Source: Clostridiales bacterium (GTDB lineage Bacteria; Bacillota; Clostridia; Christensenellales; DTU072). Taken from it: 64,000 nt of DNA. Location of the stretch: positions 64,104 through 128,103 of the forward strand of contig DUUO01000005.1 of NCBI GenBank assembly GCA_012841525.1. The letters run 5' to 3'. The position numbers and the translations under genes were made by a program. Numbering within the stretch: position 1 is the stretch's first letter; every line of letters begins with the position of its first letter. The notes below the pieces were generated by a model. It was not told the origin of the DNA. It saw only the letters and a list, made by a program, of their open reading frames with translations, and did no database searches. This document shows positions 1 to 64,000 of this stretch, piece by piece.

Positions 1-1596
1 AATAAAGTCTACACTTTTAATTTAATAGATACACCAGGTCATGTTGATTTTACTTATGAAGTTTCACGATCACTTGCTGCTTGTGAGGGAGCAATTTTGA
101 TAGTTGATGCTTCTCAAGGTATTGAAGCACAAACTTTAACGAATGTCTATTTAGCATTAGAAAATGATTTAACAATTATTCCAGTAATAAATAAAATTGA
201 CCTTGCATCTGCACAACCTGATTTGGTTAAAAAGGAAATAGAGGATGTTATAGGGCTTGATGCCTCTGATGCATCGTTAATTAGTGCAAAAGAAGGAATC
301 GGAATAACTGATTTGTTAGATAAAATTATTGACCTAATCCCACCACCTACAGGAGACAAAAATAAACCCTTAAAAGCATTAATCTTTGATAGTATGTATG
401 ATAATTTCAAAGGTGCTATTTGTAATGTAAGAATAGTGGAAGGAAGCATTAAAAAAGGCGATATAATTAAAATGTTTTCAACTGGAAAAGAATTTGAATG
501 TACGGAAGTTGGAATTTTCACTCCTTCAATGCAGGCAGTTGCAAGCTTAAATGCTGGAGATGTTGGATATATTGCAGCAAGTATAAAAAATGTAAAAGAT
601 ACATCAGTGGGCGATACAATTACAACTGTGATTAATCCAGCAAAAGAACCACTTCCTGGATATAAAAAAGCATCTCCAATGGTCTTTGCAGGAATTTATC
701 CAGCTGATGGAAGTAAATATAATTATTTAAGAGAAGCAATGGAAAAATTGAATTTAAATGATGCATCATTGATTTTTGAGCCAGAAAGTTCTGGAGCATT
801 AGGTTTTGGTTTTAGAGTCGGTTTTTTAGGCTTATTACACATGGAAATTATTGTTGAAAGACTTGAAAGAGAGTTCGATTTAGATCTTGTAACAACAGCA
901 CCTAGCGTTGTTTATAAAGTGATAAAAACTGATGGCAAAGAAATTACTGTAGATAATCCTACTCATTTTCCAAACCCTACAGAAATTGAACAAATTTTAG
1001 AGCCCGTTGTAAATGCAAATATATATACACCGCCAGAATATGTAGGAGCCATTATGGAGTTATGTCAAGATAAAAGAGGCGATTATTTAAATATGACATA
1101 TATTGATGCATCTAGAGTAAAACTTGACTACAAAATACCTTTATCTGAAATAATTTATGATTTTTTTGATATATTAAAATCACGTTCTAAAGGATATGCG
1201 AGCTTAGATTACGAAATAATTGGCTATGAGCCAAATAATTTAGTTAAACTTGATTTTTTATTAAATGGAGAGGTATGCGATGCATTATCTTTAATTGTTC
1301 ATAAAGACTTTGCCTATGCAAGAGGTCGTTCAATTGCAGAAAAATTAAAAAATGCTATACCTAGACAAATGTTTGAAATTCCGATTCAAGCTTCTATTGG
1401 CTCTAAAATTATTGCAAGAGAAACTGTAAAAGCATTGAGAAAAGATGTTTTAGCAAAATGCTATGGTGGCGATATTTCAAGAAAGAAAAAATTGTTAGAA
1501 AAGCAAAAAGAAGGTAAAAAAAGAATGAGACAAGTAGGTTCTGTTCAAATTCCTTCTGAAGCATTTATGTCTATTCTCAAATACGATGGTAAATAA
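1..1596 (+). CDS. lepA: Elongation factor 4 (LepA), 5'-truncated by the window edge
   Basis: Frame 1 is open from nt 1 ([45 protein letters not shown] = GTPase G2/G3 region). The C-terminus has the typical LepA ending ...[25 protein letters not shown]. Synteny with hemW/hrcA as in Firmicutes. Confidence 0.95.
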
Positions 1597-1691
1597 TTAT
1601 ATATAAATATTTATAGATTTTATAATCAAATTGCTAGTTGAAAACAATGTTTATATATTTATTTTTGTTTTAGATTTAATTTAGGATATAA

Positions 1692-2801
1692 ATGAACAAT
1701 AAAAAATCTTCAAATTTAATTGATGAATTAGGAATATATGTGCATATTCCTTTTTGTTTGAAAAAATGTTATTACTGCGATTTCTTTTCACAGCCTATTT
1801 CAAATGAAAAAGTTCAATTTTATGTTAAAAAATTAAAAAATGAAATCAATAATGTAAAAAATTTATTGATTGATAGAAAAATAAACACTTTATATTTTGG
1901 TGGTGGAACACCAAATACAATAACTAAACAAGATTTTTATGAAATATATGATTGCATATACAATAATTTTAATTTAGCATTAAATGAATTTACTGTTGAA
2001 ATTAATCCAGGGGCAGGTCTTAATCCAGAATTTTTAAAAAACTTAGGAGTTAATCGTGCTTCAGTTGGTGTTCAATCATTAAATGATAAATCATTAACAA
2101 GTATTGGAAGAATACATTCGAAAGATATGGCAATAAAATGTTTAGATGAACATTCTAAATATTTTGATAATTTATCGTGTGATTTAATGCTTGGAATACC
2201 ATATCAAACAAAAGATGATATAAAATATTTTATTGATACTGTATCTAAATATGTTAAGCACATTTCGGTATATATGTTAGAAGTACCAAAACAGTCAAAA
2301 TTAAAATTTATGATAGATAGGGGATTAAAGGTTGCAGATGAAGATAAACTTGCCGATTTTTATAATTTTACTTATAACTTATTAAAAGAATATAATTTTA
2401 GCAGATATGAAGTAAGTAATTTTTCATTATCAGGATATGAAAGCAAACATAATTTAATATATTGGAAGTATATGGACTATTTAGGACTAGGCTCATCTGC
2501 TTGCAGTAAAATTGGAAATATTAGATATTCAAATTCAAAATCTCTTGATTATCAAAAAGAGAAAGAGGAATTATCTATAAAAGAAATGGAAAATGAGTTT
2601 ATTATGTTATCTTTAAGATTAGAAGAAGGATTGGATTTAACTCAATATCAAAATCTTTTTAATATTAATTTTTTTGATAAATATTCAAACAAAATAAAAA
2701 AACTTATAAAATATTTAGACATTAGTGATACATATATAAGGATAAAATCACAGTATTTAATTTTTGAAAATTCTATTTTAGTGGAATTATTAGATTTTTA
2801 A
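1692..2801 (+). CDS. hemW: HemN-family radical SAM protein, heme chaperone HemW-like
   Basis: Radical-SAM CxxxCxxC (IPFCLKKCYYCDF) near the N-terminus, about 370 aa. Conserved position between lepA and hrcA. Confidence 0.8.
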   Translation: MNNKKSSNLIDELGIYVHIPFCLKKCYYCDFFSQPISNEKVQFYVKKLKNEINNVKNLLIDRKINTLYFGGGTPNTITKQDFYEIYDCIYNNFNLALNEFTVEINPGAGLNPEFLKNLGVNRASVGVQSLNDKSLTSIGRIHSKDMAIKCLDEHSKYFDNLSCDLMLGIPYQTKDDIKYFIDTVSKYVKHISVYMLEVPKQSKLKFMIDRGLKVADEDKLADFYNFTYNLLKEYNFSRYEVSNFSLSGYESKHNLIYWKYMDYLGLGSSACSKIGNIRYSNSKSLDYQKEKEELSIKEMENEFIMLSLRLEEGLDLTQYQNLFNINFFDKYSNKIKKLIKYLDISDTYIRIKSQYLIFENSILVELLDF

Positions 2802-2805
2802 TTTT

Positions 2806-2860
2806 CTTTTAATATTTTGTTGACATTCTTTTAATATTTTGTTGACATTAATATTTTGTA
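2806..2860. repeat. 22-bp tandem direct repeat (2 full copies plus a partial third), each full copy carrying a TTGACA
   Basis: cttttaatattttgttgacatt occurs at 2806-2827 and again at 2828-2849, followed by the partial copy aatattttgt. Confidence 0.85.
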
Positions 2861-2869
2861 TGATATAAT
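2842..2869 (+). promoter_or_regulatory. SigmaA-type promoter of the hrcA-grpE-dnaK-dnaJ operon
   Basis: TTGACA (2842-2847), 16-nt spacer, extended -10 TGaTATAAT (TATAAT 2864-2869). It lies immediately upstream of CIRCE. Confidence 0.55.
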
Positions 2870-2873
2870 AAAT

Positions 2874-2900
2874 TTAGCAGTTGAACAACATGACTGCTAA
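2874..2900. promoter_or_regulatory. CIRCE operator (HrcA binding site)
   Basis: TTAGCAGTT-N9-GACTGCTAA, a 9-bp inverted repeat with a 9-nt spacer. The remembered consensus is TTAGCACTC-N9-GAGTGCTAA. Located between the promoter and hrcA. Confidence 0.85.
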
Positions 2901-2939
2901 CAGTCGCAAATAATGTTTGCTAAAAACAAGGGAAAGAAA

Positions 2940-3950
2940 ATGAAAAAGAATTTATCTGATCGTAAAATAAAAGCAATTAAAGTAATTGTAGAGGAATATC
3001 TTAAAAATCCTACTCCAGTTTCTTCAGGAGAGATACAAAGAAAATACTTTAAAGATTTATGTTCTGCTACAATTCGTTCAGAAATGTCTTCTCTTGAAGA
3101 TTTGGGTTATTTAGTTCAACCTCATGCTTCTTCTGGGAGAATACCAACTGTACTTGCTTATAAATTTTATGTAGAAAATTTTGTTGATAAAAAAACTTTA
3201 CATTATAAGGACAAACAATTAATAGAAAATGCATTTAAATCTGGATTTAACAAAATTGAAGATATTGTAAGAACAACTGCAAAAATTATTTCCGATGTTA
3301 CAAATTATACTTCTGTTATTGTCATTAATAATTATAACGAAATACTTATTAGAGAAATAAAGCTTGTACCAATAGAAGATGCAGTTTTAGTTATTATAAT
3401 TACAGATAATGGAGTGTTAAAAGATAATATTATCAAATTGAATCATCCAATTGAGGAAGGCTATATAAAAGATGCAACACTAATATTGAATAGGATATTC
3501 CAAAATTTGAAATTAAAAGATTTGGAAAAAACACCAGTTTTAATAGACAAAGAGCTTGAAAGATTTTCTGAATTAATTCAAACAGTTATGGACATGTTAG
3601 AAAATTATACTGCTAAAGAAGATGCAATATATGTTGAGGGTGTATCTAAGATTTTAGATTATCCTGACGCATCTTTAGAAACAGCAAGACATTTGATAAA
3701 TGTTATTAATAAAAAAAGCGATTTAATTGATATATTATCTGTAAATGATGTTAATGATATTGAGTTTTCCGTTAAAATCGGTAAAGATGAGACTGGCCTG
3801 GTCGATAATTGCGCAGTAATTGTTGCAAAAATTTTAGTCGATGGTGAAGAAGTGGGAAAAGCAGGTGTCATTGGCCCAAAAAGAATGGATTATGCAAAAG
3901 TTATATCTGTTTTATCATATATCGGTGATACTTTTGATGAAATTGAATAG
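2940..3950 (+). CDS. hrcA: Heat-inducible transcription repressor HrcA
   Basis: N-terminal winged-helix region (LSDRKIKAIKVIVEEYLKNPTPVSSGEI), size and position upstream of grpE-dnaK-dnaJ. ATG at 2940 is preceded by GGGAAAG. The ORF track start at 2913 is an in-frame alternative. Confidence 0.9.
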   Translation: MKKNLSDRKIKAIKVIVEEYLKNPTPVSSGEIQRKYFKDLCSATIRSEMSSLEDLGYLVQPHASSGRIPTVLAYKFYVENFVDKKTLHYKDKQLIENAFKSGFNKIEDIVRTTAKIISDVTNYTSVIVINNYNEILIREIKLVPIEDAVLVIIITDNGVLKDNIIKLNHPIEEGYIKDATLILNRIFQNLKLKDLEKTPVLIDKELERFSELIQTVMDMLENYTAKEDAIYVEGVSKILDYPDASLETARHLINVINKKSDLIDILSVNDVNDIEFSVKIGKDETGLVDNCAVIVAKILVDGEEVGKAGVIGPKRMDYAKVISVLSYIGDTFDEIE

Positions 3951-4031
3951 AAATAATTAAAATTCATATAAATATAATGTTGCTAGCTACTGATAGTTAA
4001 ATTCAAACGACATTATGCTGAGAGATTATAA

Positions 4032-4559
4032 ATGGCTGAAAACAAAGAAAAAAAATCAAAAAAAACTGAAATGCAAGAAATAACAGTTGAAGATAATGTA
4101 GAAAAAACTGATTATAGTGTAGAACAATTACTAGAAATGGCACAAAAAACTGCTGATGAATATAAGCATGCAGCACAAAGAGTTCAAGCAGAGTTTGAAA
4201 ATTATAAAAAAAGAAACTTAAAAGCAGTTGAGGAAGCGAAAGAAGACGGGGAAACCAATGTTTTATTTTCAGTAATACAAACTTTAGATACAATTGATGT
4301 TGCATTAGAAATGATTGGAGATAGCGATGACAATGTTAAAGAAGGAGTTAATTTGATAAAAAAACAATTACTTTCTACTTTAGAAAAGTATAAAGTTAAA
4401 GAAATTGTTTGTATAGGAGAAGAGTTTGATCCAAATTATCATAATGCCGTTATGCAAGAAGAATGTGAAAATAAAAACAAAATCCTTGATGTATTGCAAA
4501 AAGGATATACAAGAAATGGAAAAGTAATTAGATATTCTATGGTTAAAGTAGGGGTCTAG
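4032..4559 (+). CDS. grpE: Nucleotide exchange factor GrpE
   Basis: Coiled-coil N-terminus, RVQAEFENYKKR motif, C-terminal beta domain ...GYTRNGKVIRYSMVKV. Operon context. Confidence 0.9.
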   Translation: MAENKEKKSKKTEMQEITVEDNVEKTDYSVEQLLEMAQKTADEYKHAAQRVQAEFENYKKRNLKAVEEAKEDGETNVLFSVIQTLDTIDVALEMIGDSDDNVKEGVNLIKKQLLSTLEKYKVKEIVCIGEEFDPNYHNAVMQEECENKNKILDVLQKGYTRNGKVIRYSMVKVGV

Positions 4560-4646
4560 AAACTGATTATTATTTAATATTGCAAACTATAATACTTATT
4601 ATTATTTGAAATAAATTATAAAATAAATTAAAAGGAGATAAATGTT

Positions 4647-6464
4647 ATGTCAAAAATTATAGGAATTGATTTAGGAACTACAAATTCATGTGTAGCTGTA
4701 ATGGAAGGTGGAGAACCTGTCGTAATACCAAATGCTGAAGGTTCAAGAACTACACCATCTGTTGTTGCATTTACGAAAGATGGTGAACGTTTAGTTGGTC
4801 AAGTTGCAAAAAGGCAAGCAATAGTAAATCCAGAACACACAGTTATGTCAATAAAAAGAGAAATGGGTACTGACCATAAGGTTAAAATAGATGATAAAAC
4901 TTATACAGCGCCAGAAATTTCTGCAATGATTTTACAAAAATTAAAAACTGATGCTGAAACATATTTAGGTTCAAAAGTAACGCAAGCAGTTATTACTGTA
5001 CCAGCATATTTTTCAGACAGTCAAAGACAAGCAACAAAAGATGCTGGAACTATTGCAGGACTGGAAGTGCTTAGAATTATCAATGAGCCAACTGCCGCTG
5101 CTTTTGCATATGGCATGAACAAAGATTCTCAAAAAATATTAGTATATGATTTGGGTGGCGGAACTTTTGATGTGTCAATATTAGATATTGGTGATGGTGT
5201 TATTGAAGTTCTTTCAACTAATGGAAACACAAAACTTGGTGGCGATGATTTTGATGAAAAAATCATGGATTGGGTTGTACAAGAATTTAAAAATGACAAT
5301 GGAATAGATCTTTCGAAAGATAAAATGGCTATGCAAAGAGTTAGAGAAGCAGCAGAAAAAGCAAAAATTGAGCTATCTACTTTAATGAAAGCAAATATTA
5401 ACTTGCCATTTATTACAGCAGGAGCAAATGGCCCATTGCATTTTGATAAAGATTTAACAAGGGCAAAGTTTAATGATATGACTGCAGAATTAATAAAATC
5501 TACTTTAGGTCCTGTTCGTCAAGCTCTAAAAGATGCTAAATTAAAAACAGATGATATAGATAGAGTTATACTAGTAGGTGGATCTACAAGAATACCTGCT
5601 GTTGTTGATGCTGTTGAATCTTTAATGGGTAAGGCACCATATAAAGGAATTAATCCAGATGAATGTGTTGCATTAGGTGCTGCAATTCAAGGTGGTGTTT
5701 TAGCAGGAGATGTTAAAGACATTTTACTACTTGATGTTACTCCGTTGTCTTTAGGTATTGAAACTTTAGGTGGAGTTTTTACAAAACTAATTGAAAGAAA
5801 TACAACGATTCCAACTAAAAAATCTCAAATATTCTCTACTGCTGCTGACAATCAACCAGCTGTTGATATTCATGTTTTACAAGGCGAAAGAGCAATGGCT
5901 GCTGATAATAAAACACTAGGTAGATTTGAATTAACAGGTATTCCACCAGCAATGAGAGGTGTACCACAAATCGAAGTTACTTTTGAAATTGATGAAAATG
6001 GTATTGTTTCTGTCACCGCACTTGATAAAGGTACAAATAAAAAAGCTAATATTGTTATAACTGCTTCAAGCAATTTGTCTGAAAGCGATATTGATAAAGC
6101 TGTTAAAGAAGCAGAACAATTCGCTGAAGAAGATAAGAAAAAGAAAGAATTAATTGATATGAAAAATGCTTGTGAACAATTAATATTGGCAATTGATAAA
6201 TCTTTAGTAGAAAGTGGAGATAAATTAACTGAAGAAGACAAAACTACACTTAAAGATGCCTCAAAAGAAGCAAAAGAAGAACTTGCCAAGGCTGAAACTG
6301 TTGAAGATGTTCAAAAAATTACAGAAAAATTATCTCAAGTATCTAATCCTATTTTTACAAAGTTATATCAAGATGCAACATCAAATGATGAAAATGGTGG
6401 AGATACAGGAACAAAATTTGATGATGGCACAACAATAAATGTTGATCCTGAAGATGTTCAATAA
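4647..6464 (+). CDS. dnaK: Molecular chaperone DnaK (Hsp70)
   Basis: [37 protein letters not shown] signatures. AAGGAG RBS upstream. Confidence 0.98.
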
Positions 6465-6492
6465 AGTTTAATAAAACTTAATAATTATAGAT

Positions 6493-6525
6493 GTAGCCAA
6501 GTTTATATTTGGCTACTTCTATTTG
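6493..6525 (+). terminator. Stem-loop between dnaK and dnaJ (possible partial terminator or attenuator)
   Basis: GTAGCCAA (6493-6500) / TTGGCTAC (6509-6516) with an 8-nt loop, followed by a weak T-rich tract ttctattt. Confidence 0.35.
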
Positions 6526-6566
6526 CAAAAACTAAATAAAAAACTACTAAGGATAATATAAAAATT

Positions 6567-7718
6567 ATGGCACAAAAAGATTATTATAAAATTTTAGGCG
6601 TAGACAAAAATGCCACTCAAGATGAAATTAAGTCAGCTTATAGAAAGCTTGCTAAACAGTGGCATCCTGATGTTTATGCAAATGACACTGAAGAAAAGAA
6701 AAAACAAGCAAAAGAAAAGTTCCAAGAAATTCAACACGCTTATAGCGTTTTATCTGATGCAGATAAAAAAGCAAAATATGATCAATTTGGTTCTGAAGAT
6801 GGGCCTCAATTTGATCCTAATCAAGGATTTAGCGGTGGATTTGGCAATTTTGGTGGTTTCGCCGATATTTTTGGTGATCTTTTTTCAAATTTTGGTGGAA
6901 GTGGTCATGATAGCAGAGCAAATGCAGCCAGAATGGGAGATGACATTGAGTTTATAATTAATCTTTCATTTGAAGAAGCAGCGTTTGGAATATCAAAAGA
7001 GATTAAGTTTTCAAGAGTCGAAAATTGTGTTGCATGTAAGGGAACTGGAGCAAAAAATGGAACTGCTTTTAAAACATGTACTCAATGTGGCGGTAAAGGT
7101 AGAATCACTGTTGATCAAAGGACTATGCTTGGTGTCATGAGAACTGAAAGAACTTGTGATATGTGTAATGGAACTGGAAAAATCATTACAGATCAATGTA
7201 CTGTTTGTTCTGGAAGAGGACGTATTAGAAAACAAAGAAGTGTTAATGTAAACATTCCAGCTGGTATTGATAACAATCAAATGCTTACTGTAAGAGGTGA
7301 AGGTAATGCTGGATTTAATGGTGGCGAAAATGGCAACTTAATATTAATTTTCAAAGTTAGTCCTCATAAATTATTTAGACGTGAAGGCAATAATTTGTTT
7401 ATGGATTTACCAATTAAGGTTTCTTTAGCAATTTTAGGTGGTTCAGTAGAAATTCCAACTTTAACAAAACGTGTTAAAATTAACATTCCACAAGGAACAC
7501 AAGATGGAGTAAGATTAAAAGTAAAAGGATATGGAATTAAAGATTTACGCAAGAAATCATATGGGGATTTATATATAAACATTAAGGTTGATATTCCTAA
7601 AAACTTAAATACTAAGCAGAAAAAAGCACTAAAAGATTCATTGTCAATACTTGATTCTGCACAATATGAAAATGTAGAAAAATATCAAAAGATTGAAAAT
7701 CAAATTTCTAAAAATTGA
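6567..7718 (+). CDS. dnaJ: Co-chaperone DnaJ (type I)
   Basis: J-domain with HPD (QWHPDVY), G/F-rich linker, four CxxCxGxG zinc-finger repeats. Ends with a TGA stop. Confidence 0.95.
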   Translation: MAQKDYYKILGVDKNATQDEIKSAYRKLAKQWHPDVYANDTEEKKKQAKEKFQEIQHAYSVLSDADKKAKYDQFGSEDGPQFDPNQGFSGGFGNFGGFADIFGDLFSNFGGSGHDSRANAARMGDDIEFIINLSFEEAAFGISKEIKFSRVENCVACKGTGAKNGTAFKTCTQCGGKGRITVDQRTMLGVMRTERTCDMCNGTGKIITDQCTVCSGRGRIRKQRSVNVNIPAGIDNNQMLTVRGEGNAGFNGGENGNLILIFKVSPHKLFRREGNNLFMDLPIKVSLAILGGSVEIPTLTKRVKINIPQGTQDGVRLKVKGYGIKDLRKKSYGDLYINIKVDIPKNLNTKQKKALKDSLSILDSAQYENVEKYQKIENQISKN

Positions 7719-7766
7719 TATTTTAATTAATGATGTATGTAAATATTAAATTTTTAAAATAGATGT

Positions 7767-8684
7767 ATGCTATCTGAAATAACAATTGAATTTAAAGGTG
7801 AAAATATTGAAGTTTTATATGATGCTTTGTATTTAGCAAATATTTTTTTGTATTCAGTAATTGATAAAAAAGATTTTATTGATGTGACAAAATCTAAAAT
7901 TAATTGGGATTATATTGATGAAAAAGCATTGTCTAGTTATCAAGAGTTTCCAACTGTCAAAATAATTTTGGAAAATAAAGTAATTACTGAAAAAATTAAT
8001 GAACTAAAAAACATATTAGAAAATTTTAATATAAAACAAGATGATTATGTAATTTCAATAAAAGATTATATAGATTATGATTGGCTAAAAAAATGGAAAG
8101 AATTTTATTCAGTTATAGATGTAGGAAAATTTCAAATTATTCCAATTTGGGAAAAAAGTTCATATGAATATTTTAAAATACCAATATACATTAATCCTTC
8201 CGTTGCTTTTGGAACTGGTGAGCATGAAAGCACAAAAATTGCTTTATTTTTATTGTCAGAACTTAAAATAGGCTTCACGGTGCTTGATGTTGGTACAGGC
8301 AGTGGAATATTAGGAATTGCAGCAGCAAAATTAGGTGCAAATAAAATACACCTTATTGATGTTGATATAAATGCACTGCAAAATACTAATGAAAATGTTG
8401 TTGAAAATGATGTTCAATCTAAATGCAAAATATATCAAAGTTCTTTTTTGTCAAATGTAAATGAAAAGTTTGATTTGATAATATCAAATATGACAGCTGA
8501 TTTAAATTTAGAGCTGTTAAAAAACTTAAAAAAAGTTTGTAAAAAAGGAACAAAAATTATTTTGTCAGGAATTATTTTAGAGAGAAAAGAAAAAGTTATT
8601 AATAGTTATTTTAATGAAGGATTCAATTTAATTTTAGAAAAAAATATTGGTGAGTGGGTAGGTTTGACTTTTGAGTATAAATAG
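7767..8684 (+). CDS. prmA: Ribosomal protein L11 methyltransferase PrmA
   Basis: AFGTGEHESTK motif, SAM-binding VLDVGTGSGILGI. Conserved position after dnaJ. Confidence 0.85.
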   Translation: MLSEITIEFKGENIEVLYDALYLANIFLYSVIDKKDFIDVTKSKINWDYIDEKALSSYQEFPTVKIILENKVITEKINELKNILENFNIKQDDYVISIKDYIDYDWLKKWKEFYSVIDVGKFQIIPIWEKSSYEYFKIPIYINPSVAFGTGEHESTKIALFLLSELKIGFTVLDVGTGSGILGIAAAKLGANKIHLIDVDINALQNTNENVVENDVQSKCKIYQSSFLSNVNEKFDLIISNMTADLNLELLKNLKKVCKKGTKIILSGIILERKEKVINSYFNEGFNLILEKNIGEWVGLTFEYK

Positions 8685-8693
8685 TGGTGATTT

Positions 8694-9938
8694 ATGAGCA
8701 AAAAAAAGGTTTGCATTTTTAGTTTGGGCTGTAAAACAAATCAGTATGAAGCAAGTTGTTTAGCAACATCATTTTATGAAAAAGGATTTGATGTAAGTTT
8801 TAATCTTGATAAATCTGATATATACATAATTAATACATGTGCGGTGACAAACGAAGCTGAAAGAAAATCTAGGCAAGCAATTCAAAGAGCAAAAAGTCTA
8901 AATGATAAAGCTAAAATTATTGTTATTGGTTGTGCCTCGCAGGCAAACAAAAACAATTTTATTAATAAAAAAGTTGATCTGATTAAGGGATCATATGGAA
9001 AATCTAATTTAATAAAACAATTTTCTGAAAACGGAACATTCATAGAAGATGAACCAATAATATATGAAAAGTTTCCCAAACCATATGTTTTAGACAAAAC
9101 GAGAGCTTTGTTAAAAATTCAAGATGGATGTAATAATTATTGTTCATATTGTATTATCCCATATGTTAGAGGAAGGTCTAGATCAAGAAAAATTGAAGAT
9201 ATTATTGAAGAAGCAAAGTATATAGAAAGTTTTTCATCTGAAATCGTTGTAACTGGAATAAATATTGCTTCATTTGGTAAAGATACAAATGAATCTATTA
9301 ATGATTTAATTAAAGAGCTTTCAAGGATAAAATCTAGATTTCGTTTTGGTTCTCTTTATGTTGAAATGATAAATGAAGAATTATTATCAACACTAAAATC
9401 TTGTAATAATTTTTGTCCTCATTTTCATCTATCGTTACAAAGTGGATCCGACGCTGTTTTAAAAGATATGAACAGAAAGTATACAACATCAGATTATAAA
9501 AATGCTGTGGCTTTAATTAGAAAATATTTTCCAACTGCTAGTATTACAACCGATATTATTGTCGGTTACCCATCGGAAACAGAAAACAATTTTAACGAAA
9601 CAATCAATTTTATTAAAGATATTAAATTTTCTAATATACATATATTTAAGTTTTCACCTAAAAAAGGAACAAAAGCATCCATGTTAAAAACACTGCCAAC
9701 TTCTATATTAAATTATAGAATGCAAGTTATGAAAAACCTAAAAAAAGAATTAATTGAAAATTATTTAAATTTAAATATTGGTTCAACTCAAGAAGTTATT
9801 TTTGAAAAAAATGAAGATGAGTTAAAAGTAGGGCACAGTAGAAATTATTTAAAAGTTTATGCAAAATCCAATAAAGATATTGCAAATGTTTTTTGTCACA
9901 AAATATATAAAGATGGTTTGCTTGGCGAAGAAATTTAG
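8694..9938 (+). CDS. mtaB: MiaB-family radical SAM methylthiotransferase, MtaB-like
   Basis: N-terminal UPF0004 domain (FSLGCKTNQYEA), radical-SAM CNNYCSYC. Position equivalent to B. subtilis yqeV. Confidence 0.8.
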   Translation: MSKKKVCIFSLGCKTNQYEASCLATSFYEKGFDVSFNLDKSDIYIINTCAVTNEAERKSRQAIQRAKSLNDKAKIIVIGCASQANKNNFINKKVDLIKGSYGKSNLIKQFSENGTFIEDEPIIYEKFPKPYVLDKTRALLKIQDGCNNYCSYCIIPYVRGRSRSRKIEDIIEEAKYIESFSSEIVVTGINIASFGKDTNESINDLIKELSRIKSRFRFGSLYVEMINEELLSTLKSCNNFCPHFHLSLQSGSDAVLKDMNRKYTTSDYKNAVALIRKYFPTASITTDIIVGYPSETENNFNETINFIKDIKFSNIHIFKFSPKKGTKASMLKTLPTSILNYRMQVMKNLKKELIENYLNLNIGSTQEVIFEKNEDELKVGHSRNYLKVYAKSNKDIANVFCHKIYKDGLLGEEI

Positions 9939-10009
9939 TTTTATGTTTAAAAAATGTTATAATTACATTATCATATGATAAAAAATTAAACTAAAAATGT
10001 GAGGTAAAA

Positions 10010-10354
10010 ATGGATAATTGTATATTTTGCAAAATTGTTAACAAAGAAATCCCTTCTAAATTTCTTTACGAAGATGATGATATGATCATAATAGAAGACA
10101 TTAGTCCAATGGCAAAAAAACATTTTTTAGCAATACCGAAATTGCATTTTCAAGATATAACATCTATGAGTGATCATGATGCTGAAGTTTTAGGAAAAAT
10201 TTTAAAGAAAATAGGCGTTTTAAGCAATGATTTATTAAATTTGCAAAACGGATTTAGAATTGTAATTAATAAAGGTGAACATGGATGTCAATCAGTGTTT
10301 CATTTGCACATTCATATTTTGGGTGGGGAGCAATTATCTGAAAAGTTTAATTAA
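10010..10354 (+). CDS. HIT-family (histidine triad) nucleotide-binding protein
   Basis: CIFCKI N-terminus and HLHIHILGG histidine-triad motif, 114 aa. Confidence 0.9.
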   Translation: MDNCIFCKIVNKEIPSKFLYEDDDMIIIEDISPMAKKHFLAIPKLHFQDITSMSDHDAEVLGKILKKIGVLSNDLLNLQNGFRIVINKGEHGCQSVFHLHIHILGGEQLSEKFN

Positions 10355-10357
10355 AAA

Positions 10358-10390
10358 GTTTTAAATTGCTGCTTTAAAACCAATTTTTAT
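10358..10390 (+). terminator. Rho-independent terminator after the HIT gene
   Basis: GTTTTAAA (10358-10365) / TTTAAAAC (10373-10380) stem with a 7-nt loop, then caATTTTTAtt. Confidence 0.45.
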
Positions 10391-10423
10391 TAATATTGAG
10401 TTTTTTGTCAGATTGGTTTTAAT

Positions 10424-10452
10424 TTGACATTTACTGACATTTATCATATTAT
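10424..10452 (+). promoter_or_regulatory. SigmaA-type promoter for the ABC transporter gene
   Basis: TTGACA (10424-10429), 17-nt spacer, TATTAT (10447-10452). The spacer contains the direct repeat TGACATTTA x2. Confidence 0.45.
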
Positions 10453-10479
10453 TTTTTTATTAAGCAACTAGGAGTAAAT

Positions 10480-13428
10480 ATGTTAAGAGTTAAAAACCTT
10501 GTAAAAATTTACGAAAGTGATGAATACAAAGTTGAAGCATTAAAGAACATAAGTTTATGTTTTAGAAATAATGAATTCGTTTCAATTTTAGGCCCTTCAG
10601 GGTGCGGAAAAACAACTTTTTTGAATATTATTGGTGGTTTAGATAGATATACATCAGGCAATGTAACAATTAGCGGAATATCTACAAAACATTTTTCAGA
10701 TAAACATTGGGATGCTTACAGAAATAATAGTGTTGGCTTTGTCTTTCAAAGCTATAATTTAATTCCTCATTTAAGCATATTAGACAATGTCGCTTTAACA
10801 CTAAGCCTTGCAGGAGTAACCAAAGCTCAAAGGATAAAGCGCTCAAAAGAAGTTTTAGATAAAGTTGGCTTATCAAATCAATACAATAAACTTCCATCAC
10901 AATTGTCTGGCGGACAAATGCAAAGGGTTGCAATCGCTAGAGCTTTGATAAATGAACCTGATGTCATTTTAGCAGATGAACCAACAGGAGCATTAGATGC
11001 AAAACTTAGTATTCAAGTTATGGAAATTTTAAAAGAAATTTCCAAAACAACTCTTGTTATCATGGTTACTCACAATGAAACTCTTGCGGAAACTTACAGT
11101 ACTAGAATAATTAAAATGTTAGATGGGGAAATTACAGATGATTCAAATCCTTTTAATGAAGTAGACGCTATTAAGGCTGATATAGATGAAATTAACGAAT
11201 TGGACATCTTACCTGAGGAGAAGAATCAACTTTTAAAATTACAATTAAAAGATTTAAATGAAATTGAAAATTCAAATAACAAACTTCAAAATGAAAAAGA
11301 AGACAGCGATATTTACAATGAAAATCAAAATATAATTGAAGATCTGAAAAATAAAATTAACAATATGATTTCAGACAATAAAAAATTAGCTGAGGAAAAA
11401 TTAAAATCTAAACCTAAATTTATACAGAAATTACACAGAAAGAAAAAAGACAAGGCCGCAGTAGTGGTTCCATTTAAGGGAACATCAATGAAATACAAAA
11501 CTGCCATTACACTGAGTCTAAAAAACCTTAACTCAAAAAAAAGAAGAACAATTTTAACTACTTTTGCAGGAAGCATTGGAATAATAAGCTTAGCGCTAGT
11601 AATGGCTTTATCGTGGGGCTACCAACAATATATAGAAAAAATGCAAAAAAATGTTTTAGCCTCGGTGCCTGTTTCTGTATATGAGTACACCATGAAGTAT
11701 GAAGACTTCACTAAAATGTTTTCAGGAATTGAAGGTAATGAAGAAAGGCCTTCCGAATACAGTGGTACGATATATTTAGATGATAATAGTTCATCTAATG
11801 CTGATATAGGAGAAATATTAACAAAATTGCTTGGTTCATTTGGATTAAATAATTTAAGTGAAGAATATTTAGATTATGTCTTAAAGTTAGATCCAAATTT
11901 ATATGATTCAATAAATGTTTTACATGGAAATCAATTTAATTTAATAACAAAAACAAAAGATGATTTAGGTAATCTTACATATGTGGATGTTAGTAAAACC
12001 CCTAATGCAACTGGAGCATTAAATATTGGCACAACTGTTTTGGGGGAACAAGGATTACAGACTAATAATTGGCATCAACTTGTAGGTAGCAAAAAATATA
12101 TTGAAGATTACTACAATGTCATAGAAGGTAAATATCCAGAATCAATGAATGAAATTGTTCTTGTTATAGATAATAAAAACACAATTGATATATCAGCCTT
12201 AGAAGACTTTGGTTTTGATGTATATGAACGAGATGATGATGGTAATATTTTATATGAACCAAAAATAGATAAGGAAAATAATATATTGTTAGATGAAGAT
12301 GGAAACCCAATTGATGATCTTGACAAGCCCAAAAAAATCAAAACTATCAAAATTGATGGAGATATTTCAAAAACTTTTGAATCACTAGGAACTTTTAAAT
12401 TAATAAATAATAATGATTATTATTTTAAGTATGAAGATTATTATGTAAGTCCTGCAAACTACGATGATAAATTAGAAGAAAGTTATAATAAATCTAGTTT
12501 AGAATTAAAAGTTGTTGGAATTTTAAAGCCTAATCCTAATAATCCAACAATGGGAAGTATAGTTGGCAATCATTTATGTTATACTCCAGAACTTGCAGAG
12601 TATGTTTATGAAACATCCATTAAATCTGAGGTAGCAAAAGCACAAATTGATGCTATAAAAAATGATAATACCGCTATTTTACCTGGTACAAAACCAATTG
12701 ATCCAGAAAGTTCAAAATCTAAATATAGAGTAGCAAAATTTACCAGTGTTGTAAGAGATAAAATTAATGGTGAAATAAAGACCTTTGAAGATGGTAATGC
12801 TCTTGCTCTTATTGGTGGAGGCTTAAAAGCTACTGCAGAACTACAAAGAATTGGGGCAATAAAAAACCCAAAATTCATTTCAATTTTTGCAACAAATTTT
12901 AACACTAAAAATGAGGTTATTAGTTATTTGGAAAAATATAATGAAGATAAACTTCCAAGGGATCAAATTGAGCATTTCGATATGTCTGAAATGTTTATAC
13001 AAAACATAAGAACTGTTATGAGTTTAATGACAATTGTTTTGCTTGCTCTTGCATCCATTTCTTTAATTGTATCTTCTATAATGATTGGAATAATTACTGG
13101 AAACTCAGTTTATGAAAGAACTAGAGAGATTGGTATGATGAGGGCTTTAGGAGCAAGAAAACAAGATATTGCTAGGGTATTTAATACTGAAACAGGGTTA
13201 ATAGGGCTATTTTCTGGTCTACTCGGTATTGTTATTCCGTATATATTAATTCCATTCATTAACATTGGATTAAAAGCAAGATTTTATGTCTCAAATATTT
13301 TAGTATTAAATCCTTTGCATGCATTTATTTTGTTGATTTTGAGTATGGTGTTGACCTTTATCGCAGGTATAATTCCGTCACAAATGGCAGCAAAACGTGA
13401 TATTGTAAGATCCATACGAACTGAATAG
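10480..13428 (+). CDS. Fused ABC transporter: ATPase + long linker + FtsX/MacB-type permease
   Basis: The N-terminal ATPase has all canonical motifs: GPSGCGKTT, LSGGQMQRVAIARAL, ILADEPTGALD, VTHN. An Asn/Glu/Lys-rich coiled-coil-like linker follows, then TM1, a large extracytoplasmic region and three C-terminal TM helices with an FtsX-like ending (RTREIGMMRALGARKQDI). Confidence 0.85.
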   Translation: MLRVKNLVKIYESDEYKVEALKNISLCFRNNEFVSILGPSGCGKTTFLNIIGGLDRYTSGNVTISGISTKHFSDKHWDAYRNNSVGFVFQSYNLIPHLSILDNVALTLSLAGVTKAQRIKRSKEVLDKVGLSNQYNKLPSQLSGGQMQRVAIARALINEPDVILADEPTGALDAKLSIQVMEILKEISKTTLVIMVTHNETLAETYSTRIIKMLDGEITDDSNPFNEVDAIKADIDEINELDILPEEKNQLLKLQLKDLNEIENSNNKLQNEKEDSDIYNENQNIIEDLKNKINNMISDNKKLAEEKLKSKPKFIQKLHRKKKDKAAVVVPFKGTSMKYKTAITLSLKNLNSKKRRTILTTFAGSIGIISLALVMALSWGYQQYIEKMQKNVLASVPVSVYEYTMKYEDFTKMFSGIEGNEERPSEYSGTIYLDDNSSSNADIGEILTKLLGSFGLNNLSEEYLDYVLKLDPNLYDSINVLHGNQFNLITKTKDDLGNLTYVDVSKTPNATGALNIGTTVLGEQGLQTNNWHQLVGSKKYIEDYYNVIEGKYPESMNEIVLVIDNKNTIDISALEDFGFDVYERDDDGNILYEPKIDKENNILLDEDGNPIDDLDKPKKIKTIKIDGDISKTFESLGTFKLINNNDYYFKYEDYYVSPANYDDKLEESYNKSSLELKVVGILKPNPNNPTMGSIVGNHLCYTPELAEYVYETSIKSEVAKAQIDAIKNDNTAILPGTKPIDPESSKSKYRVAKFTSVVRDKINGEIKTFEDGNALALIGGGLKATAELQRIGAIKNPKFISIFATNFNTKNEVISYLEKYNEDKLPRDQIEHFDMSEMFIQNIRTVMSLMTIVLLALASISLIVSSIMIGIITGNSVYERTREIGMMRALGARKQDIARVFNTETGLIGLFSGLLGIVIPYILIPFINIGLKARFYVSNILVLNPLHAFILLILSMVLTFIAGIIPSQMAAKRDIVRSIRTE

Positions 13429-13493
13429 GTTTCATATATTTAAAATATATGCCTATATGCATTTGTAAGTATAAATTAATTTGTTTTTTGTAT

Positions 13494-13530
13494 AAAAAAA
13501 CTGACCATTTTTGGTCAGTTAATTTTTTTA
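13494..13530. terminator. Bidirectional rho-independent terminator (ABC gene and convergent rpsU)
   Basis: CTGACCA (13501-13507) / TGGTCAG (13512-13518) with a 4-nt loop, flanked by an A-run upstream and a T-run downstream. Confidence 0.7.
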
Positions 13531-13545
13531 TTAAATTAGTTTTTA

Positions 13546-13722
13546 CTATCTGTACATTCTTTTTCTAGCAGCTTCAGCTTTTTTCTTTCTTTGTACACTT
13601 GGTTTTTCATATGCTTCTTTTTTACGTAAATATCCAATTATACCATCATTTGCACATTTCTTTTTCCATCTACGTATAGCACTATCTAAACTTTCGTTTT
13701 CTTTAACATAAACTGTTGACAA
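13546..13722 (-). CDS. rpsU: 30S ribosomal protein S21
   Basis: [18 protein letters not shown]...[16 protein letters not shown] is a typical S21. I place the start at TTG 13722, giving 58 aa, preceded by AAGGTGGTGA. The ORF-track ATG at 13761 falls inside the likely promoter. Confidence 0.85.
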
Positions 13723-14203
13723 TAAACTCACCACCTTTTTTCTTAACTGTGAGATTATCATATATTAATTGGCATTGAATTGTCAAATCTATTGCAACAT
13801 TCTTTTAATCAACTTGTTTAAAAAAAAACATTATAAAACTATTTTTGAGTTGCTATATATTTCAATAAAAAATAGGGCTTGAAATAAAGATTTTTGTATT
13901 TATATTATGAAGTTGATAAGTTTTTAATGTACTCATATGTGTAAATTATTTTAAATAATTGAGAATTTTTTATAATTTTAAAAAATGAGTAGGACTTTAA
14001 TCTTTATTCTGCGTATATGTATAATGTGAGGTTATTGGTTTTGAAACAAATTATGATTTGATTTTATCTATTATTATATACAAATAATTAAGTAAAATGA
14101 CACAATTTTAAAATAAAAATCTTAAAAAAGCTCATTTATATATTAATTATGTGTATAGCGTGAGTTATGTTAAAATTATAAATAAGCGTAAAACAATTAT
14201 AAA

Positions 14204-15991
14204 ATGAGGTTTAATGAAATGTTTAGTAAATCATGGGTTGATGATTTAAAAAATCAAATTAATATTGTTGATATAGTTAAAGGTTATGTTAATTTGCGAA
14301 GAGATGGATCTGACCGTTTTGAAGCTTGCTGTCCTTTTCATTCTGAAAAAACACCATCTTTTAAAATTTTTGTTAAAGATCAAAATTACCATTGTTTTGG
14401 TTGTGGTAAGGGTGGCGATGTTATTACTTTTATAATGGAAAAAGAAAATTTTACATATGTAGAAGCTTTAAAATATCTTGCAGAAAAATATAACATTCCA
14501 TTGCCTAAAATAAATTCGATGTCTAATGATACAAGTGAATATTCTAAATTATATGAAATTAATAAAGAAGCAGCACGATTTTATAGCAATAATTTATTAA
14601 AAAACAAAGATGGTTTGGCATATAAATATTTAATATCAAGAGGTATTAACGAGCCATTGATGATAAAATTTGGACTTGGTTATTCGCCAGGGTATGAAGA
14701 TTTAAGAAATTATTTAGAATCAAAAGGCTACTCAAATGAATCAATGATTAAAGCAGGATTACTAAATCAAAAGTTTGGTGATATGTTTGCTTTTAGATTA
14801 ATTATACCAATAATCGATTATAGATCTCGTGTAATTGGATTTGGTGGTAGAGCAATTAGAGACGATCATCAACCTAAATATAAAAATTCAAACAATAATT
14901 TTTTATTCAATAAAAGTAAAACACTGTATAATATTAATTCAATTAGAAAAAAAGGCAAAAAAGAAAATGATTTCATAATCTTAGTAGAAGGTTATATGGA
15001 TGTAATTTCACTTGCAAAACATAATATTTTAAATTGTGTTGCTTCAATGGGAACCGCTTTGACATTAGAACAAAGCAAGCAAATAAAAAAATATTCAGAT
15101 AAAGTTTATGTTTGTTTCGATGGTGATAATGCGGGGCAAAATGCAGCACTTTCTGCAATTGACATATTAAAACAAAGTGGTTTAGAAGTTTTTGTAATAA
15201 GTTTACCTGATGGTAAAGATCCTGATGAACATATTTCGAGTTTTGGAGTTGATGCTTTTAACAAAGCTATAAAAAATGCTGATGCTTTAATAAATTATAA
15301 ATTACGTATTATAAAAAATAAGCATAATATTGAAACATCTTATGGAAAAGAAATGTTTGCAAAAGAAGCGATAAAAATTTTAGAAAATTTAAATCCAATT
15401 GAACAAGAATCTGCAGTTAAACAAATTTCTGAAATTTCTCAATTTTCAACCAAAGCAATATTTGCTACTTTTGAAGAATATGCAAATAAAGAAAATGTAT
15501 TCAAAAACAACACTCAAAATACCAATCAAACCATAGTAAAAGATAAAGAAGAAAATAAACAATTATATGAAGCAAGCATTTTGGTCCTTTCTAAATTTTT
15601 TCTTAATAACATAGATTTTGCGGATATTAATGCAATTAAAAAAGAATATTTTAATGATATTAATTTAATAGAGATATTTGAATATTTAAAAAAGGTATTA
15701 AATGATGAAGAGAAAAGAGAAATTAGAATAAACGATATTTTTCAAATATCAAGAGATAAAAACTTGCCAAAGCTTCATGAAATTGCAAACTCAATAAATG
15801 AATTAAATCAAAAATCATTAGATTTAAATGTAATAAAACAACAATATCATGAAGGCTTAAAGTTTTTAGAAAAAAATTATTACTTAGGATTAATTGATTT
15901 TTATAAAAATGAATTAAAACTAAATAAAACACCTGCAGAAAAAGAAAAGTTAGAAAAGTTAATTAAAGAAGCAATTCAAAAAATAAGATAA
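14204..15991 (+). CDS. dnaG: DNA primase DnaG
   Basis: Zinc-ribbon CCPFHSEKTPSF...HCFGCGKGGD, TOPRIM region (ILVEGYMDVI, CFDGDNAGQNA). ATG 14219 is an alternative start downstream of GAGG. Confidence 0.9.
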   Translation: MRFNEMFSKSWVDDLKNQINIVDIVKGYVNLRRDGSDRFEACCPFHSEKTPSFKIFVKDQNYHCFGCGKGGDVITFIMEKENFTYVEALKYLAEKYNIPLPKINSMSNDTSEYSKLYEINKEAARFYSNNLLKNKDGLAYKYLISRGINEPLMIKFGLGYSPGYEDLRNYLESKGYSNESMIKAGLLNQKFGDMFAFRLIIPIIDYRSRVIGFGGRAIRDDHQPKYKNSNNNFLFNKSKTLYNINSIRKKGKKENDFIILVEGYMDVISLAKHNILNCVASMGTALTLEQSKQIKKYSDKVYVCFDGDNAGQNAALSAIDILKQSGLEVFVISLPDGKDPDEHISSFGVDAFNKAIKNADALINYKLRIIKNKHNIETSYGKEMFAKEAIKILENLNPIEQESAVKQISEISQFSTKAIFATFEEYANKENVFKNNTQNTNQTIVKDKEENKQLYEASILVLSKFFLNNIDFADINAIKKEYFNDINLIEIFEYLKKVLNDEEKREIRINDIFQISRDKNLPKLHEIANSINELNQKSLDLNVIKQQYHEGLKFLEKNYYLGLIDFYKNELKLNKTPAEKEKLEKLIKEAIQKIR

Positions 15992-16000
15992 GGAGTAATT

Positions 16001-17020
16001 ATGAGCAAAAAAAACGAACAAGACAAAGAAAAAACATTAAACAAACCTAAAAAAGAAGATGCTTTATCAGTTGATTCTGATCAAGTTATAACTGATTTAG
16101 ATAAAGATTCAGAAAAGGAAAATCAGAATTCAAAAAAACCAAAAAAAGAAACAAAATCCACGAAAAAAACAAAAGTTGAAGTAAGTGCTGATGATAGTGT
16201 AAAAATTTACTTAAAAGAAATTGGGAAGGTTGATCTTTTAACAGCAGATCAAGAAAAAGAGCTTGCTCTTACAATAAGAACAGGCACACCTGAAGAAGCA
16301 AAGGAAGCATCAGATAAATTAATTACAGCGAACTTAAGGCTAGTTGTTAGTATTGCAAAAAAATATTTAGGAAGAGGAATGTCTTTTTTAGATTTAGTTC
16401 AAGAGGGCAATATGGGACTAATGAAAGCAGTTGAAAAATTTGATCCTGACAAAGGGTTTAAATTTTCAACATATGCTACATGGTGGATTAGACAAGCCAT
16501 AACTAGATCTATTGCTGATCAGGCAAGAACTATTAGAATTCCAGTTCACATGGTTGAAACAATTAACAAATTAACTAAAGTTTCTAGAAGTTTGTTGCAA
16601 TTATTGGGTAGAGAACCAACTGCTTTAGAAATTGCAGCAGCCATGAACATCACTGAAGCAAAAGTTATTGAAATTCAAAAAATTGCACAAGATCCTGTCT
16701 CTTTGGAAACTCCAATAGGAGAAGAAGATGATAGTTTATTAGGAGATTTCATTGAAGATACTAATGCTGTTCAACCTTTAGAGGCTGCCGAGCAAAATGT
16801 TTTAAGCGATGAAATTCAAAAGGTATTAGATACATTGTCTCCAAGAGAAAAAATGGTAATCTTGCTACGTTATGGGTTAAAGGATAAAAAACCAAAAACA
16901 CTTGAAGAAGTTGGTAAAGTATTTAATGTTACTAGAGAAAGAATTAGACAAATAGAAGCAAAGGCTTTACGTAAATTAAAACATCCAAGTAAACTAATTT
17001 ACCTTCAAGATTTTAGATAA
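16001..17020 (+). CDS. rpoD: Primary sigma factor RpoD/SigA
   Basis: Regions 2-4 are all recognisable: [56 protein letters not shown]. Lys/Glu-rich N-terminus. AAGGAG RBS, 9 nt after dnaG. Confidence 0.95.
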
Positions 17021-17186
17021 TATTGTTAATTTAATAATAAGCATAACTTATTTTAGATAATATTGGTCAAATGTAAACACAACTTATTTTATACAATATC
17101 AAAGCTAAATTGTAATTGTGTTAATATTATAGCAAGATTTAAGATATGTTAAGCCTGTTTTTTAGGTTATTAGGAGAATTTTATAA

Positions 17187-17960
17187 ATGAAGGTTAAAGA
17201 TGCAATTAATGTAATTGAGGAAAAATTTCCACTAGATTTGCAATTAGATTTTGATAATAGTGGTTTAAAATGTGGCAATATTTGTTCTAATTTAACTGGT
17301 GTGCTTGTCACATTAGATACCAATATTGAAACTATTAAAGAAGCAGTCAGTAAAAACTGCAATTTGATTGTAGAACATCATCCAACAATTTTTAAACCAT
17401 TATATGATCTTGATTTTAATAGTCCCAAAACAAATATACTATTCAATTGTATAGAAAATAATATTTGTCTTTACTCGGCACATACCAATGTAGATGTTGG
17501 AAAAGATGGATTAAATGATTATTTTTTAGAACAAATTTTATGTCAAAATAAGGAACACATCAATAATGAATCTGTAAAAAATTATAGAGTTGGATTATTA
17601 AAAAATAAAATGACTTTGTTAGAATATGTTAATAAACTAGAAACTGTATTTAATGAAAAACTTTTATTTGTAGGTGACCCAAATAAAATTATCAAAACTG
17701 TTGCTTGTTCAAATGGTGCTGGTGGAAATGATGATAATGTATTTTTAACTAGTTCTGTTGCTGATGTTTTTGTATCTAGTGAGTTTAAACACAGTGCATT
17801 AATGTTGGCAAAAAACTTAAATTATGCTATAATTCAAATCAGTCATTTTGCTAGTGAAATTGGTTTTTTAGATTTGATTTTCAAATTATTTACAAAAAAA
17901 ATTAAAAGCGATATGGTCAGCAAATCAACATCAAACATTAATCCTATGAGAGGTTTATAA
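17187..17960 (+). CDS. Nif3-like dinuclear metal centre protein (YqfO/GTP cyclohydrolase I type 2 homologue family)
   Basis: N-terminal ...DNSGL..., VEHHPTIFKP, YSAHTNVD motifs. Conserved neighbourhood downstream of rpoD. Confidence 0.8.
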   Translation: MKVKDAINVIEEKFPLDLQLDFDNSGLKCGNICSNLTGVLVTLDTNIETIKEAVSKNCNLIVEHHPTIFKPLYDLDFNSPKTNILFNCIENNICLYSAHTNVDVGKDGLNDYFLEQILCQNKEHINNESVKNYRVGLLKNKMTLLEYVNKLETVFNEKLLFVGDPNKIIKTVACSNGAGGNDDNVFLTSSVADVFVSSEFKHSALMLAKNLNYAIIQISHFASEIGFLDLIFKLFTKKIKSDMVSKSTSNINPMRGL

Positions 17961-18707
17961 ATGAAGATATCAAACTTAGAAAATTTAAAAGCAATACAAC
18001 AGGTTGAAATGGATATTGAAAACCTAAATTATTCTGTTGCTAGCAACAAAGATTATCAAAATTATCAAAAAACGATCAGTTTTTTGAAAAAATTTAATGA
18101 TGATATAAAAGACAATAAAGAAAATCTTAAACAAAAAGAAATAGATACAACTAAAGCTATTTCTGTTTTAAACGATTTTTATAAAATAACAAATGAGTTA
18201 CTTGAAAAAGCAAATGAATCTATATCACAAATAACAGAAAATGATATATCAATAGATGAATTAGAAGAACTTATAGAAGATTTTAAAAAACTTGATAATG
18301 ATCTAAAAACAAATGCAGAAAAATTAGTTAATTCAAAAAGACAGATATTTCAACTTGAATCAGAACAAGATAAAATAGAAAAAAACATCAAAGATCTCAT
18401 TAAAAATTTTAAAGTTAATAAACTAGAGCAAAAATATAAAGAGTTATATAAAACATATATGGCTGAAAAGGCAAAACTAGAACAAAAATTAAATGGTTTT
18501 TTCAAAGATGCTGATAAAAATGATTTGATTTTATACAAAAAAGTTAAAGATCAAGTCAAAAAATTACCAATAATTGTAAGAAAAAATAATGATCTTTGTA
18601 CGGGATGCAATTTGGAAATTGCTCCAAAAATTCAAAGTCAACTTAACAATAGTGGAGATTGTGCAATTTGTGATGAATGTCATAGAATAATTTATAATGG
18701 AGATTAA
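17961..18707 (+). CDS. Coiled-coil protein with C-terminal C4 zinc ribbon (DUF164/COG1579-like)
   Basis: Long heptad-like Lys/Glu/Asn region ending in CTGCNLEI...CAICDECHRII. The usual partner of nif3. Confidence 0.7.
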   Translation: MKISNLENLKAIQQVEMDIENLNYSVASNKDYQNYQKTISFLKKFNDDIKDNKENLKQKEIDTTKAISVLNDFYKITNELLEKANESISQITENDISIDELEELIEDFKKLDNDLKTNAEKLVNSKRQIFQLESEQDKIEKNIKDLIKNFKVNKLEQKYKELYKTYMAEKAKLEQKLNGFFKDADKNDLILYKKVKDQVKKLPIIVRKNNDLCTGCNLEIAPKIQSQLNNSGDCAICDECHRIIYNGD

Positions 18708-18709
18708 AT

Positions 18710-19897
18710 ATGGTTAAAGTAAACAAAAATTATAATAATTTAAATCAAAGTTACCTTTTTTCAACAATAACAAAAAAGAGAAATGAATTTATAAAAAATA
18801 ACCCAGATAACAAATTAATACGTCTTGGAATCGGCGATGTTACAAGACCACTAACAAAGCCTGTTGTTGATGCACTTGTTAAAGCAAGCTTAGAGATGGG
18901 GGATGCTAAAACATTTAAGGGTTATGGTGATGAGCAAGGCTATGGTTTTTTACAAGACGCTATTAAAAAATATTATAAAGACATCAATGGTGTGTCATTA
19001 GAAAACAGTGAAATATTTATTTCTGATGGAGCAAAAAGCGATATAGCAAACTTTACTGATTTATTTTCTAATGAAAATACAATTATTATCCCTGATCCTG
19101 TTTATCCTGTATATTTAGACAGCAACATGATGCTTGGCAGAAAAATTGTATTAATTGAAGGAAATAAGGAAAACGGATTTAAACCTTTACCATTTGAAGG
19201 CTTAACGGGTGATATTGTGTATCTTTGTTCACCAAATAATCCTACTGGTGCTGTTTATTCACACTCAGAACTTAAATTGTGGGTTGATTTTGCATTGAAA
19301 AATAATATGATAATATTGTTTGATAATGCTTATGAAGCTTTTGTTAATGATAGGAGTTTGCCAAGAAGTATCTATGAAGTTGATGGGGCCGAAAAATGTG
19401 CTGTAGAATTTAATTCTTTAAGTAAAACAGCTGGCTTTACTGGAACAAGATGTGGTTATACAATTGTACCTCAAAATTTGATTTTTGAAGGGAACAATTT
19501 AAATAAAATGTGGCTTAGAAGACAAACTACTAAATTTAATGGCGTTTCTTATATTGTACAAAAAGGCGCTGAAGCTGTATTTTCAGAAGAAGGATTAAAA
19601 TCATGTATGGAAAACATTGAATATTATATGGAGAATGCTAAGTTGATATCAGACACATTAACTAAATGTAATGTATGGCATACTGGAGGCATTAACTCCC
19701 CATATATATGGCTTTCTTGTGGAATGGATAGTTGGGAGTTTTTTGATAAACTTTTGAATGAAGCACAAATTGAAGGAACTCCAGGAAGTGGTTTTGGGAA
19801 ATGTGGTGAAGGTTATTTTAGGTTAACTGCATTTAACACTCGTGAAAACACAATAGAAGCAACAAAACGACTAGAAAAGTTTTTTAAAAATAAATAA
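18710..19897 (+). CDS. dapL: LL-diaminopimelate aminotransferase (DapL-type)
   Basis: N-terminus ...NYNNLNQSYLFSTI...IRLGIGDVTRPL, PLP lysine region SLSKTAGFTGTRCGY, about 395 aa. Confidence 0.85.
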   Translation: MVKVNKNYNNLNQSYLFSTITKKRNEFIKNNPDNKLIRLGIGDVTRPLTKPVVDALVKASLEMGDAKTFKGYGDEQGYGFLQDAIKKYYKDINGVSLENSEIFISDGAKSDIANFTDLFSNENTIIIPDPVYPVYLDSNMMLGRKIVLIEGNKENGFKPLPFEGLTGDIVYLCSPNNPTGAVYSHSELKLWVDFALKNNMIILFDNAYEAFVNDRSLPRSIYEVDGAEKCAVEFNSLSKTAGFTGTRCGYTIVPQNLIFEGNNLNKMWLRRQTTKFNGVSYIVQKGAEAVFSEEGLKSCMENIEYYMENAKLISDTLTKCNVWHTGGINSPYIWLSCGMDSWEFFDKLLNEAQIEGTPGSGFGKCGEGYFRLTAFNTRENTIEATKRLEKFFKNK

Positions 19898-19954
19898 AAA
19901 TATAAAAAAGCGACATTTTTTGTATCTGTAGCAACAGAATTAAACAATTAACAA

Positions 19955-19985
19955 CGCTAAAGGAAGCAACCTTTAGCGTTTTTTA
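19955..19985 (+). terminator. Rho-independent terminator after dapL
   Basis: CGCTAAAGG (19955-19963) / CCTTTAGCG (19970-19978), 6-nt loop, followed by TTTTTT. Confidence 0.75.
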
Positions 19986-20066
19986 TGCATTATTATACAC
20001 TTTTAATATATAATATGTTATCATTTAATATATATTAACTATATGTTTTTATTTTTGGAGGATTTT

Positions 20067-23000
20067 ATGAAAAATTATTGGAAAGATTTTTCTGTATATA
20101 ATATAAACTCAATAGATAGATATGCTTCAGGCTTTCCTTTGGATCAAAAAGGAAATTATAAAATACAATCATTAAATGGAAAATGGAAATTTAAATTTTG
20201 CAAAAATATTACTGAAGTGCCAGATAAATTTTACTTACCGCAAGCAAATATATCAGATTTTGATGAAATAGATGTACCATCAAATTGGCAATTTAAAGGA
20301 TATGACATTCCAATTTATTCAAATATCGCTTATCCTTATGCAATAGCAAGTAAAAATTTATTTGCTGTTCCTCATATTTATGCAAGAAAAAACCCAATTG
20401 GCTGTTATGTTAAAGAGTTTGAAGTTAATGAAACTAGCGATAATATTTTTATAAATTTTGCTGGTGTTAACAGCAGTGCTGAGGTGTATGTTAACGGCAA
20501 TTTTGTTGGTTTTTCTGAAAGTACTTTTGATGAACAAGAATACAATATAACTAAATTTGTGAAACCAGGAAAAAATACACTTGCTGTGATGGTTGCTAGA
20601 TGGTGTACTGGTTCATATCTTGAAGATCAAGATATGTGGCGTCTTGCTGGTATTTTTAGAGATGTTACTTTAATATATAAGCCTACAACTGAAATTGCTG
20701 ATATGTATTTTTATAGTGATTTTAATGTTGATTTTACCTCTGCTACTTTAAATGGAAAAATTAACATTCAAAGCAATGACAACATTAATAGCAATTTATC
20801 AATTGTTCTTTTATTAAAATTTGATAATAAAGTTGTTTTTTCAAAAGATTATGCTTTAGAAAAGAATGGCAACTCAAGCATAGAATTTAATTTATCAGAA
20901 GATTTTAATGATTTTAAATTGTGGTCTCACGAATACCCAAATTTATATGAAATCCAAGTAGATTTATATGATGGAGAAACTTTTTTAGATTCACGTAAAA
21001 CAAACTTTGGTTTTAGAAAAATTGAAATTATTCCTATGAGTGAAGATGGCCGTGGACCGTTTATTTTGTTAAACGGAAAACCTGTTAAATTTTGTGGTGT
21101 AAATAGACATGATTTTCATCCAGAATATGGTCATGCTGTTCCTAAAGATTTAATTGAAAAAGATATTATTCTTTGTAAGAAAAACAATATAACCGCAATA
21201 AGAACAGCACATTATCCAAACGCAAAAGTCTTTTATGATTTATGTGATAAATATGGAGTTTTAGTAATGTCTGAAAACAATCTTGAAACACATGGAATAT
21301 CATATTTAATACCAAGAAGCAATAAAAAATGGAGTGAACAATGTTGTTATAGAGTCAGAAATATGGTAAACACATTTAAAAATCATCCATGTATAGTTAG
21401 TTGGTCTTTAGGTAATGAAGCAGGCTACGGTGAATCTTTTGCTGATATGAAAAAAGAAATATTAAAAATAGATAAAACTAGGTTTGTTCATTATGAAGCA
21501 GACTCACATTTGAAATCAAGTGACGTTTTTTCAAAAATGTATTCTAAATTAGAAAGCATGGAAACAATTGGTAAAAATAAACCAATAAGACATGGAACTG
21601 ATATTTGGCGTTTAATAGGTGTTAAACTTAAACCAGAAGAATATAAAGATAAACCTTTTATACAATGCGAATACGCACATTGTATGGGAAACAGTCTTGG
21701 TAATTTTGCCGATTATTGGACAGAATTTAAAAAATATGATAGGTTAGCGGGAGGCTTTATTTGGGATTTTGCCGATCAAACAATTAAATATACTCATAAA
21801 GATGGCGTAACAGAATGGCGATATGGTGGAGATTTCGGCGACAAACCAAATTCTGGAGTTTTTGTTTTTAACGGAATAGTAAGAGGAGACAGAAGTCCAA
21901 ATCCTGCTTTATACGAAGTTAGAAAACAATATCAACAGGTAGACATTGGATTAGAAAAAAATAAAATAATTTTCAAAAATAGATACTTATTTACTAACTT
22001 AGAAGAATTTAATTGTAAATTAGAAATTTATATCGATGGAGAATTGTTCCAAGAAGATGTCATAGATATGCCTAGCATAGCACCTGGTGAAGAAGGCGAA
22101 TTAAAGTTTAATTTTAATCACAAAAATATTAATTTCCAATATGATGAAGTTAGTGTTGTAATTTCGCTTTTAACAAAAAAAGCTAATCTTTACTCACCTG
22201 AAAATCATTGCGTAGCATATGAGCAAATTATTGTTAAAAAATCCGATTTTTCAGTTGATGATATTAAATCTAACTGCACATATATGCAAACAGACTTAGA
22301 AATTATCATTAAATTTGGTCCTTGTACTGCAATTATTGATAAAAAGACAGGAAGCATAATAAGCATTGATAAAAATGGTTATGAACGACTTAAAGAGCCT
22401 TTTAGATTAAACTTTCATAGAGCAACCATTGATAATGATAGCTTGCCACAAGTTAATTTAAAAATTGTACAGTTTGTTATTGGTGTAAATAGATTCAAAA
22501 GAGCAATGAAGCGCTTACGTGTAAAAAAATTGAATATATTTAGTACTGAGGGCGTTATTAAAGTTTCTATTAATTGGAGAATGCCATATATGAAAGATTT
22601 AAAAACGGTATATTCATTTAATGGTGATGGCTCATTTGATGTTGAAATGCGAGTTGTTCCACTTGTAAATTTAGTAAGATACGGCTTTACTCTTGCTTTA
22701 AGAGAAGATGTAGAAAAAGTTAGTTTTTATGGAAAAGGCCCATTTGAAAATTATTGTGATAGAAATACAGGTGCTTTAATTAAAAAATACAGTGGCAAAG
22801 TTGATGATTTTATGCATGACTACTTACATCCACAAGAAAATGGAAATCATACCGAAGTTAGATGGTTACAATTAGGCAATGAAGTAAATGGTATGAAGTT
22901 CACTGCTATATCCAAGCCATTTGAAATGAGCGTGCATCCATATTCACTTGAAATGTTGGATAGTGCAAACCATTTACATGAGCTAGAAAACTTAGATTAT

Positions 23001-23132
23001 TTAACTGTTAATATAGATGGTAAACAACGGGGCGTTGGCGGCGATGTTCCTGCAATAGCATATACTAAACCTCCATATAAAATTTTAAGAAATCAGCTTC
23101 ATTCTTTGAATTTTAGAGTAAAAATACAATAA
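20067..23132 (+). CDS. lacZ: Beta-galactosidase, GH2 (LacZ-like)
   Basis: WSLGNEAGYG (acid/base region), IQCEYAHCMGNS (nucleophile region), C-terminal small-chain domain. ATG 20067 follows GGAGG. The track start at 20043 is less likely. Confidence 0.9.
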   Translation: MKNYWKDFSVYNINSIDRYASGFPLDQKGNYKIQSLNGKWKFKFCKNITEVPDKFYLPQANISDFDEIDVPSNWQFKGYDIPIYSNIAYPYAIASKNLFAVPHIYARKNPIGCYVKEFEVNETSDNIFINFAGVNSSAEVYVNGNFVGFSESTFDEQEYNITKFVKPGKNTLAVMVARWCTGSYLEDQDMWRLAGIFRDVTLIYKPTTEIADMYFYSDFNVDFTSATLNGKINIQSNDNINSNLSIVLLLKFDNKVVFSKDYALEKNGNSSIEFNLSEDFNDFKLWSHEYPNLYEIQVDLYDGETFLDSRKTNFGFRKIEIIPMSEDGRGPFILLNGKPVKFCGVNRHDFHPEYGHAVPKDLIEKDIILCKKNNITAIRTAHYPNAKVFYDLCDKYGVLVMSENNLETHGISYLIPRSNKKWSEQCCYRVRNMVNTFKNHPCIVSWSLGNEAGYGESFADMKKEILKIDKTRFVHYEADSHLKSSDVFSKMYSKLESMETIGKNKPIRHGTDIWRLIGVKLKPEEYKDKPFIQCEYAHCMGNSLGNFADYWTEFKKYDRLAGGFIWDFADQTIKYTHKDGVTEWRYGGDFGDKPNSGVFVFNGIVRGDRSPNPALYEVRKQYQQVDIGLEKNKIIFKNRYLFTNLEEFNCKLEIYIDGELFQEDVIDMPSIAPGEEGELKFNFNHKNINFQYDEVSVVISLLTKKANLYSPENHCVAYEQIIVKKSDFSVDDIKSNCTYMQTDLEIIIKFGPCTAIIDKKTGSIISIDKNGYERLKEPFRLNFHRATIDNDSLPQVNLKIVQFVIGVNRFKRAMKRLRVKKLNIFSTEGVIKVSINWRMPYMKDLKTVYSFNGDGSFDVEMRVVPLVNLVRYGFTLALREDVEKVSFYGKGPFENYCDRNTGALIKKYSGKVDDFMHDYLHPQENGNHTEVRWLQLGNEVNGMKFTAISKPFEMSVHPYSLEMLDSANHLHELENLDYLTVNIDGKQRGVGGDVPAIAYTKPPYKILRNQLHSLNFRVKIQ

Positions 23133-24247
23133 TGAGAGGGTTAGTATTAGAGGGTGGTGGCGTCAAAGGTGCGTTTCATGCAGGAGTATTAAAAGCATTT
23201 TTTGAAAATTACCCAAATTATGCTTTTGATGGTGTGGCAGGGACATCTATTGGTGCTTTAAATGGTGCTTTAATCATTCAAGATGACTTCGATGTTTGCT
23301 ATGATTTATGGAAAAATGCATCTCCATCAATGGTAGTTGATATTGATGATACCGAAATTGAAAAAATAATTAGTGGTCGATATTCATTATCTACAATTGC
23401 TTATTTTTTAAAAAAATTTTCAAAAGTTATTGGCAACAAAGGTTTATCTATTGATAAATTAGAAGAATTAGTAGATAAGTATATTGATGAAGAAAAATTA
23501 AGATCATCAAATAAAGTTTTCGGTATTGTAACGGTCAATATTTCTGATAATTGGGAAGCATTAGAACTTTTTATTGAAGACATACCAAATGGTGAGCTTG
23601 GGGCATACATCATGGCTAGTGCTTATTTTCCTGCTTTTAATAGACCTAACATTAATGGGAAAAACTTTATGGATGGTGGATTGTATAACAATTTACCCAT
23701 TAATCTTTTAGTTAGAAAGGGATTTACAGACTTACTAGTAATAAGAACCATGTCTAAAATGCCAAGGCATAAAAATGTTGATGGTAGCATAAAAATTGAT
23801 TACATTGAACCATCAGAAGATTTAGGAAAATCTTTTGATTTTAGAAAGAAAAATGTCGATTTTTTGTTAAAACTAGGTTATTTTGATGGTCTGAGATATA
23901 TACATAATTATCTTGGTAAAAAATTTTATATAAACAATAAAAATACAAATTTTTCTAATAAATTACTTAAAAAATTTAAAAAATTTTATGAAGATAATAT
24001 AGATATTGATACAAATAATACTTACGCTGAATTTATGGTTAATATAAAACAAGACAATCAACTTTCTGTTTTAGATGATGACTTTTATGCTATTTTAATG
24101 TTGTTAGAACAAGTTGCTTCAAAATACAATATTGATAAATTTAATATTTATACAGTTGAAAAACTTGTAAAGAACGTATCAACAAAAATAGTAGAAAATG
24201 AAGAGTTAAATATATTTGAAAAATTTTTAATTGAAGAATATAAATAA
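23132..24247 (+). CDS. Patatin-like phospholipase/lipid acyl hydrolase with an unassigned C-terminal half
   Basis: GGGVKG oxyanion motif, GTSIG nucleophile elbow, DGG catalytic Asp motif in the first ~200 aa. Start overlaps the lacZ stop (TAATG). Confidence 0.85.
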   Translation: MRGLVLEGGGVKGAFHAGVLKAFFENYPNYAFDGVAGTSIGALNGALIIQDDFDVCYDLWKNASPSMVVDIDDTEIEKIISGRYSLSTIAYFLKKFSKVIGNKGLSIDKLEELVDKYIDEEKLRSSNKVFGIVTVNISDNWEALELFIEDIPNGELGAYIMASAYFPAFNRPNINGKNFMDGGLYNNLPINLLVRKGFTDLLVIRTMSKMPRHKNVDGSIKIDYIEPSEDLGKSFDFRKKNVDFLLKLGYFDGLRYIHNYLGKKFYINNKNTNFSNKLLKKFKKFYEDNIDIDTNNTYAEFMVNIKQDNQLSVLDDDFYAILMLLEQVASKYNIDKFNIYTVEKLVKNVSTKIVENEELNIFEKFLIEEYK

Positions 24248-24256
24248 AGGGTAAAA

Positions 24257-25537
24257 ATGGACAACGATGATAAAAATATAGAACCAATTGGTGAAGAACC
24301 AATTAGTGAAGAAAAAAATAAAACAAAAAAACTACATAAACAAAATTTAGTAGTTGAAGACATGTTAGAACAAAGCAAAACAAATGAAAGTGATGCCAAT
24401 AATAATAAAAATTCTAACAGCAAAAATAAATTTTTTTCTATTGTCAAAAAGCTTTCTAACAGATGGTTTATAAAAGCCTTTTCTGGCATGGCTCAAGGTT
24501 TGTTTGTCACTTTAATTGCTGGAACAATTATTAAGCAGATAGGTAAATTGTTTTTATTAATTCAAACACCTGGTGGACAAAGTTTTGGCAATGCTTTGAT
24601 TTTTATTGGCAACTTAGCAACAATTCTAATGGGTGCTGGCATAGGTGCTGGCATATCTAAAAGTCTTGGCGGAAAAAACTTAACAGTGTTTTCAGGCTTA
24701 GTCGCTGGTTTAATTGGTGCATATGCAATGAAACTAATTTATGGTATGCCTTGGCAGACATTGACTGAAACACTTTTTGTTAACGCTATCCCAGGAGATC
24801 CAATAGGCGCATATGTTTGTGCTTTAATTGCTTCTGAAGTTGGAATTTTAATTGAAGGAAAGACAAAAATAGATATTATTTTAGTCCCACTTGCTGTTAT
24901 ATTTATCGCTGCCTTGTCTACTTATATTGCATGGCCAGCAATAAAATTAATTGAATATATTGCACTTGGAATTGAAAAAGCAACAGCTGTAACACCTTTT
25001 TTAATGGGAATAATCATATCAGTTGTCATGGGAATATTATTAACTATGCCAACATCTTCCGCTGCAATTTGGATATCAATAGCAACAAACAATACATCTG
25101 ATACTATGCTGATTGCTGGAGGTGCAGCAGTTGTTGGATGTGCATCTCATATGATAGGATTTGCCGTAGCAAGTTTTAGAGAAAATGGCGTTGGTGGATT
25201 AATTGCACAAGGAATTGGCACAAGTATGCTTCAAATTCCAAATATTATGAAAAACCCTAAAACCATGATACCTGCAATAGTTTCTAGTATTATAGTAGGG
25301 CCACTTTCTACAACAGTTTTTAAGTTAAGATGTGGTGCTGCTGGCGGTGGCATGGGAACGTCTGGATTTGTTGGAGTGATAAGTACAATTGAAAACTCTG
25401 TTGGGGTAATTCCTGCTTGGAAAATAGGAGTTGGAATAACTTTATTGATGTTTGTTATTCCAGCAGTAGTATCATTTTTTGTTTCTGAATTGTTAAGAAA
25501 ATACAATTGGATAAAAATTAATGATATGAAAATATAA
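24257..25537 (+). CDS. Polytopic membrane transporter, PTS EIIC_2-like family, with a ~75-aa Asn/Glu/Lys-rich N-terminal extension
   Basis: GMAQGLFVTLIAGTIIKQIG start of the core and about 10 hydrophobic segments resemble the PTS_EIIC_2-type proteins I remember. The family call is tentative. Confidence 0.55.
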   Translation: MDNDDKNIEPIGEEPISEEKNKTKKLHKQNLVVEDMLEQSKTNESDANNNKNSNSKNKFFSIVKKLSNRWFIKAFSGMAQGLFVTLIAGTIIKQIGKLFLLIQTPGGQSFGNALIFIGNLATILMGAGIGAGISKSLGGKNLTVFSGLVAGLIGAYAMKLIYGMPWQTLTETLFVNAIPGDPIGAYVCALIASEVGILIEGKTKIDIILVPLAVIFIAALSTYIAWPAIKLIEYIALGIEKATAVTPFLMGIIISVVMGILLTMPTSSAAIWISIATNNTSDTMLIAGGAAVVGCASHMIGFAVASFRENGVGGLIAQGIGTSMLQIPNIMKNPKTMIPAIVSSIIVGPLSTTVFKLRCGAAGGGMGTSGFVGVISTIENSVGVIPAWKIGVGITLLMFVIPAVVSFFVSELLRKYNWIKINDMKI

Positions 25538-25555
25538 TCTAAAAAGGGGGTTTTA

Positions 25556-28093
25556 ATGAATAAAATATTGTTATTAGACTGTCATAGTTTAATTAATAGG
25601 GCATTTTATGCAATACGTGAAATGAGAACTATTGATGGCTTCCCAACGAATGCTATTTATGGGTTTTTCAGAATGCTTTCTAATATTATAGAAACACAAA
25701 AACCAACTCATATTGGTGCAGTTTTTGATATGAAAGGGCCAACATTTAGAAATGATATCTATTCTGAATATAAATCAAATAGAAAACCAACACCAGAAGA
25801 GCTTATACAACAAGTTGAAGAAATTAAATCAATTTTAGAATCATTAAACATAAAAGTAATTGGGAAAAGTGGATATGAAGCTGATGATGTTATAGGAACA
25901 ATTGCAAAATTTTCTTCAGATGAAGTTATTATTGTAAGTGGAGATAGAGATTTATATCAATTGGTTGATTCTAAAACTAATGTCTTATTCACAAAAAAAG
26001 GTGTTAGCGATCTAGAAAACATCAATGAACAATTTTTGTTTGATAAAGGTTTAACTGCACAAAAAGTAATAGAGTATAAGGCTCTAGCAGGAGATTCTGC
26101 CGATAATATTCCAGGAGCAAAAGGTATAGGCAAAAAAACTGCTGAAAAATTATTAGCAGAATTTGATACCGTAGAAGAAATTTACTCTAACTTAAATGGA
26201 GCCAATGTTTCTGAAAACATAAAGGAAAAACTTATTGAATCGAAAGATATTGTTTTAATTTCTAAGAAACTAGCAACTATTGATATCAATGTGCCAATTG
26301 AAATTAATTTAGATGATTTTGTTTTTCATAAATCTATTACAGATGAATTTATCGAAAAAATGACAAATTTAGAAATTATATCATTAATAGAGCGATATAA
26401 AGAAATTTTAGACACATCAAAATTGAGCATACCTATAAGCCATGATATAGAAATTAATGATATAGATGAATTGATTAATCTTCTTTCAACAGTTAGTTGG
26501 GAAATTAGTTTTTATTTAACTGATGACATACATTTTAGCATAGACGATAAAGCATATCATGTTAAAACTCAACAGACATTATTAGATGATGGCATCAATT
26601 TTGATAATGCAATAAAAGCATTTAAAAAAGTATTTGAAGATGTTGAAATTAAAAAAATCTTATTTGATGCAAAAGATTTAATGCACAAATTAGAGACTTA
26701 TAACATATCAATCAATGGTAATTTTGATGACACATTATTGAAGCAATATTTAATAAACAGCAATAGAATACCAAAAGATATAGAATCTCTTTTTGCAATT
26801 TATAAAGTTAATAATGGAACAGGTTTAGACTTAAAAAACATAAATATTGAACAAGATGCAATTTTAAAAGATAAGGGCTTATGGAACCTATATACTAATT
26901 TTGAGTTACCTTTAATTAATATTTTATTTGAAATGGAAAACACTGGATTTAGGGTCGATTTGGATGCATTAAATGCGTTAGGTTTAGAATATTTAAGTGT
27001 TTTAAATGATTTATCTGATCAAATTTATGAAATTGCAGGAAAAACCTTTAATATAAATTCAAATCAACAACTAGGTGAAGTGCTATTCGAAGATTTAAAT
27101 CTTCAACATGGCAAAAAGACTAAAACAGGTTATTCTGTTTCTGCTGAAACTTTAGAGTCTTTAGATCATCCAATAATTCCAATAATTTTAAAATACAGAA
27201 AATACATGAAACTCAATTCAACCTACATACAAGGAATGCGTTCTCAAGTAAATCAAAATACTATGAGAATACATACTATATTTAATCAATGTGTAACTGT
27301 TACAGGAAGACTTTCATCAACTGAGCCAAATATGCAAAATATCCCTATTAAGACAGAAGAGGGAAGAGAAATTAGAAAGGTGTTAATTCCAAAAGATGAT
27401 TGCGTTTTAATTTCTGCTGACTATTCACAAATTGAGTTAAGACTTTTGGCACATTTTTCGCAAGATGAAAATATGATTAAATTGTTTGAAGAAAACATTG
27501 ATATTCACGCAGGAACTGCTTCAAAAATATATAAAATTCCATTAAACGCTATTACAGATAATATGAGAAGAAATGCTAAAGCGGTTAATTTTGGAATAAT
27601 TTATGGAATTAGTAATTTTGGTTTAGCAAAAACTATTGGAATACCACAATATCAAGCAAAAGCGTTTATAGAAACCTATTTTGACACATTTAAAAGAATT
27701 AAACCATATATGGATTCAAATGTTAAATTTGCAAAAGATAATGGTTATATCCGTTCTTTGTCAGGAAGAATCAGATATTTTGATGAATTTAAATCTACAA
27801 ATAAAAATTTGCATAATTTTGCTTCAAGAGCAGCGATGAATATGCCATTACAAGGTTCTGCTGCTGATATAATTAAACTTGCTATGATAAAAGTAAATAA
27901 TGAATTAAAAAATAACAGTTGTAAAGCCAAGCTTATCTTACAAGTGCACGATGAACTGATATTGGAATGTCCAAATGAAGAAATTGAGTTTGTTTCCTCA
28001 TTATTAAAAACAAATATGGAAAATGTAATAAAGCTAAAAGTTCCTCTAATAGTAGATGTTAAAATAGGAAAAAATTGGTTTGAATTAATGTAA
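25556..28093 (+). CDS. polA: DNA polymerase I
   Basis: 5'-nuclease domain (SGDRDLYQL, AGDSADNIPG), polymerase motifs A (LISADYSQIELRLLAH), B (RRNAKAVNFGIIYG) and C (QVHDELI). The central 3'-5' exonuclease-like region lacks the DxE/NxxYD motifs, as in many Firmicute Pol I enzymes. Confidence 0.95.
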   Translation: MNKILLLDCHSLINRAFYAIREMRTIDGFPTNAIYGFFRMLSNIIETQKPTHIGAVFDMKGPTFRNDIYSEYKSNRKPTPEELIQQVEEIKSILESLNIKVIGKSGYEADDVIGTIAKFSSDEVIIVSGDRDLYQLVDSKTNVLFTKKGVSDLENINEQFLFDKGLTAQKVIEYKALAGDSADNIPGAKGIGKKTAEKLLAEFDTVEEIYSNLNGANVSENIKEKLIESKDIVLISKKLATIDINVPIEINLDDFVFHKSITDEFIEKMTNLEIISLIERYKEILDTSKLSIPISHDIEINDIDELINLLSTVSWEISFYLTDDIHFSIDDKAYHVKTQQTLLDDGINFDNAIKAFKKVFEDVEIKKILFDAKDLMHKLETYNISINGNFDDTLLKQYLINSNRIPKDIESLFAIYKVNNGTGLDLKNINIEQDAILKDKGLWNLYTNFELPLINILFEMENTGFRVDLDALNALGLEYLSVLNDLSDQIYEIAGKTFNINSNQQLGEVLFEDLNLQHGKKTKTGYSVSAETLESLDHPIIPIILKYRKYMKLNSTYIQGMRSQVNQNTMRIHTIFNQCVTVTGRLSSTEPNMQNIPIKTEEGREIRKVLIPKDDCVLISADYSQIELRLLAHFSQDENMIKLFEENIDIHAGTASKIYKIPLNAITDNMRRNAKAVNFGIIYGISNFGLAKTIGIPQYQAKAFIETYFDTFKRIKPYMDSNVKFAKDNGYIRSLSGRIRYFDEFKSTNKNLHNFASRAAMNMPLQGSAADIIKLAMIKVNNELKNNSCKAKLILQVHDELILECPNEEIEFVSSLLKTNMENVIKLKVPLIVDVKIGKNWFELM

Positions 28094-28165
28094 AATTAAA
28101 TTGAGTATTATATATAATATTAAAAGTTATAAGGGCAATATTAGAATTAAGGGAGAAGTTATTAT

Positions 28166-28747
28166 ATGTTGATTGCAATAACAGGAGGAATTGGGGTTGG
28201 AAAATCTACAATTATAGACGAGCTAAAAAAGCTTGGTGCAAACACTATTAAAACTGACGAAATAAATAAAGAATTATTGTTGCAGCCTCATTATATTGAA
28301 AAAATAAATGCCGAATTTCCAGGCGTAGTAGAAAAAGGGCAAATAAATAAAAAAAAGTTAAAAAAACTTATTTTCAATGACGAATCCATGAGATTAAAAT
28401 TGAACAGTATTGCTCATCCTTTAATTCTTGAAAAAATTATTGATGAAAATAAAAAGCATGATTTATTGTTTGTAGAAATTCCTTTGTTGTATGAAAGCAA
28501 TTCCAAAGATATATTTGATCAAGTTTGGTTTGTTAAGTCAAAATATGAAAATCGTTTGGATAGAATTATGAAAAGGGATAATATTAGTTCCAGTCTTGCA
28601 AGTAAAATTATTCTTTCTCAAGAAAAAGAAAGCAATTACGAAAATATTGCAGATTATGTGTTTGATAACGATAAAGATATTACCTATATTCAATCCTCTA
28701 TCAAACAGTTATGGGAGCAATTATCATCAAAAAATAATCAAACTTAA
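28166..28747 (+). CDS. coaE: Dephospho-CoA kinase
   Basis: P-loop ITGGIGVGKST, about 193 aa. Conserved position downstream of polA. Confidence 0.85.
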   Translation: MLIAITGGIGVGKSTIIDELKKLGANTIKTDEINKELLLQPHYIEKINAEFPGVVEKGQINKKKLKKLIFNDESMRLKLNSIAHPLILEKIIDENKKHDLLFVEIPLLYESNSKDIFDQVWFVKSKYENRLDRIMKRDNISSSLASKIILSQEKESNYENIADYVFDNDKDITYIQSSIKQLWEQLSSKNNQT

Positions 28748-28750
28748 TAA

Positions 28751-30004
28751 ATGAAAACTATTTTACATTGCGATATAAACAATTTTTATGCTTCAGTTGA
28801 AGAAAAATTAAATCCATTTCTTGAAAACAAACCTGTTATTGTTTGTGGAAATCCTGAAAACAGAAGTGGTATTGTTCTTGCTAAATCAAAAAAAGCGAAA
28901 GAATGTGGCGTTAAAACTGCTGAAACAATTCAAACTGCAATGAAAAAATGTCCTAATGCTATTTTAGTTAGCCCATCACACTCAACGTATGATTTTTATT
29001 CAGAAAAGTTTTTTTATATATGTTTTCAATTTAGCCCTTTAGTTGAAAGTTTTGGAATAGATGAGTGTTGGATTGATATTACTCACTTAGTGAACAAGAA
29101 AAGAACTGCTTATATGATTGCAAAAGAGCTTTCTTCGGAAATTAAAAAAGAACTTGGTTTAAATGTATCAATTGGCATTTCTTTTAATAAAGTTTTTGCC
29201 AAGCTGGGCTCCGATTATAAAAAACCAAATGGTATTACAGAAATAACAAAAGATAATTTCAAATCATTAATTTATCCATTACCAATTGAAAATTTATTAA
29301 ATATAGGAAGATCGTTAAAAAAAGCATTGCATAAATATAATATTTTCACGATAGGAGATTTAGCAAACACTAGTGAGAAAACAATAGTTGAATTATTTGG
29401 AAAAAACGGACTGCAAGTGTATTTAAATGCCAAAGGTCTGGGTGATGATAAAGTTATAAATACTTCTAATAGCGAAACTTATATTCAAAAAAGTTTAGGC
29501 AACGGTACCACTTTATCAGCAGATATTTTTACTTATAGTGAGGCTTCAAAAGTTATTTTAAACTTATCTCAATACATTGCTTTTAGATTAAAATCAAAAA
29601 ATTATTTTGCAAAAGGATTAAGGCTAACTATAAAGTTTTCAAATTTGAAAATTGCTTCAAAACAAATGCTAGTAGAATATAGTTTTAATTCTGCAGATAT
29701 AATACATGATTTAGCACTGGAGATTTTGTCTCAATTGTATGATTTTGAAACAATGACAATTGGTATAAAGGCAATTACTATTAACGTTTTTAATATTCAA
29801 AAAAAACTTGTTAATCAAACTTTGCTTATAGATAACTCCAAATCTTTGAATAATCTTTCAAATAAAGTTTTTAAAATTAAGAAAAAACATGGTTATGGTT
29901 CAATCATGCGTGGAAGTGATATAGACAATGATGTAAATTTAAAATCTAATCAAAGTAATATTAATGATGAAACTTCATTGCAAATTTTTAATGATGATAT
30001 TTAA
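28751..30004 (+). CDS. dinB: Y-family DNA polymerase IV (DinB-like)
   Basis: HCDINNFYASVEE, GIDECWIDIT (catalytic D-E), SIGISFNKVFAKLGSDYKKPNG. Confidence 0.85.
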   Translation: MKTILHCDINNFYASVEEKLNPFLENKPVIVCGNPENRSGIVLAKSKKAKECGVKTAETIQTAMKKCPNAILVSPSHSTYDFYSEKFFYICFQFSPLVESFGIDECWIDITHLVNKKRTAYMIAKELSSEIKKELGLNVSIGISFNKVFAKLGSDYKKPNGITEITKDNFKSLIYPLPIENLLNIGRSLKKALHKYNIFTIGDLANTSEKTIVELFGKNGLQVYLNAKGLGDDKVINTSNSETYIQKSLGNGTTLSADIFTYSEASKVILNLSQYIAFRLKSKNYFAKGLRLTIKFSNLKIASKQMLVEYSFNSADIIHDLALEILSQLYDFETMTIGIKAITINVFNIQKKLVNQTLLIDNSKSLNNLSNKVFKIKKKHGYGSIMRGSDIDNDVNLKSNQSNINDETSLQIFNDDI

Positions 30005-30040
30005 TTAAAGTTAAATTTTTCTAACAAATATTAAAATTAA

Positions 30041-30556
30041 TTAAAATTCAATTATTTGTTGTGGAAATTTTTTTACAAATAAAACAGCAATTAGCCCAAT
30101 TATTAAGCCAGAAACAATAGATAATAACATTAAATAGGGCATTAGAGCATAGACACTTATAGATGATAGCATAAAAGATCCAACTACTAATTGAATTAAA
30201 TTATGGATTACTGCACCAAATATACTAATAACGATTAAACTAAATTTTCTAAAACTAATTAATGTAGAATTGAACATTGTTGCAATTAAACTTGCAGGTA
30301 ATGAATACATTATCATTATGGGATTTCCTATCATTAAAGGAACTATTATAGACTTTAAAATTGAAATTGTTATTGCTTCTTTCCATGAATATGCAATTAT
30401 TACAAAAATTAAAATTAAATTAGAAAGCCCAATTTTTATAAAAGGTAAAAATGGAATAATTGGAGGTATTAAATTTTCTATAACTCCTATTATTAAAGCA
30501 AGAGCAAGAAAAATTGCTATTATGCTTAATTTTTTTATTTTTGTCGAATTCGTCAT
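30041..30556 (-). CDS. Gx transporter family membrane protein (Hpre_diP_synt_I-like)
   Basis: About 170 aa with 5 TM segments. N-terminal pattern LSIIAIFLALALIIGVIENLIPPIIPFLPFIKIGLSNL is typical of the family. Usual neighbours (NusG_II, ApbE) are present. Confidence 0.65.
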   Translation of the reverse strand: MTNSTKIKKLSIIAIFLALALIIGVIENLIPPIIPFLPFIKIGLSNLILIFVIIAYSWKEAITISILKSIIVPLMIGNPIMIMYSLPASLIATMFNSTLISFRKFSLIVISIFGAVIHNLIQLVVGSFMLSSISVYALMPYLMLLSIVSGLIIGLIAVLFVKKFPQQIIEF

Positions 30557-30562
30557 TGTTTA

Positions 30563-30964
30563 TTAACCTATATTACCCGTATAATAATTTGATTTGTCAT
30601 CTTCTTCAATAACAATTAAAATTTTTTTAGGAGCACAAACTATAATTTGATTTGACTTAGAAATTTCTCCTGTATTTACACAAATTTGATTAGGGCAATT
30701 ACTTTCAATGATTGAAATTTTTTCTTCTTCAATTTTAATAACAACATTATAATCATTAAGTTCTATTATTTGGTTTTTATTTAAATCATAAACACCTTGA
30801 ATTTCAGAGTTAATAACAACTTTTGCCTTTTTGCCTTCTTTTGATGTAAATATTAAAACAATTGAAATAACGATGACAATTATCAAAATAATTAAAAAAA
30901 TAATATCGATTTTTTTAATTAACTTCCTGTTTTTATAATAATTAAAAGTGTTTTTATCATTCAT
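30563..30964 (-). CDS. NusG domain II-containing membrane-anchored protein
   Basis: Single N-terminal TM helix followed by a small beta domain with CPNQICV...IVCAPKK, as in NusG_II/DUF1312-type proteins. Confidence 0.6.
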   Translation of the reverse strand: MNDKNTFNYYKNRKLIKKIDIIFLIILIIVIVISIVLIFTSKEGKKAKVVINSEIQGVYDLNKNQIIELNDYNVVIKIEEEKISIIESNCPNQICVNTGEISKSNQIIVCAPKKILIVIEEDDKSNYYTGNIG

Positions 30965-30966
30965 AA

Positions 30967-31971
30967 TTAATATACATCAAAAACTTTATCACCTAGCGTA
31001 AAATATGTTTCATCTTTATAAATAAGAAGGGCACTATAATCTTTAAATTTTTTATTTTTTAATGCTTTTTCTATGTTTTCTTTACTTTCAATCATAAAAA
31101 CTGTTGAAAGTGCATCACAAATTTCTGCACTAGGGCCTACAACTGTTGCTGAAATCACAGGGTTATTATTATAAAAACCAGTAGGATAACCATTTGAAGG
31201 GTCTATAATATGATGATACCTTTTACCTTCAAAATAATAATATCTATTATAATCACCACTTGTTGCAATTGCTTCATCTTCAACATTTACTTTTGCAAAT
31301 GTTTTATTGCTGTTTCTTGGATGCAATACTTCGACATCAATCGATTTTTTGCTTTTGATTGTTCCACCGATATTTACAACTTTATTTTTACTTTCAATGA
31401 TATTAAATATTTCATCTACAGCATAACCTTTTGCTATTGCACCAAAATCTAACTTTGCTTCGCTTACAGACTTAACTATATAATCTTGATTTAAGTTAAA
31501 ATACTCAAGTGAGCAAATGGGTAATAATTTATCAATGTCTTCTTTACTTGGAATATCCTCTTCATTTGGTAAATAGTCCTTTACAAACTCATAATTAAAT
31601 TTCCATTTTTCAACTAAAGGATAAACACTTGGATTAAAACTCTTAAAATCTTCATTAATTTCTTTGCTGACATTAAATAAATGTTTAAAATCGTTTCCTA
31701 TATTAATTTTAGTGCCTTTGCTTGCTTGATTTATTTTATTAAGCTCAGAATTAGAATAAAAATCATTGGCAGACAATGTGCTTTCTAGATCATTAAGTCT
31801 TTGTTCAATAAGGGATCTTTCTGATTGATTAATTCCTTCAACATTAAAACCTGTGTTGAAAACAACACCTTCTAGTTGTTTATTAGAACATCCAGATAAT
31901 CCTAATAAAACAACAATAATAAACATTGGCAAAACTAAAATGCTTATTATTTTAAAAAATTGATTTTTCAT
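30967..31971 (-). CDS. apbE: FAD:protein FMN transferase ApbE, lipoprotein
   Basis: Lipobox LLGLSGC after a signal peptide. GAIAKGYAVDE and TSGDYNRYY...GKRYHHIIDPSNGYP motifs. Confidence 0.88.
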   Translation of the reverse strand: MKNQFFKIISILVLPMFIIVVLLGLSGCSNKQLEGVVFNTGFNVEGINQSERSLIEQRLNDLESTLSANDFYSNSELNKINQASKGTKINIGNDFKHLFNVSKEINEDFKSFNPSVYPLVEKWKFNYEFVKDYLPNEEDIPSKEDIDKLLPICSLEYFNLNQDYIVKSVSEAKLDFGAIAKGYAVDEIFNIIESKNKVVNIGGTIKSKKSIDVEVLHPRNSNKTFAKVNVEDEAIATSGDYNRYYYFEGKRYHHIIDPSNGYPTGFYNNNPVISATVVGPSAEICDALSTVFMIESKENIEKALKNKKFKDYSALLIYKDETYFTLGDKVFDVY

Positions 31972-31993
31972 ATTACAAATTAAATGTTTCTAA

Positions 31994-32878
31994 TTATTTT
32001 AAAACAGGGCGAGAATTAACACTAGGGTAACAAAAACCAATAGTATTGGGACCACAGTGCGTTCCAATTACAGGGCCTACATCATATTGCCATATTTCAA
32101 TTTCAGGTCTTGCTGTTTTAATTTGCTGTTCAAGTCTTTTTGCTTCATCAAGGCAGTCTCCGTTCATAATTACCAATGGTAAACCAATAGATGCATCAAA
32201 AGTTTCTATAATTTCTTTAACCATTACACTAAAAGCTTTATTCCTACCAGTTACCTTTGCAGCAGGCTTTAATTTGCCTTCACTAGATAATTTTATTATT
32301 GGTTTAATCTGTAATATTCCACCAAAAAATGCTTCTGCAGATGATAGGCGACCACCTCGTTTAAGATGTTTCAAATCATCAACAACAAAGACTGCATTTA
32401 TTTTGTCTTTAATTTTATCAAGTTCATCACAAACTTCCTTTACATTTAATCCACTTTTAAGTAATTTTGCTGCTTGAATTACTATTAAACCAGCCGCCAT
32501 ACTAATAGCTTCAGTATCATACCTTGTAAATTTAAAATCGGGATATTTTTCTCTTATTTCTCTAATTGCAATATCTAAATTTCTAAAAGTTCCAGAAAAT
32601 GCAGTCCCGAAACTAACATAAAAAACTTCCACACCTTTTTCAGCATATGGCATAAAATAATTAATATATTCTTCTGGATTTAATGCAGCTGTAGAAGATA
32701 AAATTCCAGATCTCAATTTATTAAAAAAGTCTTTTGCGTTAAAATTTTCTCCCAAATCAGCAAGATATTCAATACCATCAACAGAATATGGCATACGAAT
32801 AACATCATTTTCAATCTCTAGCTCTTTTGCAATATCAAATCTAAGTTCACTATCAGTGTCATAAAAAAACTTTATCAT
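31994..32878 (-). CDS. DegV-family fatty-acid-binding protein
   Basis: N-terminal DTDSEL, central and C-terminal pattern ...LKRGGRLS...GPVIGTHCGPNTIGF, about 290 aa. Confidence 0.85.
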   Translation of the reverse strand: MIKFFYDTDSELRFDIAKELEIENDVIRMPYSVDGIEYLADLGENFNAKDFFNKLRSGILSSTAALNPEEYINYFMPYAEKGVEVFYVSFGTAFSGTFRNLDIAIREIREKYPDFKFTRYDTEAISMAAGLIVIQAAKLLKSGLNVKEVCDELDKIKDKINAVFVVDDLKHLKRGGRLSSAEAFFGGILQIKPIIKLSSEGKLKPAAKVTGRNKAFSVMVKEIIETFDASIGLPLVIMNGDCLDEAKRLEQQIKTARPEIEIWQYDVGPVIGTHCGPNTIGFCYPSVNSRPVLK

Positions 32879-33260
32879 AAAAACCTCTTATTTTATTAAT
32901 TTCTTTTAAAGCAAGTTTATCAAATATAGCAATTTTTGTAAACTTAACATTGAAGTTACAACTATTAATAAATTAAAATTGTTTAATATTATATGGTTTA
33001 TATTTCCGGAAAGTACATTGTAAGCATTAATTGGTTAAAATAACATCGTTCATCGTTGTATTTTTGTTTCAGAGAATAATTAAAATAATAATTATAAAAA
33101 TCAACTACCCTCTAATATTTTCAAAATTCATTGAATTATTTTGCCTCCTTAATTAAAAATTATTTTTAAATTTCATATTTCAAAATTCATATATTTGCTT
33201 GAAAGAATCGAACATAACATATATAATTTTATAAAAGAAATGCATTTTTAAGAGGTTTAT

Positions 33261-34091
33261 GTGAGCAAAGCAGATTTAATTTTTATAGATAATATCAAAT
33301 CAATTATTAATGATGGTTTTTCTGATGAAAATTTGAATGTTAGACCAAGATGGGCAGATGGAACACCAGCCCATACTAAAAAGAAGTTTTGTATCGTAAA
33401 TAGATATAATCTGAAAGAAGAGTTTCCAATTTTAACCATACGTAAAACATTTTTTAAGAATTGTATTGATGAAATATTATGGATTTGGCAAAAAAAATCT
33501 AATAATATCAATGATTTAAATTCCAAAATTTGGAATGCATGGGCTGATGAAAATGGTTCAATAGGAAAAGCATATGGATATCAACTATCTGTAAAGCATA
33601 AATACAAAGAAGGCGAGTTTGATCAAGTTGATAGAATTTTGTTTGACTTAAAAAACAATCCACAATCTAGAAGAATAATGTCAAATATTTATGTTCATAG
33701 TGATTTGCATGAAATGTCCTTATATCCGTGTGCATATTCTTTAACATTAAACACCTCTGGAAACACTTTAAATGCAATATTGAATCAAAGAAGTCAAGAT
33801 ATGTTGACTGCAAACAATTGGAATGTAGTTCAATATGCTGTTTTAGTTCATATGTTTGCTCAAGTTAACAATATGGAAGTTGGTGAATTTGTTCATGTTA
33901 TTGCTGATGCGCACATTTATGACAGACATATTCCAATCGTAGAAGAAATAATTAAAAATCCGCAATATCCAGCACCTAAATTTGAAATAAACAAAGAAAT
34001 AAAAAATTTTTACGATTTTAAAGTTGAAGATTTTAAATTAATTGACTATAAGTTCACACCTCTTGATAAGAAAATTGAGGTTGCAATATAA
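33261..34091 (+). CDS. thyA: Thymidylate synthase ThyA (GTG start)
   Basis: IDEILWIWQKKSN, RRIM(S)N, PCAYSLTLN (catalytic Cys), QRSQDMLTANNWNV, DAHIYDRH. The GTG start is preceded by AGAGG. Confidence 0.9.
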   Translation: MSKADLIFIDNIKSIINDGFSDENLNVRPRWADGTPAHTKKKFCIVNRYNLKEEFPILTIRKTFFKNCIDEILWIWQKKSNNINDLNSKIWNAWADENGSIGKAYGYQLSVKHKYKEGEFDQVDRILFDLKNNPQSRRIMSNIYVHSDLHEMSLYPCAYSLTLNTSGNTLNAILNQRSQDMLTANNWNVVQYAVLVHMFAQVNNMEVGEFVHVIADAHIYDRHIPIVEEIIKNPQYPAPKFEINKEIKNFYDFKVEDFKLIDYKFTPLDKKIEVAI

Positions 34092-34147
34092 GATAATGTT
34101 TAACCGTTAACTGGTTAAATTTCAAAACATTATACACGAGTGGTTTT

Positions 34148-34663
34148 ATGAATATAATTGTATGTGTCGATAATAAATGGGGTATAGGAAAAAACAATGG
34201 TTTGCTTTTTCATTTACCTAAAGATTTACAATATTTTAAAGAAAAAACAAAAAACAAAATAGTAGTAATGGGCGGCAATACTCTTCTTTCGCTCCCTGGA
34301 AGTAAACCATTGCCAAATAGGACAAATATTGTATTAAGTGATGAATTTAAAAGAGATGATTGCAAAGTTGTTGAAACACTTGAAGAGTTAAAAATTGAAC
34401 TTAAAAAATATAACGATGATGATATATTTATTATTGGTGGAGCAATGTTTTATGCAACTATGCTTAATTATTGTGATAAGGCTTATGTGACAAAAGTAGA
34501 TTCAGTTTGTGAAGATGCAACAGTGTTTTTTCCAAATTTAGATGATAAATCTAATTGGGAATTAGAATCTGTTTCAAAACCACAAGAAGATAGTGGCTAC
34601 ATTATAAGATATTGTGTTTATAGAAACAAAAACAAACAATCTTTTTTTAAAATTTTTGATTAG
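34148..34663 (+). CDS. folA: Dihydrofolate reductase
   Basis: NIIVCVDNKWGIGKNNGLLFHLPKDLQYFKEKT, VVMGGNT, IFIIGGAMFY. Classic thyA-folA pairing. Confidence 0.88.
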   Translation: MNIIVCVDNKWGIGKNNGLLFHLPKDLQYFKEKTKNKIVVMGGNTLLSLPGSKPLPNRTNIVLSDEFKRDDCKVVETLEELKIELKKYNDDDIFIIGGAMFYATMLNYCDKAYVTKVDSVCEDATVFFPNLDDKSNWELESVSKPQEDSGYIIRYCVYRNKNKQSFFKIFD

Positions 34664-34729
34664 ATAAATTCAAGCAATATCAGAAATATTTAATTTTTAA
34701 TATATACTTTGATAAATGAGGAGATAGAA

Positions 34730-35929
34730 ATGAGTAAAATTAAAATGAATACACCTTTAGTAGAAATTGATGGCGATGAGATGACCAGAGTTTTATGGTC
34801 AAAGATAAAAGAAATTCTCATTGAACCTTATGTTGATTTAAAAACTGAATATTATGATTTAGGTTTAGAAAATCGTGAAACAACCAAAGATCAAGTAACA
34901 ATTGATGCAGCAAATGCTATAAAAAAATATGGTGTCGGTGTTAAATGTGCAACAATAACACCAAATGCACAAAGAGTTATTGAATACAATTTATCTCAAA
35001 TGTGGAAATCCCCAAATGGAACCATTAGGGCAATTCTCGATGGAACTGTTTTTCGTGCACCAATTTTAATTGATGGAATTTCACCTTTAATTAATAATTG
35101 GAAAAAACCAATAATTATTGCAAGACACGCACATGGAGATGTTTATTCAGCAGTAGAAATGAAAGTTAATGAAAATGAAAAAATATTTTTAGATTCTGAT
35201 ACAGATAAACGATTATTGGTAAAAGACTTTAAATCTAAAGGAATAGTTCAAGCAATGTTTAATACAGATGAAAGCATCAAAAGTTTTGCACACAGTTGTT
35301 TCAAATATGCTTTAGAGCAAAAAATGGACTTATGGTTTAGCACCAAAGATACAATTAGTAAAATTTATGATCATAGATTTAAGGATATTTTTTCAGAAAT
35401 TTATGAAAATTATTATAAAGATGATTTTGAAAGTAACAATATTGAATATTTTTACACATTGATTGATGACGCAGTAGCACGCGTTATCAGGTCTAGTGGT
35501 GGATTTATTTGGGCATGTAAAAACTATGATGGTGATGTAATGAGCGATATGCTCGCTACAGTTTTTGGGTCGCTTGCTATGATGACTTCTGTTTTAGTTT
35601 CACCAAATGGTCAATATGAATTTGAAGCAGCACATGGAACAGTAACTAGACACTATTATAAACACATTAATGGAGAAAATACTTCAACAAATTCAGTCGC
35701 TACTATATTTGCTTGGACAGGAGCTTTAGCAAAACGGGGTGAAATGGATGATATACCTGCACTTGTTAATTTTGCTAAAAAATTAGAAAATGCTACTAAA
35801 AAAACTATAGAAAAAGGAATTATGACAGGTGATCTTGTTGGATTATTTTCAAAAGAAAAAGTTATACCTAAAAAAGTTTCAAGCTTTGAGTTTTTAGAAG
35901 AAGTTAAAAAGACTCTAGAAAATATATAA
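34730..35929 (+). CDS. icd: NADP-dependent isocitrate dehydrogenase, eukaryote-like subfamily II
   Basis: VEIDGDEMTRVLW, KCATITPNAQRVIEYNLSQMWKSPNGTIRAILDGTVFR, ACKNYDGDVMSD. ATG 34730 follows GAGGAG. The track TTG at 34709 is less likely. Confidence 0.9.
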   Translation: MSKIKMNTPLVEIDGDEMTRVLWSKIKEILIEPYVDLKTEYYDLGLENRETTKDQVTIDAANAIKKYGVGVKCATITPNAQRVIEYNLSQMWKSPNGTIRAILDGTVFRAPILIDGISPLINNWKKPIIIARHAHGDVYSAVEMKVNENEKIFLDSDTDKRLLVKDFKSKGIVQAMFNTDESIKSFAHSCFKYALEQKMDLWFSTKDTISKIYDHRFKDIFSEIYENYYKDDFESNNIEYFYTLIDDAVARVIRSSGGFIWACKNYDGDVMSDMLATVFGSLAMMTSVLVSPNGQYEFEAAHGTVTRHYYKHINGENTSTNSVATIFAWTGALAKRGEMDDIPALVNFAKKLENATKKTIEKGIMTGDLVGLFSKEKVIPKKVSSFEFLEEVKKTLENI

Positions 35930-36024
35930 TTATAGATAAATAAACTTATAAATCCTTAAAAAGATTTTTATGGTAATAGTGTAACAAAATCTTTTACTCA
36001 ACTATATCGTAAAAGTGGGTTAAA

Positions 36025-36645
36025 ATGTATAAAGTAAAAACATTTCAAGTTGGATTAATGCTAAATAATGCATATTTAATATACGATGAAACTACTGGTG
36101 AGAGCATCGTTATTGATCCAACGCTAGCATATAATGAAATATCTGCATTTTGTAAAGATAATAATTTATTAGTATCAAAAGTTTTATTAACACATGGCCA
36201 TTATGATCATATATATGATACGTTTTTATTTCAACAAGAAAACGCTAAAGTATATGCACATGAACATGCTCTATTTAATATAAATTCAGAACTAACAAAA
36301 CATATATTACAAAGAAGAGGTAAAAAAATCCCTAATATTGATGTTTTTATAAAAGATGGTGATATAATTTCATTACAAAATGACAAAATTAAAGTTATAC
36401 ATACTCCAGGTCATACTGAATGTTGTTGTTGTTTTTTATTTCAAAATTATATATTTTCTGGAGATACTCTATTTCATAGGACATATGGACGATATGATTT
36501 TGAAGATTCATCTTTTGAAAAATTAAAAAATTCATTAAAAAGAATTCTATCTATCAAAGAAAATTTAATTGTTTATCCAGGACATGAAAGTCCTTCAACA
36601 CTTGATGAAGAAAGAAAATTTAATCCTATTTTATTAGATTTATAA
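36025..36645 (+). CDS. MBL-fold metallo-hydrolase (glyoxalase II-like)
   Basis: THGHYDH metal motif, HTPGHT, about 206 aa. Confidence 0.8.
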   Translation: MYKVKTFQVGLMLNNAYLIYDETTGESIVIDPTLAYNEISAFCKDNNLLVSKVLLTHGHYDHIYDTFLFQQENAKVYAHEHALFNINSELTKHILQRRGKKIPNIDVFIKDGDIISLQNDKIKVIHTPGHTECCCCFLFQNYIFSGDTLFHRTYGRYDFEDSSFEKLKNSLKRILSIKENLIVYPGHESPSTLDEERKFNPILLDL

Positions 36646-36646
36646 T

Positions 36647-38026
36647 ATGAAATCTTTGCAGTTATCATTAAAATGTATATTATTGCCTTTTTTGAATGAT
36701 GTTTTAGAGATATTTAAAGCGTATAAGCCATACATTGAAATAGTTGAAGATGCAAGTGACATTTTTTTTATTGAAACATATGAAAATAGTTCAAGTTATG
36801 GTTATAAATTAATTTTTAAAACTTACAATGATATTTTTAATTTGAAAAAGAGTACAGATATTTTAGATGATAAAAGAAAATTCAAAAAAAAATTAAAAAC
36901 AACAATTTACAATATTTTAAAAAATGAAACAAAAATAGAGTTACCTTATGGCTCTTTAACTGGTGTTAGACCAACTATTGTTGCAAAAAGAGCGAGCGAT
37001 TTAAACAACATTAATTTTTATCTAACAACAGAATATGGTGTATCGTCACATAGAGCAAAGCTTTTAGAAGAAATAATCATTAATCAAAAAAACATTTACG
37101 AATTAAACCAAAAAAATATTTGCTTATATATTAATATTCCTTTTTGTCCATCAAGATGTTCTTATTGTTCATTTTTATCAAATGAAATTAGTAAAGTCAG
37201 ACAATTTATAGATATATATGTTGATATATTGGAAAAACAAATTGATGAATTTTTAGAAATTTATGTTAAAAACAAATTAATATTGAAAAGCATATATATA
37301 GGTGGGGGAACACCGAGTTGCATTGATTTAAATTTGATAGAAAAAATTATATCGAAGATTTCAGGGTTCAATTGTGAATTTACATTTGAGGCTGGCAGAG
37401 CAGAAACTATTAAAACAGAATTATTAGATTTATTAGAAAAAAACAATGTAAATAGAATTTCTATAAATCCTCAAACTTTCTCAAAAGAAACCCTATTAAA
37501 AATTAATAGAAATACTTCAATCGAACAAATATATGAAGCTTTTAATCTTGCAAAAAAATATAATTTTTCAATAAATTCAGATTTAATTATAGGGCTTAAT
37601 TATGAACGAGAAAATGAGATTTTTAATTCAATTAAAGAGCTTGTAAAAATTAGTCCTGACAATATAACTATACACTCATTAAGTATTAAAAAAGGCTCAA
37701 CCATTGCCAATAAAGGGCAGGAAAAAGCCATAATTGGATTAGGAGATTTTATGATTGATTGTTATAATTACTTAAAACTTAACAACTACTTTCCATATTA
37801 TTTGTATAGACAAAAAAACACTTTAGATAATTTAGAAAATATTGGATTTTCTAAAAAAGGAAAAGAATGTATTTATAATGTTTTAAATATGGAAGATATT
37901 TGCAGCATTTATGCAATAGGAGCGGGGGCAATTAGCAAATTTGTAAACTTAGAAAATAATTCAATTGAAAGAAAATCTTATCCAAAAGATATTAAACAAT
38001 TTCTTAAACTTTTTGACAAAATATGA
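36647..38026 (+). CDS. hemZ: HemN-family radical SAM protein with N-terminal extension (HemZ-like coproporphyrinogen dehydrogenase family)
   Basis: IPFCPSRCSYCSF radical-SAM motif about 165 aa from the N-terminus, followed by a GGGTPS motif. The second HemN paralogue in this window. Confidence 0.65.
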   Translation: MKSLQLSLKCILLPFLNDVLEIFKAYKPYIEIVEDASDIFFIETYENSSSYGYKLIFKTYNDIFNLKKSTDILDDKRKFKKKLKTTIYNILKNETKIELPYGSLTGVRPTIVAKRASDLNNINFYLTTEYGVSSHRAKLLEEIIINQKNIYELNQKNICLYINIPFCPSRCSYCSFLSNEISKVRQFIDIYVDILEKQIDEFLEIYVKNKLILKSIYIGGGTPSCIDLNLIEKIISKISGFNCEFTFEAGRAETIKTELLDLLEKNNVNRISINPQTFSKETLLKINRNTSIEQIYEAFNLAKKYNFSINSDLIIGLNYERENEIFNSIKELVKISPDNITIHSLSIKKGSTIANKGQEKAIIGLGDFMIDCYNYLKLNNYFPYYLYRQKNTLDNLENIGFSKKGKECIYNVLNMEDICSIYAIGAGAISKFVNLENNSIERKSYPKDIKQFLKLFDKI

Positions 38027-38250
38027 AATTAATTATATTTTTTGAAAAGATGTTTTTCCTGCAATTTGTAAATTTTATCAATGACAAATTAATGAACATT
38101 TTATAATTTTGCAAAATTTTCCTTTAAAATTTTATTTACTTATCTAGATATATGTGATATTCTAGTTTAGTAATTACGAACTTCTTGGTTATAAAGTTTT
38201 TTTATTACTAGGGGTTTCGCGAATAATCTCATTTAGAAAAGGAGTACAAT

Positions 38251-38514
38251 ATGAAAAAAGAAGAAAAACAAGAAATTATTAAAAAACATGCACGCTCAGA
38301 AGGTGATACAGGTTCACCAGAAGTTCAAATAGCAATTCTAACAAAAAGAATCAATGAATTAACAGAACATTTAAAAGTTAACAAAAAAGATTTCCATAGC
38401 AGAAGAGGAATGCTTAAGATGGTTGGACGAAGAAGAAATTTACTTAACTATTTAAAGAAGAAAGACATTGAAAGATACAGAGCAATAATTGCAGAATTAA
38501 ATTTAAGAAAATAA
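38251..38514 (+). CDS. rpsO: 30S ribosomal protein S15
   Basis: [25 protein letters not shown]...[32 protein letters not shown]. Confidence 0.96.
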
Positions 38515-38517
38515 AAA

Positions 38518-38550
38518 ATGTGGCTTATGCCATATTTTTTTATTTTTTTT
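38518..38550 (+). terminator. Rho-independent terminator or attenuator between rpsO and pnp
   Basis: ATGTGGC / GCCATAT stem (one G-U pair) with a 4-nt loop, then a long T-run (38535-38550). Confidence 0.7.
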
Positions 38551-38575
38551 CATATAAAAGATTTATTTAGGAGGA

Positions 38576-40666
38576 ATGATGAAAGAAAGCAAAATTTTTA
38601 AAACCACAATAGGTGGAAGAGAAGTAACAGCTGAAATAGGAGGTTACTGCTCTCATAGTAATGGACAATGTATTGTACGATGTGGCGATACAGTGGTTAT
38701 GACAAATGTAACAATGTCAAAAGCACCAAGAGATAATGTTGATTATTTCCCACTTGGTGTTGATTATGAAGAAAAAATGTATTCTGTCGGCAAAATCCCT
38801 GGAGGATATAAAAAAAGAGAAGGTAGAGCAAGTGATAAGGCTATTTTAACTTCGAGATTGATTGATAGACCTTTAAGACCATTATTTCCAGATGGTTTGT
38901 ATAATGATGTATCAGTAATATGTACAACATTATCTGTAGACACAGACATACCACCAGAGGTATATGCTATGTTAGGTAGTTCTATAGCACTTTCTGTGTC
39001 TGATATTCCTTTTCAAGGTCCAACAGGTTCTGTTGTCGTTGGACTTGTTGATGGAAAATATATTATTAACCCTAATTCTGAAGAAAGAGAAAAATCAAGA
39101 TTATCCTTGACACTAAGTGGCACAAAAGATGCCGTTATGATGGTTGAAGCGGGTGCTTTAGAAATTTCTGAAAAAGAAATGCTAGATGCAATTTTATTTG
39201 GTCATGAAAAAATAAAAGAAATAGTTGCTTGGATAGAAGATATTCAAAAAGAAGTTGGAAAAGAAAAAATTATGCCACAATTAAAAGTAGTTGACGCTCA
39301 ACTTAGAAATGATGTGGAAGCCTTTGCAAAAGAAAAAATTGATTATGTATTTGATACTTTTTCAAGACAAGAAAGAGAAAAAAGAGAAGAAGAAGTTAAT
39401 GCTGAAATTAAATCTTATTTTGAAGAAAAATATCCAAATTCATCTTCTGACATAAATTTAATTTTAGAAGACATGAAAAAGGATAAAGTCAGAACTATGA
39501 TTACCGAAAAGGGAGTTCGTCCAGATGGAAGAAAAGTTACCGAGGTTAGAGATATTTGGTGTGAAGTAGGCCTTTTACCAAGAGTTCACGGTTCAGCAGT
39601 TTTTACCAGAGGACAAACTCAAGTTCTTACCGCGACAACACTTGGCACTATTTCAGAAGTTCAACGTCTTGAAACTTTAGATGAAGAAGTCTTTAAGAGA
39701 TATATGCATCACTATAACTTTCCTGGATACAGCACTGGTGAAGCAAGGCCAATCAGAAGTCCAGGCAGACGTGAAATTGGACATGGAGCTTTAGCTGAAA
39801 GAGCCTTAGAGCCAGTATTGCCATCTGAAGAATTTTTCCCATATGCAATTAGAACTGTTTCAGAAGTTTTATCTAGCAATGGTTCAACATCTCAAGCAAG
39901 TGTATGTGGATCAACTTTATCACTTATGGATGCTGGTGTTCCAATTAAAGCCCCTGTAGCAGGCGTAGCAATGGGCTTGATAAAAGATGTAAAAAATGAT
40001 GTTATACATATATTAACTGACATTCAAGGTATTGAAGACTTTTATGGGGATATGGACTTTAAGGTTGCTGGGACCAAAGATGGTATTACTGCAATACAAA
40101 TGGACATAAAAATTTCTGGAATAAATGAAGAAGTTTTAACTCGTGCACTTGAGCAAGCAAGAATCGGAAGATTGCATATTTTAGATAAAATGGTTGCAAC
40201 CATTCAAAAACCTCGTAAAAATGTAAGCAAATATGCACCTAAAATCATTAATTTTAGTATAAATCCCGATTATATAAAAGATGTAATTGGTTCTGGCGGT
40301 AAAATAATTAATAAAATTATTGATGAAACAGGTGTAAAAATTGATATTGATGATGATGGCAATGTTTTTATTGCATCTCAAGATTTAGAAATGGCAAACA
40401 AAGCAAGAGAAATGATTGAAAAAATTACTTATGAACCAGAAGTTGGTGATGAAATTATAGGAAATGTTTCTAAAATTTTTGATTTTGGTGCAATGGTTGA
40501 AATTTCTATTATTAAAGAGGGGATGATACACATTAGCAAACTTGTAAAAGGAAAAAGAGTTGAAAAAGTTACTGATGTTTTAAATATTGGAGATAAAGTT
40601 AAAGCAAAAGTTATAAAAATTGATGATAAAGGAAGAATTGATCTTCGTTTAATTGAAAAACTATAA
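38576..40666 (+). CDS. pnp: Polynucleotide phosphorylase
   Basis: Two RNase PH domains (REGRASDKAILTSRLIDRPLRPLFP, GRREIGHGALAERAL), a KH domain (GSGGKIINKI) and a C-terminal S1 domain. Confidence 0.96.
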   Translation: MMKESKIFKTTIGGREVTAEIGGYCSHSNGQCIVRCGDTVVMTNVTMSKAPRDNVDYFPLGVDYEEKMYSVGKIPGGYKKREGRASDKAILTSRLIDRPLRPLFPDGLYNDVSVICTTLSVDTDIPPEVYAMLGSSIALSVSDIPFQGPTGSVVVGLVDGKYIINPNSEEREKSRLSLTLSGTKDAVMMVEAGALEISEKEMLDAILFGHEKIKEIVAWIEDIQKEVGKEKIMPQLKVVDAQLRNDVEAFAKEKIDYVFDTFSRQEREKREEEVNAEIKSYFEEKYPNSSSDINLILEDMKKDKVRTMITEKGVRPDGRKVTEVRDIWCEVGLLPRVHGSAVFTRGQTQVLTATTLGTISEVQRLETLDEEVFKRYMHHYNFPGYSTGEARPIRSPGRREIGHGALAERALEPVLPSEEFFPYAIRTVSEVLSSNGSTSQASVCGSTLSLMDAGVPIKAPVAGVAMGLIKDVKNDVIHILTDIQGIEDFYGDMDFKVAGTKDGITAIQMDIKISGINEEVLTRALEQARIGRLHILDKMVATIQKPRKNVSKYAPKIINFSINPDYIKDVIGSGGKIINKIIDETGVKIDIDDDGNVFIASQDLEMANKAREMIEKITYEPEVGDEIIGNVSKIFDFGAMVEISIIKEGMIHISKLVKGKRVEKVTDVLNIGDKVKAKVIKIDDKGRIDLRLIEKL

Positions 40667-40699
40667 TTGTATTTTAATTTAACTTAAATAAAAAGATTC

Positions 40700-40727
40700 A
40701 AAACCCCTGAAATAGGGGTTTTGTGCA
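40700..40727 (+). terminator. Strong rho-independent terminator after pnp
   Basis: AAAACCCC (40700-40707) / GGGGTTTT (40715-40722) with a 7-nt loop. The GC core is conspicuous in this AT-rich DNA. Confidence 0.8.
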
Positions 40728-40825
40728 TTAAAAGTGTTTATACTCTAAAATTTTATCTATTTAATCTTTATGTTGACTATATATTGCTTAACTTATATTA
40801 TATAATTATAAAGTCAAAGGAAACT

Positions 40826-43800
40826 ATGAATAAAAAAAAGAGATTTTTATATTCAATATTTTTTATTTTGCTAATTTCCATTAGCATGTTTTTATTTGCT
40901 TGTAATAAAGGAACTAGCACACAAAAAGACTTATTATTGTTAAAAACCGATGTATCTCAGCTTACTTTTATTGAAGATGAAGTACATCTTGATGAAATAG
41001 CTTTTGAATATATTGACATCAATGGTAATGTCATAGAATTAAATGGAAATGATTTAGAAATTTCAGAAACAGACAGAGAATCTCTTAACACACCTGGTTT
41101 TAAATCAATTACTTTCAAATATAATAATTCAGAACACATAGTGTGTTTTCTTGTTCAAGAGAAACCAACAATATATAACTACAATTTGACTTTTGATGCA
41201 AATGGTGGATTTTTTTCAACAATAAATGCTGAAACTCTATCTATTACTTCAGGGGAAATTTTAAGATCACCACCAGAAACTCCAGTGAGAGAGGGGTATG
41301 ATTTTGCAGGCTGGTATCCAAATTATCATTTTATTGAATCTGATAAACTTATTACACCATACAAAATAAGTCCTGAAGTAACTTCATTTGTAGCAAAGTG
41401 GTTAAGTACAAAACGCCATGAGGTGTCTTATAAGAAGCAACAGGGCGAACAAATTTCAAACATCAAAAAAATTGATAATATGACCATCTCAGATGGTGAA
41501 TCTATACATTTAATAAACAAAAATGAGTTTCAAGATTATGATATACTCATAAAAAACAATTCTGTTGATGAATATTTAAAATATAATTTTGTTGGATATA
41601 AAATTGAAACATTTGATGAATCTACTGGTGAAAATGTTGTAAAATTCTTACCAAGCAACCACACTGACGCAATAGAAATTTCAAATAAAACGACAATAAT
41701 TTTAGTGTTTGAAATAAATAAATATGATGTTACTTTTACCGATGATAATAATGTAGAGCTTAAAAAAATAAAAGTTGAATATGGAAAAAAGGTTAACACA
41801 GAAGACATACCAGAAAAACCTTCGATAACTGGTTATGAAACATATTGGTTTAATAAAACATTGAATAAAGATTATAGGGTTGAAGATATTGAAAATGTAA
41901 CGCGCAACATATCCATTCAACTTAAAAAAACAATCATTAGAATTACTGTAAATTTTTATGATGAAGACAACATTAAACTTACAAACATCTCTAATGTATA
42001 TGAATATGGAAAGAGTATTGGAGCAAATAAAACCGTTCCACATAAAAATGGATATGATGGTAAATGGAGATTTAATGTTAATGACATAGATACTTTTTAT
42101 GAACCAGTGCAATTACAAAATTTAATATTAAACATTGCTCTATATCCTCAAATAGAAAGTAGTAAACAAATTAGTTTTTATGCAACTTATACAAAAAAAA
42201 GATACACTTTAAGATTTCATTATGATTTGCCTGAGCAAGAAGGTTTAATTTTTGAAAAAGAAATTGAATATGGAGATAGAATTAATGCAAAAGCCACTAT
42301 GAACTCCAATCTTTTTGCTTTAAAATATGTAGGAGCTTCTGGGCAATATTTTTCAGGATATGATTTTTCGTTATATAAAAATTCTACTTGGCATTACTCT
42401 ATTGATAAAACTAATCCATCAACTATTGTTAACGATAATCATAGTTTTGATGACCAAAATGCTATTTTAAATCAAAATCCACCATGGGATCGTAGCGTGT
42501 ATGATTTTTATTTCAATCCAATAAAAGAATTTAATGAAAGCAATATATCGTTTTCATATCCAGACCCTGAGAATTTTGATGTTTTATTGTTAGCTTCTGA
42601 TGACATAATAAAAGTTGAAATTTCAAATTCATTGGTGAAAATCTTAAACACGTCAAAGCTCATGGAATACTATCCAAGACATACTATCGATAAATGGGCA
42701 TATAACGAAACCGTTGATATTGATGACAACAAATTGATTTATCAAAGCTATAAAAACAATTATAAATATTTTAGAGATGATGTTGTATATTATGATGCAA
42801 AATTTTACAAACTTTCTAGTGATGAAAGCATAAATAATGCACCTGGAGTTGACGATTCATGGGAAATTTTATCTGGCATTAAAACAAAACAAGTTGAAAT
42901 TAGTTCTGATGATCTATATAAATTTAACTTAAACGAAAAACATTTATTCAGTGAAGACCCTTTAATTAATAATTCAATATATCCAATCTTCAAAGAGCGT
43001 AAATTTTCCTTGCAAATATATGATCAAACCTTTCAAACAACTCCAATTGCAACAAATGGTAGATATATATATAGTTATGAATTTATTAAAAAATATGAAA
43101 ATTTAGACTACACTTATGATGATGAAATTAATTTTAATTCGTTGATTAATCAATACTTATCTTCACAAGAATATTCCGATGGGACAGTATCAAATTTTGA
43201 ATTGATGGGACTATTTGAAGATAAAGCGTTCCAATCTGTTTCATATAATAGAACGAGTAGCATTAATATAAAAACTGATATAAAGCTTTATGCAAAATGG
43301 ATTGATCTAAATTTTGGTAGCGACGGTTTGGTTTTTTCTAAAATAGATAATGAAACTGCTGCTTTAATAGACTTTGAGCCACAAATAAATACTTTAAATA
43401 CAAAAATCAATTTAAATCTTGTAATACCGAACTTTTGGCAAGAAACAAAAGTTAAAGTTATTAAGCAGAACGCTCTTAAAAATTTAATAAAATATTCAAA
43501 TATTGAAATCGAAAATTTCACTCTTCCTGAATTTTTAAGTGAAATAGAAAATGATGAATTAAAAAATATTAAAGTAAATAATTCAATTTTAATAGCAAAT
43601 ACAAACACTAAATTTAATGTTGAAAATAATATATTGTATGAAAATATAGAGGGCGGTCAACGAAATATCGTTAAAGTTCCAATTAATATTGATATTATGG
43701 GAAATATTGCTCAGGTGTTTTCTAATGTATATAGCATTAATTCATATGCGTTTGCAAATTTCAAAAACATTCTAACACTGACAACATCCGACCATCCTTC

Positions 43801-44374
43801 ATTAAAGTTTATTGATGATTTTGCTTTTTTTGCTAGTTCCATTAGTGAATTTAGCTTAGGTGAAAATATTACTTATCTAGGACATCATGCTTTTGCAAAT
43901 TGTGAAAACCTTGATCAAGTTGAGTCAGTGATGTTCTCTGATAAAATTGATTTTGGAGCAAATGTTTTTGAAAACACTAAATGGTTAATTAGGGAAAGAG
44001 CGAGCCATAAACAAATAATTATTGGCAATATTTTAGTTGAAAGCATTATAAATTCAACTGATACAACTATTGAAATTGATGACAAAGTTAGCATTATTGC
44101 TGATAATGCTTTTGTATTTAATGTACAAGATAATCAACCATTTAACGATATTACAATAAAATTTAGAGAAAGCTCTAATATTAATTCGTTTGGAAACAAT
44201 GTTTTTACAAATACAATTAAGAAGTTAATAATACTAAATGACGATGATATTATACTAACTGAAACTTCATTGAATAATGTTTTACTTCTTGAAACAAAAC
44301 AGTCTAGAGTAGAGTATTTCAATATGCAACTTGCTAATCTTGAAAATAGTACATTGCCAATAGTTGGAGTTTAA
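40826..44374 (+). CDS. Large surface lipoprotein with Listeria/Bacteroides-type (Flg_new) repeats and a BspA-type leucine-rich-repeat C-terminus
   Basis: Start at ATG 40826 after AAAGGAAA. Signal peptide plus lipobox (MNKKKRFLYSIFFILLISISMFLFAC). Repeats of the type LTFDANGG...REGYDFAGWY and YDVTFTDD...ITGYETYWFN. C-terminal pattern INSYAFANFKNI...IDDFAFFASSISEF...LGHHAFANCENL. The track start at 40721 runs through the pnp terminator and is rejected. Confidence 0.75.
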   Translation: MNKKKRFLYSIFFILLISISMFLFACNKGTSTQKDLLLLKTDVSQLTFIEDEVHLDEIAFEYIDINGNVIELNGNDLEISETDRESLNTPGFKSITFKYNNSEHIVCFLVQEKPTIYNYNLTFDANGGFFSTINAETLSITSGEILRSPPETPVREGYDFAGWYPNYHFIESDKLITPYKISPEVTSFVAKWLSTKRHEVSYKKQQGEQISNIKKIDNMTISDGESIHLINKNEFQDYDILIKNNSVDEYLKYNFVGYKIETFDESTGENVVKFLPSNHTDAIEISNKTTIILVFEINKYDVTFTDDNNVELKKIKVEYGKKVNTEDIPEKPSITGYETYWFNKTLNKDYRVEDIENVTRNISIQLKKTIIRITVNFYDEDNIKLTNISNVYEYGKSIGANKTVPHKNGYDGKWRFNVNDIDTFYEPVQLQNLILNIALYPQIESSKQISFYATYTKKRYTLRFHYDLPEQEGLIFEKEIEYGDRINAKATMNSNLFALKYVGASGQYFSGYDFSLYKNSTWHYSIDKTNPSTIVNDNHSFDDQNAILNQNPPWDRSVYDFYFNPIKEFNESNISFSYPDPENFDVLLLASDDIIKVEISNSLVKILNTSKLMEYYPRHTIDKWAYNETVDIDDNKLIYQSYKNNYKYFRDDVVYYDAKFYKLSSDESINNAPGVDDSWEILSGIKTKQVEISSDDLYKFNLNEKHLFSEDPLINNSIYPIFKERKFSLQIYDQTFQTTPIATNGRYIYSYEFIKKYENLDYTYDDEINFNSLINQYLSSQEYSDGTVSNFELMGLFEDKAFQSVSYNRTSSINIKTDIKLYAKWIDLNFGSDGLVFSKIDNETAALIDFEPQINTLNTKINLNLVIPNFWQETKVKVIKQNALKNLIKYSNIEIENFTLPEFLSEIENDELKNIKVNNSILIANTNTKFNVENNILYENIEGGQRNIVKVPINIDIMGNIAQVFSNVYSINSYAFANFKNILTLTTSDHPSLKFIDDFAFFASSISEFSLGENITYLGHHAFANCENLDQVESVMFSDKIDFGANVFENTKWLIRERASHKQIIIGNILVESIINSTDTTIEIDDKVSIIADNAFVFNVQDNQPFNDITIKFRESSNINSFGNNVFTNTIKKLIILNDDDIILTETSLNNVLLLETKQSRVEYFNMQLANLENSTLPIVGV

Positions 44375-44383
44375 TTTTATTAT

Positions 44384-47300
44384 ATGTCCCCAAAAAACAA
44401 ATTAAAAAATCAAAAACTTTTACAAAATCAAAAACTTTTACAAAATCATGCTGATATATATCATTTGGAATTTGATGATTTTTCTAGATTAACTTTTTTT
44501 AACTCTTTATCAAAAGAAGATATTAGATATCTTATTACAAAATATAAAATAGATTTAACAGTCGAAGAATTTGAAAATTTAAAACTCATTTACAAAAAAA
44601 GCTTTCCTACAATATTGGAACTAAAAGTATTGGCAAAATATTGGGAAACAAGCCTAAGCCTTGTAAGTGCTCATATAAACAAAATAGAAATTAAATCTGG
44701 CTCCAATAAAATTAATGATACTCTAAAAAAAATTAATATTTTAAGAAAAAAACAAAACAAATCAAACATTTTATCTTTAAATGAAATATTTAATTTGTAT
44801 GACAAAAATTTGGAACAAAAAAAAATAAAAAGTTTAAATATGAGTGACAACTTACAAGCTTTGTCATGCTCAGCATATACTCCTAAAGGGAAAAAAACAT
44901 ACAGTTTAAATAGTTTTACAAGTTATGAAACCCTTGATAACAACTCATTATACAAAGCTATGATAAAAGGTTATGAGCATGAATTTGATTTAATGTTTTC
45001 TTTTCGATTTGATTTAAATAAAAGTTTATTAGAAAACTACATTGAATATGGATTTAAATCGTCAAATGCATGGATTTCTAGTATTTCAATATCAAGTAAA
45101 TTAGAAGAAAATAAAATGAATGTTTTTGATGTCTCAACAGTAATAGGCTTTGCAGACAAAAGCAAAATTCATCATTTTAATTTAAGTAATAACGATAAAA
45201 TTTTATTAATTCGTTTAAATAATGAAAAAAATGATTTACTTAATGTTTTGAATTTGTCTATGAATTGTTTTTTTAAAAAACATAACAGTTTCGCTGTGAT
45301 TAATGATTATAGTTTGTTTTTTAATTTAACAAATATTACAAAAAGCTTCAATATAAACATTAATTTGCTTAAAAAACAAAATATAGACTTAGATGAGTTT
45401 TTATTTTCGGAGCAATTAAAATATATTGCTGTGATAGTAAAAGAAAAACACATTACTGAGCTTTTAAGTGCTGCAAAAATTAAAAATCTTGATATTTTTG
45501 AAATTGGACAGATTAAAGATAATAATTATTATGAAATGTTTTTAAACGGAAATAAGGTTTTTTCAATTTACAATGAATTGCTCCATAACAAACCTAAACA
45601 AAATAATGTGGCAATAATAGATGAAGATATGAGTTATGATGCTATCCATTCTATGCTAGGTATAAATTTCAAAGAAACCGCTCTCAAAGATCTAAAAACA
45701 TTAAATACCGATTGTGATAGTGTTGCATTAAATTCATATTTGTCAGGAAACACTATAGTTGGACCTTATTTAGGAGAAACTCAAGCTACAACTTCTCAAG
45801 CTTTTTCCATATATCCAAATTATTTTAAAATAAAAGATTTTAAAGTTGGCATCGCTTTTTCTGAATCTGACAAACAAATAAACTTCATTAAAACTATTTC
45901 TACATTAACTACAACTTTGCTAAAAATAATTACAAAAGGCTATCCTATACATCAAGTTGTTTTAGAGGTTTTTTTGTTCAATAATAAAAATGATAAACCT
46001 AAAGAAATTGGGGAATTCCTATCTACGGCACTTGCCTGTTATGAATTTCAAAGTTTAACATCAATTCCTGTATTTAAACCTAAATTTAAGTTTCTAGATA
46101 GTCCTTCGGAAAATTCTTATCTTTATGTAAATGGTTATGGATATACAAACGGAAAAATTGTAAACAATGTATTTAAACAAGGAGATAAAATCTTTCGCCT
46201 TTCAATTGAAAAAGATTCTGATGGTTTGTCAGACTTTAACAAAATTTTGAAGCTATCAAGCACGATAACCATGAATATTGAAGTAGGTAACATTACAGCA
46301 GCATCTTATGTTGAAAAAAACATCATTAATACAATTATCATTAATACTCTTAATGCTAATTTAGGTTTTTCCTTTTCTATTATGGATAAATCATTCTTAC
46401 ATAGCGATTCTTTTGAAATTCTTCTTGCGATAAAAGATGTATCTGAAATTACAGCTTTTGATCTAGATTATATAGGTGTTGTTGATGGCTCTGGTGTAAT
46501 TCGATTTGCAAATTTTCAAATTACAAACTCTGAAATTCTTAAACAATTAAACAAAAAAACATTAACTAAATTAGAAAGCACAAAAAAAACAGAAAACAAA
46601 AACGTGCCCAAAATAATTCCCAAAATTAAAAAATCAAAATCAAATGCTTTAATTATATCGTTCGATAGATGTTCTATTTCAATATATTCAAATATTTTGA
46701 CATCCATAGGATTTAATGTAAAAGAAAAATTACTTGCGCCTAATTTTGTAATTACTGATTCATTAATTAGAGATTTGCGGGATAGTATTACTAAGTCAAA
46801 TATTATTTTAATAACTGGTGATATTCCAAATGAAAATCTTAAATATTATAATCATTTAATAAATATAATCAGAACTCCTAGTGTTTTAGATGCAATTAAT
46901 CAAGCATTGCATTCTTATAATGCTCTTATTTTTGCTTCTGGGGTAGGGGCGAAAATTTTATTTCAGCTTGGATTTATTGAAATGGGGAATTCTGAAGAAA
47001 AACCAAAATTTTCCAATTTCAATCAAGTTGAAACTCCATTAAATAAATTATTTAGATTTTCTTTAATAAATAAAAATAATTTATGGTTAAAAAATACAAC
47101 TATTAATTGTTGTAACTGTTCAATTAGTAGCAAAAATAATCATTTTAAATTACCACTTATAGAAATCGAAAAAATGTTAAAAAATGGACAAATTATAGCT
47201 CAATATAATTATGATAAATTTGCTATAAGCTCTAATCAAAAAAATATAAAAGATTTTATGGATTTATCGCCCGTTGGAATAACATCACCAAAAGGTAATA

Positions 47301-47404
47301 TTTGTGGTTTTTTGCCAAGTATTGAAAAATGTATACACACTTCTATAGAAAATTATCTTCTACTTGTTGAAATGTTTACTAATGCTTACAACTATTTAGA
47401 TTAA
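44384..47404 (+). CDS. FGAM synthase-like (PurL+PurQ fusion-like) protein with degenerate catalytic motifs, putative pseudoenzyme
   Basis: 1006 aa, no signal peptide. Collinear resemblance to PurL: DLTVEEFENLKLIYKKSFPTILELKVLAKYWETSL vs the ...EF..I...LGR.P...E...F...WSEHC region, LMFSFRFD vs LNSLRFG, FSEQLKYIAVIVKEK...LDIFEIGQIKDN vs SESQERMLLVVEKG...IG.VTD, ITAASYVEKN vs AAHD.SDGGL. Resemblance to PurQ: ALIFASGVGAKILFQLGFIE vs LG.CNGFQ.L...GLLPG, GITSPKGNICGFLPSIEK vs GI.N..GNVLGMMPHPER. That it is a real ORF is near certain. The family call is by eye. Confidence 0.6.
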   Translation: MSPKNKLKNQKLLQNQKLLQNHADIYHLEFDDFSRLTFFNSLSKEDIRYLITKYKIDLTVEEFENLKLIYKKSFPTILELKVLAKYWETSLSLVSAHINKIEIKSGSNKINDTLKKINILRKKQNKSNILSLNEIFNLYDKNLEQKKIKSLNMSDNLQALSCSAYTPKGKKTYSLNSFTSYETLDNNSLYKAMIKGYEHEFDLMFSFRFDLNKSLLENYIEYGFKSSNAWISSISISSKLEENKMNVFDVSTVIGFADKSKIHHFNLSNNDKILLIRLNNEKNDLLNVLNLSMNCFFKKHNSFAVINDYSLFFNLTNITKSFNININLLKKQNIDLDEFLFSEQLKYIAVIVKEKHITELLSAAKIKNLDIFEIGQIKDNNYYEMFLNGNKVFSIYNELLHNKPKQNNVAIIDEDMSYDAIHSMLGINFKETALKDLKTLNTDCDSVALNSYLSGNTIVGPYLGETQATTSQAFSIYPNYFKIKDFKVGIAFSESDKQINFIKTISTLTTTLLKIITKGYPIHQVVLEVFLFNNKNDKPKEIGEFLSTALACYEFQSLTSIPVFKPKFKFLDSPSENSYLYVNGYGYTNGKIVNNVFKQGDKIFRLSIEKDSDGLSDFNKILKLSSTITMNIEVGNITAASYVEKNIINTIIINTLNANLGFSFSIMDKSFLHSDSFEILLAIKDVSEITAFDLDYIGVVDGSGVIRFANFQITNSEILKQLNKKTLTKLESTKKTENKNVPKIIPKIKKSKSNALIISFDRCSISIYSNILTSIGFNVKEKLLAPNFVITDSLIRDLRDSITKSNIILITGDIPNENLKYYNHLINIIRTPSVLDAINQALHSYNALIFASGVGAKILFQLGFIEMGNSEEKPKFSNFNQVETPLNKLFRFSLINKNNLWLKNTTINCCNCSISSKNNHFKLPLIEIEKMLKNGQIIAQYNYDKFAISSNQKNIKDFMDLSPVGITSPKGNICGFLPSIEKCIHTSIENYLLLVEMFTNAYNYLD
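44408..44448 (+). repeat. Perfect 18-bp in-frame tandem repeat (2 copies plus 5 nt) at the 5' end of the PurL-like gene
   Basis: aatcaaaaacttttacaa at 44408-44425 and 44426-44443, then aatca. Encodes NQKLLQ-NQKLLQ-N. Confidence 0.9.
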
Positions 47405-47462
47405 AAACATATTATTTCTATGTTATAATAATATATATAAAAGTTATTTGAGAGAGGTCTAA

Positions 47463-47969
47463 ATGAAAATAGCTCTTTTAGTTTTGTTTCCATTAATTGC
47501 TGTTATAACACTAATATGGAGTGTTTTTTGTATGATAAAGATTTATAAATTAAATCAAAAATTTAAATCTTCTAAAGTTTTGCTTAAATTAAAATCTAGA
47601 CAAACTCTGCCAATCATAGCAATTAGTCTGCTTTCAATATTTTTAATATTGGATATAATTTATTTAGGAATAAAAAAAGAATACGCAATCGGCTTTTCTC
47701 TTTTTGTGATAATAATTAGTTTTATTTCATTATTTGGATTTGTTTTATCATTTAAGTCTGGCATCCTAGATTCAGGTTTAATTATACCTTATAAATTTAT
47801 TTCTAAAGACAGCAATTTTTCATTTAGTATAGACAAAAATCACATTTGTTTCTACGGAGACAAAAAAGGATTTGATACAATAACTTCAGCTATTACAAGA
47901 CTTTATTTTGACAGTGAAAATAAAAATGAACTTTTAGAAACATTAAACAGCTTGAAAAGTGATTCTTAA
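47463..47969 (+). CDS. Small integral membrane protein (three predicted TM helices plus a ~70-aa soluble C-terminus), function unknown
   Basis: Hydrophobic segments at about aa 3-25, 49-71 and 75-97. GAGAGAGG RBS. Possible extended -10 (TGTTATAAT) in the 58-bp gap upstream. Confidence 0.6.
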   Translation: MKIALLVLFPLIAVITLIWSVFCMIKIYKLNQKFKSSKVLLKLKSRQTLPIIAISLLSIFLILDIIYLGIKKEYAIGFSLFVIIISFISLFGFVLSFKSGILDSGLIIPYKFISKDSNFSFSIDKNHICFYGDKKGFDTITSAITRLYFDSENKNELLETLNSLKSDS

Positions 47970-47981
47970 AAGAAACATAAT

Positions 47982-49169
47982 ATGCCTAATAAAAAATCGC
48001 AATTTTTAAAAAATAGAATAGAAGAGTACATTTCTATTTTACCATTAATTAGTCTAAAATCATTTAAGTTTCCATTAAAAAATGATTACATTATTTCTAT
48101 TCAAAACAAATTAAAAAAAAATGAAAACATCGATAATATTGATAAACACATACAAAATTTCGAACATGCAATTAACCGTTCTTTAATGAGTATTTGTGGG
48201 TTTGGTATTTTTAATTTTTTGCCTAATAAAGTTGAATGTTTAGTTGAAATAGAGGATAAGGTATATTCTTTTAATGGACAAACTAATGGATTTTTCAATG
48301 TTAAACTTATTAATAGTGATAACAAAATTGTTTGTGACAAGAAAACAATTAATAATGGATTAATCTCTCTTAATTTTACTGATAATAATGAAATGTTTTT
48401 TATCGCAGATAATAAAAAATTTTTCATAAAATCTGATGTCTATGCAGGAAAAAAACAACAAAAAATAAAAATATTTGACACATATATTTTAGGCGATAGC
48501 GTTAATGCTATAATGGAATCTAATTCGAAAATTTTAAACATAAAGCAAAGTATTTCTTCACTGATTAATGACAATAAATTTAGTTTTACATATATTTTAG
48601 ATCGAAAATGCTCTGATTCTTTTACTTTTGTTTTAAATTTTGATAAACCACAAAAACTATTAAATAAGCATAAAGATTTTTGTTATATGTTGTATGAGTA
48701 TGAAGGGTTTAGCATTATTACTGGTGAAAATTCCATAGGATATGATAATAAAATTGAATATGCTTTCAAAAAAATAAATAATAAAAATGGAATAATAAGA
48801 GAATTAATTGAATTTACTATTCTTTTTAATCCAAATAATTCTTCGGAAACACAAAAACAAATAATTAATCAACTTTATTTGAAGAGCAAACCATTAGTTA
48901 AAATAATATCAGATAAAATAATTGATGATATATCTTTATATAAAACTTCGAACGAAAAAATTATTTTAAATAATATATATTTGGCAGAAAATAATATAGG
49001 AATTATTATTCAAATAGAAAATATTTCTAGTGAAGAGGAAATAGCAAAAATTAATTATGCTAATCTTGAACCAAAATATGTATTAAATGATAATCTAGAC
49101 AAAAAAGAAAGATGTTTTTCGGGAGTAAAACTAAAATCAAAAGAAAAAATGTTTTTACTTATGCAATAG
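47982..49169 (+). CDS. Hypothetical protein (395 aa, no signal peptide or TM), function unknown
   Basis: Long uninterrupted ORF 12 nt after the preceding gene. I recognise no motif. Beta-rich, Asn/Lys/Ile-rich composition. Confidence 0.55.
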   Translation: MPNKKSQFLKNRIEEYISILPLISLKSFKFPLKNDYIISIQNKLKKNENIDNIDKHIQNFEHAINRSLMSICGFGIFNFLPNKVECLVEIEDKVYSFNGQTNGFFNVKLINSDNKIVCDKKTINNGLISLNFTDNNEMFFIADNKKFFIKSDVYAGKKQQKIKIFDTYILGDSVNAIMESNSKILNIKQSISSLINDNKFSFTYILDRKCSDSFTFVLNFDKPQKLLNKHKDFCYMLYEYEGFSIITGENSIGYDNKIEYAFKKINNKNGIIRELIEFTILFNPNNSSETQKQIINQLYLKSKPLVKIISDKIIDDISLYKTSNEKIILNNIYLAENNIGIIIQIENISSEEEIAKINYANLEPKYVLNDNLDKKERCFSGVKLKSKEKMFLLMQ

Positions 49170-49207
49170 TGAAAAAATGGTATATAATTTATATGTTGCA
49201 AATGTAG

Positions 49208-49291
49208 TGGTGCGGTTGATGGGACTTGAACCCATACGGTATTTACCATACGCCCCTCAAACGTACGCGTCTGCCATTCCGCCACAACCGC
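49208..49291 (-). tRNA. tRNA-Leu (anticodon GAG), type II with long variable arm, CCA encoded
   Basis: Reverse complement reads GCGGTTG-TG-GCG-GAATGGCAGA-CGC-G-TACGT-TTGAGGG-GCGTA-TGGTAAATACCGT-ATGGG-TTCAAGT-CCCAT-CAACCGC-A-CCA. All four stems pair and the T-loop is TTCAAGT. Confidence 0.9.
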
Positions 49292-49325
49292 ATTTATATC
49301 AAATTAAACTAAATAGCTTGACTTC

Positions 49326-49348
49326 AGTTATTCTATTAAAGAATAACT
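49326..49348. promoter_or_regulatory. Perfect 9-bp inverted repeat between tRNA-Leu and clpC (candidate operator)
   Basis: AGTTATTCT-ATTAA-AGAATAACT. No flanking T-run, so it is unlikely to be a terminator. Confidence 0.3.
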
Positions 49349-49525
49349 AATTTGTCAAATACATGTATTAAGTTGTAAAATATAATTGATCTTTTAGTAT
49401 TAATAATTGCATTTTTACTTATATTGCATTTTTTTCTTATATTTTAAGATATAAACATTTTCTTAATTTATAAGCAACATAAAAAAGGTTATTTGTAATA
49501 CAAAAACAATATTTAAGGAGGAACC

Positions 49526-52057
49526 ATGTTATCATATACAAAAGATGTTCAAAAAGCATTAAGCATAGCAGAAGGTATTGCTAGTTCATACAATGAAAAG
49601 ATTAATACTGACCATATACTTTATGGTCTTGCAAGTGTGGACGGTTCATATGCTCAGGCTATTTTAAAAAAATTAAATATTTCACCTTTGTTTATAAAAA
49701 AACAAATTGACTCTAATCCTAGTAGGGTAATTACTGATTCAATTTCATTTACCAACAATGCAACAAATGCATTAAATTACGCAAGCTCTATGGCAAATAG
49801 ATTTAGACAAAAATCATTTGATACACACCATCTATTACTTGCTATTGCAACAGAAAAAAACACCAATGCTTCAAATATTTTAAAATCAGCAGGAGTTACT
49901 TATAATACAATTCAAAGTTTAACCGAAGAATATTTAAAAAATGACTCAATAAATTCCGATAGGGATGATATTTCAATTGAGGACATATTTAATAATTTTT
50001 TCAGTGATATGAGTTTTCCAAATATTGGCTTTTCATCCAGTGGATTTAGGCGTCCTGAACGTCCTGAAAATAGATTTAATCCAAGAAATGAAGCAAATGC
50101 TACTCAAAAAAACAATAGCCCTCTTGATGACTTTGGAGAAGATTTAACAAGCTTAGCAGAAAAAGGAGAAATTGACCCAGTAATTGGACGTGAAGATGAA
50201 ATTAAAAGAGTAATTCAGATTATGTCTAGAAGAAAAAAGAATAATCCAATTTTAATAGGAGAACCTGGAGTAGGTAAAACAGCAATAGTCAATGGGCTTG
50301 CTTTAGCAATAGTTAATAATGAAGTTCCTGAGATGTTAAAAAATAAAAGAATTTTCAGCTTGAATATGAGCACAATGGTCGCTGGAACTAAATACCGTGG
50401 AGACTTTGAAGAAAGATTAAAAAATGCTATTGAATCGCTAAAAGATGGCAAAACATTACTTTTTATTGACGAAATTCACACCATTGTAAATGCAGGAAGT
50501 TCTGAGGGTGGAACTACCGCAGCAAATATATTAAAACCAATATTAACAACTGGAGCATTTCCAATTATAGGAGCGACAACAATTGATGAATATAGAAAAT
50601 ATATAGAATCTGATCCTGCTTTAGAAAGAAGATTTCAAACAGTTATGATAAATCCTCCAAGTGTTGAAGATACTATTGAAATTTTAAAAGGCTTAAGAAA
50701 AGAATATGAAAAACATCATAAAGTTGCAATTAGCGATGAGGCTTTAGTCGCTGCTGCAAAATTGTCTGATAGATATATTATGGATCGCTTTTTGCCAGAC
50801 AAAGCAATCGATATCATAGATGAAGCATGCAGTAAAATGGTCAATGAAGAATTTACAAGCCCAGATAAGCTTAAAAACCTAGAAGATAAAGTTAAAAATT
50901 TAGAAAAAGAGATTGAAAATGCAGTTTTGAAAGAAGAATATAAAAATGCTTATGATTTACAAGTAGAAAAGAAAAAAACAACGGCTAAATTAGATGAATT
51001 AAAGAAAGAATGGAGTCAAAAAGCATCAAAAAAACTCATTTTATCAGCAGAAGATATTGCAAGTATTGTTTCCGAATGGTCAGGCATTCCTGTTACTAGC
51101 CTAACAGAAGAAGAAACAGAAAAATTAAAAAGATTAGAATCAGATTTAAAAAAATATGTTATTGGGCAAGATGAAGCAATTGCTTCAGTTGCAAACGCTG
51201 TAAAAAGAGCAAGATCTGGAATTAAAGATCCCAATAAGCCAATAGGCTCATTTATATTTTTAGGGCCTACAGGCGTTGGAAAGACCGAATTAAGTAAGGC
51301 TTTATCAAAAACTGTTTTTGGCGATGAAAACTTTATGATCAGACTTGATATGAGCGAATATATGGATAAAATTAATGTATCAAAGCTAATTGGTGCTGCA
51401 CCTGGATATGTTGGCTATGATGAAGGTGGACAATTAACTGAACAAGTTAGAAGAAAACCATATAGTGTTGTTTTGTTTGATGAAATTGAAAAAGCACACC
51501 CTGATGTTTTTAATATACTATTACAAATATTAGATGATGGTAGATTAACAGACAGTAAAGGTAGGGTGGTATCATTTAAAAATACTATTATAATTATGAC
51601 TTCTAATATTGGTGCTTCTTCTTTATCAAGCACAAAAAAAGTAGGCTTTGGCGAAACTACTCAAAAGGCAAGTTTTGAACAATTAAAACAAAAACAATTA
51701 GAAGAACTTAAAAAAACAATGAAGCCTGAGTTTATAAATAGAATTGATGAAATAATCTTTTTTGATAGTTTATCTAAAGAATCTTTAGAGAAAATCATCG
51801 ACATTTTATTCGAAAACTTAAAAAATACAGTAAAACAAAAAAATATTGAAATATCCTTTGACAATAGTGTTAAAGATTTAATATTAAAAGAAGGAACAAA
51901 TGAAGAATATGGTGCAAGACCATTAAAACGAGCCATAACTAAGTATATAGAAAATCCATTAAGCGATGCAATAATAAATTCTGAAGTAAAAGAAAACACT
52001 AAAATTATAGCTTATGTAAAAGATAATAAGGTTAAATTCAAAACAGAAAAAAAATAA
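49526..52057 (+). CDS. clpC: Clp ATPase, ClpC-type (two AAA+ modules)
   Basis: Two Clp_N repeats, Walker A GEPGVGKTA and GPTGVGKTE, short UVR-like middle region, ClpP-docking VGF loop. AAGGAGG RBS. Confidence 0.9.
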   Translation: MLSYTKDVQKALSIAEGIASSYNEKINTDHILYGLASVDGSYAQAILKKLNISPLFIKKQIDSNPSRVITDSISFTNNATNALNYASSMANRFRQKSFDTHHLLLAIATEKNTNASNILKSAGVTYNTIQSLTEEYLKNDSINSDRDDISIEDIFNNFFSDMSFPNIGFSSSGFRRPERPENRFNPRNEANATQKNNSPLDDFGEDLTSLAEKGEIDPVIGREDEIKRVIQIMSRRKKNNPILIGEPGVGKTAIVNGLALAIVNNEVPEMLKNKRIFSLNMSTMVAGTKYRGDFEERLKNAIESLKDGKTLLFIDEIHTIVNAGSSEGGTTAANILKPILTTGAFPIIGATTIDEYRKYIESDPALERRFQTVMINPPSVEDTIEILKGLRKEYEKHHKVAISDEALVAAAKLSDRYIMDRFLPDKAIDIIDEACSKMVNEEFTSPDKLKNLEDKVKNLEKEIENAVLKEEYKNAYDLQVEKKKTTAKLDELKKEWSQKASKKLILSAEDIASIVSEWSGIPVTSLTEEETEKLKRLESDLKKYVIGQDEAIASVANAVKRARSGIKDPNKPIGSFIFLGPTGVGKTELSKALSKTVFGDENFMIRLDMSEYMDKINVSKLIGAAPGYVGYDEGGQLTEQVRRKPYSVVLFDEIEKAHPDVFNILLQILDDGRLTDSKGRVVSFKNTIIIMTSNIGASSLSSTKKVGFGETTQKASFEQLKQKQLEELKKTMKPEFINRIDEIIFFDSLSKESLEKIIDILFENLKNTVKQKNIEISFDNSVKDLILKEGTNEEYGARPLKRAITKYIENPLSDAIINSEVKENTKIIAYVKDNKVKFKTEKK

Positions 52058-52193
52058 ACATATTTTTGAAACTTGTATATAAAAATAAAATTTAATATAA
52101 TTTGTTTAATGATACATATTAAGAAATATAGCTATATGTTAAGCAATTAAAAAATAAAAAACTATAAATAAAAACATAAAAAAGAGGGATAAA

Positions 52194-52739
52194 ATGAATT
52201 TAGAAATTACACAAAAAAACTATAACGCAAATCAAAGATTTATCAAAGTATTAGAATCAAAGCTTTCAAAGTTTGAAAAATTATTGGATGAAAACGATAA
52301 AATCAAAGTTACATTAATTAAAGAAGGCTCTAATAACTACACAATGGAAATTAGCATATCAATCAAAAACAAAATTGTTAAAGCAGCTGTTACTAGTTTT
52401 AATATGTGGGATAATATTGATTTAGTCTTACCAAAAATAGAACGACAAATTAGTAAAACATCTGAAAAGTCTGAAAGAAAAAATGTTGATTTTCATGCTA
52501 CTTACCCCAAAAAAGAACAAGTTAAAGAACATGTAATTGAAAAAAAATCTAAAGCATCTGATAAAATAGTAAAAGAAAAAAAATTCTCAGTATCAATTAT
52601 TACTGCAAATCAAGCAATTGAAGAAATGGAGATGCTTGATCATAGTTTTTATATATTTATAAATGCAGAAAACAATAAAGTTTCAGTTATATATAAAAGA
52701 TTTGATGGAAATTATGGTTTAATTACACCAGAATATTAA
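52194..52739 (+). CDS. hpf: Ribosome hibernation-promoting factor, long form
   Basis: N-terminal RaiA/YfiA-like domain, Lys-rich linker, C-terminal dimerisation domain (...AIEEMEMLDHSFYIFINAENNKVSVIYKRFDGNYGLI). Confidence 0.85.
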   Translation: MNLEITQKNYNANQRFIKVLESKLSKFEKLLDENDKIKVTLIKEGSNNYTMEISISIKNKIVKAAVTSFNMWDNIDLVLPKIERQISKTSEKSERKNVDFHATYPKKEQVKEHVIEKKSKASDKIVKEKKFSVSIITANQAIEEMEMLDHSFYIFINAENNKVSVIYKRFDGNYGLITPEY

Positions 52740-52740
52740 A

Positions 52741-53556
52741 ATGCAATTAGGTATATCAACAGCTTCTTTTTTTAGTAAATACACGACAGAAGACACTTTC
52801 CAAATTATTAGCGACTTGGGGTTAAATGTTTGTGAATTATTTTTAACAACAAAATATGAATATAATCCTAAATTTATTGATTTGATTGTTGAAAAATCTA
52901 ACTTATTTAATATTGATATCTATAGTTTGCATGCATTGGGTACGCAGTTTGAACCCGAGCTTTTTAATAAAGTTAAAAGAACATTTGATGATGCTTTAGA
53001 ATACTTTAAATTAATAGCAAATGCTGCAAAAAAAACACAAGCAAAATATTACACATTTCATGGTCCAATGAAATTAAAAAAAAAGACATACCATCTTGAT
53101 TATCAATATTTAGGTGAAAGAATTACATTATTAAATAATATAATCAAAGACATAACCTTAAATAAATGTGAAATAGCATATGAAAATGTTCATTGGACAT
53201 ATTTTGATAATCCCAATTTTTATACAACGCTTAGAAAAAATTGTAACGTAAGTTGTTGTTTGGACATTAAACAAGCATTTCAATCAAAAATATCTGTTTA
53301 TGACTATATTGAAAGCATGAAAGATGGCTTAAAAAACATACATATTTGTGATTATAATGACGATGGAGAATTAAAATTACCTGGTGAAGGTATTTTCGAT
53401 TTTGTTTCTTTCTTTGAATTTTTATACTCAATTCAATACAAAGGACCCATTATTTTAGAGTTATATGCATACAATTATTCTAATATCAATGAAATTGGAA
53501 AAAGTTTGGAATATCTCAAAAAATGTCTAGAAATAGCAGGCAAAAATTATAAATAA
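52741..53556 (+). CDS. Sugar-phosphate isomerase/epimerase, xylose-isomerase-like TIM barrel family
   Basis: About 270 aa. Pattern ...YTFHGP..., AYENVHW, HICD..., ILELY is typical of AP_endonuc_2/TIM-barrel proteins. Specific activity unknown. Confidence 0.65.
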   Translation: MQLGISTASFFSKYTTEDTFQIISDLGLNVCELFLTTKYEYNPKFIDLIVEKSNLFNIDIYSLHALGTQFEPELFNKVKRTFDDALEYFKLIANAAKKTQAKYYTFHGPMKLKKKTYHLDYQYLGERITLLNNIIKDITLNKCEIAYENVHWTYFDNPNFYTTLRKNCNVSCCLDIKQAFQSKISVYDYIESMKDGLKNIHICDYNDDGELKLPGEGIFDFVSFFEFLYSIQYKGPIILELYAYNYSNINEIGKSLEYLKKCLEIAGKNYK

Positions 53557-53584
53557 AATAAAACAAAAAATTAGGAGATAAATT

Positions 53585-54988
53585 ATGAAAGAATATAAAT
53601 CATTAGTTTTTGATTATAATAACATGATGAAAGATTTTGTAGGTGAAAAAGAAGGTTTTTCAGAAAAAGAATTAAAAAACAATTTCGATATAGCAGTTAA
53701 TGCACATAAAACCTTTGAAGAAAATAGGGGTTTAAATATGCTAGGATGGACAGAGCTCCCTTACAATCAAAAAGGTATTGTAAAGCACATCAAAACAGTT
53801 GCAAAAAGAATACGTAAAGCCGATGCATTTGTGGTATTAGGAATTGGCGGATCAGCATTAGGCACAAATGCATTATTTAAATCACTATGCCACTTACATC
53901 ATAATGAACTTAAAAAATCTAAACGCAAAGCACCTAAACTATATGTTGAAGATAATATCGATCCAGTTAGAATGAAGGAATTGCTAGATGTATTAGATTT
54001 AGATAAAACTATTTTCAATGTCATTAGTAAAAGTGGTTCAACGTCTGAAACAATGAGTCAATTTTTAATTATATATAAAATGTTGAAAGACTTATATGGC
54101 GAAAATGCAAAAGATCATATTATTGCAACAACTGATGAGAAAAATGGAAATCTTATCAAAATAGCTAAAGAAGAAGATTTAGAAACATTTTTTATTCCTG
54201 ATGGAGTAGGAGGTAGATTTTCAGTTATTAGTCCTGTAGGGCTTTTGCCCGCTGCAGTTTTAGGAATTGATATTAATGAATTGTTAAAAGGTTGCATACA
54301 TATGGATAAAATGTGTAGAAAACCTAACCTCAAAAATCCTGCATTAATTTTTGGGTTATTGCAATATTTATCAATGCAAAAAGGTAAAAATATAAGTGTT
54401 ATTATGCCTTATTCTGATAATTTAAAACTTATTGCAGATTGGTATTGTCAGCTATGGGCAGAAAGTCTTGGAAAAAAACTTGACCTTAAAAACAACATAG
54501 TTCATACTGGTCAAACTCCAGTTGGAGCTCTAGGAGTAACTGATCAACATAGCCAAATTCAATTATATACTGAAGGGCCATTTGATAAAGTAATTACCTT
54601 AATTGGAGTGAAAAATTTTAAGGAAACTGTAGAAATACCGCATATGTTTTCTGAATATCCATCTGTTAATTTTTTATCTGGAAACACATTAAATGATTTA
54701 ATTACAAATGAAAGAATCGCTACTGAATATGCTTTAACAAAAAATCAAAGATTAAATAATTCTATTGTTTTAGAAGAAATTAATGCACATACAATTGGGC
54801 AATTGCTTATGTTTTTCATGATACAAACTGCATATGTTGGTGCAATGTTAAATATTGACACATTTAATCAACCAGGAGTTGAAGAAGGTAAAAATGCAAC
54901 TTATGCATTGTTTGGAAGAAAGGGATATGAAAGCAAATTAGAAGAATTAAAATCAGCAAAACAAAAAAGCGATAAATATATAATTTAA
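53585..54988 (+). CDS. pgi: Glucose-6-phosphate isomerase
   Basis: VVLGIGGSALG, ISKSGSTSET, DGVGGRFSVISPVGLLPAA, GALGVTDQHSQIQLYTEGP motifs. Confidence 0.92.
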   Translation: MKEYKSLVFDYNNMMKDFVGEKEGFSEKELKNNFDIAVNAHKTFEENRGLNMLGWTELPYNQKGIVKHIKTVAKRIRKADAFVVLGIGGSALGTNALFKSLCHLHHNELKKSKRKAPKLYVEDNIDPVRMKELLDVLDLDKTIFNVISKSGSTSETMSQFLIIYKMLKDLYGENAKDHIIATTDEKNGNLIKIAKEEDLETFFIPDGVGGRFSVISPVGLLPAAVLGIDINELLKGCIHMDKMCRKPNLKNPALIFGLLQYLSMQKGKNISVIMPYSDNLKLIADWYCQLWAESLGKKLDLKNNIVHTGQTPVGALGVTDQHSQIQLYTEGPFDKVITLIGVKNFKETVEIPHMFSEYPSVNFLSGNTLNDLITNERIATEYALTKNQRLNNSIVLEEINAHTIGQLLMFFMIQTAYVGAMLNIDTFNQPGVEEGKNATYALFGRKGYESKLEELKSAKQKSDKYII

Positions 54989-55073
54989 ATATTGATTTAT
55001 ATGAATTTAATATCAACAAAACAAAAAAACGATAAGTAATAATTTACATATTGATTTAAATGGATTTAATAAT
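54957..55073. repeat. About 57-60 bp tandem duplication covering the last codons of pgi plus downstream sequence
   Basis: Copy 1 starts at 54957 (caaaacaaaaaagcgataaatatataatttaaatattgatttatatgaatttaata). Copy 2 starts at 55017 (caaaacaaaaaaacgataagtaataatttacatattgatttaaatggatttaata). They differ by 5 substitutions and a 1-nt indel. Confidence 0.85.
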
Positions 55074-55115
55074 ATGTCTTTTTTCTAATCAAGAGATATA
55101 AAATGGTAACATTAT

Positions 55116-56156
55116 ATGAAAATAATATTAAAAAACATCGATTACACATATAGATATGGTGATACAGCAATAAGTAATTTATCATTAAATGTTGATAATA
55201 ATGAAAATGTTGCTATTTTAGGGTTTGAAAAAAGTGGAAAAACAACTTTACTCAAGATCATCGCTAGACTATTAGTTCAAAGTAAGGGCGAAGTTATTAT
55301 AAATAATAAAAACTATAACGATAAAACTGCTAAAATAGAAAACATGCAAATGGTTTTTTCTCATGGTGGCTTTTTTAAACATAAAACCTTTAAGGGTAAC
55401 ATTTCATATGGATTAAGCAAACAAAAGTTTGAAAAAGATAAAATAAAAGAACTTTTATATCACCCATTTAATTCTTTGTGCATATCTTCATATCCAACTC
55501 TTGGATTTTCTTTTGATAATGAAGAAATAGTAAAGTTAAATATGGAACGCATTTTTCATAGAAAGGCAGATATATTGCTTATAGATAATATTTTTAATTT
55601 ATTAAATGTTGAAAACAGATTTGAAATATTTTTACAATATCTTGATTTATTCCAAAACAATTTACAAACTTTAATATTTGCAACAAATTCTATCGATGAA
55701 GCATTTATGATATCAAACAAAGTTTATTATATTGAACAAGGGCAAATTATAGATATAATTACCAATGAGGATTGTGATAAATTTACCAATAGCTTTAAAT
55801 TGTTAAAGTCATTAAATCCTTTCATAAATGAAATTTTGTTAAATTATGAAGATAAAAATATCATTGCAGCGTTTAATTTGTCTTTAGAAAATAAAAATAT
55901 TAATTGTGTTGAATTATGTGAAATTACTAATATTCAAGATTTTGAAAATAAAAATAATCTTTTCTTTTGTAAAAATAAAAAAATTGTTAAAACAGATTAT
56001 GGATTTTTGAAAATTGAAGATATAAATCAAATAAAAAAACATAGTAAAATTTATGTTTCAAATGTAGCATTTTATGATTATTATAGTGGATTACGCATTA
56101 ACGACACTTCTGAGTTATTAAATAAATTTTACGATAAAATGCAGATTAAGTCTTAA
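55116..56156 (+). CDS. Orphan ABC-ATPase-like protein with degenerate catalytic motifs plus an unassigned ~130-aa C-terminal domain
   Basis: Walker A retained (GFEKSGKTT). The signature position reads FSFDN instead of LSGGQ. Walker B is ILLIDNI (catalytic Glu to Asn). The H-loop position reads ATNS (His to Asn). No permease or binding-protein gene adjacent and no clear RBS. Confidence 0.6.
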   Translation: MKIILKNIDYTYRYGDTAISNLSLNVDNNENVAILGFEKSGKTTLLKIIARLLVQSKGEVIINNKNYNDKTAKIENMQMVFSHGGFFKHKTFKGNISYGLSKQKFEKDKIKELLYHPFNSLCISSYPTLGFSFDNEEIVKLNMERIFHRKADILLIDNIFNLLNVENRFEIFLQYLDLFQNNLQTLIFATNSIDEAFMISNKVYYIEQGQIIDIITNEDCDKFTNSFKLLKSLNPFINEILLNYEDKNIIAAFNLSLENKNINCVELCEITNIQDFENKNNLFFCKNKKIVKTDYGFLKIEDINQIKKHSKIYVSNVAFYDYYSGLRINDTSELLNKFYDKMQIKS

Positions 56157-56198
56157 TTAATATAATATTATGATATAATCTACTTCGGTGAGGAAAAA

Positions 56199-56675
56199 AT
56201 GAGAATAATTGGCATTGACCCAGGTTATGGAATTTTGGGATTTGGTGTAATAGACTATGAAAAAAATAAACATACCTTGGTAGATTACGGAGTAATTAAA
56301 ACATCGAAAGACTTGGCTTTTCCTGATAGATTACTACATATTGGGAAAAGATTAAATGAGTTATTAAATATTTATAAACCCGATGAAATGGCAGTTGAAG
56401 AGTTGTTTTTTCATAAAAATGCAAAAACTGCAATGTTTGTAGCACAAGCACGTGGAGTAATATTGTATGTAGCAAGGGAGCATGATATTCCTTTATATGA
56501 ATATACTCCATTACAAATAAAACAAGGACTTGTTGGTTATGGAAGAGCAGAAAAAATTCAAATTCAACAAATGGTAAAAATATTTTTAAATTTGCAAAAA
56601 ATTCCAAAACCTGATGATGCTGCCGATGCTTTGGCTGTTGCAATAACTCACTCTAATACAAAAAGATATATTTAA
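56199..56675 (+). CDS. ruvC: Holliday junction resolvase RuvC
   Basis: IGIDPGYGILGFGVI, AVEELFF, PDDAADALAVAITH. GGTGAGGA RBS. Confidence 0.9.
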   Translation: MRIIGIDPGYGILGFGVIDYEKNKHTLVDYGVIKTSKDLAFPDRLLHIGKRLNELLNIYKPDEMAVEELFFHKNAKTAMFVAQARGVILYVAREHDIPLYEYTPLQIKQGLVGYGRAEKIQIQQMVKIFLNLQKIPKPDDAADALAVAITHSNTKRYI

Positions 56676-56764
56676 CAAATTAAACAAGTAATGTTAATTT
56701 ATACTAAATTATTTTAATATTAAATGTTTATTTAAAACAATAATTTTATTTTTTGAGGAATTAA

Positions 56765-57355
56765 ATGATTGGAAAGATAACAGGATATTATGTTGGTTTA
56801 GAAAATAATGGTAATGTTATAATTGATGTTAATGGCGTTGGTTTTAGCATTAGCGTTAGTGATTTTACAAAAGCAGAACTAATGGGTGATGATTTGAAAA
56901 TCTCTTTATATACTTATATGCATGTGAGAGAGAATGAAATATCACTTTTCGGTTTTATTTCAAAATCTGAAAAAGAAATGTTTGAAAAATTAATAAATAT
57001 TTCTGGTATTGGCCCAAAGGTTGCTTTAAGCATTCTTTCTGGTCTTTCTTTAGAACATTTAGTTACTGCAATAATTACAGAAAATACGAAAGCTTTATCC
57101 AACATTAAAGGAATAGGGAAAAAAACTGCAGAAAGAATGGTATTAGAATTGAAAGAATCACTAGCAAAAGAGAATTTAATTGTTATTGATGAAAAAACCA
57201 CTGAACAAAACTCAATAAAAAGCGATGCTATATTGGCATTAACATCATTGGGTATCGATCATAATGATGCTTATGCTGCAGTTCAAAACAATTTTGATCC
57301 AGAATATGATTTAGAAAAATTGATTTTTTTAGCATTAAAATCATTAAATAAATAG
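56765..57355 (+). CDS. ruvA: Holliday junction branch migration protein RuvA
   Basis: MIGKITG..., paired HhH motifs (ISGIGPKVALSIL, IKGIGKKTAERMVLEL), C-terminal domain III. Confidence 0.9.
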   Translation: MIGKITGYYVGLENNGNVIIDVNGVGFSISVSDFTKAELMGDDLKISLYTYMHVRENEISLFGFISKSEKEMFEKLINISGIGPKVALSILSGLSLEHLVTAIITENTKALSNIKGIGKKTAERMVLELKESLAKENLIVIDEKTTEQNSIKSDAILALTSLGIDHNDAYAAVQNNFDPEYDLEKLIFLALKSLNK

Positions 57356-57363
57356 AGGTATAA

Positions 57364-58398
57364 ATGAAAGAAGAAGATTCTAGAATAATTTCAGCTGCTA
57401 AATTAACAGAGGATGAACAAGATAATATATTAAGACCATTAAAATTAGAAGATTTTATTGGTCAAGATGACATAAAATCTAATCTTAATGTTTTTATACA
57501 AGCCGCTCTTAATAGAGGTGAAGCACTTGATCATATTTTACTATATGGTCCTCCAGGACTTGGTAAAACAACGCTTAGCCAAATAATTGCCAATGAATTA
57601 GGGGTAGAAATTAAAAAAGTTTCAGGTCCTGCTCTTAGCAATTTAGGTGAATTGGCATCAATTTTAACCTCTCTTAGCGAAAATTCTGTTTTATTTATTG
57701 ATGAAATTCATAGATTAAATGCTACATTAGAAGAAGCATTATATCCAGTTATGGAAGATTTTAAGTTTGATATGTTTATTGGAAAAGGTCCATCTGCTCG
57801 TTCTATAAGAATGAGCATTCCTAAATTCACTCTTATTGGAGCAACAACAAAAGCAGGGAACATTGCCTCACCATTACGCGATAGATTTGGAATAGATTTT
57901 CGACTCAATATTTATAATCATGATGATTTAGCAACAATAATAAGACGCTCTGCAAAAATATTAAAAATTAAAATAGATGACGATGCAGCAATTGAAATTG
58001 CTAAAAGGGCAAGAGGAACTCCTAGAATCGCAAATAGGTTATTAAAAAGAGTAAGAGACTTTGCAAGTTATAAAAAATTAGACAAAATAAATTTAGATAT
58101 TACCATATATGCTTTAGAGCAGTTAAATATCGATTTTTTAGGACTGGATCATGTAGATAAAAATATTTTAAAAACAATAATTGAAAAATTTGAAGGTGGT
58201 CCTGTCGGTTTAGATTCGATTGCTGCTTCAAGTGGAGAAGAAGCAAGGACTATAGAAGAGGTTTACGAGCCATATTTGTTACAACTAGGTTTTATTGCTA
58301 GGACACCCAGAGGAAGGGTGTGCTTAAAAAAAGCATATGATCATCTTGGGATCAAACAAGGACCAGAAAATCCAACTTTGTTTGATTGGTTAAAATAA
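57364..58398 (+). CDS. ruvB: Holliday junction DNA helicase RuvB
   Basis: [45 protein letters not shown]. Confidence 0.96.
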
Positions 58399-58403
58399 GT
58401 TTT

Positions 58404-59429
58404 ATGGATAAATCAATTTTTTATTATAATTTGCCAAAAGAATTAATAGCGCAAACTCCATTGGAGCCTAGAGATAGTTCTGCACTTTTAGATTATAATT
58501 TAAGTACAGGTGAAATTTTAGACAAAAAATTTTATGAAATTATTGATGCTTTAAACGAAGAAGATGTTTTAGTGTTAAATAATACAAAAGTTATACCAGC
58601 AAGACTGTATTGTTATACAGAAAATAATACAAAAATAGAAGTATTGTTATTAAAACAAATTGATAAATTTTCTTGGGAAGTTTTAATGAAACCAGCAAGA
58701 AAAGCACATATAGGACAGCCTTTAAAGTTTTCTGATAGTTTATATGGTAAAGTAACTGATGTAGAAAAAGAACATGGATTAAGAATTATTAAATTTGAAT
58801 ATGAAGGTTCTTTTGAGGAAATAATAGATAAAATCGGCTATGCACCAATTCCACCATATATTGAAACGCCATTGGAGGACAAAACAAAATATCAAACTGT
58901 CTATGCAAAATATGAAGGTTCGGCGGCTGCTCCAACTGCTGGATTACATTTTACTGATGAACTTCTAAACAAAATTAAAGCAAAAAATATTAAAATAGTA
59001 GAAATATTACTCCATGTTGGACTTGGAACATTTAGGCCAGTTAAAACAACAAAAATTGAAGACCATGTTATGCACAAAGAATATGTAAAGATTACTAAAG
59101 AAGCAGCGCAAATTATTAATGATGCTAAAAGGAAAAAACAAAGAATAATTGCCGTCGGCACTACATCTGTTAGAGCTCTAGAAAGTTTTGCTGATGAAAA
59201 TGGGTTTTTAACCTTTGGAGAAAAAAACACCGATATTTTTATATATCCTCCATATAAATTTAAAATTGTTGATGCACTTATAACAAATTTTCATTTGCCA
59301 GAAAGTAGTTTGCTTATGCTTGTTTCATCATTAACTGGGATAGAAGAAATGAAAAAAATTTATGAGCATGCAATATCAAAAAAATATAGATTTTATAGCT
59401 TTGGTGATGCAATGTTTATTCATAAATAA
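58404..59429 (+). CDS. queA: S-adenosylmethionine:tRNA ribosyltransferase-isomerase QueA
   Basis: FYYNLPKELIAQTPLEPRDSS, PPYI, AAPTAGLHFT, VGTTSVRALES, FHLPESSLLMLVS. ATG 58404 is preferred over the track TTG 58386, which overlaps ruvB. Confidence 0.9.
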   Translation: MDKSIFYYNLPKELIAQTPLEPRDSSALLDYNLSTGEILDKKFYEIIDALNEEDVLVLNNTKVIPARLYCYTENNTKIEVLLLKQIDKFSWEVLMKPARKAHIGQPLKFSDSLYGKVTDVEKEHGLRIIKFEYEGSFEEIIDKIGYAPIPPYIETPLEDKTKYQTVYAKYEGSAAAPTAGLHFTDELLNKIKAKNIKIVEILLHVGLGTFRPVKTTKIEDHVMHKEYVKITKEAAQIINDAKRKKQRIIAVGTTSVRALESFADENGFLTFGEKNTDIFIYPPYKFKIVDALITNFHLPESSLLMLVSSLTGIEEMKKIYEHAISKKYRFYSFGDAMFIHK

Positions 59430-59512
59430 TAACAATGCCATAAATTTGTAAAATAATAACATAATAAACATTTAACTAATATTAACATTAAAGACTCTTA
59501 GAAAAGGATTAA

Positions 59513-60652
<1,140 letters not shown>

Positions 60653-60848
60653 AATATTTATTATCAAATATAAAAAAAATACTTGAATTTTATATATTAT
60701 AAAATTTGAATATTATGCAAAAAACAAGATAACACTGCTCAAATTACTTATATGTTAAAACGAATTATAATTCAAATAACTTTAAATACTTGTATTATTT
60801 GCAATTTATTGATATTATAAAAATATTAAATTTCAAAAGGGGTAGCTT

Positions 60849-61121
60849 ATGAATAATAATTGGGTAATGTTTGCAGTTTTAGGTGCATTTTTTATAATAA
60901 TGATTCTTATGACTGTAATTCCTAATAGAAAAAGAAAAAAGCAAACAAATGAAATGTTTGCAAGTTTAACGGTTGGAGATAAAATAATGACCGTTGGTGG
61001 CATAATTGGGACAATCGTAGCAATTGATTCAGACACAGATAGATACACAATTAATGTTGGAACAGTAGAAAGTGAATCATTGATGGTTATTGTTAAAGGT
61101 GCTATTAGACAAAGACTATAA
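60849..61121 (+). CDS. yajC: Preprotein translocase subunit YajC
   Basis: Single N-terminal TM helix, then RKRKKQ...LTVGDKIMTVGGIIGTIVAI. Conserved tgt-yajC-secD context. Confidence 0.85.
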   Translation: MNNNWVMFAVLGAFFIIMILMTVIPNRKRKKQTNEMFASLTVGDKIMTVGGIIGTIVAIDSDTDRYTINVGTVESESLMVIVKGAIRQRL

Positions 61122-61192
61122 GGTTAAAAAAATTAAAATTGTTAACCAAAACAATGTTTAAATTTAAACAACATTATTATATGAGGAATAAC

Positions 61193-61366
61193 ATGAAACA
61201 AATTAACATTATTGCAAAAAATACATTTGATAAAAACCATAAAATTGGATGTAATGAATGTCAAGCAAGCTGTCAATCTGCTTGTAAAACTAGTTGTACT
61301 GTAGGAAATCAATCTTGTGTTTTTCAAGATGTAGCAGTAAATAAAAAAGAGTCTGACAGGGCTTAA
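61193..61366 (+). CDS. scfA: SCIFF (six-cysteines-in-forty-five) ranthipeptide precursor, 57 aa
   Basis: MKQINIIAKNTFDKNHKIGCNECQASCQSACKTSCTVGNQSC... matches the remembered SCIFF core GCGECQ(T/A)SCQSACKTSCTVGNQ.C. ATG 61193 follows GAGGAA. The longer track ORF (61139) adds an implausible N-terminus. Confidence 0.85.
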   Translation: MKQINIIAKNTFDKNHKIGCNECQASCQSACKTSCTVGNQSCVFQDVAVNKKESDRA

Positions 61367-62727
61367 TGGTTCATTTTTTTACATTTAATCATAATAATAT
61401 TGAATATTATTTTATTTGGGATATTGAAAGTGGCAGCTTATTTAATGTAAGTAATGTCGCTTTTTTATGTGCCAAAAATTTGTATGGAACACTTAGCGAC
61501 CGAGAGTCTGACTTATTTAATAAAACTCCCAAAGATGACATTAAGTTTTTTAGTAATGAATTTAAATTATTAGAACAAGATGGTTGCTTAAATTCTAAAC
61601 AATCTGTAAAAAGTTTTAAAAAAAATTTAAATTATGTTAAAGCCCTTTGTTTACACATATGTCATGATTGCAATTTAAATTGTGATTATTGCTTTGCAGG
61701 TGGTGGAAAATATAATTCTCCAAAAGATTATATGACTTTTGATGTTGGTAAACATGCGATTGATTTTTTGATTGAAAACAGTGGTAACATTAAAAACATT
61801 GAAGTTGATTTTTTTGGTGGAGAACCGTTGATGAACTTTGATGTCGTTAAAAAAATCACCGATTATGCTAAAATCACTGCAAAAAATAGCAATAAAAATA
61901 TTTATTTTACTCTTACAACTAACTGTTTGTTGTTAAACGAAGATAAAGCAAATTACTTAAACGAAGAAATGGATAATGTTGTATTGAGCATTGATGGCAG
62001 AAAAGAAACTCATAATGCAGTCAGACATTCATTAAATAATAAAAATGCATTTGATATTATTTTAAATAATGCTAAATATTTTGTAAAAATACGTGGCAAT
62101 AGAAAATATTATGTAAGAAGTACTTTTACAAATAAAAATTTAGATTTTTCTAACGATGTCGAATTTTTAAGAAAAGAAGGATTTTCGCAAATATCTGTAG
62201 AGCCAGTTGTATTACCAAAAAATCATAAACTTGCAATTCAAGAAAAACATATTGAAAAAATTAATAATGAATATGATAATTTAGCAAATTCGTATATACA
62301 AAAAAGAGAAGAGGGGAATTGGTATAATTTTTTCCATTTTATGATTGATCTAGAAAAAGGTCCTTGCATATCAAAAAGATTAACAGGTTGTGGCGCTGGG
62401 GTTGAATATTTAGCAGTTAGTCCTAGCGGCGATCTTTATCCTTGCCATCAATTCGTTGGTAAAGAAAAATTCAAAATAGGAAATGTTTTTGATGGAATTA
62501 ATAAAAGTGAAATTCGTGAATCATTTGCAAATAATACAGTTTTAATAAAAGAAAATTGTAAAAATTGTCCAGCAAAATATTTTTGTGGTGGTGGTTGCGC
62601 ATCAAATTCTTATAATTTTACTGGTTCAATATCAAATACTTACGATATAGGATGCAAAATGCTTGTTAAACGTTTTGAAAATAGTCTCGCAATTTCTGCA
62701 ATTGAAAAAATTGCATCCAATTCTTAA
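61366..62727 (+). CDS. scfB: SCIFF radical SAM/SPASM thioether-forming maturase
   Basis: CNLNCDYC radical-SAM cluster motif. C-terminal SPASM cysteines (CGAG...YPCHQF, CKNCPAKYFCGGGC). Start overlaps the precursor stop (TAATG). Confidence 0.85.
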   Translation: MVHFFTFNHNNIEYYFIWDIESGSLFNVSNVAFLCAKNLYGTLSDRESDLFNKTPKDDIKFFSNEFKLLEQDGCLNSKQSVKSFKKNLNYVKALCLHICHDCNLNCDYCFAGGGKYNSPKDYMTFDVGKHAIDFLIENSGNIKNIEVDFFGGEPLMNFDVVKKITDYAKITAKNSNKNIYFTLTTNCLLLNEDKANYLNEEMDNVVLSIDGRKETHNAVRHSLNNKNAFDIILNNAKYFVKIRGNRKYYVRSTFTNKNLDFSNDVEFLRKEGFSQISVEPVVLPKNHKLAIQEKHIEKINNEYDNLANSYIQKREEGNWYNFFHFMIDLEKGPCISKRLTGCGAGVEYLAVSPSGDLYPCHQFVGKEKFKIGNVFDGINKSEIRESFANNTVLIKENCKNCPAKYFCGGGCASNSYNFTGSISNTYDIGCKMLVKRFENSLAISAIEKIASNS

Positions 62728-62814
62728 AGCATTATTGTAAATATGTATTTTATATGAAATTTCTATTTTATTCCTTATTTATATATATTATTATAATATA
62801 TTAACATTTAACAA

Positions 62815-62844
62815 TTGACTGCAATCAAGATTTCAATATATAAT
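62815..62844 (+). promoter_or_regulatory. SigmaA-type promoter upstream of secD
   Basis: TTGACT (62815-62820), 18-nt spacer, TATAAT (62839-62844). Confidence 0.4.
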
Positions 62845-62874
62845 GAATTAGATTACATAAGGGAGGCACTTTAA

Positions 62875-64000
62875 GTGAGCAAAAAAAAGCGCCAGTCAAA
62901 AGAATGGGGACAATTCAAGCAGTCCACAGCCACTGTTATTTTAGTTATCATGATATTACTGGTAATTACAGCCATTTTATTTGCTATTCCGCTTAATGGC
63001 AAAGACAGTTTCCAAATAGGAAAAAGTAACTACGATTTTACCTGGGTTTCACATGCAGTTAAATTAGGCCTAGATTTAGAGGGTGGAATGTATGCTTTAT
63101 ATGAAGCAGATTTATCCAAAATTCCATCAAATGAAGAAAAAAGTAATGCTATGGATGGAACTATATCCAATTTACAGGCAATGTTGTTTTCAGAAGGCTA
63201 TACTGAGGCTACAGTTACTAAACAAGGTGAAAATTATATAAGAGTTGAAGTTCCCTCTATAGAAAACACTGAACATTTAATGACTATTATTGGAGAACCT
63301 GCAACTTTAGAATTTAAAGATCCTGAAGGCAAAGTAATCATTGAAGGCAATAAGCATCTTAAAAATGCATCAGAAGCATTACATGAAGGACAATACGTTA
63401 TAAGCTTAGAGTTTAATGATGAAGGAAGAGAACTTTTTGCCAAAGCCACAAAGGAAAACATAGGAAAAACAATAAGCATTTATATTAATGGCAAAGAGAT
63501 TCTTAAACCAACAGTAAATTCTGCAATTACTGAGGGAAGGGCAATTATTACAGGAAATTATGACTATAACACGGCAAAAGATTTAGCAACAAAGATTAAT
63601 GCTGGAACTTTTGCAGTAAAATTAGATGTCATTTCAACAGCAAGCATTTCACCAACTTTAGGGCAAAATGCATTAAAATATGGTTTAATTGCAAGTGCAA
63701 TAGGAATTGCTATTATTATACTATTTTTAATTTTGGTATATAGAGGTTTAGGCCTTGCCGCATCTTTTGCATTAATTATTTATTCGGTTTTAATTGTTTA
63801 TTTCCTCGCAATAGTTCCATGGGTTCAATTAACTCTACCATCAATTGCTGGTGTCATTTTAAGTATAGGTATGGCAGTTGATGCTAATGTGATAATCTTT
63901 GAAAGAATTAAAGAAGAAAAACAATTTGGAAAAATTGGTAAGGGAATATCTACTTCAGTACAATATGGCTTTAATAAATCTTTACCTGCAATTTTAGATG
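62875..64000 (+). CDS. secD: Protein translocase subunit SecD (or SecDF), 3'-truncated by the window edge
   Basis: Absent from the ORF track because no stop is reached. GTG 62875 lies 8 nt after GGGAGG. Translation reads VSKKKRQSKEWGQF...TM helix...KLGLDLEGGMYALYEADL...GEPATLEFKDPEG..., then the TM bundle ...LGQNALKYGLIASAIGIAIIILF... Confidence 0.85.
   Translation, partial: MSKKKRQSKEWGQFKQSTATVILVIMILLVITAILFAIPLNGKDSFQIGKSNYDFTWVSHAVKLGLDLEGGMYALYEADLSKIPSNEEKSNAMDGTISNLQAMLFSEGYTEATVTKQGENYIRVEVPSIENTEHLMTIIGEPATLEFKDPEGKVIIEGNKHLKNASEALHEGQYVISLEFNDEGRELFAKATKENIGKTISIYINGKEILKPTVNSAITEGRAIITGNYDYNTAKDLATKINAGTFAVKLDVISTASISPTLGQNALKYGLIASAIGIAIIILFLILVYRGLGLAASFALIIYSVLIVYFLAIVPWVQLTLPSIAGVILSIGMAVDANVIIFERIKEEKQFGKIGKGISTSVQYGFNKSLPAILD

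Follow-up and report, generated by a model that had tools for sequence, protein, structure and literature searches.

Background

Four genes lie between pnp and a tRNA-Leu gene in a 64,000-nucleotide stretch of DNA from Clostridiales bacterium (GCA_012841525.1 DUUO01000005.1:64104-128103), which in its full length is referred to herein as the window. An earlier note on this DNA took them for an accessory cluster wedged in at a tRNA insertion hotspot, and read their products as a lipoprotein adhesin, a dead FGAM synthase (PurL), a small membrane protein, and a protein of unknown kind. Such a locus raises two questions, namely whether the genes were brought in from outside, and what a PurL that cannot perform its reaction might be kept for. 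The host lineage is a family of uncultured gut Clostridia, and the related records bear titles such as 'Christensenellaceae bacterium', 'Ca. Stercoripulliclostridium', and 'uncultured Eubacteriales'.

PurL homologues without a catalytic triad have been described in gammaherpesviruses, where vGAT / vFGARAT (ORF75), a homologue of PFAS/PurL, is unable to support purine synthesis and has been put to non-metabolic use (PMC7605207). No bacterial pseudo-PurL was found in the literature searched, in which vGAT was the only described class of PurL pseudoenzyme.

Results

Borders and composition of the cluster

ORF calling filled positions 40721-49169 with four co-directional ORFs (A to D), separated by 9 nt (A-B), 58 nt (B-C), and 12 nt (C-D), and a terminator scan found no convincing terminator between any of them. 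The ORFs, the upstream hairpin, and the downstream tRNA gene were all located, which bears out the earlier description of four genes between the pnp terminator and tRNA-Leu. The features are as follows.

38576..40666, + strand: pnp (polynucleotide phosphorylase), upstream flank, 696-aa ORF
40699..40723: GC-cored hairpin (terminator scan; 10 pairs, 5 GC), the pnp terminator, bidirectional-looking
40773..40801, + strand: promoter-like site before A, TTGACT-17-TATTAT, consensus match 10/12
40826..44374, + strand: gene A, surface lipoprotein of 1182 aa; it carries a lipobox, Flg_new (Listeria-Bacteroides) repeats, and a CBM5/12-like stretch, and at the C-terminus a BspA-type LRR
44384..47404, + strand: gene B, PurL (FGAM synthase) paralogue of 1006 aa, catalytically dead
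44408..44448, + strand: tandem repeat of 18 bp, in frame (NQKLLQ x2), at B's 5' end; strains differ in the number of copies
47463..47969, + strand: gene C, membrane protein of 168 aa with 3 TM and its N-terminus outside; the C-terminal ~75 aa form a cytoplasmic domain
47982..49169, + strand: gene D, 395 aa, what remains of a GH38 alpha-mannosidase: its C-terminal ~40%, with the catalytic N-domain missing
49208..49291, - strand: tRNA-Leu(GAG) (ARAGORN), a conserved neighbour on the downstream side rather than an att site
49526..52057, + strand: clpC, downstream flank, 843-aa ORF

The hairpin reads CAAAACCCC...GGGGTTTTG. The TTG listed as the start of A (40721) falls inside it. A actually begins with the ATG at 40826, which opens the sequence MNKKKRFLY...LFAC with its lipobox and is preceded by AAGGA and the promoter-like site. 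The latter is a consensus match only, and this DNA is not richer in such sites than shuffled sequence.

Were the cluster a horizontally acquired accessory island, it should have entered at the 3' end of the tRNA-Leu gene, and that end is indeed turned towards the cluster, as the gene lies on the minus strand. The composition likewise seems to favor such an origin: the GC content is low, and the tetranucleotide distance from the genome falls in the 99th percentile of 8.5-kb windows. However, GC3 lies between the 14th and 72nd genome percentiles, with low values only in GC1 and GC2. The latter are accounted for by amino-acid composition, and in turn account for the outlying tetranucleotide distance. 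As the earlier note had observed, neither an integrase nor a repeat of the tRNA 3' end is present: no integrase or recombinase occurs among A-D, the sole genes between pnp and the tRNA, and probes of 32 and 16 nt (up to 3 mismatches) detected no second copy of the tRNA end in the 64-kb window. Moreover, A-D matched no PADLOC defence model, and PHROG, plasmid, and phage comparisons of the cluster gave no match and hence no plasmid or phage relatives.

Gene order in related genomes

The order rpsO-pnp-A recurs in four genera (g1, g16, g15, and g3), and tRNA-Leu(GAG) is found downstream of the cluster in genomes G001, G016, and G015. The window's pnp is 69-87% identical to the gene preceding A in G001, G016, G024, G015, and G018, and its clpC is 80% identical to the neighbour in G001 and 54% to that in G015. 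A is an old neighbour of rpsO-pnp, and patchy presence at the site combined with foreign composition was not found. The comparison of the pnp-tRNA-Leu interval in relatives, which had been suggested as a check, therefore speaks against insertion: the order is shared across genera and ancestral in the four that have rpsO-pnp-A, tRNA-Leu is an old neighbour, and GC3 is typical, so that the description 'accessory' does not hold.

Wherever B occurs in the family (12 loci), it lies next to A. The gap measures -14 to +17 nt at each of 11 loci, and at the twelfth (G002) the two ORFs overlap; as all genomes are MAGs of related organisms, these loci are not independent observations. C follows B in five genera and is missing from four genera that keep B, and in family f19 B and C occur without A; hence, no partner of B is universal. 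A is also found without B (G015, G008, and apparently g3). The earlier note had made its idea of a unit depend on synteny elsewhere, and this is seen for A-B and for C after B. The genes thus make up a conserved unit, but not a fixed one of four, with D confined to one genus, C missing from four genera that keep B, and B-C found without A. The dN/dS values were 0.18 for A, 0.23 for B (against G001), 0.26 for C, and 0.22 for D, compared to 0.08 for pnp; as judged from these ratios, all four genes are under purifying selection.

Gene A encodes a surface lipoprotein

The earlier assignment of A as a surface lipoprotein is confirmed by its lipobox and by matches above the Pfam cut-offs (Flg_new, 8.7e-13; LRR_5, 1e-10). 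Both families exceed the cut-off in 11 of 11 A orthologues, all of which also carry a lipobox of the form L-[AVF]-[AG]-C, while CBM_5_12 is weak and confined to two of the 11. Full-length orthologues are present in at least 13 family genomes, and each related genome contains 15-44 matches to the A profile. In its LRR_5, Flg_new, and lipobox, A resembles the BspA-type LRR / Listeria-Bacteroides-repeat surface proteins; what sets the A group apart from other BspA-type LRR proteins is its fixed place after pnp and its coupling to B.

Gene B is a PurL homologue that has lost its catalytic residues

B scored 82.4 bits against the FGAM synthase model TIGR01857, for which the curated cut-off is 1057. 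A profile search nonetheless matched B to PDB PurL chains (E 1.6e-17), and the best Foldseek match of its model was FGAM synthetase (E 3e-19), with 1t3t-type entries matched at E 1e-18 to 1e-19; the model, predicted by AlphaFold from a 7-sequence alignment, is of low confidence (pLDDT 59) and sufficient for fold assignment only. Alignment and fold match agree on a domain order of linker, PurM-like double domain, and glutaminase-like domain, the same as in PurL. B is thus a true homologue of the clostridial single-chain PurL (TIGR01857; structural reference, Salmonella large PurL, PDB 1t3t), from which it descends. Word-indexed protein searches with B or with the B alignment returned three close relatives only, and an exhaustive profile search succeeded; the scarcity of word-indexed matches is attributable to low-complexity AT-rich words, which swamp the candidates.

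The PurS-like N-domain (~170 aa) is gone from 11 of 11 B proteins. Unlike the clostridial PurL, B has lost DHCRH, HNHPTEIEPFGGA, GRDGxGGA, NDFGAGG, ESQER, and GGKDS, and these motifs (the second sought as HNHP..GGA) were found in none of the 11 B proteins; the ATP/FGAR-site motifs are all kept in 27 full-length PurLs of relatives. The nucleotide-binding loops GRDGxGGA and GGKDS are deleted or replaced. In the glutaminase triad of the window's B, Cys is changed to Gly and His to Ser, and the Glu column alone is kept; among the B proteins, the column of the nucleophile Cys holds Gly, or Ser in one of them. B cannot make FGAM, having lost the N-domain, the nucleophile of the glutaminase, and all of the ATP/FGAR-site motifs. 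The earlier recognition of a dead FGAM synthase was therefore correct, on a score of 82 bits against 1057 and on the absence of both the motifs and the nucleophile.

Elsewhere, the host genome contains purF, E, C, M, N, H, and D, together with a 1237-aa purL that lies in a pur operon and has intact synthetase motifs. Unlike clostridial purL, B lies outside any pur operon, in a genome with a second purL; like clostridial purL, it retains the ancestral downstream gene, C.

At least 10 genomes of the family maintain an ORF of ~1000 aa for B, with 17-27% identity between the proteins; in G002 it is shortened to 707 aa, and in G024 to 900 aa. Across 11 B proteins, about 23 columns do not vary, among them GNI(T)AA, G.GFSF, EYLGV.D, GQI, and SPDG. 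In a 99%-identical protein of 1000 aa from a different assembly (P0001), there is one NQKLLQ unit, compared to two in the window.

Gene C is an ancestral partner of purL

Three hydrophobic helices agree with the earlier view of C as a small membrane protein, and its tail of 75 aa is predicted to be cytoplasmic by the positive-inside rule. Similarity to DUF5673/bPH is weak: two of nine C homologues matched DUF5673 (best E 0.011), and the window's C did not. The predicted topology also fits the idea of a surface protein combined with a membrane component and a cytoplasmic pseudoenzyme.

Among 301 genomes of the order, 34 have C, each in a single copy that directly follows either B or an intact purL. 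The latter arrangement (purH-purD-purL-C) occurs in five families (f29, f19, f40, f24, and, in g3/g10, f1). Since C is single-copy and stands next after an intact purL in five families, B-C represents a degenerate purL-C pair, and C is the ancestral partner gene of purL. The topology of the C tree follows taxonomy and not the type of partner, and speaks against duplication of B-C as a pair. B, on very long branches, is placed with the C-carrying PurLs in the PurL tree, and a single cluster unites the dead PurLs found in families f1, f19, and f11; an independent origin of the dead PurL in f19 was not rejected by the AU test (p = 0.117).

Two narrower proposals were abandoned. A first tree hinted that B was specifically sister to the g3/g10 PurLs, a placement that gave way to a polytomy when more taxa were added. 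An ancestral order 'A, pur operon, C', from which a deletion would have produced A-B-C, was rejected on two grounds. The gene upstream of purF in G003 is a transketolase subunit, and the lipoprotein of 1414 aa encoded ahead of the pur operon in G022 is an A paralogue, at another conserved locus common to G014.

Gene D is a remnant, and glycosidases occupy its place elsewhere

The earlier note had left D as unknown, and D indeed has no match in Pfam or NCBIfam, the Pfam GH38 models being not significant. That it is a GH38 remnant is new here. Against a profile of 28 GH38s of the family, residues 52-146 of D align with positions 587-683 and residues 277-369 with positions 869-959, and both D orthologues score 26 bits, compared to 7.1 for the best of 200 shuffles. 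D was placed by this profile because its AlphaFold model, from a 2-sequence alignment, was unusable (pLDDT 38). D is collinear with the last ~40% of the family's GH38 enzymes; unlike them, it lacks the N-terminal catalytic domain (Glyco_hydro_38N), covering only 587-959 of the 988-position profile, and is not an enzyme of the GH38 family.

D is restricted to the host's genus. An intact, signal-peptide-less GH38 takes its place in G009, followed by an MFS_2 sugar transporter; C is followed by a GH2 beta-mannosidase-like gene and a GH29 fucosidase in G005 and G020 (gaps of 22 and 4 nt), and by a signal-peptide-less GH36-like gene in G017. The glycosidases after C in these genera (g9, g5, and g17) are cytoplasmic. 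In genera without C (g4, g15, and g16), the downstream genes are unrelated. The window's own cluster contains no transporter, regulator, or active glycosidase, and so does not have the make-up of a Gram-positive polysaccharide utilisation locus; the host's GH38, GH2, GH29, and GH36 genes are on other contigs.

Discussion

We put somewhat better than even odds (about 0.55) on the cluster being a vertically inherited, lineage-specific operon with a dead PurL adaptor, and not an inserted element. The enzyme partner of a purL-C pair went dead after another purL took over, and under this explanation it would have persisted as a non-enzymatic adaptor. B may have kept the former contact of PurL with the cytoplasmic tail of C, and in the host family would be made together with A through tight start/stop coupling. 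Judged from its sequence and neighbours, B probably serves C and lipoprotein A as an adaptor without enzymatic activity. Since mature A would lie entirely outside the cell and B carries no export signal, the likeliest direct role of B would be in handling the 1150-aa A precursor, or targeting it to the membrane, prior to export; host-glycan foraging is a possible setting. Three observations weigh against this explanation. A has an ordinary lipoprotein signal peptide, with which a special export factor should be unneeded; B is dispensable in some lineages (G015, G008, and apparently g3) and truncated in G002 and G024; and none of its partners is universal.

Asp1-3 of Streptococcus gordonii offer a functional analogy, and nothing beyond that, to the role proposed for B. 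These cytosolic proteins, encoded beside one giant adhesin, resemble carbohydrate-binding proteins and hand the adhesin precursor to membrane export machinery (bioRxiv 10.1101/219105). They differ in having no sequence or fold relation to B, in that the signal peptide of A is ordinary, and in that there is no SecA2/SecY2 within the A-D cluster.

A bolder form of the adaptor reading is of fairly low probability. It holds that PurL of this clostridial order has a conserved, formerly unnoticed membrane partner, C, which suggests a membrane tether for the final enzyme of the operon, and that B turned the tether into an adaptor that delivers or regulates a giant LRR lipoprotein. B would then be a bacterial counterpart of vGAT with an altogether different job. 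By analogy, both are PurL homologues without the triad that appear to have been reused outside metabolism, and B, lacking the triad, agrees with the herpesvirus type of pseudoenzyme. vGAT, which acts by recruiting active PurL/PFAS, is however a viral tegument protein captured from a eukaryotic host, whereas B is bacterial, derives from the purL lineage of its own host, and has links to both a membrane protein and a lipoprotein.

It is rather unlikely that B is a functionless relic, an old purL that was stranded beside C after a second purL appeared, came to lie behind A by accident, and is slowly decaying. The loss of every catalytic motif, the rapid evolution and very long branches of B, its loss or truncation in G015, G008, G002, and G024, and the many further motif-dead PurL paralogues in differing contexts would all be accommodated. 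A decaying gene, however, is hard to reconcile with frames of ~1000 codons that persist in at least 10 genera at 17-27% identity and at 27-30% GC, where stops arise easily, with a dN/dS of 0.23 between congeners, or with A-B gaps of -14 to +17 nt that survived many surrounding rearrangements.

Equally doubtful as an overall account is a locus for foraging on host glycans of the N-glycan type, with A binding glycans or glycoproteins, B-C coupling this to uptake or to cytoplasmic exo-glycosidases, and D as a decayed mannosidase. The signal-peptide-less glycosidases right after C in G009, G005, G020, and G017, the GH38 ancestry of D, and the weak CBM5/12-like stretch in A orthologues point this way. 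Nevertheless, the glycosidase families vary by genus, the genera without C have unrelated genes downstream, the window's cluster holds no transporter, regulator, or active glycosidase (the host's GH genes being on other contigs), and these genomes are rich in glycosidases, so that their adjacency to C may be due to chance.

A new catalytic or ligand-sensing activity of B, with non-classical residues on the PurM-like fold, is improbable: the fold and ~23 columns are retained, but the conserved blocks are structural ones also kept in real PurLs, the nucleotide-binding loops are deleted or replaced, and no new conserved polar cluster was found. Finally, the island reading can be set aside as having next to no probability, as can those of a defence system, plasmid, or phage, given the gene order that several genera share beside pnp and tRNA-Leu, the absence of an att repeat, integrase, or database match, a C tree that follows taxonomy, and the confinement of A and B to the family with divergence matching its genus structure.

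With this false lead removed, what is left is a thoroughly dead PurL, retained long under selection in a bacterial lineage and in a fixed operon with a surface lipoprotein, and, in several clostridial families, a conserved pairing of purL with C. Together, the relatives form a natural series: intact PurL, then PurL that lacks the glutaminase nucleophile, and finally fully dead PurL. The series makes a concrete question testable, i.e., which non-catalytic property of PurL, perhaps contact with a small membrane protein, merited keeping.

Gene content of the locus

The window belongs to a genome of 1.52 Mb in 82 contigs (G000, 96% complete), has a GC content of ~27% and reads cleanly in table 11. 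Between pnp and clpC lie four co-directional ORFs and one tRNA gene, which bears out the four-gene cluster described in the earlier note. The ORFs, here termed A to D, are separated by 9 nt (A-B), 58 nt (B-C) and 12 nt (C-D).

Features flanking genes A to D
38576-40666, pnp, upstream flank
40699-40723, hairpin 3' of pnp
49208-49291, minus strand, tRNA-Leu(GAG), 38 nt past D
49526-52057, clpC, downstream flank

The listed start of the first ORF, TTG at 40721, falls within the hairpin; gene A starts at the ATG at 40826, with an AAGGA ribosome-binding site, and its product begins with MNKKKRFLYSIFFILLISISMFLFAC, a lipoprotein signal peptide. The 1182-aa protein matches Flg_new and BspA-type LRR_5 over the Pfam cut-offs, and both domains and the lipobox recur in all 11 A orthologues. 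C (168 aa) has three hydrophobic helices; its loop 1 carries eight K/R and no D/E, which predicts an outside N-terminus and a cytoplasmic 75-aa C-terminal domain. A match to DUF5673/bPH is weak and confined to 2 of 9 C homologues. D (395 aa), found in the window's genus only, has no library matches. Against a GH38 profile built from 28 alpha-mannosidases of relatives, however, D residues 52-146 and 277-369 align collinearly with positions 587-683 and 869-959 of 988, and both D orthologues score 26 bits, whereas the highest score among 200 shuffles is 7.1. D is thus the C-terminal ~40% of a GH38 enzyme without its catalytic N-domain.

Gene B is a PurL pseudoenzyme

B (1006 aa) is homologous to PurL, yet by every functional test it falls outside the family. 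It scores 82 bits against TIGR01857, whose cut-off is 1057. A profile of 11 B proteins matches large PurLs of the PDB (E 1e-17), and the structural model of B, of low confidence (pLDDT 59) and, like the other models of this study, of poor quality, ranks FGAM synthetase structures first. Alignment with full-length PurLs of relatives reveals that B lacks the ~170-aa PurS-like N-domain and the motifs DHCRH, HNHPTEIEPFGGA..GGAIRDP, GRDGxGGA (through a ~30-aa deletion), NDFGAGG, ESQER and GGKDS, and that the glutaminase Cys and His are changed to Gly and Ser. B cannot catalyse the PurL reaction, and the term "dead FGAM synthase" used in the earlier note was correct. Elsewhere, the genome encodes purF, E, C, M, N, H and D and a 1237-aa purL in which all synthetase motifs are kept.

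The only PurL pseudoenzymes that we found described are the gammaherpesvirus vGAT/ORF75 proteins, which are without the catalytic triad and work by recruiting active PFAS (PMC7605207); B likewise lacks the glutaminase Cys and His. No bacterial pseudo-PurL was found in the literature searched. The A-B-C-D locus is a genuine bacterial pseudoenzyme module, conserved and not described before, whose mechanism we can only infer.

Close to the start of B, an 18-bp in-frame repeat (NQKLLQ) occurs in two copies (44408-44448). In a different assembly, the 99% identical protein P0001 has one, so strains differ in copy number. The purL found elsewhere, the sole full-length one of the genome, lies on contig C26 (L035:4464-8177) and has lost its glutaminase nucleophile: GLGGGMEAL replaces GICNGFQAL, with GHVER retained. 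The nucleophile Cys is likewise replaced by Gly or Ala in the sister species G001, in G018a and G003 of genus g3 and in G016, and nucleophile-less PurLs make up ~15 of the best 150 representative matches. A separate purQ gene was not found. These sequences suggest that FGAM synthesis depends on ammonia in the gut Clostridia concerned.

Origin of the B-C pair

C is single-copy and occurs in 34 of 301 sampled genomes of the order, in seven families. In f29, f19 (genome G131), f40, f24 and the window's own family, f1, it directly follows purL in the order purH-purD-purL-C, with all PurL motifs intact; in genera g3 and g10 of f1, a full-length purL closes the series purF/E/C/M/N/H/D/L and C comes next. 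The C tree tracks taxonomy, not partner type. Within f1, C beside B is sister to C beside PurL (support 92/90), and in one f19 genus the C genes beside a live PurL (G131) and beside a dead one (G177) are sisters (99/97). Position and tree together indicate that B-C is a purL-C pair whose enzyme partner died, and the tree argues against a duplicated B-C pair. C, with its predicted cytoplasmic tail, is an inherited PurL neighbour. At these purH-purD-purL-C loci of f29, f19, f40 and f24 (L139-L146, L141 and L143), the last gene encodes a small 3-TM protein with a predicted cytoplasmic, possibly PH-like tail; no description of a PurL-linked membrane protein like C was found in the literature.

The B proteins form a single clade of the PurL tree (support 100), placed among C-carrying lineages; the working PurLs found in genomes with B sit in other clades. 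In family f19, valyl-tRNA synthetase precedes a dead PurL (1004 aa) and its C, and the locus has no LRR lipoprotein, so the link of B to A is specific to f1. The dead PurLs of f1, f19 and f11 cluster (support 99) and have a common N-domain truncation point and loop deletion; long-branch attraction is likely behind this clustering, and an independent f19 origin is not rejected by the AU test (p = 0.117).

Searched exhaustively with a profile, 1.84 billion representatives gave ~30 clusters of ~1000-aa B-type proteins, and ~45 of the best 150 matches were motif-dead PurLs, some full-length. One degenerate paralogue (L113:7720-11229; G262, f8) has lost all synthetase motifs, keeps the glutaminase Cys and His and adjoins formate-tetrahydrofolate ligase. 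Another dead PurL, full-length at 1239 aa (L112:7799-11518; G102, f11), is flanked by gyrA and a recX-like gene and has no A or C in its vicinity.

Conservation and possible role of the unit

At least 12 of the 25 family genomes sampled encode a B-type protein (~1000 aa), each with a normal purL elsewhere; since every genome is a MAG and all are close kin, the counts are not independent. An A orthologue directly precedes B at all 12 loci, with a gap of -14 to +17 nt at 11 and overlapping ORFs at the twelfth (G002). A and B are tightly coupled throughout the family. Five genera (g1, g5, g6, g9 and g17) have C after B, at distances from overlap to 62 nt, with the ATG of C abutting the TAG of B in G017; C was not found in g4, g15, g16 and g2. 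The claim of a conserved unit stands on these adjacencies.

What maintains B would be some non-catalytic property, and contact with C, which their adjacency implies, is the leading candidate; we put the probability that B binds C at about 0.4. Mature A is fully extracellular and B lacks an export signal, so a direct relation of A and B could exist only before export. Since B is kept without C in four genera and never without A in f1, a relation to A is favoured over signalling through C. B might serve the long, beta-rich A precursor as a holdase or as an adaptor for targeting, a tentative proposal made by analogy with the non-catalytic Asp1-3 proteins of the Streptococcus gordonii accessory Sec system, which do the same kind of job for streptococcal adhesins (bioRxiv 10.1101/219105).

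That B is a functionless relic seems unlikely. Truncated forms of B occur in G002 (707 aa) and G024 (900 aa), and A stands without B in G015, G008 and apparently g3. Between G000 and G001, with dS ~1 and close to saturation, dN/dS is 0.18 for A, 0.23 for B, 0.26 for C and 0.22 for D, compared with 0.055 for rpsO, 0.08 for pnp and 0.11 for clpC; A, B and C are under purifying selection.

It is equally improbable that the unit is a glycan-foraging locus with A binding glycans. A CBM5/12 match is weak and limited to 2 of 11 A orthologues, and the gene after C varies by genus:

Genes after C
G009: intact GH38, then MFS_2 sugar transporter and small LRR_5 lipoprotein
G005, G020: GH2 beta-mannosidase-like gene and GH29 fucosidase (gaps 22 and 4 nt)
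G017: GH36-like gene

The G009 enzyme belongs to a distinct GH38 subfamily, the one that D resembles. No signal peptide was found in these glycosidases, and the GH38, GH2, GH29 and GH36 genes of G000 are on other contigs. After PurL-C in g3, g10 and f24 come a polysaccharide deacetylase and an SSB-like protein. A putative link of glycosidases to C is suggestive. A new enzymatic or sensing activity of B is more improbable still.

That the stretch is an island inserted at a tRNA hotspot, as the earlier note had considered, is very improbable and was rejected, since gene order beside pnp and tRNA-Leu(GAG) is kept across genera. The order rpsO-pnp-A-B-C-D-tRNA-Leu-clpC is identical in G001, and rpsO-pnp-A also occurs in G016, G024, G015 and G018, making four genera. 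The tRNA-Leu(GAG) of G016 lies 52 nt past B on the opposite strand, exactly the window's arrangement; that of G015 lies downstream of pnp-A and is followed by clpC. The points that the note itself raised against mobility hold: no second copy of the tRNA 3' end was found within the window, and no recombinase at the cluster. A to D had no matches in PADLOC or PHROGs, nor B in plasmid and phage collections. By tetranucleotides the cluster is an outlier (99th percentile among 8.5-kb windows), but GC3 is ordinary (percentiles 0.14-0.72) and GC1 and GC2 alone are low, the mark of N/K/I-rich proteins under weak constraint in an AT-rich genome and not of foreign DNA.

New here are the purL-C origin of B-C, the finding of this pair apart from A in f19, the assignment of D to GH38, the context of glycosidases and the rejection of the island reading.

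Related lipoprotein loci

BspA-type LRR/Flg_new surface proteins are hugely expanded in the family, with 15-44 A-profile matches per 1.3-2.6-Mb genome, the longest matching ORF reaching 5780 aa. A second conserved locus (L077:2649-6893 in G022; L080:5114-9346 in G014) carries a paralogue of A of 1410 aa; here an Hsp33-like gene and a 504-aa gene are followed by an LRR lipoprotein and then the A-like lipoprotein. In G022, a purine permease and the pur operon are found directly downstream, an adjacency that is probably a coincidence.

Follow-up and report, generated by a model that had tools for sequence, protein, structure and literature searches.

A bacterial FGAM synthase homolog without catalytic motifs, encoded in a conserved trio with envelope protein genes

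Background

To our knowledge, FGAM synthases without catalytic function have until now been treated as a peculiarity of gammaherpesviruses, where they are important immune-evasion factors. These vFGARAT or vGAT proteins (the ORF75, BNRF1 and ORF3 family) are full-length, enzyme-deficient pseudoenzymes with the FGAM synthase fold (PMC7605207). They are ~1300-aa tegument proteins in which the N-terminal region is still present, and their targets are host nuclear and innate-immunity factors. No published description of a bacterial family of dead FGAM synthases was found in the literature.

The gene considered here, at 44384-47404 (+) of a 64-kb stretch of DNA that was analysed as a whole (the window), is an uninterrupted ORF of 1006 aa with an ATG start and zero internal stops. 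The peptides on which the original prediction rested are all in its translation: YWETSLSL, SFTSYE, AASYVEKNI, ASGVGAK, LPSIEK, SFRF, SEQLKYIAVIVKEK...LDIFEIGQIKDN and GITSPKGNICGF.

Relationship to FGAM synthase

The similarity of this protein to FGAM synthase is far above chance. It matches the NCBIfam model of the single-chain clostridial-type enzyme, phosphoribosylformylglycinamidine synthase (TIGR01857; EC 6.3.5.3), with E 1.4e-23, although its 82.4 bits do not reach the equivalog cut-off of 1057. Pfam GATase_5 (PF13507) matches at E 3.9e-7 and 29.9 bits, slightly over the gathering score of 27, and is matched by all 18 of the 18 family members (best E 8.1e-34); AIRS_C is reached by sequence in just one of the 18. 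Profile-profile comparison with hhalign aligns the family with the canonical enzymes at 100% probability (E 6.3e-94, 986 columns), canonical columns 161-1246 pairing with family columns 18-1005. The AF2 model (pLDDT 81.3, pTM 0.84) has Salmonella lgPurL as its top Foldseek match (E 5.7e-34, TMq 0.65) and human PFAS among its top matches (TMq 0.67); for 6jt9, 1t3t and 9nb3 E is ~1e-32 to 6e-34 and TMq 0.64-0.67. Matches of the model to PurM, HypE, ThiL and SelD (E 1e-7 to 2e-9) show that the AIRS N- and C-domain fold is present. The FGAM synthase likeness that had been proposed by eye is thus borne out by TIGR01857, hhalign and the Foldseek matches to PurL and PFAS.

The parent is not, as had been supposed, a small PurL fused to PurQ; it is a single-chain lgPurL of the TIGR01857 type minus its N-terminal domain. 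Small-PurL models hit the protein more weakly (NF002290, E 6e-4; TIGR01736, E 5e-3), and hhalign and Foldseek together show that it shares with the single-chain enzyme the order linker, A1-B1-A2-B2, glutaminase. The small PurL+PurQ+PurS complex (e.g. Thermotoga maritima PurLQS, 3D54) has a similar PurM-like core (E 1e-22 to 4e-24, TMt about 0.63), but the target differs in having an lgPurL-type linker domain and a covalently joined glutaminase domain, and by sequence and profile the single-chain enzymes are closest to it. With these it is collinear over canonical columns 161-1246 (Foldseek TM 0.65-0.67) and has in common the scaffold blocks PT..ELK..D.YW, SP.G...G and the GNI.SA..VE region. 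Relative to lgPurL it is ~240 aa shorter, as the N-domain (~160 aa) is gone and the catalytic loops have shrunk by ~80 aa; the alignment begins at canonical column 161, and nothing in the family corresponds to the N-terminal PurS-like domain of the first ~160 canonical residues.

Loss of catalytic sites

The domains were delimited as follows.

44462..44818, + strand: residues ~27-145, helical linker-domain remnant, with WSDHCRH changed to WETS--LSL
44831..45169, + strand: residues ~150-262, A1 subdomain remnant, located by the THNHP block of the alignment
45185..45589, + strand: residues ~268-402, B1 (AIRS_C-like) subdomain, from the alignment
45731..46153, + strand: residues ~450-590, A2 subdomain, from the alignment and hhalign
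46181..46549, + strand: residues ~600-722, B2 subdomain, with family motifs GNITAA..VE, LGFSF and YIGVVDxSG
46637..47401, + strand: residues ~752-1006, class-I glutaminase-like domain, from Pfam GATase_5

MAFFT alignment to 10 canonical enzymes shows every one of nine motif blocks deleted or substituted in the target, which retains 36 of the 207 columns invariant across those 10; just 17 of the 207, most of them Gly, are conserved across the family at a level of 80% or more. The linker, in which the canonical FGAR-AT_linker (P0036 residues 173-217) aligns with target residues ~49-91, has lost the first catalytic His, and its NPHI..A..Y block is reduced to SNKINDTL. The 27-letter THNHP block of A1 has become SLNSFTSYE...TLDNNSLY, with a 13-residue deletion; the A1 beta-sheet is still present in the AF2 model. 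The B1 region, to which canonical AIRS_C (P0036 residues 427-579) aligns, lacks the GGxTGRDGxGGATGSS...AEVQKGN loop and shows INDYSLF for NDFGAGG and FSEQLKY for SESQERM. A2 carries KPKFKFLD in place of the auxiliary-nucleotide-site motif GGKDSMSG, and LNSYLSG in place of FDSTIG. The acidic and Gly-rich ATP-binding motifs of the PurM/AIRS type are likewise substituted or deleted. Finally, in the glutaminase domain GICNGFQ is ASGVGAK (nucleophile Cys to Gly853), SHGEG is SSKNN, and GHxER is PSIEK, the triad His having become Ser979 with Glu981 kept.

Unlike single-chain FGAM synthase, then, the target is without WSDHCRH, ETHNHP..GGAATC..IRD, GRDGxGGATGSS, QKGN, DFGAGG, SESQERM, GGKDSMSG, GICNGFQ, SHGEG and GHxER. 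The synthetase losses (the WSDHC and ETHNHP His residues, GGAATC..IRD, GRDGxGGATGSS, DFGAGG, SESQERM) extend to every ~1000-aa relative, as does that of the glutaminase nucleophile Cys in the alignment. WSDHC, THNHP, DxGAGG and GICNGFQ occur in none of the ~1000-aa relatives, whereas matches of ~1240 aa do have them. The motif losses first read by eye hold in this alignment, and a check for catalytic residues displaced nearby found none, with one amendment. AASYVEKNI does stand where AAHD.SDGGL was expected, but this loss is less telling because the motif is that of small PurL and is only loosely kept ([AS]xVxxGG) in the true parent clade.

Since the ligand and catalytic sites are lost, FGAM production would be impossible and non-catalytic action is most likely. 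Could the protein still bind a ligand? Its overall fold and interdomain arrangement are kept, and canonical lgPurL holds a structural ADP in its auxiliary site, as is established from Salmonella lgPurL structures such as 1T3T. A sensor that bound FGAR, ATP/ADP or glutamine and relayed purine or nitrogen status to envelope proteins would, however, have to do so with all three ligand sites substituted or deleted (neither the GGKDS motif nor the nucleophile elbow that binds glutamine survives), and we regard it as quite improbable.

Family and selection

The gene had been taken to stand alone, but with its relatives of ~1000 aa, which lack the same motifs, it makes up a family that falls into roughly 20-25 clusters at 50% identity and comes from uncultivated, small-genome, low-GC Firmicutes. 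Full-length intact orthologues were found at 99%, 64%, 51%, 25% and 21% identity, and the ORF is uninterrupted in six close loci (L001, L002, L003, L011, L013 and L014). Unsaturated pairs give a dN/dS of 0.17 and distant ones 0.23-0.28; all domains are constrained, B2 most strongly (0.09). A local GC content of 24% makes long ORFs less surprising, and divergence from the enzyme is extreme, but the intact orthologues, these dN/dS values, the confident AF2 fold and the hhalign match (E 6e-94) effectively refute a decaying pseudogene or a gene-calling artefact of AT-rich DNA. The central claim of the original prediction, that the catalytic motifs are lost and yet the gene is no decaying pseudogene, is supported by profile, structure, alignment, context and dN/dS. 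Loss of catalytic residues, purifying selection and conservation across species would together, at the level of sequence, make the protein a pseudoenzyme.

Pseudoenzymes sometimes have migrated catalytic residues (as noted in PMC10211241), and a new active site on the PurM- or GATase-like scaffold, serving for example to modify the lipoprotein precursor, might explain the very strong constraint on B2. The triad residue Glu981 and Ser968 are conserved family-wide, although both are inherited and not new, since they are also conserved in canonical enzymes. Most of the invariant or near-invariant positions over the 18 members hold Gly, Pro or hydrophobic residues; no cluster of Cys, His or Lys conserved throughout the family was found among them, and the nucleotide-binding loops are deleted outright. 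Such a neo-functionalised enzyme therefore seems improbable. The few polar residues conserved in the family would fit a scaffold and offer no positive pointer to a binding site.

The viral structures (BFVD) that best match the target are tegument proteins of the vFGARAT type, with E 4e-32 to 1e-24 and a TMq of up to 0.60. The target family differs from these in being bacterial, chromosomal, of ~1000 aa and linked to envelope genes. A distance tree relates it to the clostridial-type enzymes sampled, and from this and the differences just given we infer that the family and the vFGARATs arose independently.

Other degenerate lineages were found as well. The 1217-aa proteins of the P0029 type, encoded between gyrA and recX, are another degenerate FGAM synthase lineage, and those of the P0021/P0035/P0038 type have an intact synthetase and lack the glutaminase Cys. 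Both kinds resemble the target in having the same type of parent enzyme and in having lost the catalytic motifs partly or wholly; they differ in keeping the N-terminal domain, in length (~1200-1270 aa) and in forming separate branches of the distance tree. Their gene context, visible in L006-L010, is also different, with no LRR lipoprotein and no 170-aa TM gene.

Gene neighborhood and the conserved trio

The features around the gene are these.

40699..40723, no strand assigned: G+C-rich hairpin CAAAACCCCTgaaatAGGGGTTTTG, just 3' of the pnp stop codon
40773..40801, + strand: sigma-70-like promoter candidate TTGACT-17-TATTAT, 25 nt 5' of the lipoprotein start codon
40826..44374, + strand: gene 1, 1182-aa surface lipoprotein with lipobox LFAC, Flg_new repeats and C-terminal BspA-type LRR_5
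44384..47404, + strand: gene 2, the putative pseudo-FGAM synthase, 1006 aa, without signal peptide or TM segment
47463..47969, + strand: gene 3, 168-aa protein with three TM helices, 36-38% identical to the downstream genes of L004 and L005 (alignment A5)
47982..49169, + strand: 395-aa ORF of no recognisable family, 12 nt downstream of gene 3 and co-oriented
49208..49291, - strand: convergent tRNA-Leu(GAG), downstream boundary of the presumed transcription unit

An adhesin-like lipoprotein had been named as the upstream neighbor. Gene 1 does have a lipoprotein signal (MNKKKRFLYSIFFILLISISMFLFAC) and a single N-terminal hydrophobic segment (residues 5-30), together with Flg_new (Listeria-Bacteroides; 8.7e-13) and BspA-type LRR_5 (1e-10) matches in Pfam. 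Its ATG at 40826 is preceded by a AAAGGAAA ribosome-binding site, and it has collinear full-length orthologues in L004 (25% identity, E 2e-51) and L005 (24%, E 1e-59). The 9-nt gap reported between the two genes is correct (stop at 44374, start at 44384). A GGAG at 44367-44370 sits within the final codons of gene 1, 13 nt 5' of the gene 2 ATG, a position compatible with translational coupling of the two. Gene 3 has the invariant motif PY.FI...I.F.GD..G.DT..S. and no Pfam or PDB match. Hydropathy and the positive-inside rule (7 K/R in residues 28-50) predict a cytoplasmic C-terminal domain of ~70 aa and, outside the cell, exposure of ~2 N-terminal residues and a 4-5-residue loop; because so little of it is exposed there, a direct bridge from the TM protein to the extracellular lipoprotein is not obvious.

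The hairpin is likely the pnp terminator, and plausibly the upstream boundary of the module; the terminator scan calls it on the - strand, and its stem is palindromic. The promoter candidate matches at 10 of 12 positions, but in this AT-rich DNA such sites occur at no higher rate than in shuffles, so as evidence for a promoter it is weak; in the scan as a whole, counts of terminator-like and promoter-like sites (the latter against shuffles) were not above chance.

The order lipoprotein, pseudo-FGAM synthase, ~170-aa TM gene recurs in the window, in L001-L003, in L004 (25% identity) and in L005 (21%), the adjacent genes lying 1 to about 60 nt apart or overlapping slightly. The linkage is thus stronger than first claimed, being kept down to 21-25% identity and including a third gene. 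The 395-aa ORF, by contrast, is found in close relatives only and is missing at the same position in L004 and L005, which places it outside the trio.

Is this adjacency functional or inherited? Gene context was compared in three independent lineages only, and the organisms are related: the RuvC proteins of the window and of the L004 organism are 62% identical, and in both ruvC-ruvA lies a few kb downstream, so that trio adjacency could partly be inherited gene order. Gene 2 might then encode a standalone pseudoenzyme (a regulator, a chaperone or a partner of the canonical enzyme) without functional coupling to its neighbors; herpesviral vGAT, which acts through recruitment of cellular PFAS (PMC7605207), is a precedent. 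In L004 and L005, however, the flanks are rearranged on both sides while the order, orientation and short gaps or overlaps of the trio are kept, and its members diverge at matching, unusually high rates. Set against RuvC, the trio identities show that it diverges much faster than housekeeping genes and yet stays together. We accordingly think a standalone role unlikely.

The wider setting is chromosomal, with the dnaK operon, dnaG-sigA, polA, pnp, clpB and ruvABC around the target, and phage and plasmid collections gave no match to it. The original prediction also held that no purine-biosynthesis genes are nearby, and a Pfam scan covering ~48 ORFs of the window brought up none; its term "orphan" stands within the window and not as a statement about the whole genome. 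Nor were pur genes found at L001-L005: the target lies outside any pur operon in the loci examined, unlike single-chain FGAM synthase, and the relatives examined have the conserved trio there and no degraded pur operon.

Proposed role

The reading we favor, and consider probable, is that the target is a selection-maintained pseudoenzyme descended from lgPurL that works as a non-catalytic scaffold with the products of an envelope-protein operon. From a single-chain clostridial-type ancestor (lgPurL, TIGR01857) it would have kept the fold and domain arrangement (linker, A1-B1-A2-B2 PurM-like core, class-I glutaminase domain) and lost the PurS-like N-domain, the FGAR/ATP site, the auxiliary nucleotide site and the Cys and His of the glutaminase triad. 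One operon would express the BspA-LRR/Flg_new lipoprotein, the pseudo-FGAM synthase and the three-TM protein, which presumably co-evolve, and rapidly. Most probably, the 1000-aa protein would be a scaffold or adaptor in the cytoplasm, tethered to the membrane by the C-terminal domain that the three-TM protein exposes there, and would assist the surface lipoprotein encoded with it in its biogenesis, anchoring or function. A broader reading, which we offer tentatively, is that dead single-chain FGAM synthases make up a hitherto undescribed family in bacteria and form the cytoplasmic part of a fast-evolving three-protein envelope module; an enzyme would here have been exapted for a surface adhesin, in an independent parallel to the vFGARATs and as one of several lgPurL pseudo-enzymisation events in the phylum.

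A bacterial family maintained by selection would show that even so large an enzyme scaffold has been put to new use independently, and makes a tractable system for asking what use such a scaffold has once its chemistry is lost; the operon with an LRR lipoprotein and a small membrane protein supplies a concrete set of candidate partners. The intermediate lineages (glutaminase-dead only; full-length with all sites dead) could serve as a natural series for the decay of a three-site enzyme into a pseudoenzyme. There is also a consequence for annotation. Automated labels for such proteins are "hypothetical" or "FGAM synthase-like amidotransferase", and the latter could falsely give reduced genomes a step of the purine pathway.

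One minor feature lies in the disordered N-terminus of gene 2, whose residues 1-22 have pLDDT <50 in the AF2 model.

44408..44443, + strand: 18-bp perfect tandem duplication, AATCAAAAACTTTTACAA x2 (NQKLLQ x2)

This duplication is missing in P0001, a 1000-aa protein 99% identical to the target, and is a strain-level indel.

A degenerate, truncated single-chain FGAM synthase

The gene for the pseudo-FGAM synthase is the middle one of a trio:

40826-44374: lipoprotein with Flg_new repeats and a BspA-type LRR_5 region
44384-47404 (+): pseudo-FGAM synthase
47463-47969: 168-aa protein with three transmembrane (TM) segments

It is one ORF of 1006 codons with an ATG start, and its translation, which has neither a signal peptide nor a TM segment, contains every peptide string given in the original prediction. 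The protein is homologous to FGAM synthase over its whole length. Pfam detects GATase_5 alone (residues 823-1004, E 3.9e-7, 29.9 bits vs a 27-bit cut-off), and NCBIfam detects TIGR01857, the single-chain FGAM synthase (E 1.4e-23, 82 bits vs an equivalog cut-off of 1057); with the small-PurL models the protein barely registers. Word-index homology searches found only 3-6 relatives, probably because the K/N/I-rich composition produces chance word matches that crowd the list of candidates. It took an exhaustive profile search, over 1.8 billion representatives, to make the family visible. This gave 104 matches, of which roughly 20-25 full-length ~1000-aa proteins ranked first, followed by bona fide ~1240-aa FGAM synthases. 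When profiles of 18 of the ~1000-aa proteins and of 16 canonical enzymes were compared using hhalign, they aligned over 986 columns (probability 100%, E 6.3e-94), family positions 18-1005 corresponding to canonical positions 161-1246.

A PDB sequence search with a 4-sequence profile gave no match, so that structure comparison was required. From the 18-member family alignment, AlphaFold2 gave a confident model (mean pLDDT 81.3, pTM 0.84) that matched Salmonella lgPurL best in the PDB (6jt9, 1t3t and others; E about 6e-34, TMq 0.65), with human PFAS (9nb3) at TMq 0.67 and weaker matches to small PurL, then PurM, HypE, ThiL and SelD. An earlier model from 9 sequences, canonical enzymes included, had a pLDDT of 55.7, yet its top Foldseek match was again lgPurL. 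The PurL resemblance that had been noted by eye is thus significant in both profile and structure searches, over the whole length. From the profile-profile alignment and the structure matches, the protein is a derivative of single-chain lgPurL that begins at the linker domain and is missing the ~160-aa N-terminal PurS-like domain. The fusion of small PurL with PurQ that was proposed originally is displaced by the NCBIfam scores and the hhalign result.

The disordered N-terminus carries a perfect 18-bp tandem duplication at 44408-44443 (AATCAAAAACTTTTACAA twice, giving NQKLLQNQKLLQ). The protein's 99%-identical ortholog P0001 has a single copy; the duplication is therefore a strain-level slippage polymorphism.

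Loss of the catalytic sites

All three ligand and catalytic sites of the protein are destroyed and the fold is retained. When the ~1000-aa proteins and intermediates were aligned with 10 canonical enzymes by MAFFT L-INS-i, the catalytic residues proved to be gone, not shifted to other positions.

Canonical FGAM synthase motifs and their counterparts in the pseudo-FGAM synthase
WSDHCRH: WETS--LSL
27-letter canonical motif: short SLNSFTSYE…TLDNNSLY, 13-residue deletion
GGxTGRDGxGGATGSS…AEVQKGN loop: deleted
NDFGAGG: INDYSLF
SESQERM: FSEQLKY
GGKDSMSG (the auxiliary ADP site in Salmonella lgPurL structures): KPKFKFLD
GICNGFQ: ASGVGAK, Cys replaced by Gly853
SHGEG: SSKNN
GHxER: PSIEK, His replaced by Ser979, Glu981 kept

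The reported loss of AAHD.SDGGL is real, but it is less telling than was supposed because this is a small-PurL motif, the true parent clade having only [AS]xVxxGG. Within the covered region the protein keeps 36 of the 207 canonical-invariant columns; among the polar ones, 17 of 102 are kept and 22 are deleted. Only 17 canonical-invariant columns persist in 80% or more of the family; most are glycines, and Glu79, Asp271, Gln936, Ser968, and Glu981 are the polar members. A regex survey found WSDHC, THNHP, DxGAGG, and GICNGFQ in none of the ~1000-aa relatives, whereas nearly all full-length ~1240-aa matches have all four. The closest enzyme family is the TIGR01857-type FGAM synthase, to which the protein is homologous but of which it lacks every functional mark of membership.

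Purifying selection

Is this a decaying pseudogene? Intact orthologs were found at 99% identity (P0001, loci L013 and L014), 64% (P0002, L001 and L003), and 51% (P0003, L002), with distant ones at 25% (P0004, L004) and 21% (P0110, L005). Nei-Gojobori dN/dS is 0.17 for the unsaturated pairs, namely window/L013 and L001/L003 (the latter differing by 29 synonymous and 20 non-synonymous changes), and 0.23-0.28 for distant pairs; the values for pnp and clpB are 0.08 and 0.11. Purifying constraint extends to every domain, the dead glutaminase included (0.15-0.28 in pairs with enough substitutions for an estimate). Constraint is strongest in the B2 subdomain (0.09), which holds the family-specific motifs GNITAA..VE, LGFSF, and YIGVVDxSG. 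Conservation and dN/dS rule out the pseudogene reading, which had been raised at the outset, and show that the gene is maintained under purifying selection. A neo-enzyme, in which a new active site has arisen on the old fold, is improbable, and a ligand sensor is still harder to credit.

The 90%-identity cluster table of P0004 contains many 744-aa 'DUF3987 domain-containing protein' entries, which are artefacts of how the collection was clustered or looked up. A link to DUF3987 was rejected: P0116, from this table, is an unrelated DUF3987 primase-helicase (PF13148, 2e-94).

A conserved three-gene module

The true start of the upstream ORF is ATG 40826, preceded by a AAAGGAAA ribosome-binding site. 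Its 1182-aa product combines the signal of a lipoprotein (…FLFAC) with Flg_new (Listeria-Bacteroides) repeats and an LRR_5 region of BspA type, in keeping with the adhesin-like lipoprotein first described. The ORF's stop at 44374 leaves the predicted 9-nt gap, and the junction with the 168-aa gene measures 58 nt. As had also been observed, no purine-biosynthesis gene is nearby (0 among the ~48 window ORFs scanned).

Close relatives have full synteny (hemZ-rpsO-pnp-lipoprotein-pseudo-FGAM synthase-168 aa-395 aa-clpB). In the two distant loci the flanks are different: in L004, rarA, rubrerythrin, ABC and ruvX genes precede the trio, and genes for a GH38 mannosidase and an MFS transporter follow it, and L005 has upstream a divergently oriented, non-orthologous metallo-beta-lactamase. 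The trio is nevertheless together in both, with order and orientation unchanged: a ~1100-aa Flg_new/LRR_5 lipoprotein, a ~1000-aa pseudo-FGAM synthase, and a ~170-aa protein. The first junction is 1-4 nt, and 36 nt or an overlap precedes the TM gene. The lipoproteins are true orthologs: those of L004 and L005 both have lipoboxes and, at 24-25% identity, line up end to end with that of the window (E 2e-51 for L004, 1e-59 for L005) in collinear order. The 170-aa proteins are 36-38% identical, and the motif PY.FI…I.F.GD..G.DT..S is invariant among them. Each has three hydrophobic segments with a K/R-rich loop following the first, and the ~70-aa C-terminal domain (residues 98-168 of the TM protein) is therefore predicted to be cytoplasmic. 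Calling this domain a PH domain is a guess, the bPH_7 match being non-significant (E 0.56, 2 of 5 members) and no match being found in the PDB. RuvC of the window and of the L004 organism are 62% identical; the trio has thus diverged far more quickly than housekeeping genes while remaining linked.

We infer that the pseudo-FGAM synthase would be a non-catalytic cytoplasmic scaffold or adaptor working with two envelope proteins. In the most economical model, the C-terminal domain of the three-TM protein, on the cytoplasmic side, would tether it to the membrane, where it would help the lipoprotein to be exported, to be anchored, or to function. Loss of the N-domain has left a surface bare, and this is, speculatively, a candidate docking site. 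One weak point of the model is that hardly any of the TM protein is exposed outside the cell. Others are the sample of only three lineages and residual long-range synteny in L004, where ruvC-ruvA lie downstream as they do in the window. That the pseudoenzyme stands alone and has merely inherited its neighbors is unlikely, if less so than either a neo-enzyme or a sensor. A defence-system role was rejected, since PADLOC models gave 0 matches for the four genes (the trio and the 395-aa ORF).

This fourth ORF (47982-49169) starts 12 nt past the three-TM gene. It is confined to close relatives (L002, L003, L011, L013; dN/dS 0.2-0.3) and has no Pfam, NCBIfam, or PADLOC match. In L004, the gene for an MBG_2/MBG_3-domain protein (5115-6578) immediately precedes that for the lipoprotein, and a further gene downstream (18483-19355) encodes a 290-aa LRR_5 protein; this suggests a surface-protein-rich region.

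Viral parallels and other degenerate FGAM synthases

The closest concept is that of the gammaherpesvirus vFGARAT/vGAT pseudoenzymes (PMC7605207), which were the top structural matches in BFVD (E 4e-32 to 1e-24). These are viral tegument proteins of ~1300 aa, whereas the present family is bacterial. A rough NJ tree relates it to the clostridial-type enzymes sampled, and on that basis it may be an exaptation independent of vFGARAT. What is new is the bacterial form of an FGAM-synthase-derived pseudoenzyme, and its genomic partnership; such pseudoenzymes were already known from viruses. The ~1000-aa relatives are named 'hypothetical protein' in databases (Christensenellales, Clostridiales, and Clostridia MAGs) or, in IMG, 'FGAM synthase-like amidotransferase family enzyme', and no family-specific NCBIfam, Pfam, or PADLOC model was found. 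Full-text literature on a bacterial pseudo-FGARAT or PurL-like pseudoenzyme yielded only viral work, although coverage was incomplete and absence is no proof. The pseudoenzyme status is solid and would surprise a purine-enzyme specialist; the function proposed is inferential.

Five ~1250-aa proteins (P0021, P0035, P0038, P0042, P0051) have intact synthetase motifs and a replaced glutaminase Cys (e.g. GIDDGFA, GLGNGAN, GIGEGFK), and by their motifs may be ammonia-dependent or half-dead intermediates. Three others of ~1200 aa (P0029, P0072, P0101) have lost most motifs. The P0029-like lineage (1217 aa) keeps the N-domain, and GGKDS is its sole retained motif. Its genes lie between gyrA and a recX-like gene in five metagenome contigs of 33-34% GC (L006-L010; AUXO01..., JAEEGL01..., JAEEGH01...), for example at L007 4531-8184. 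A metagenome scan for further gene contexts found only this lineage, and not the trio. These cases suggest that FGAM synthase has decayed repeatedly in Firmicutes.

Genomic surroundings

The window is ordinary Firmicutes-type chromosome of low GC (about 27%), with lepA-hemN-hrcA-grpE-dnaK-dnaJ-prmA, dnaG-sigA, polA, thyA-folA, rpsO-pnp, clpB, ruvCAB, and queA-tgt, nearly all on one strand; phage and plasmid collections gave no match. The transcription unit is likely bounded upstream by a hairpin that follows pnp (40699-40723) and a TTGACT-17-TATTAT box (40773-40801), and downstream by a convergent tRNA-Leu, although consensus scans for promoters and terminators showed no excess over shuffled expectation in this AT-rich DNA. 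The lone tRNA-Leu(GAG), at 49208-49291 (-), lies on the other strand and separates the operon from clpB; it is the sole Rfam or ARAGORN match in the 64 kb, and neither a purine riboswitch nor any other Rfam element was found.

After queA-tgt and yajC comes a small ORF (61139-61366, ...GCNECQASCQSACKTSCTVGNQSC...) immediately upstream of a radical-SAM/SPASM gene (61366-62727), a pair that resembles the known SCIFF (six-cysteines-in-forty-five) peptide and its maturase, which are common in Clostridia. Elsewhere, 10480-13428 encodes a 982-aa polypeptide with an N-terminal ABC ATPase and a C-terminal FtsX-like permease, i.e. a fused MacB/FtsEX-type transporter.
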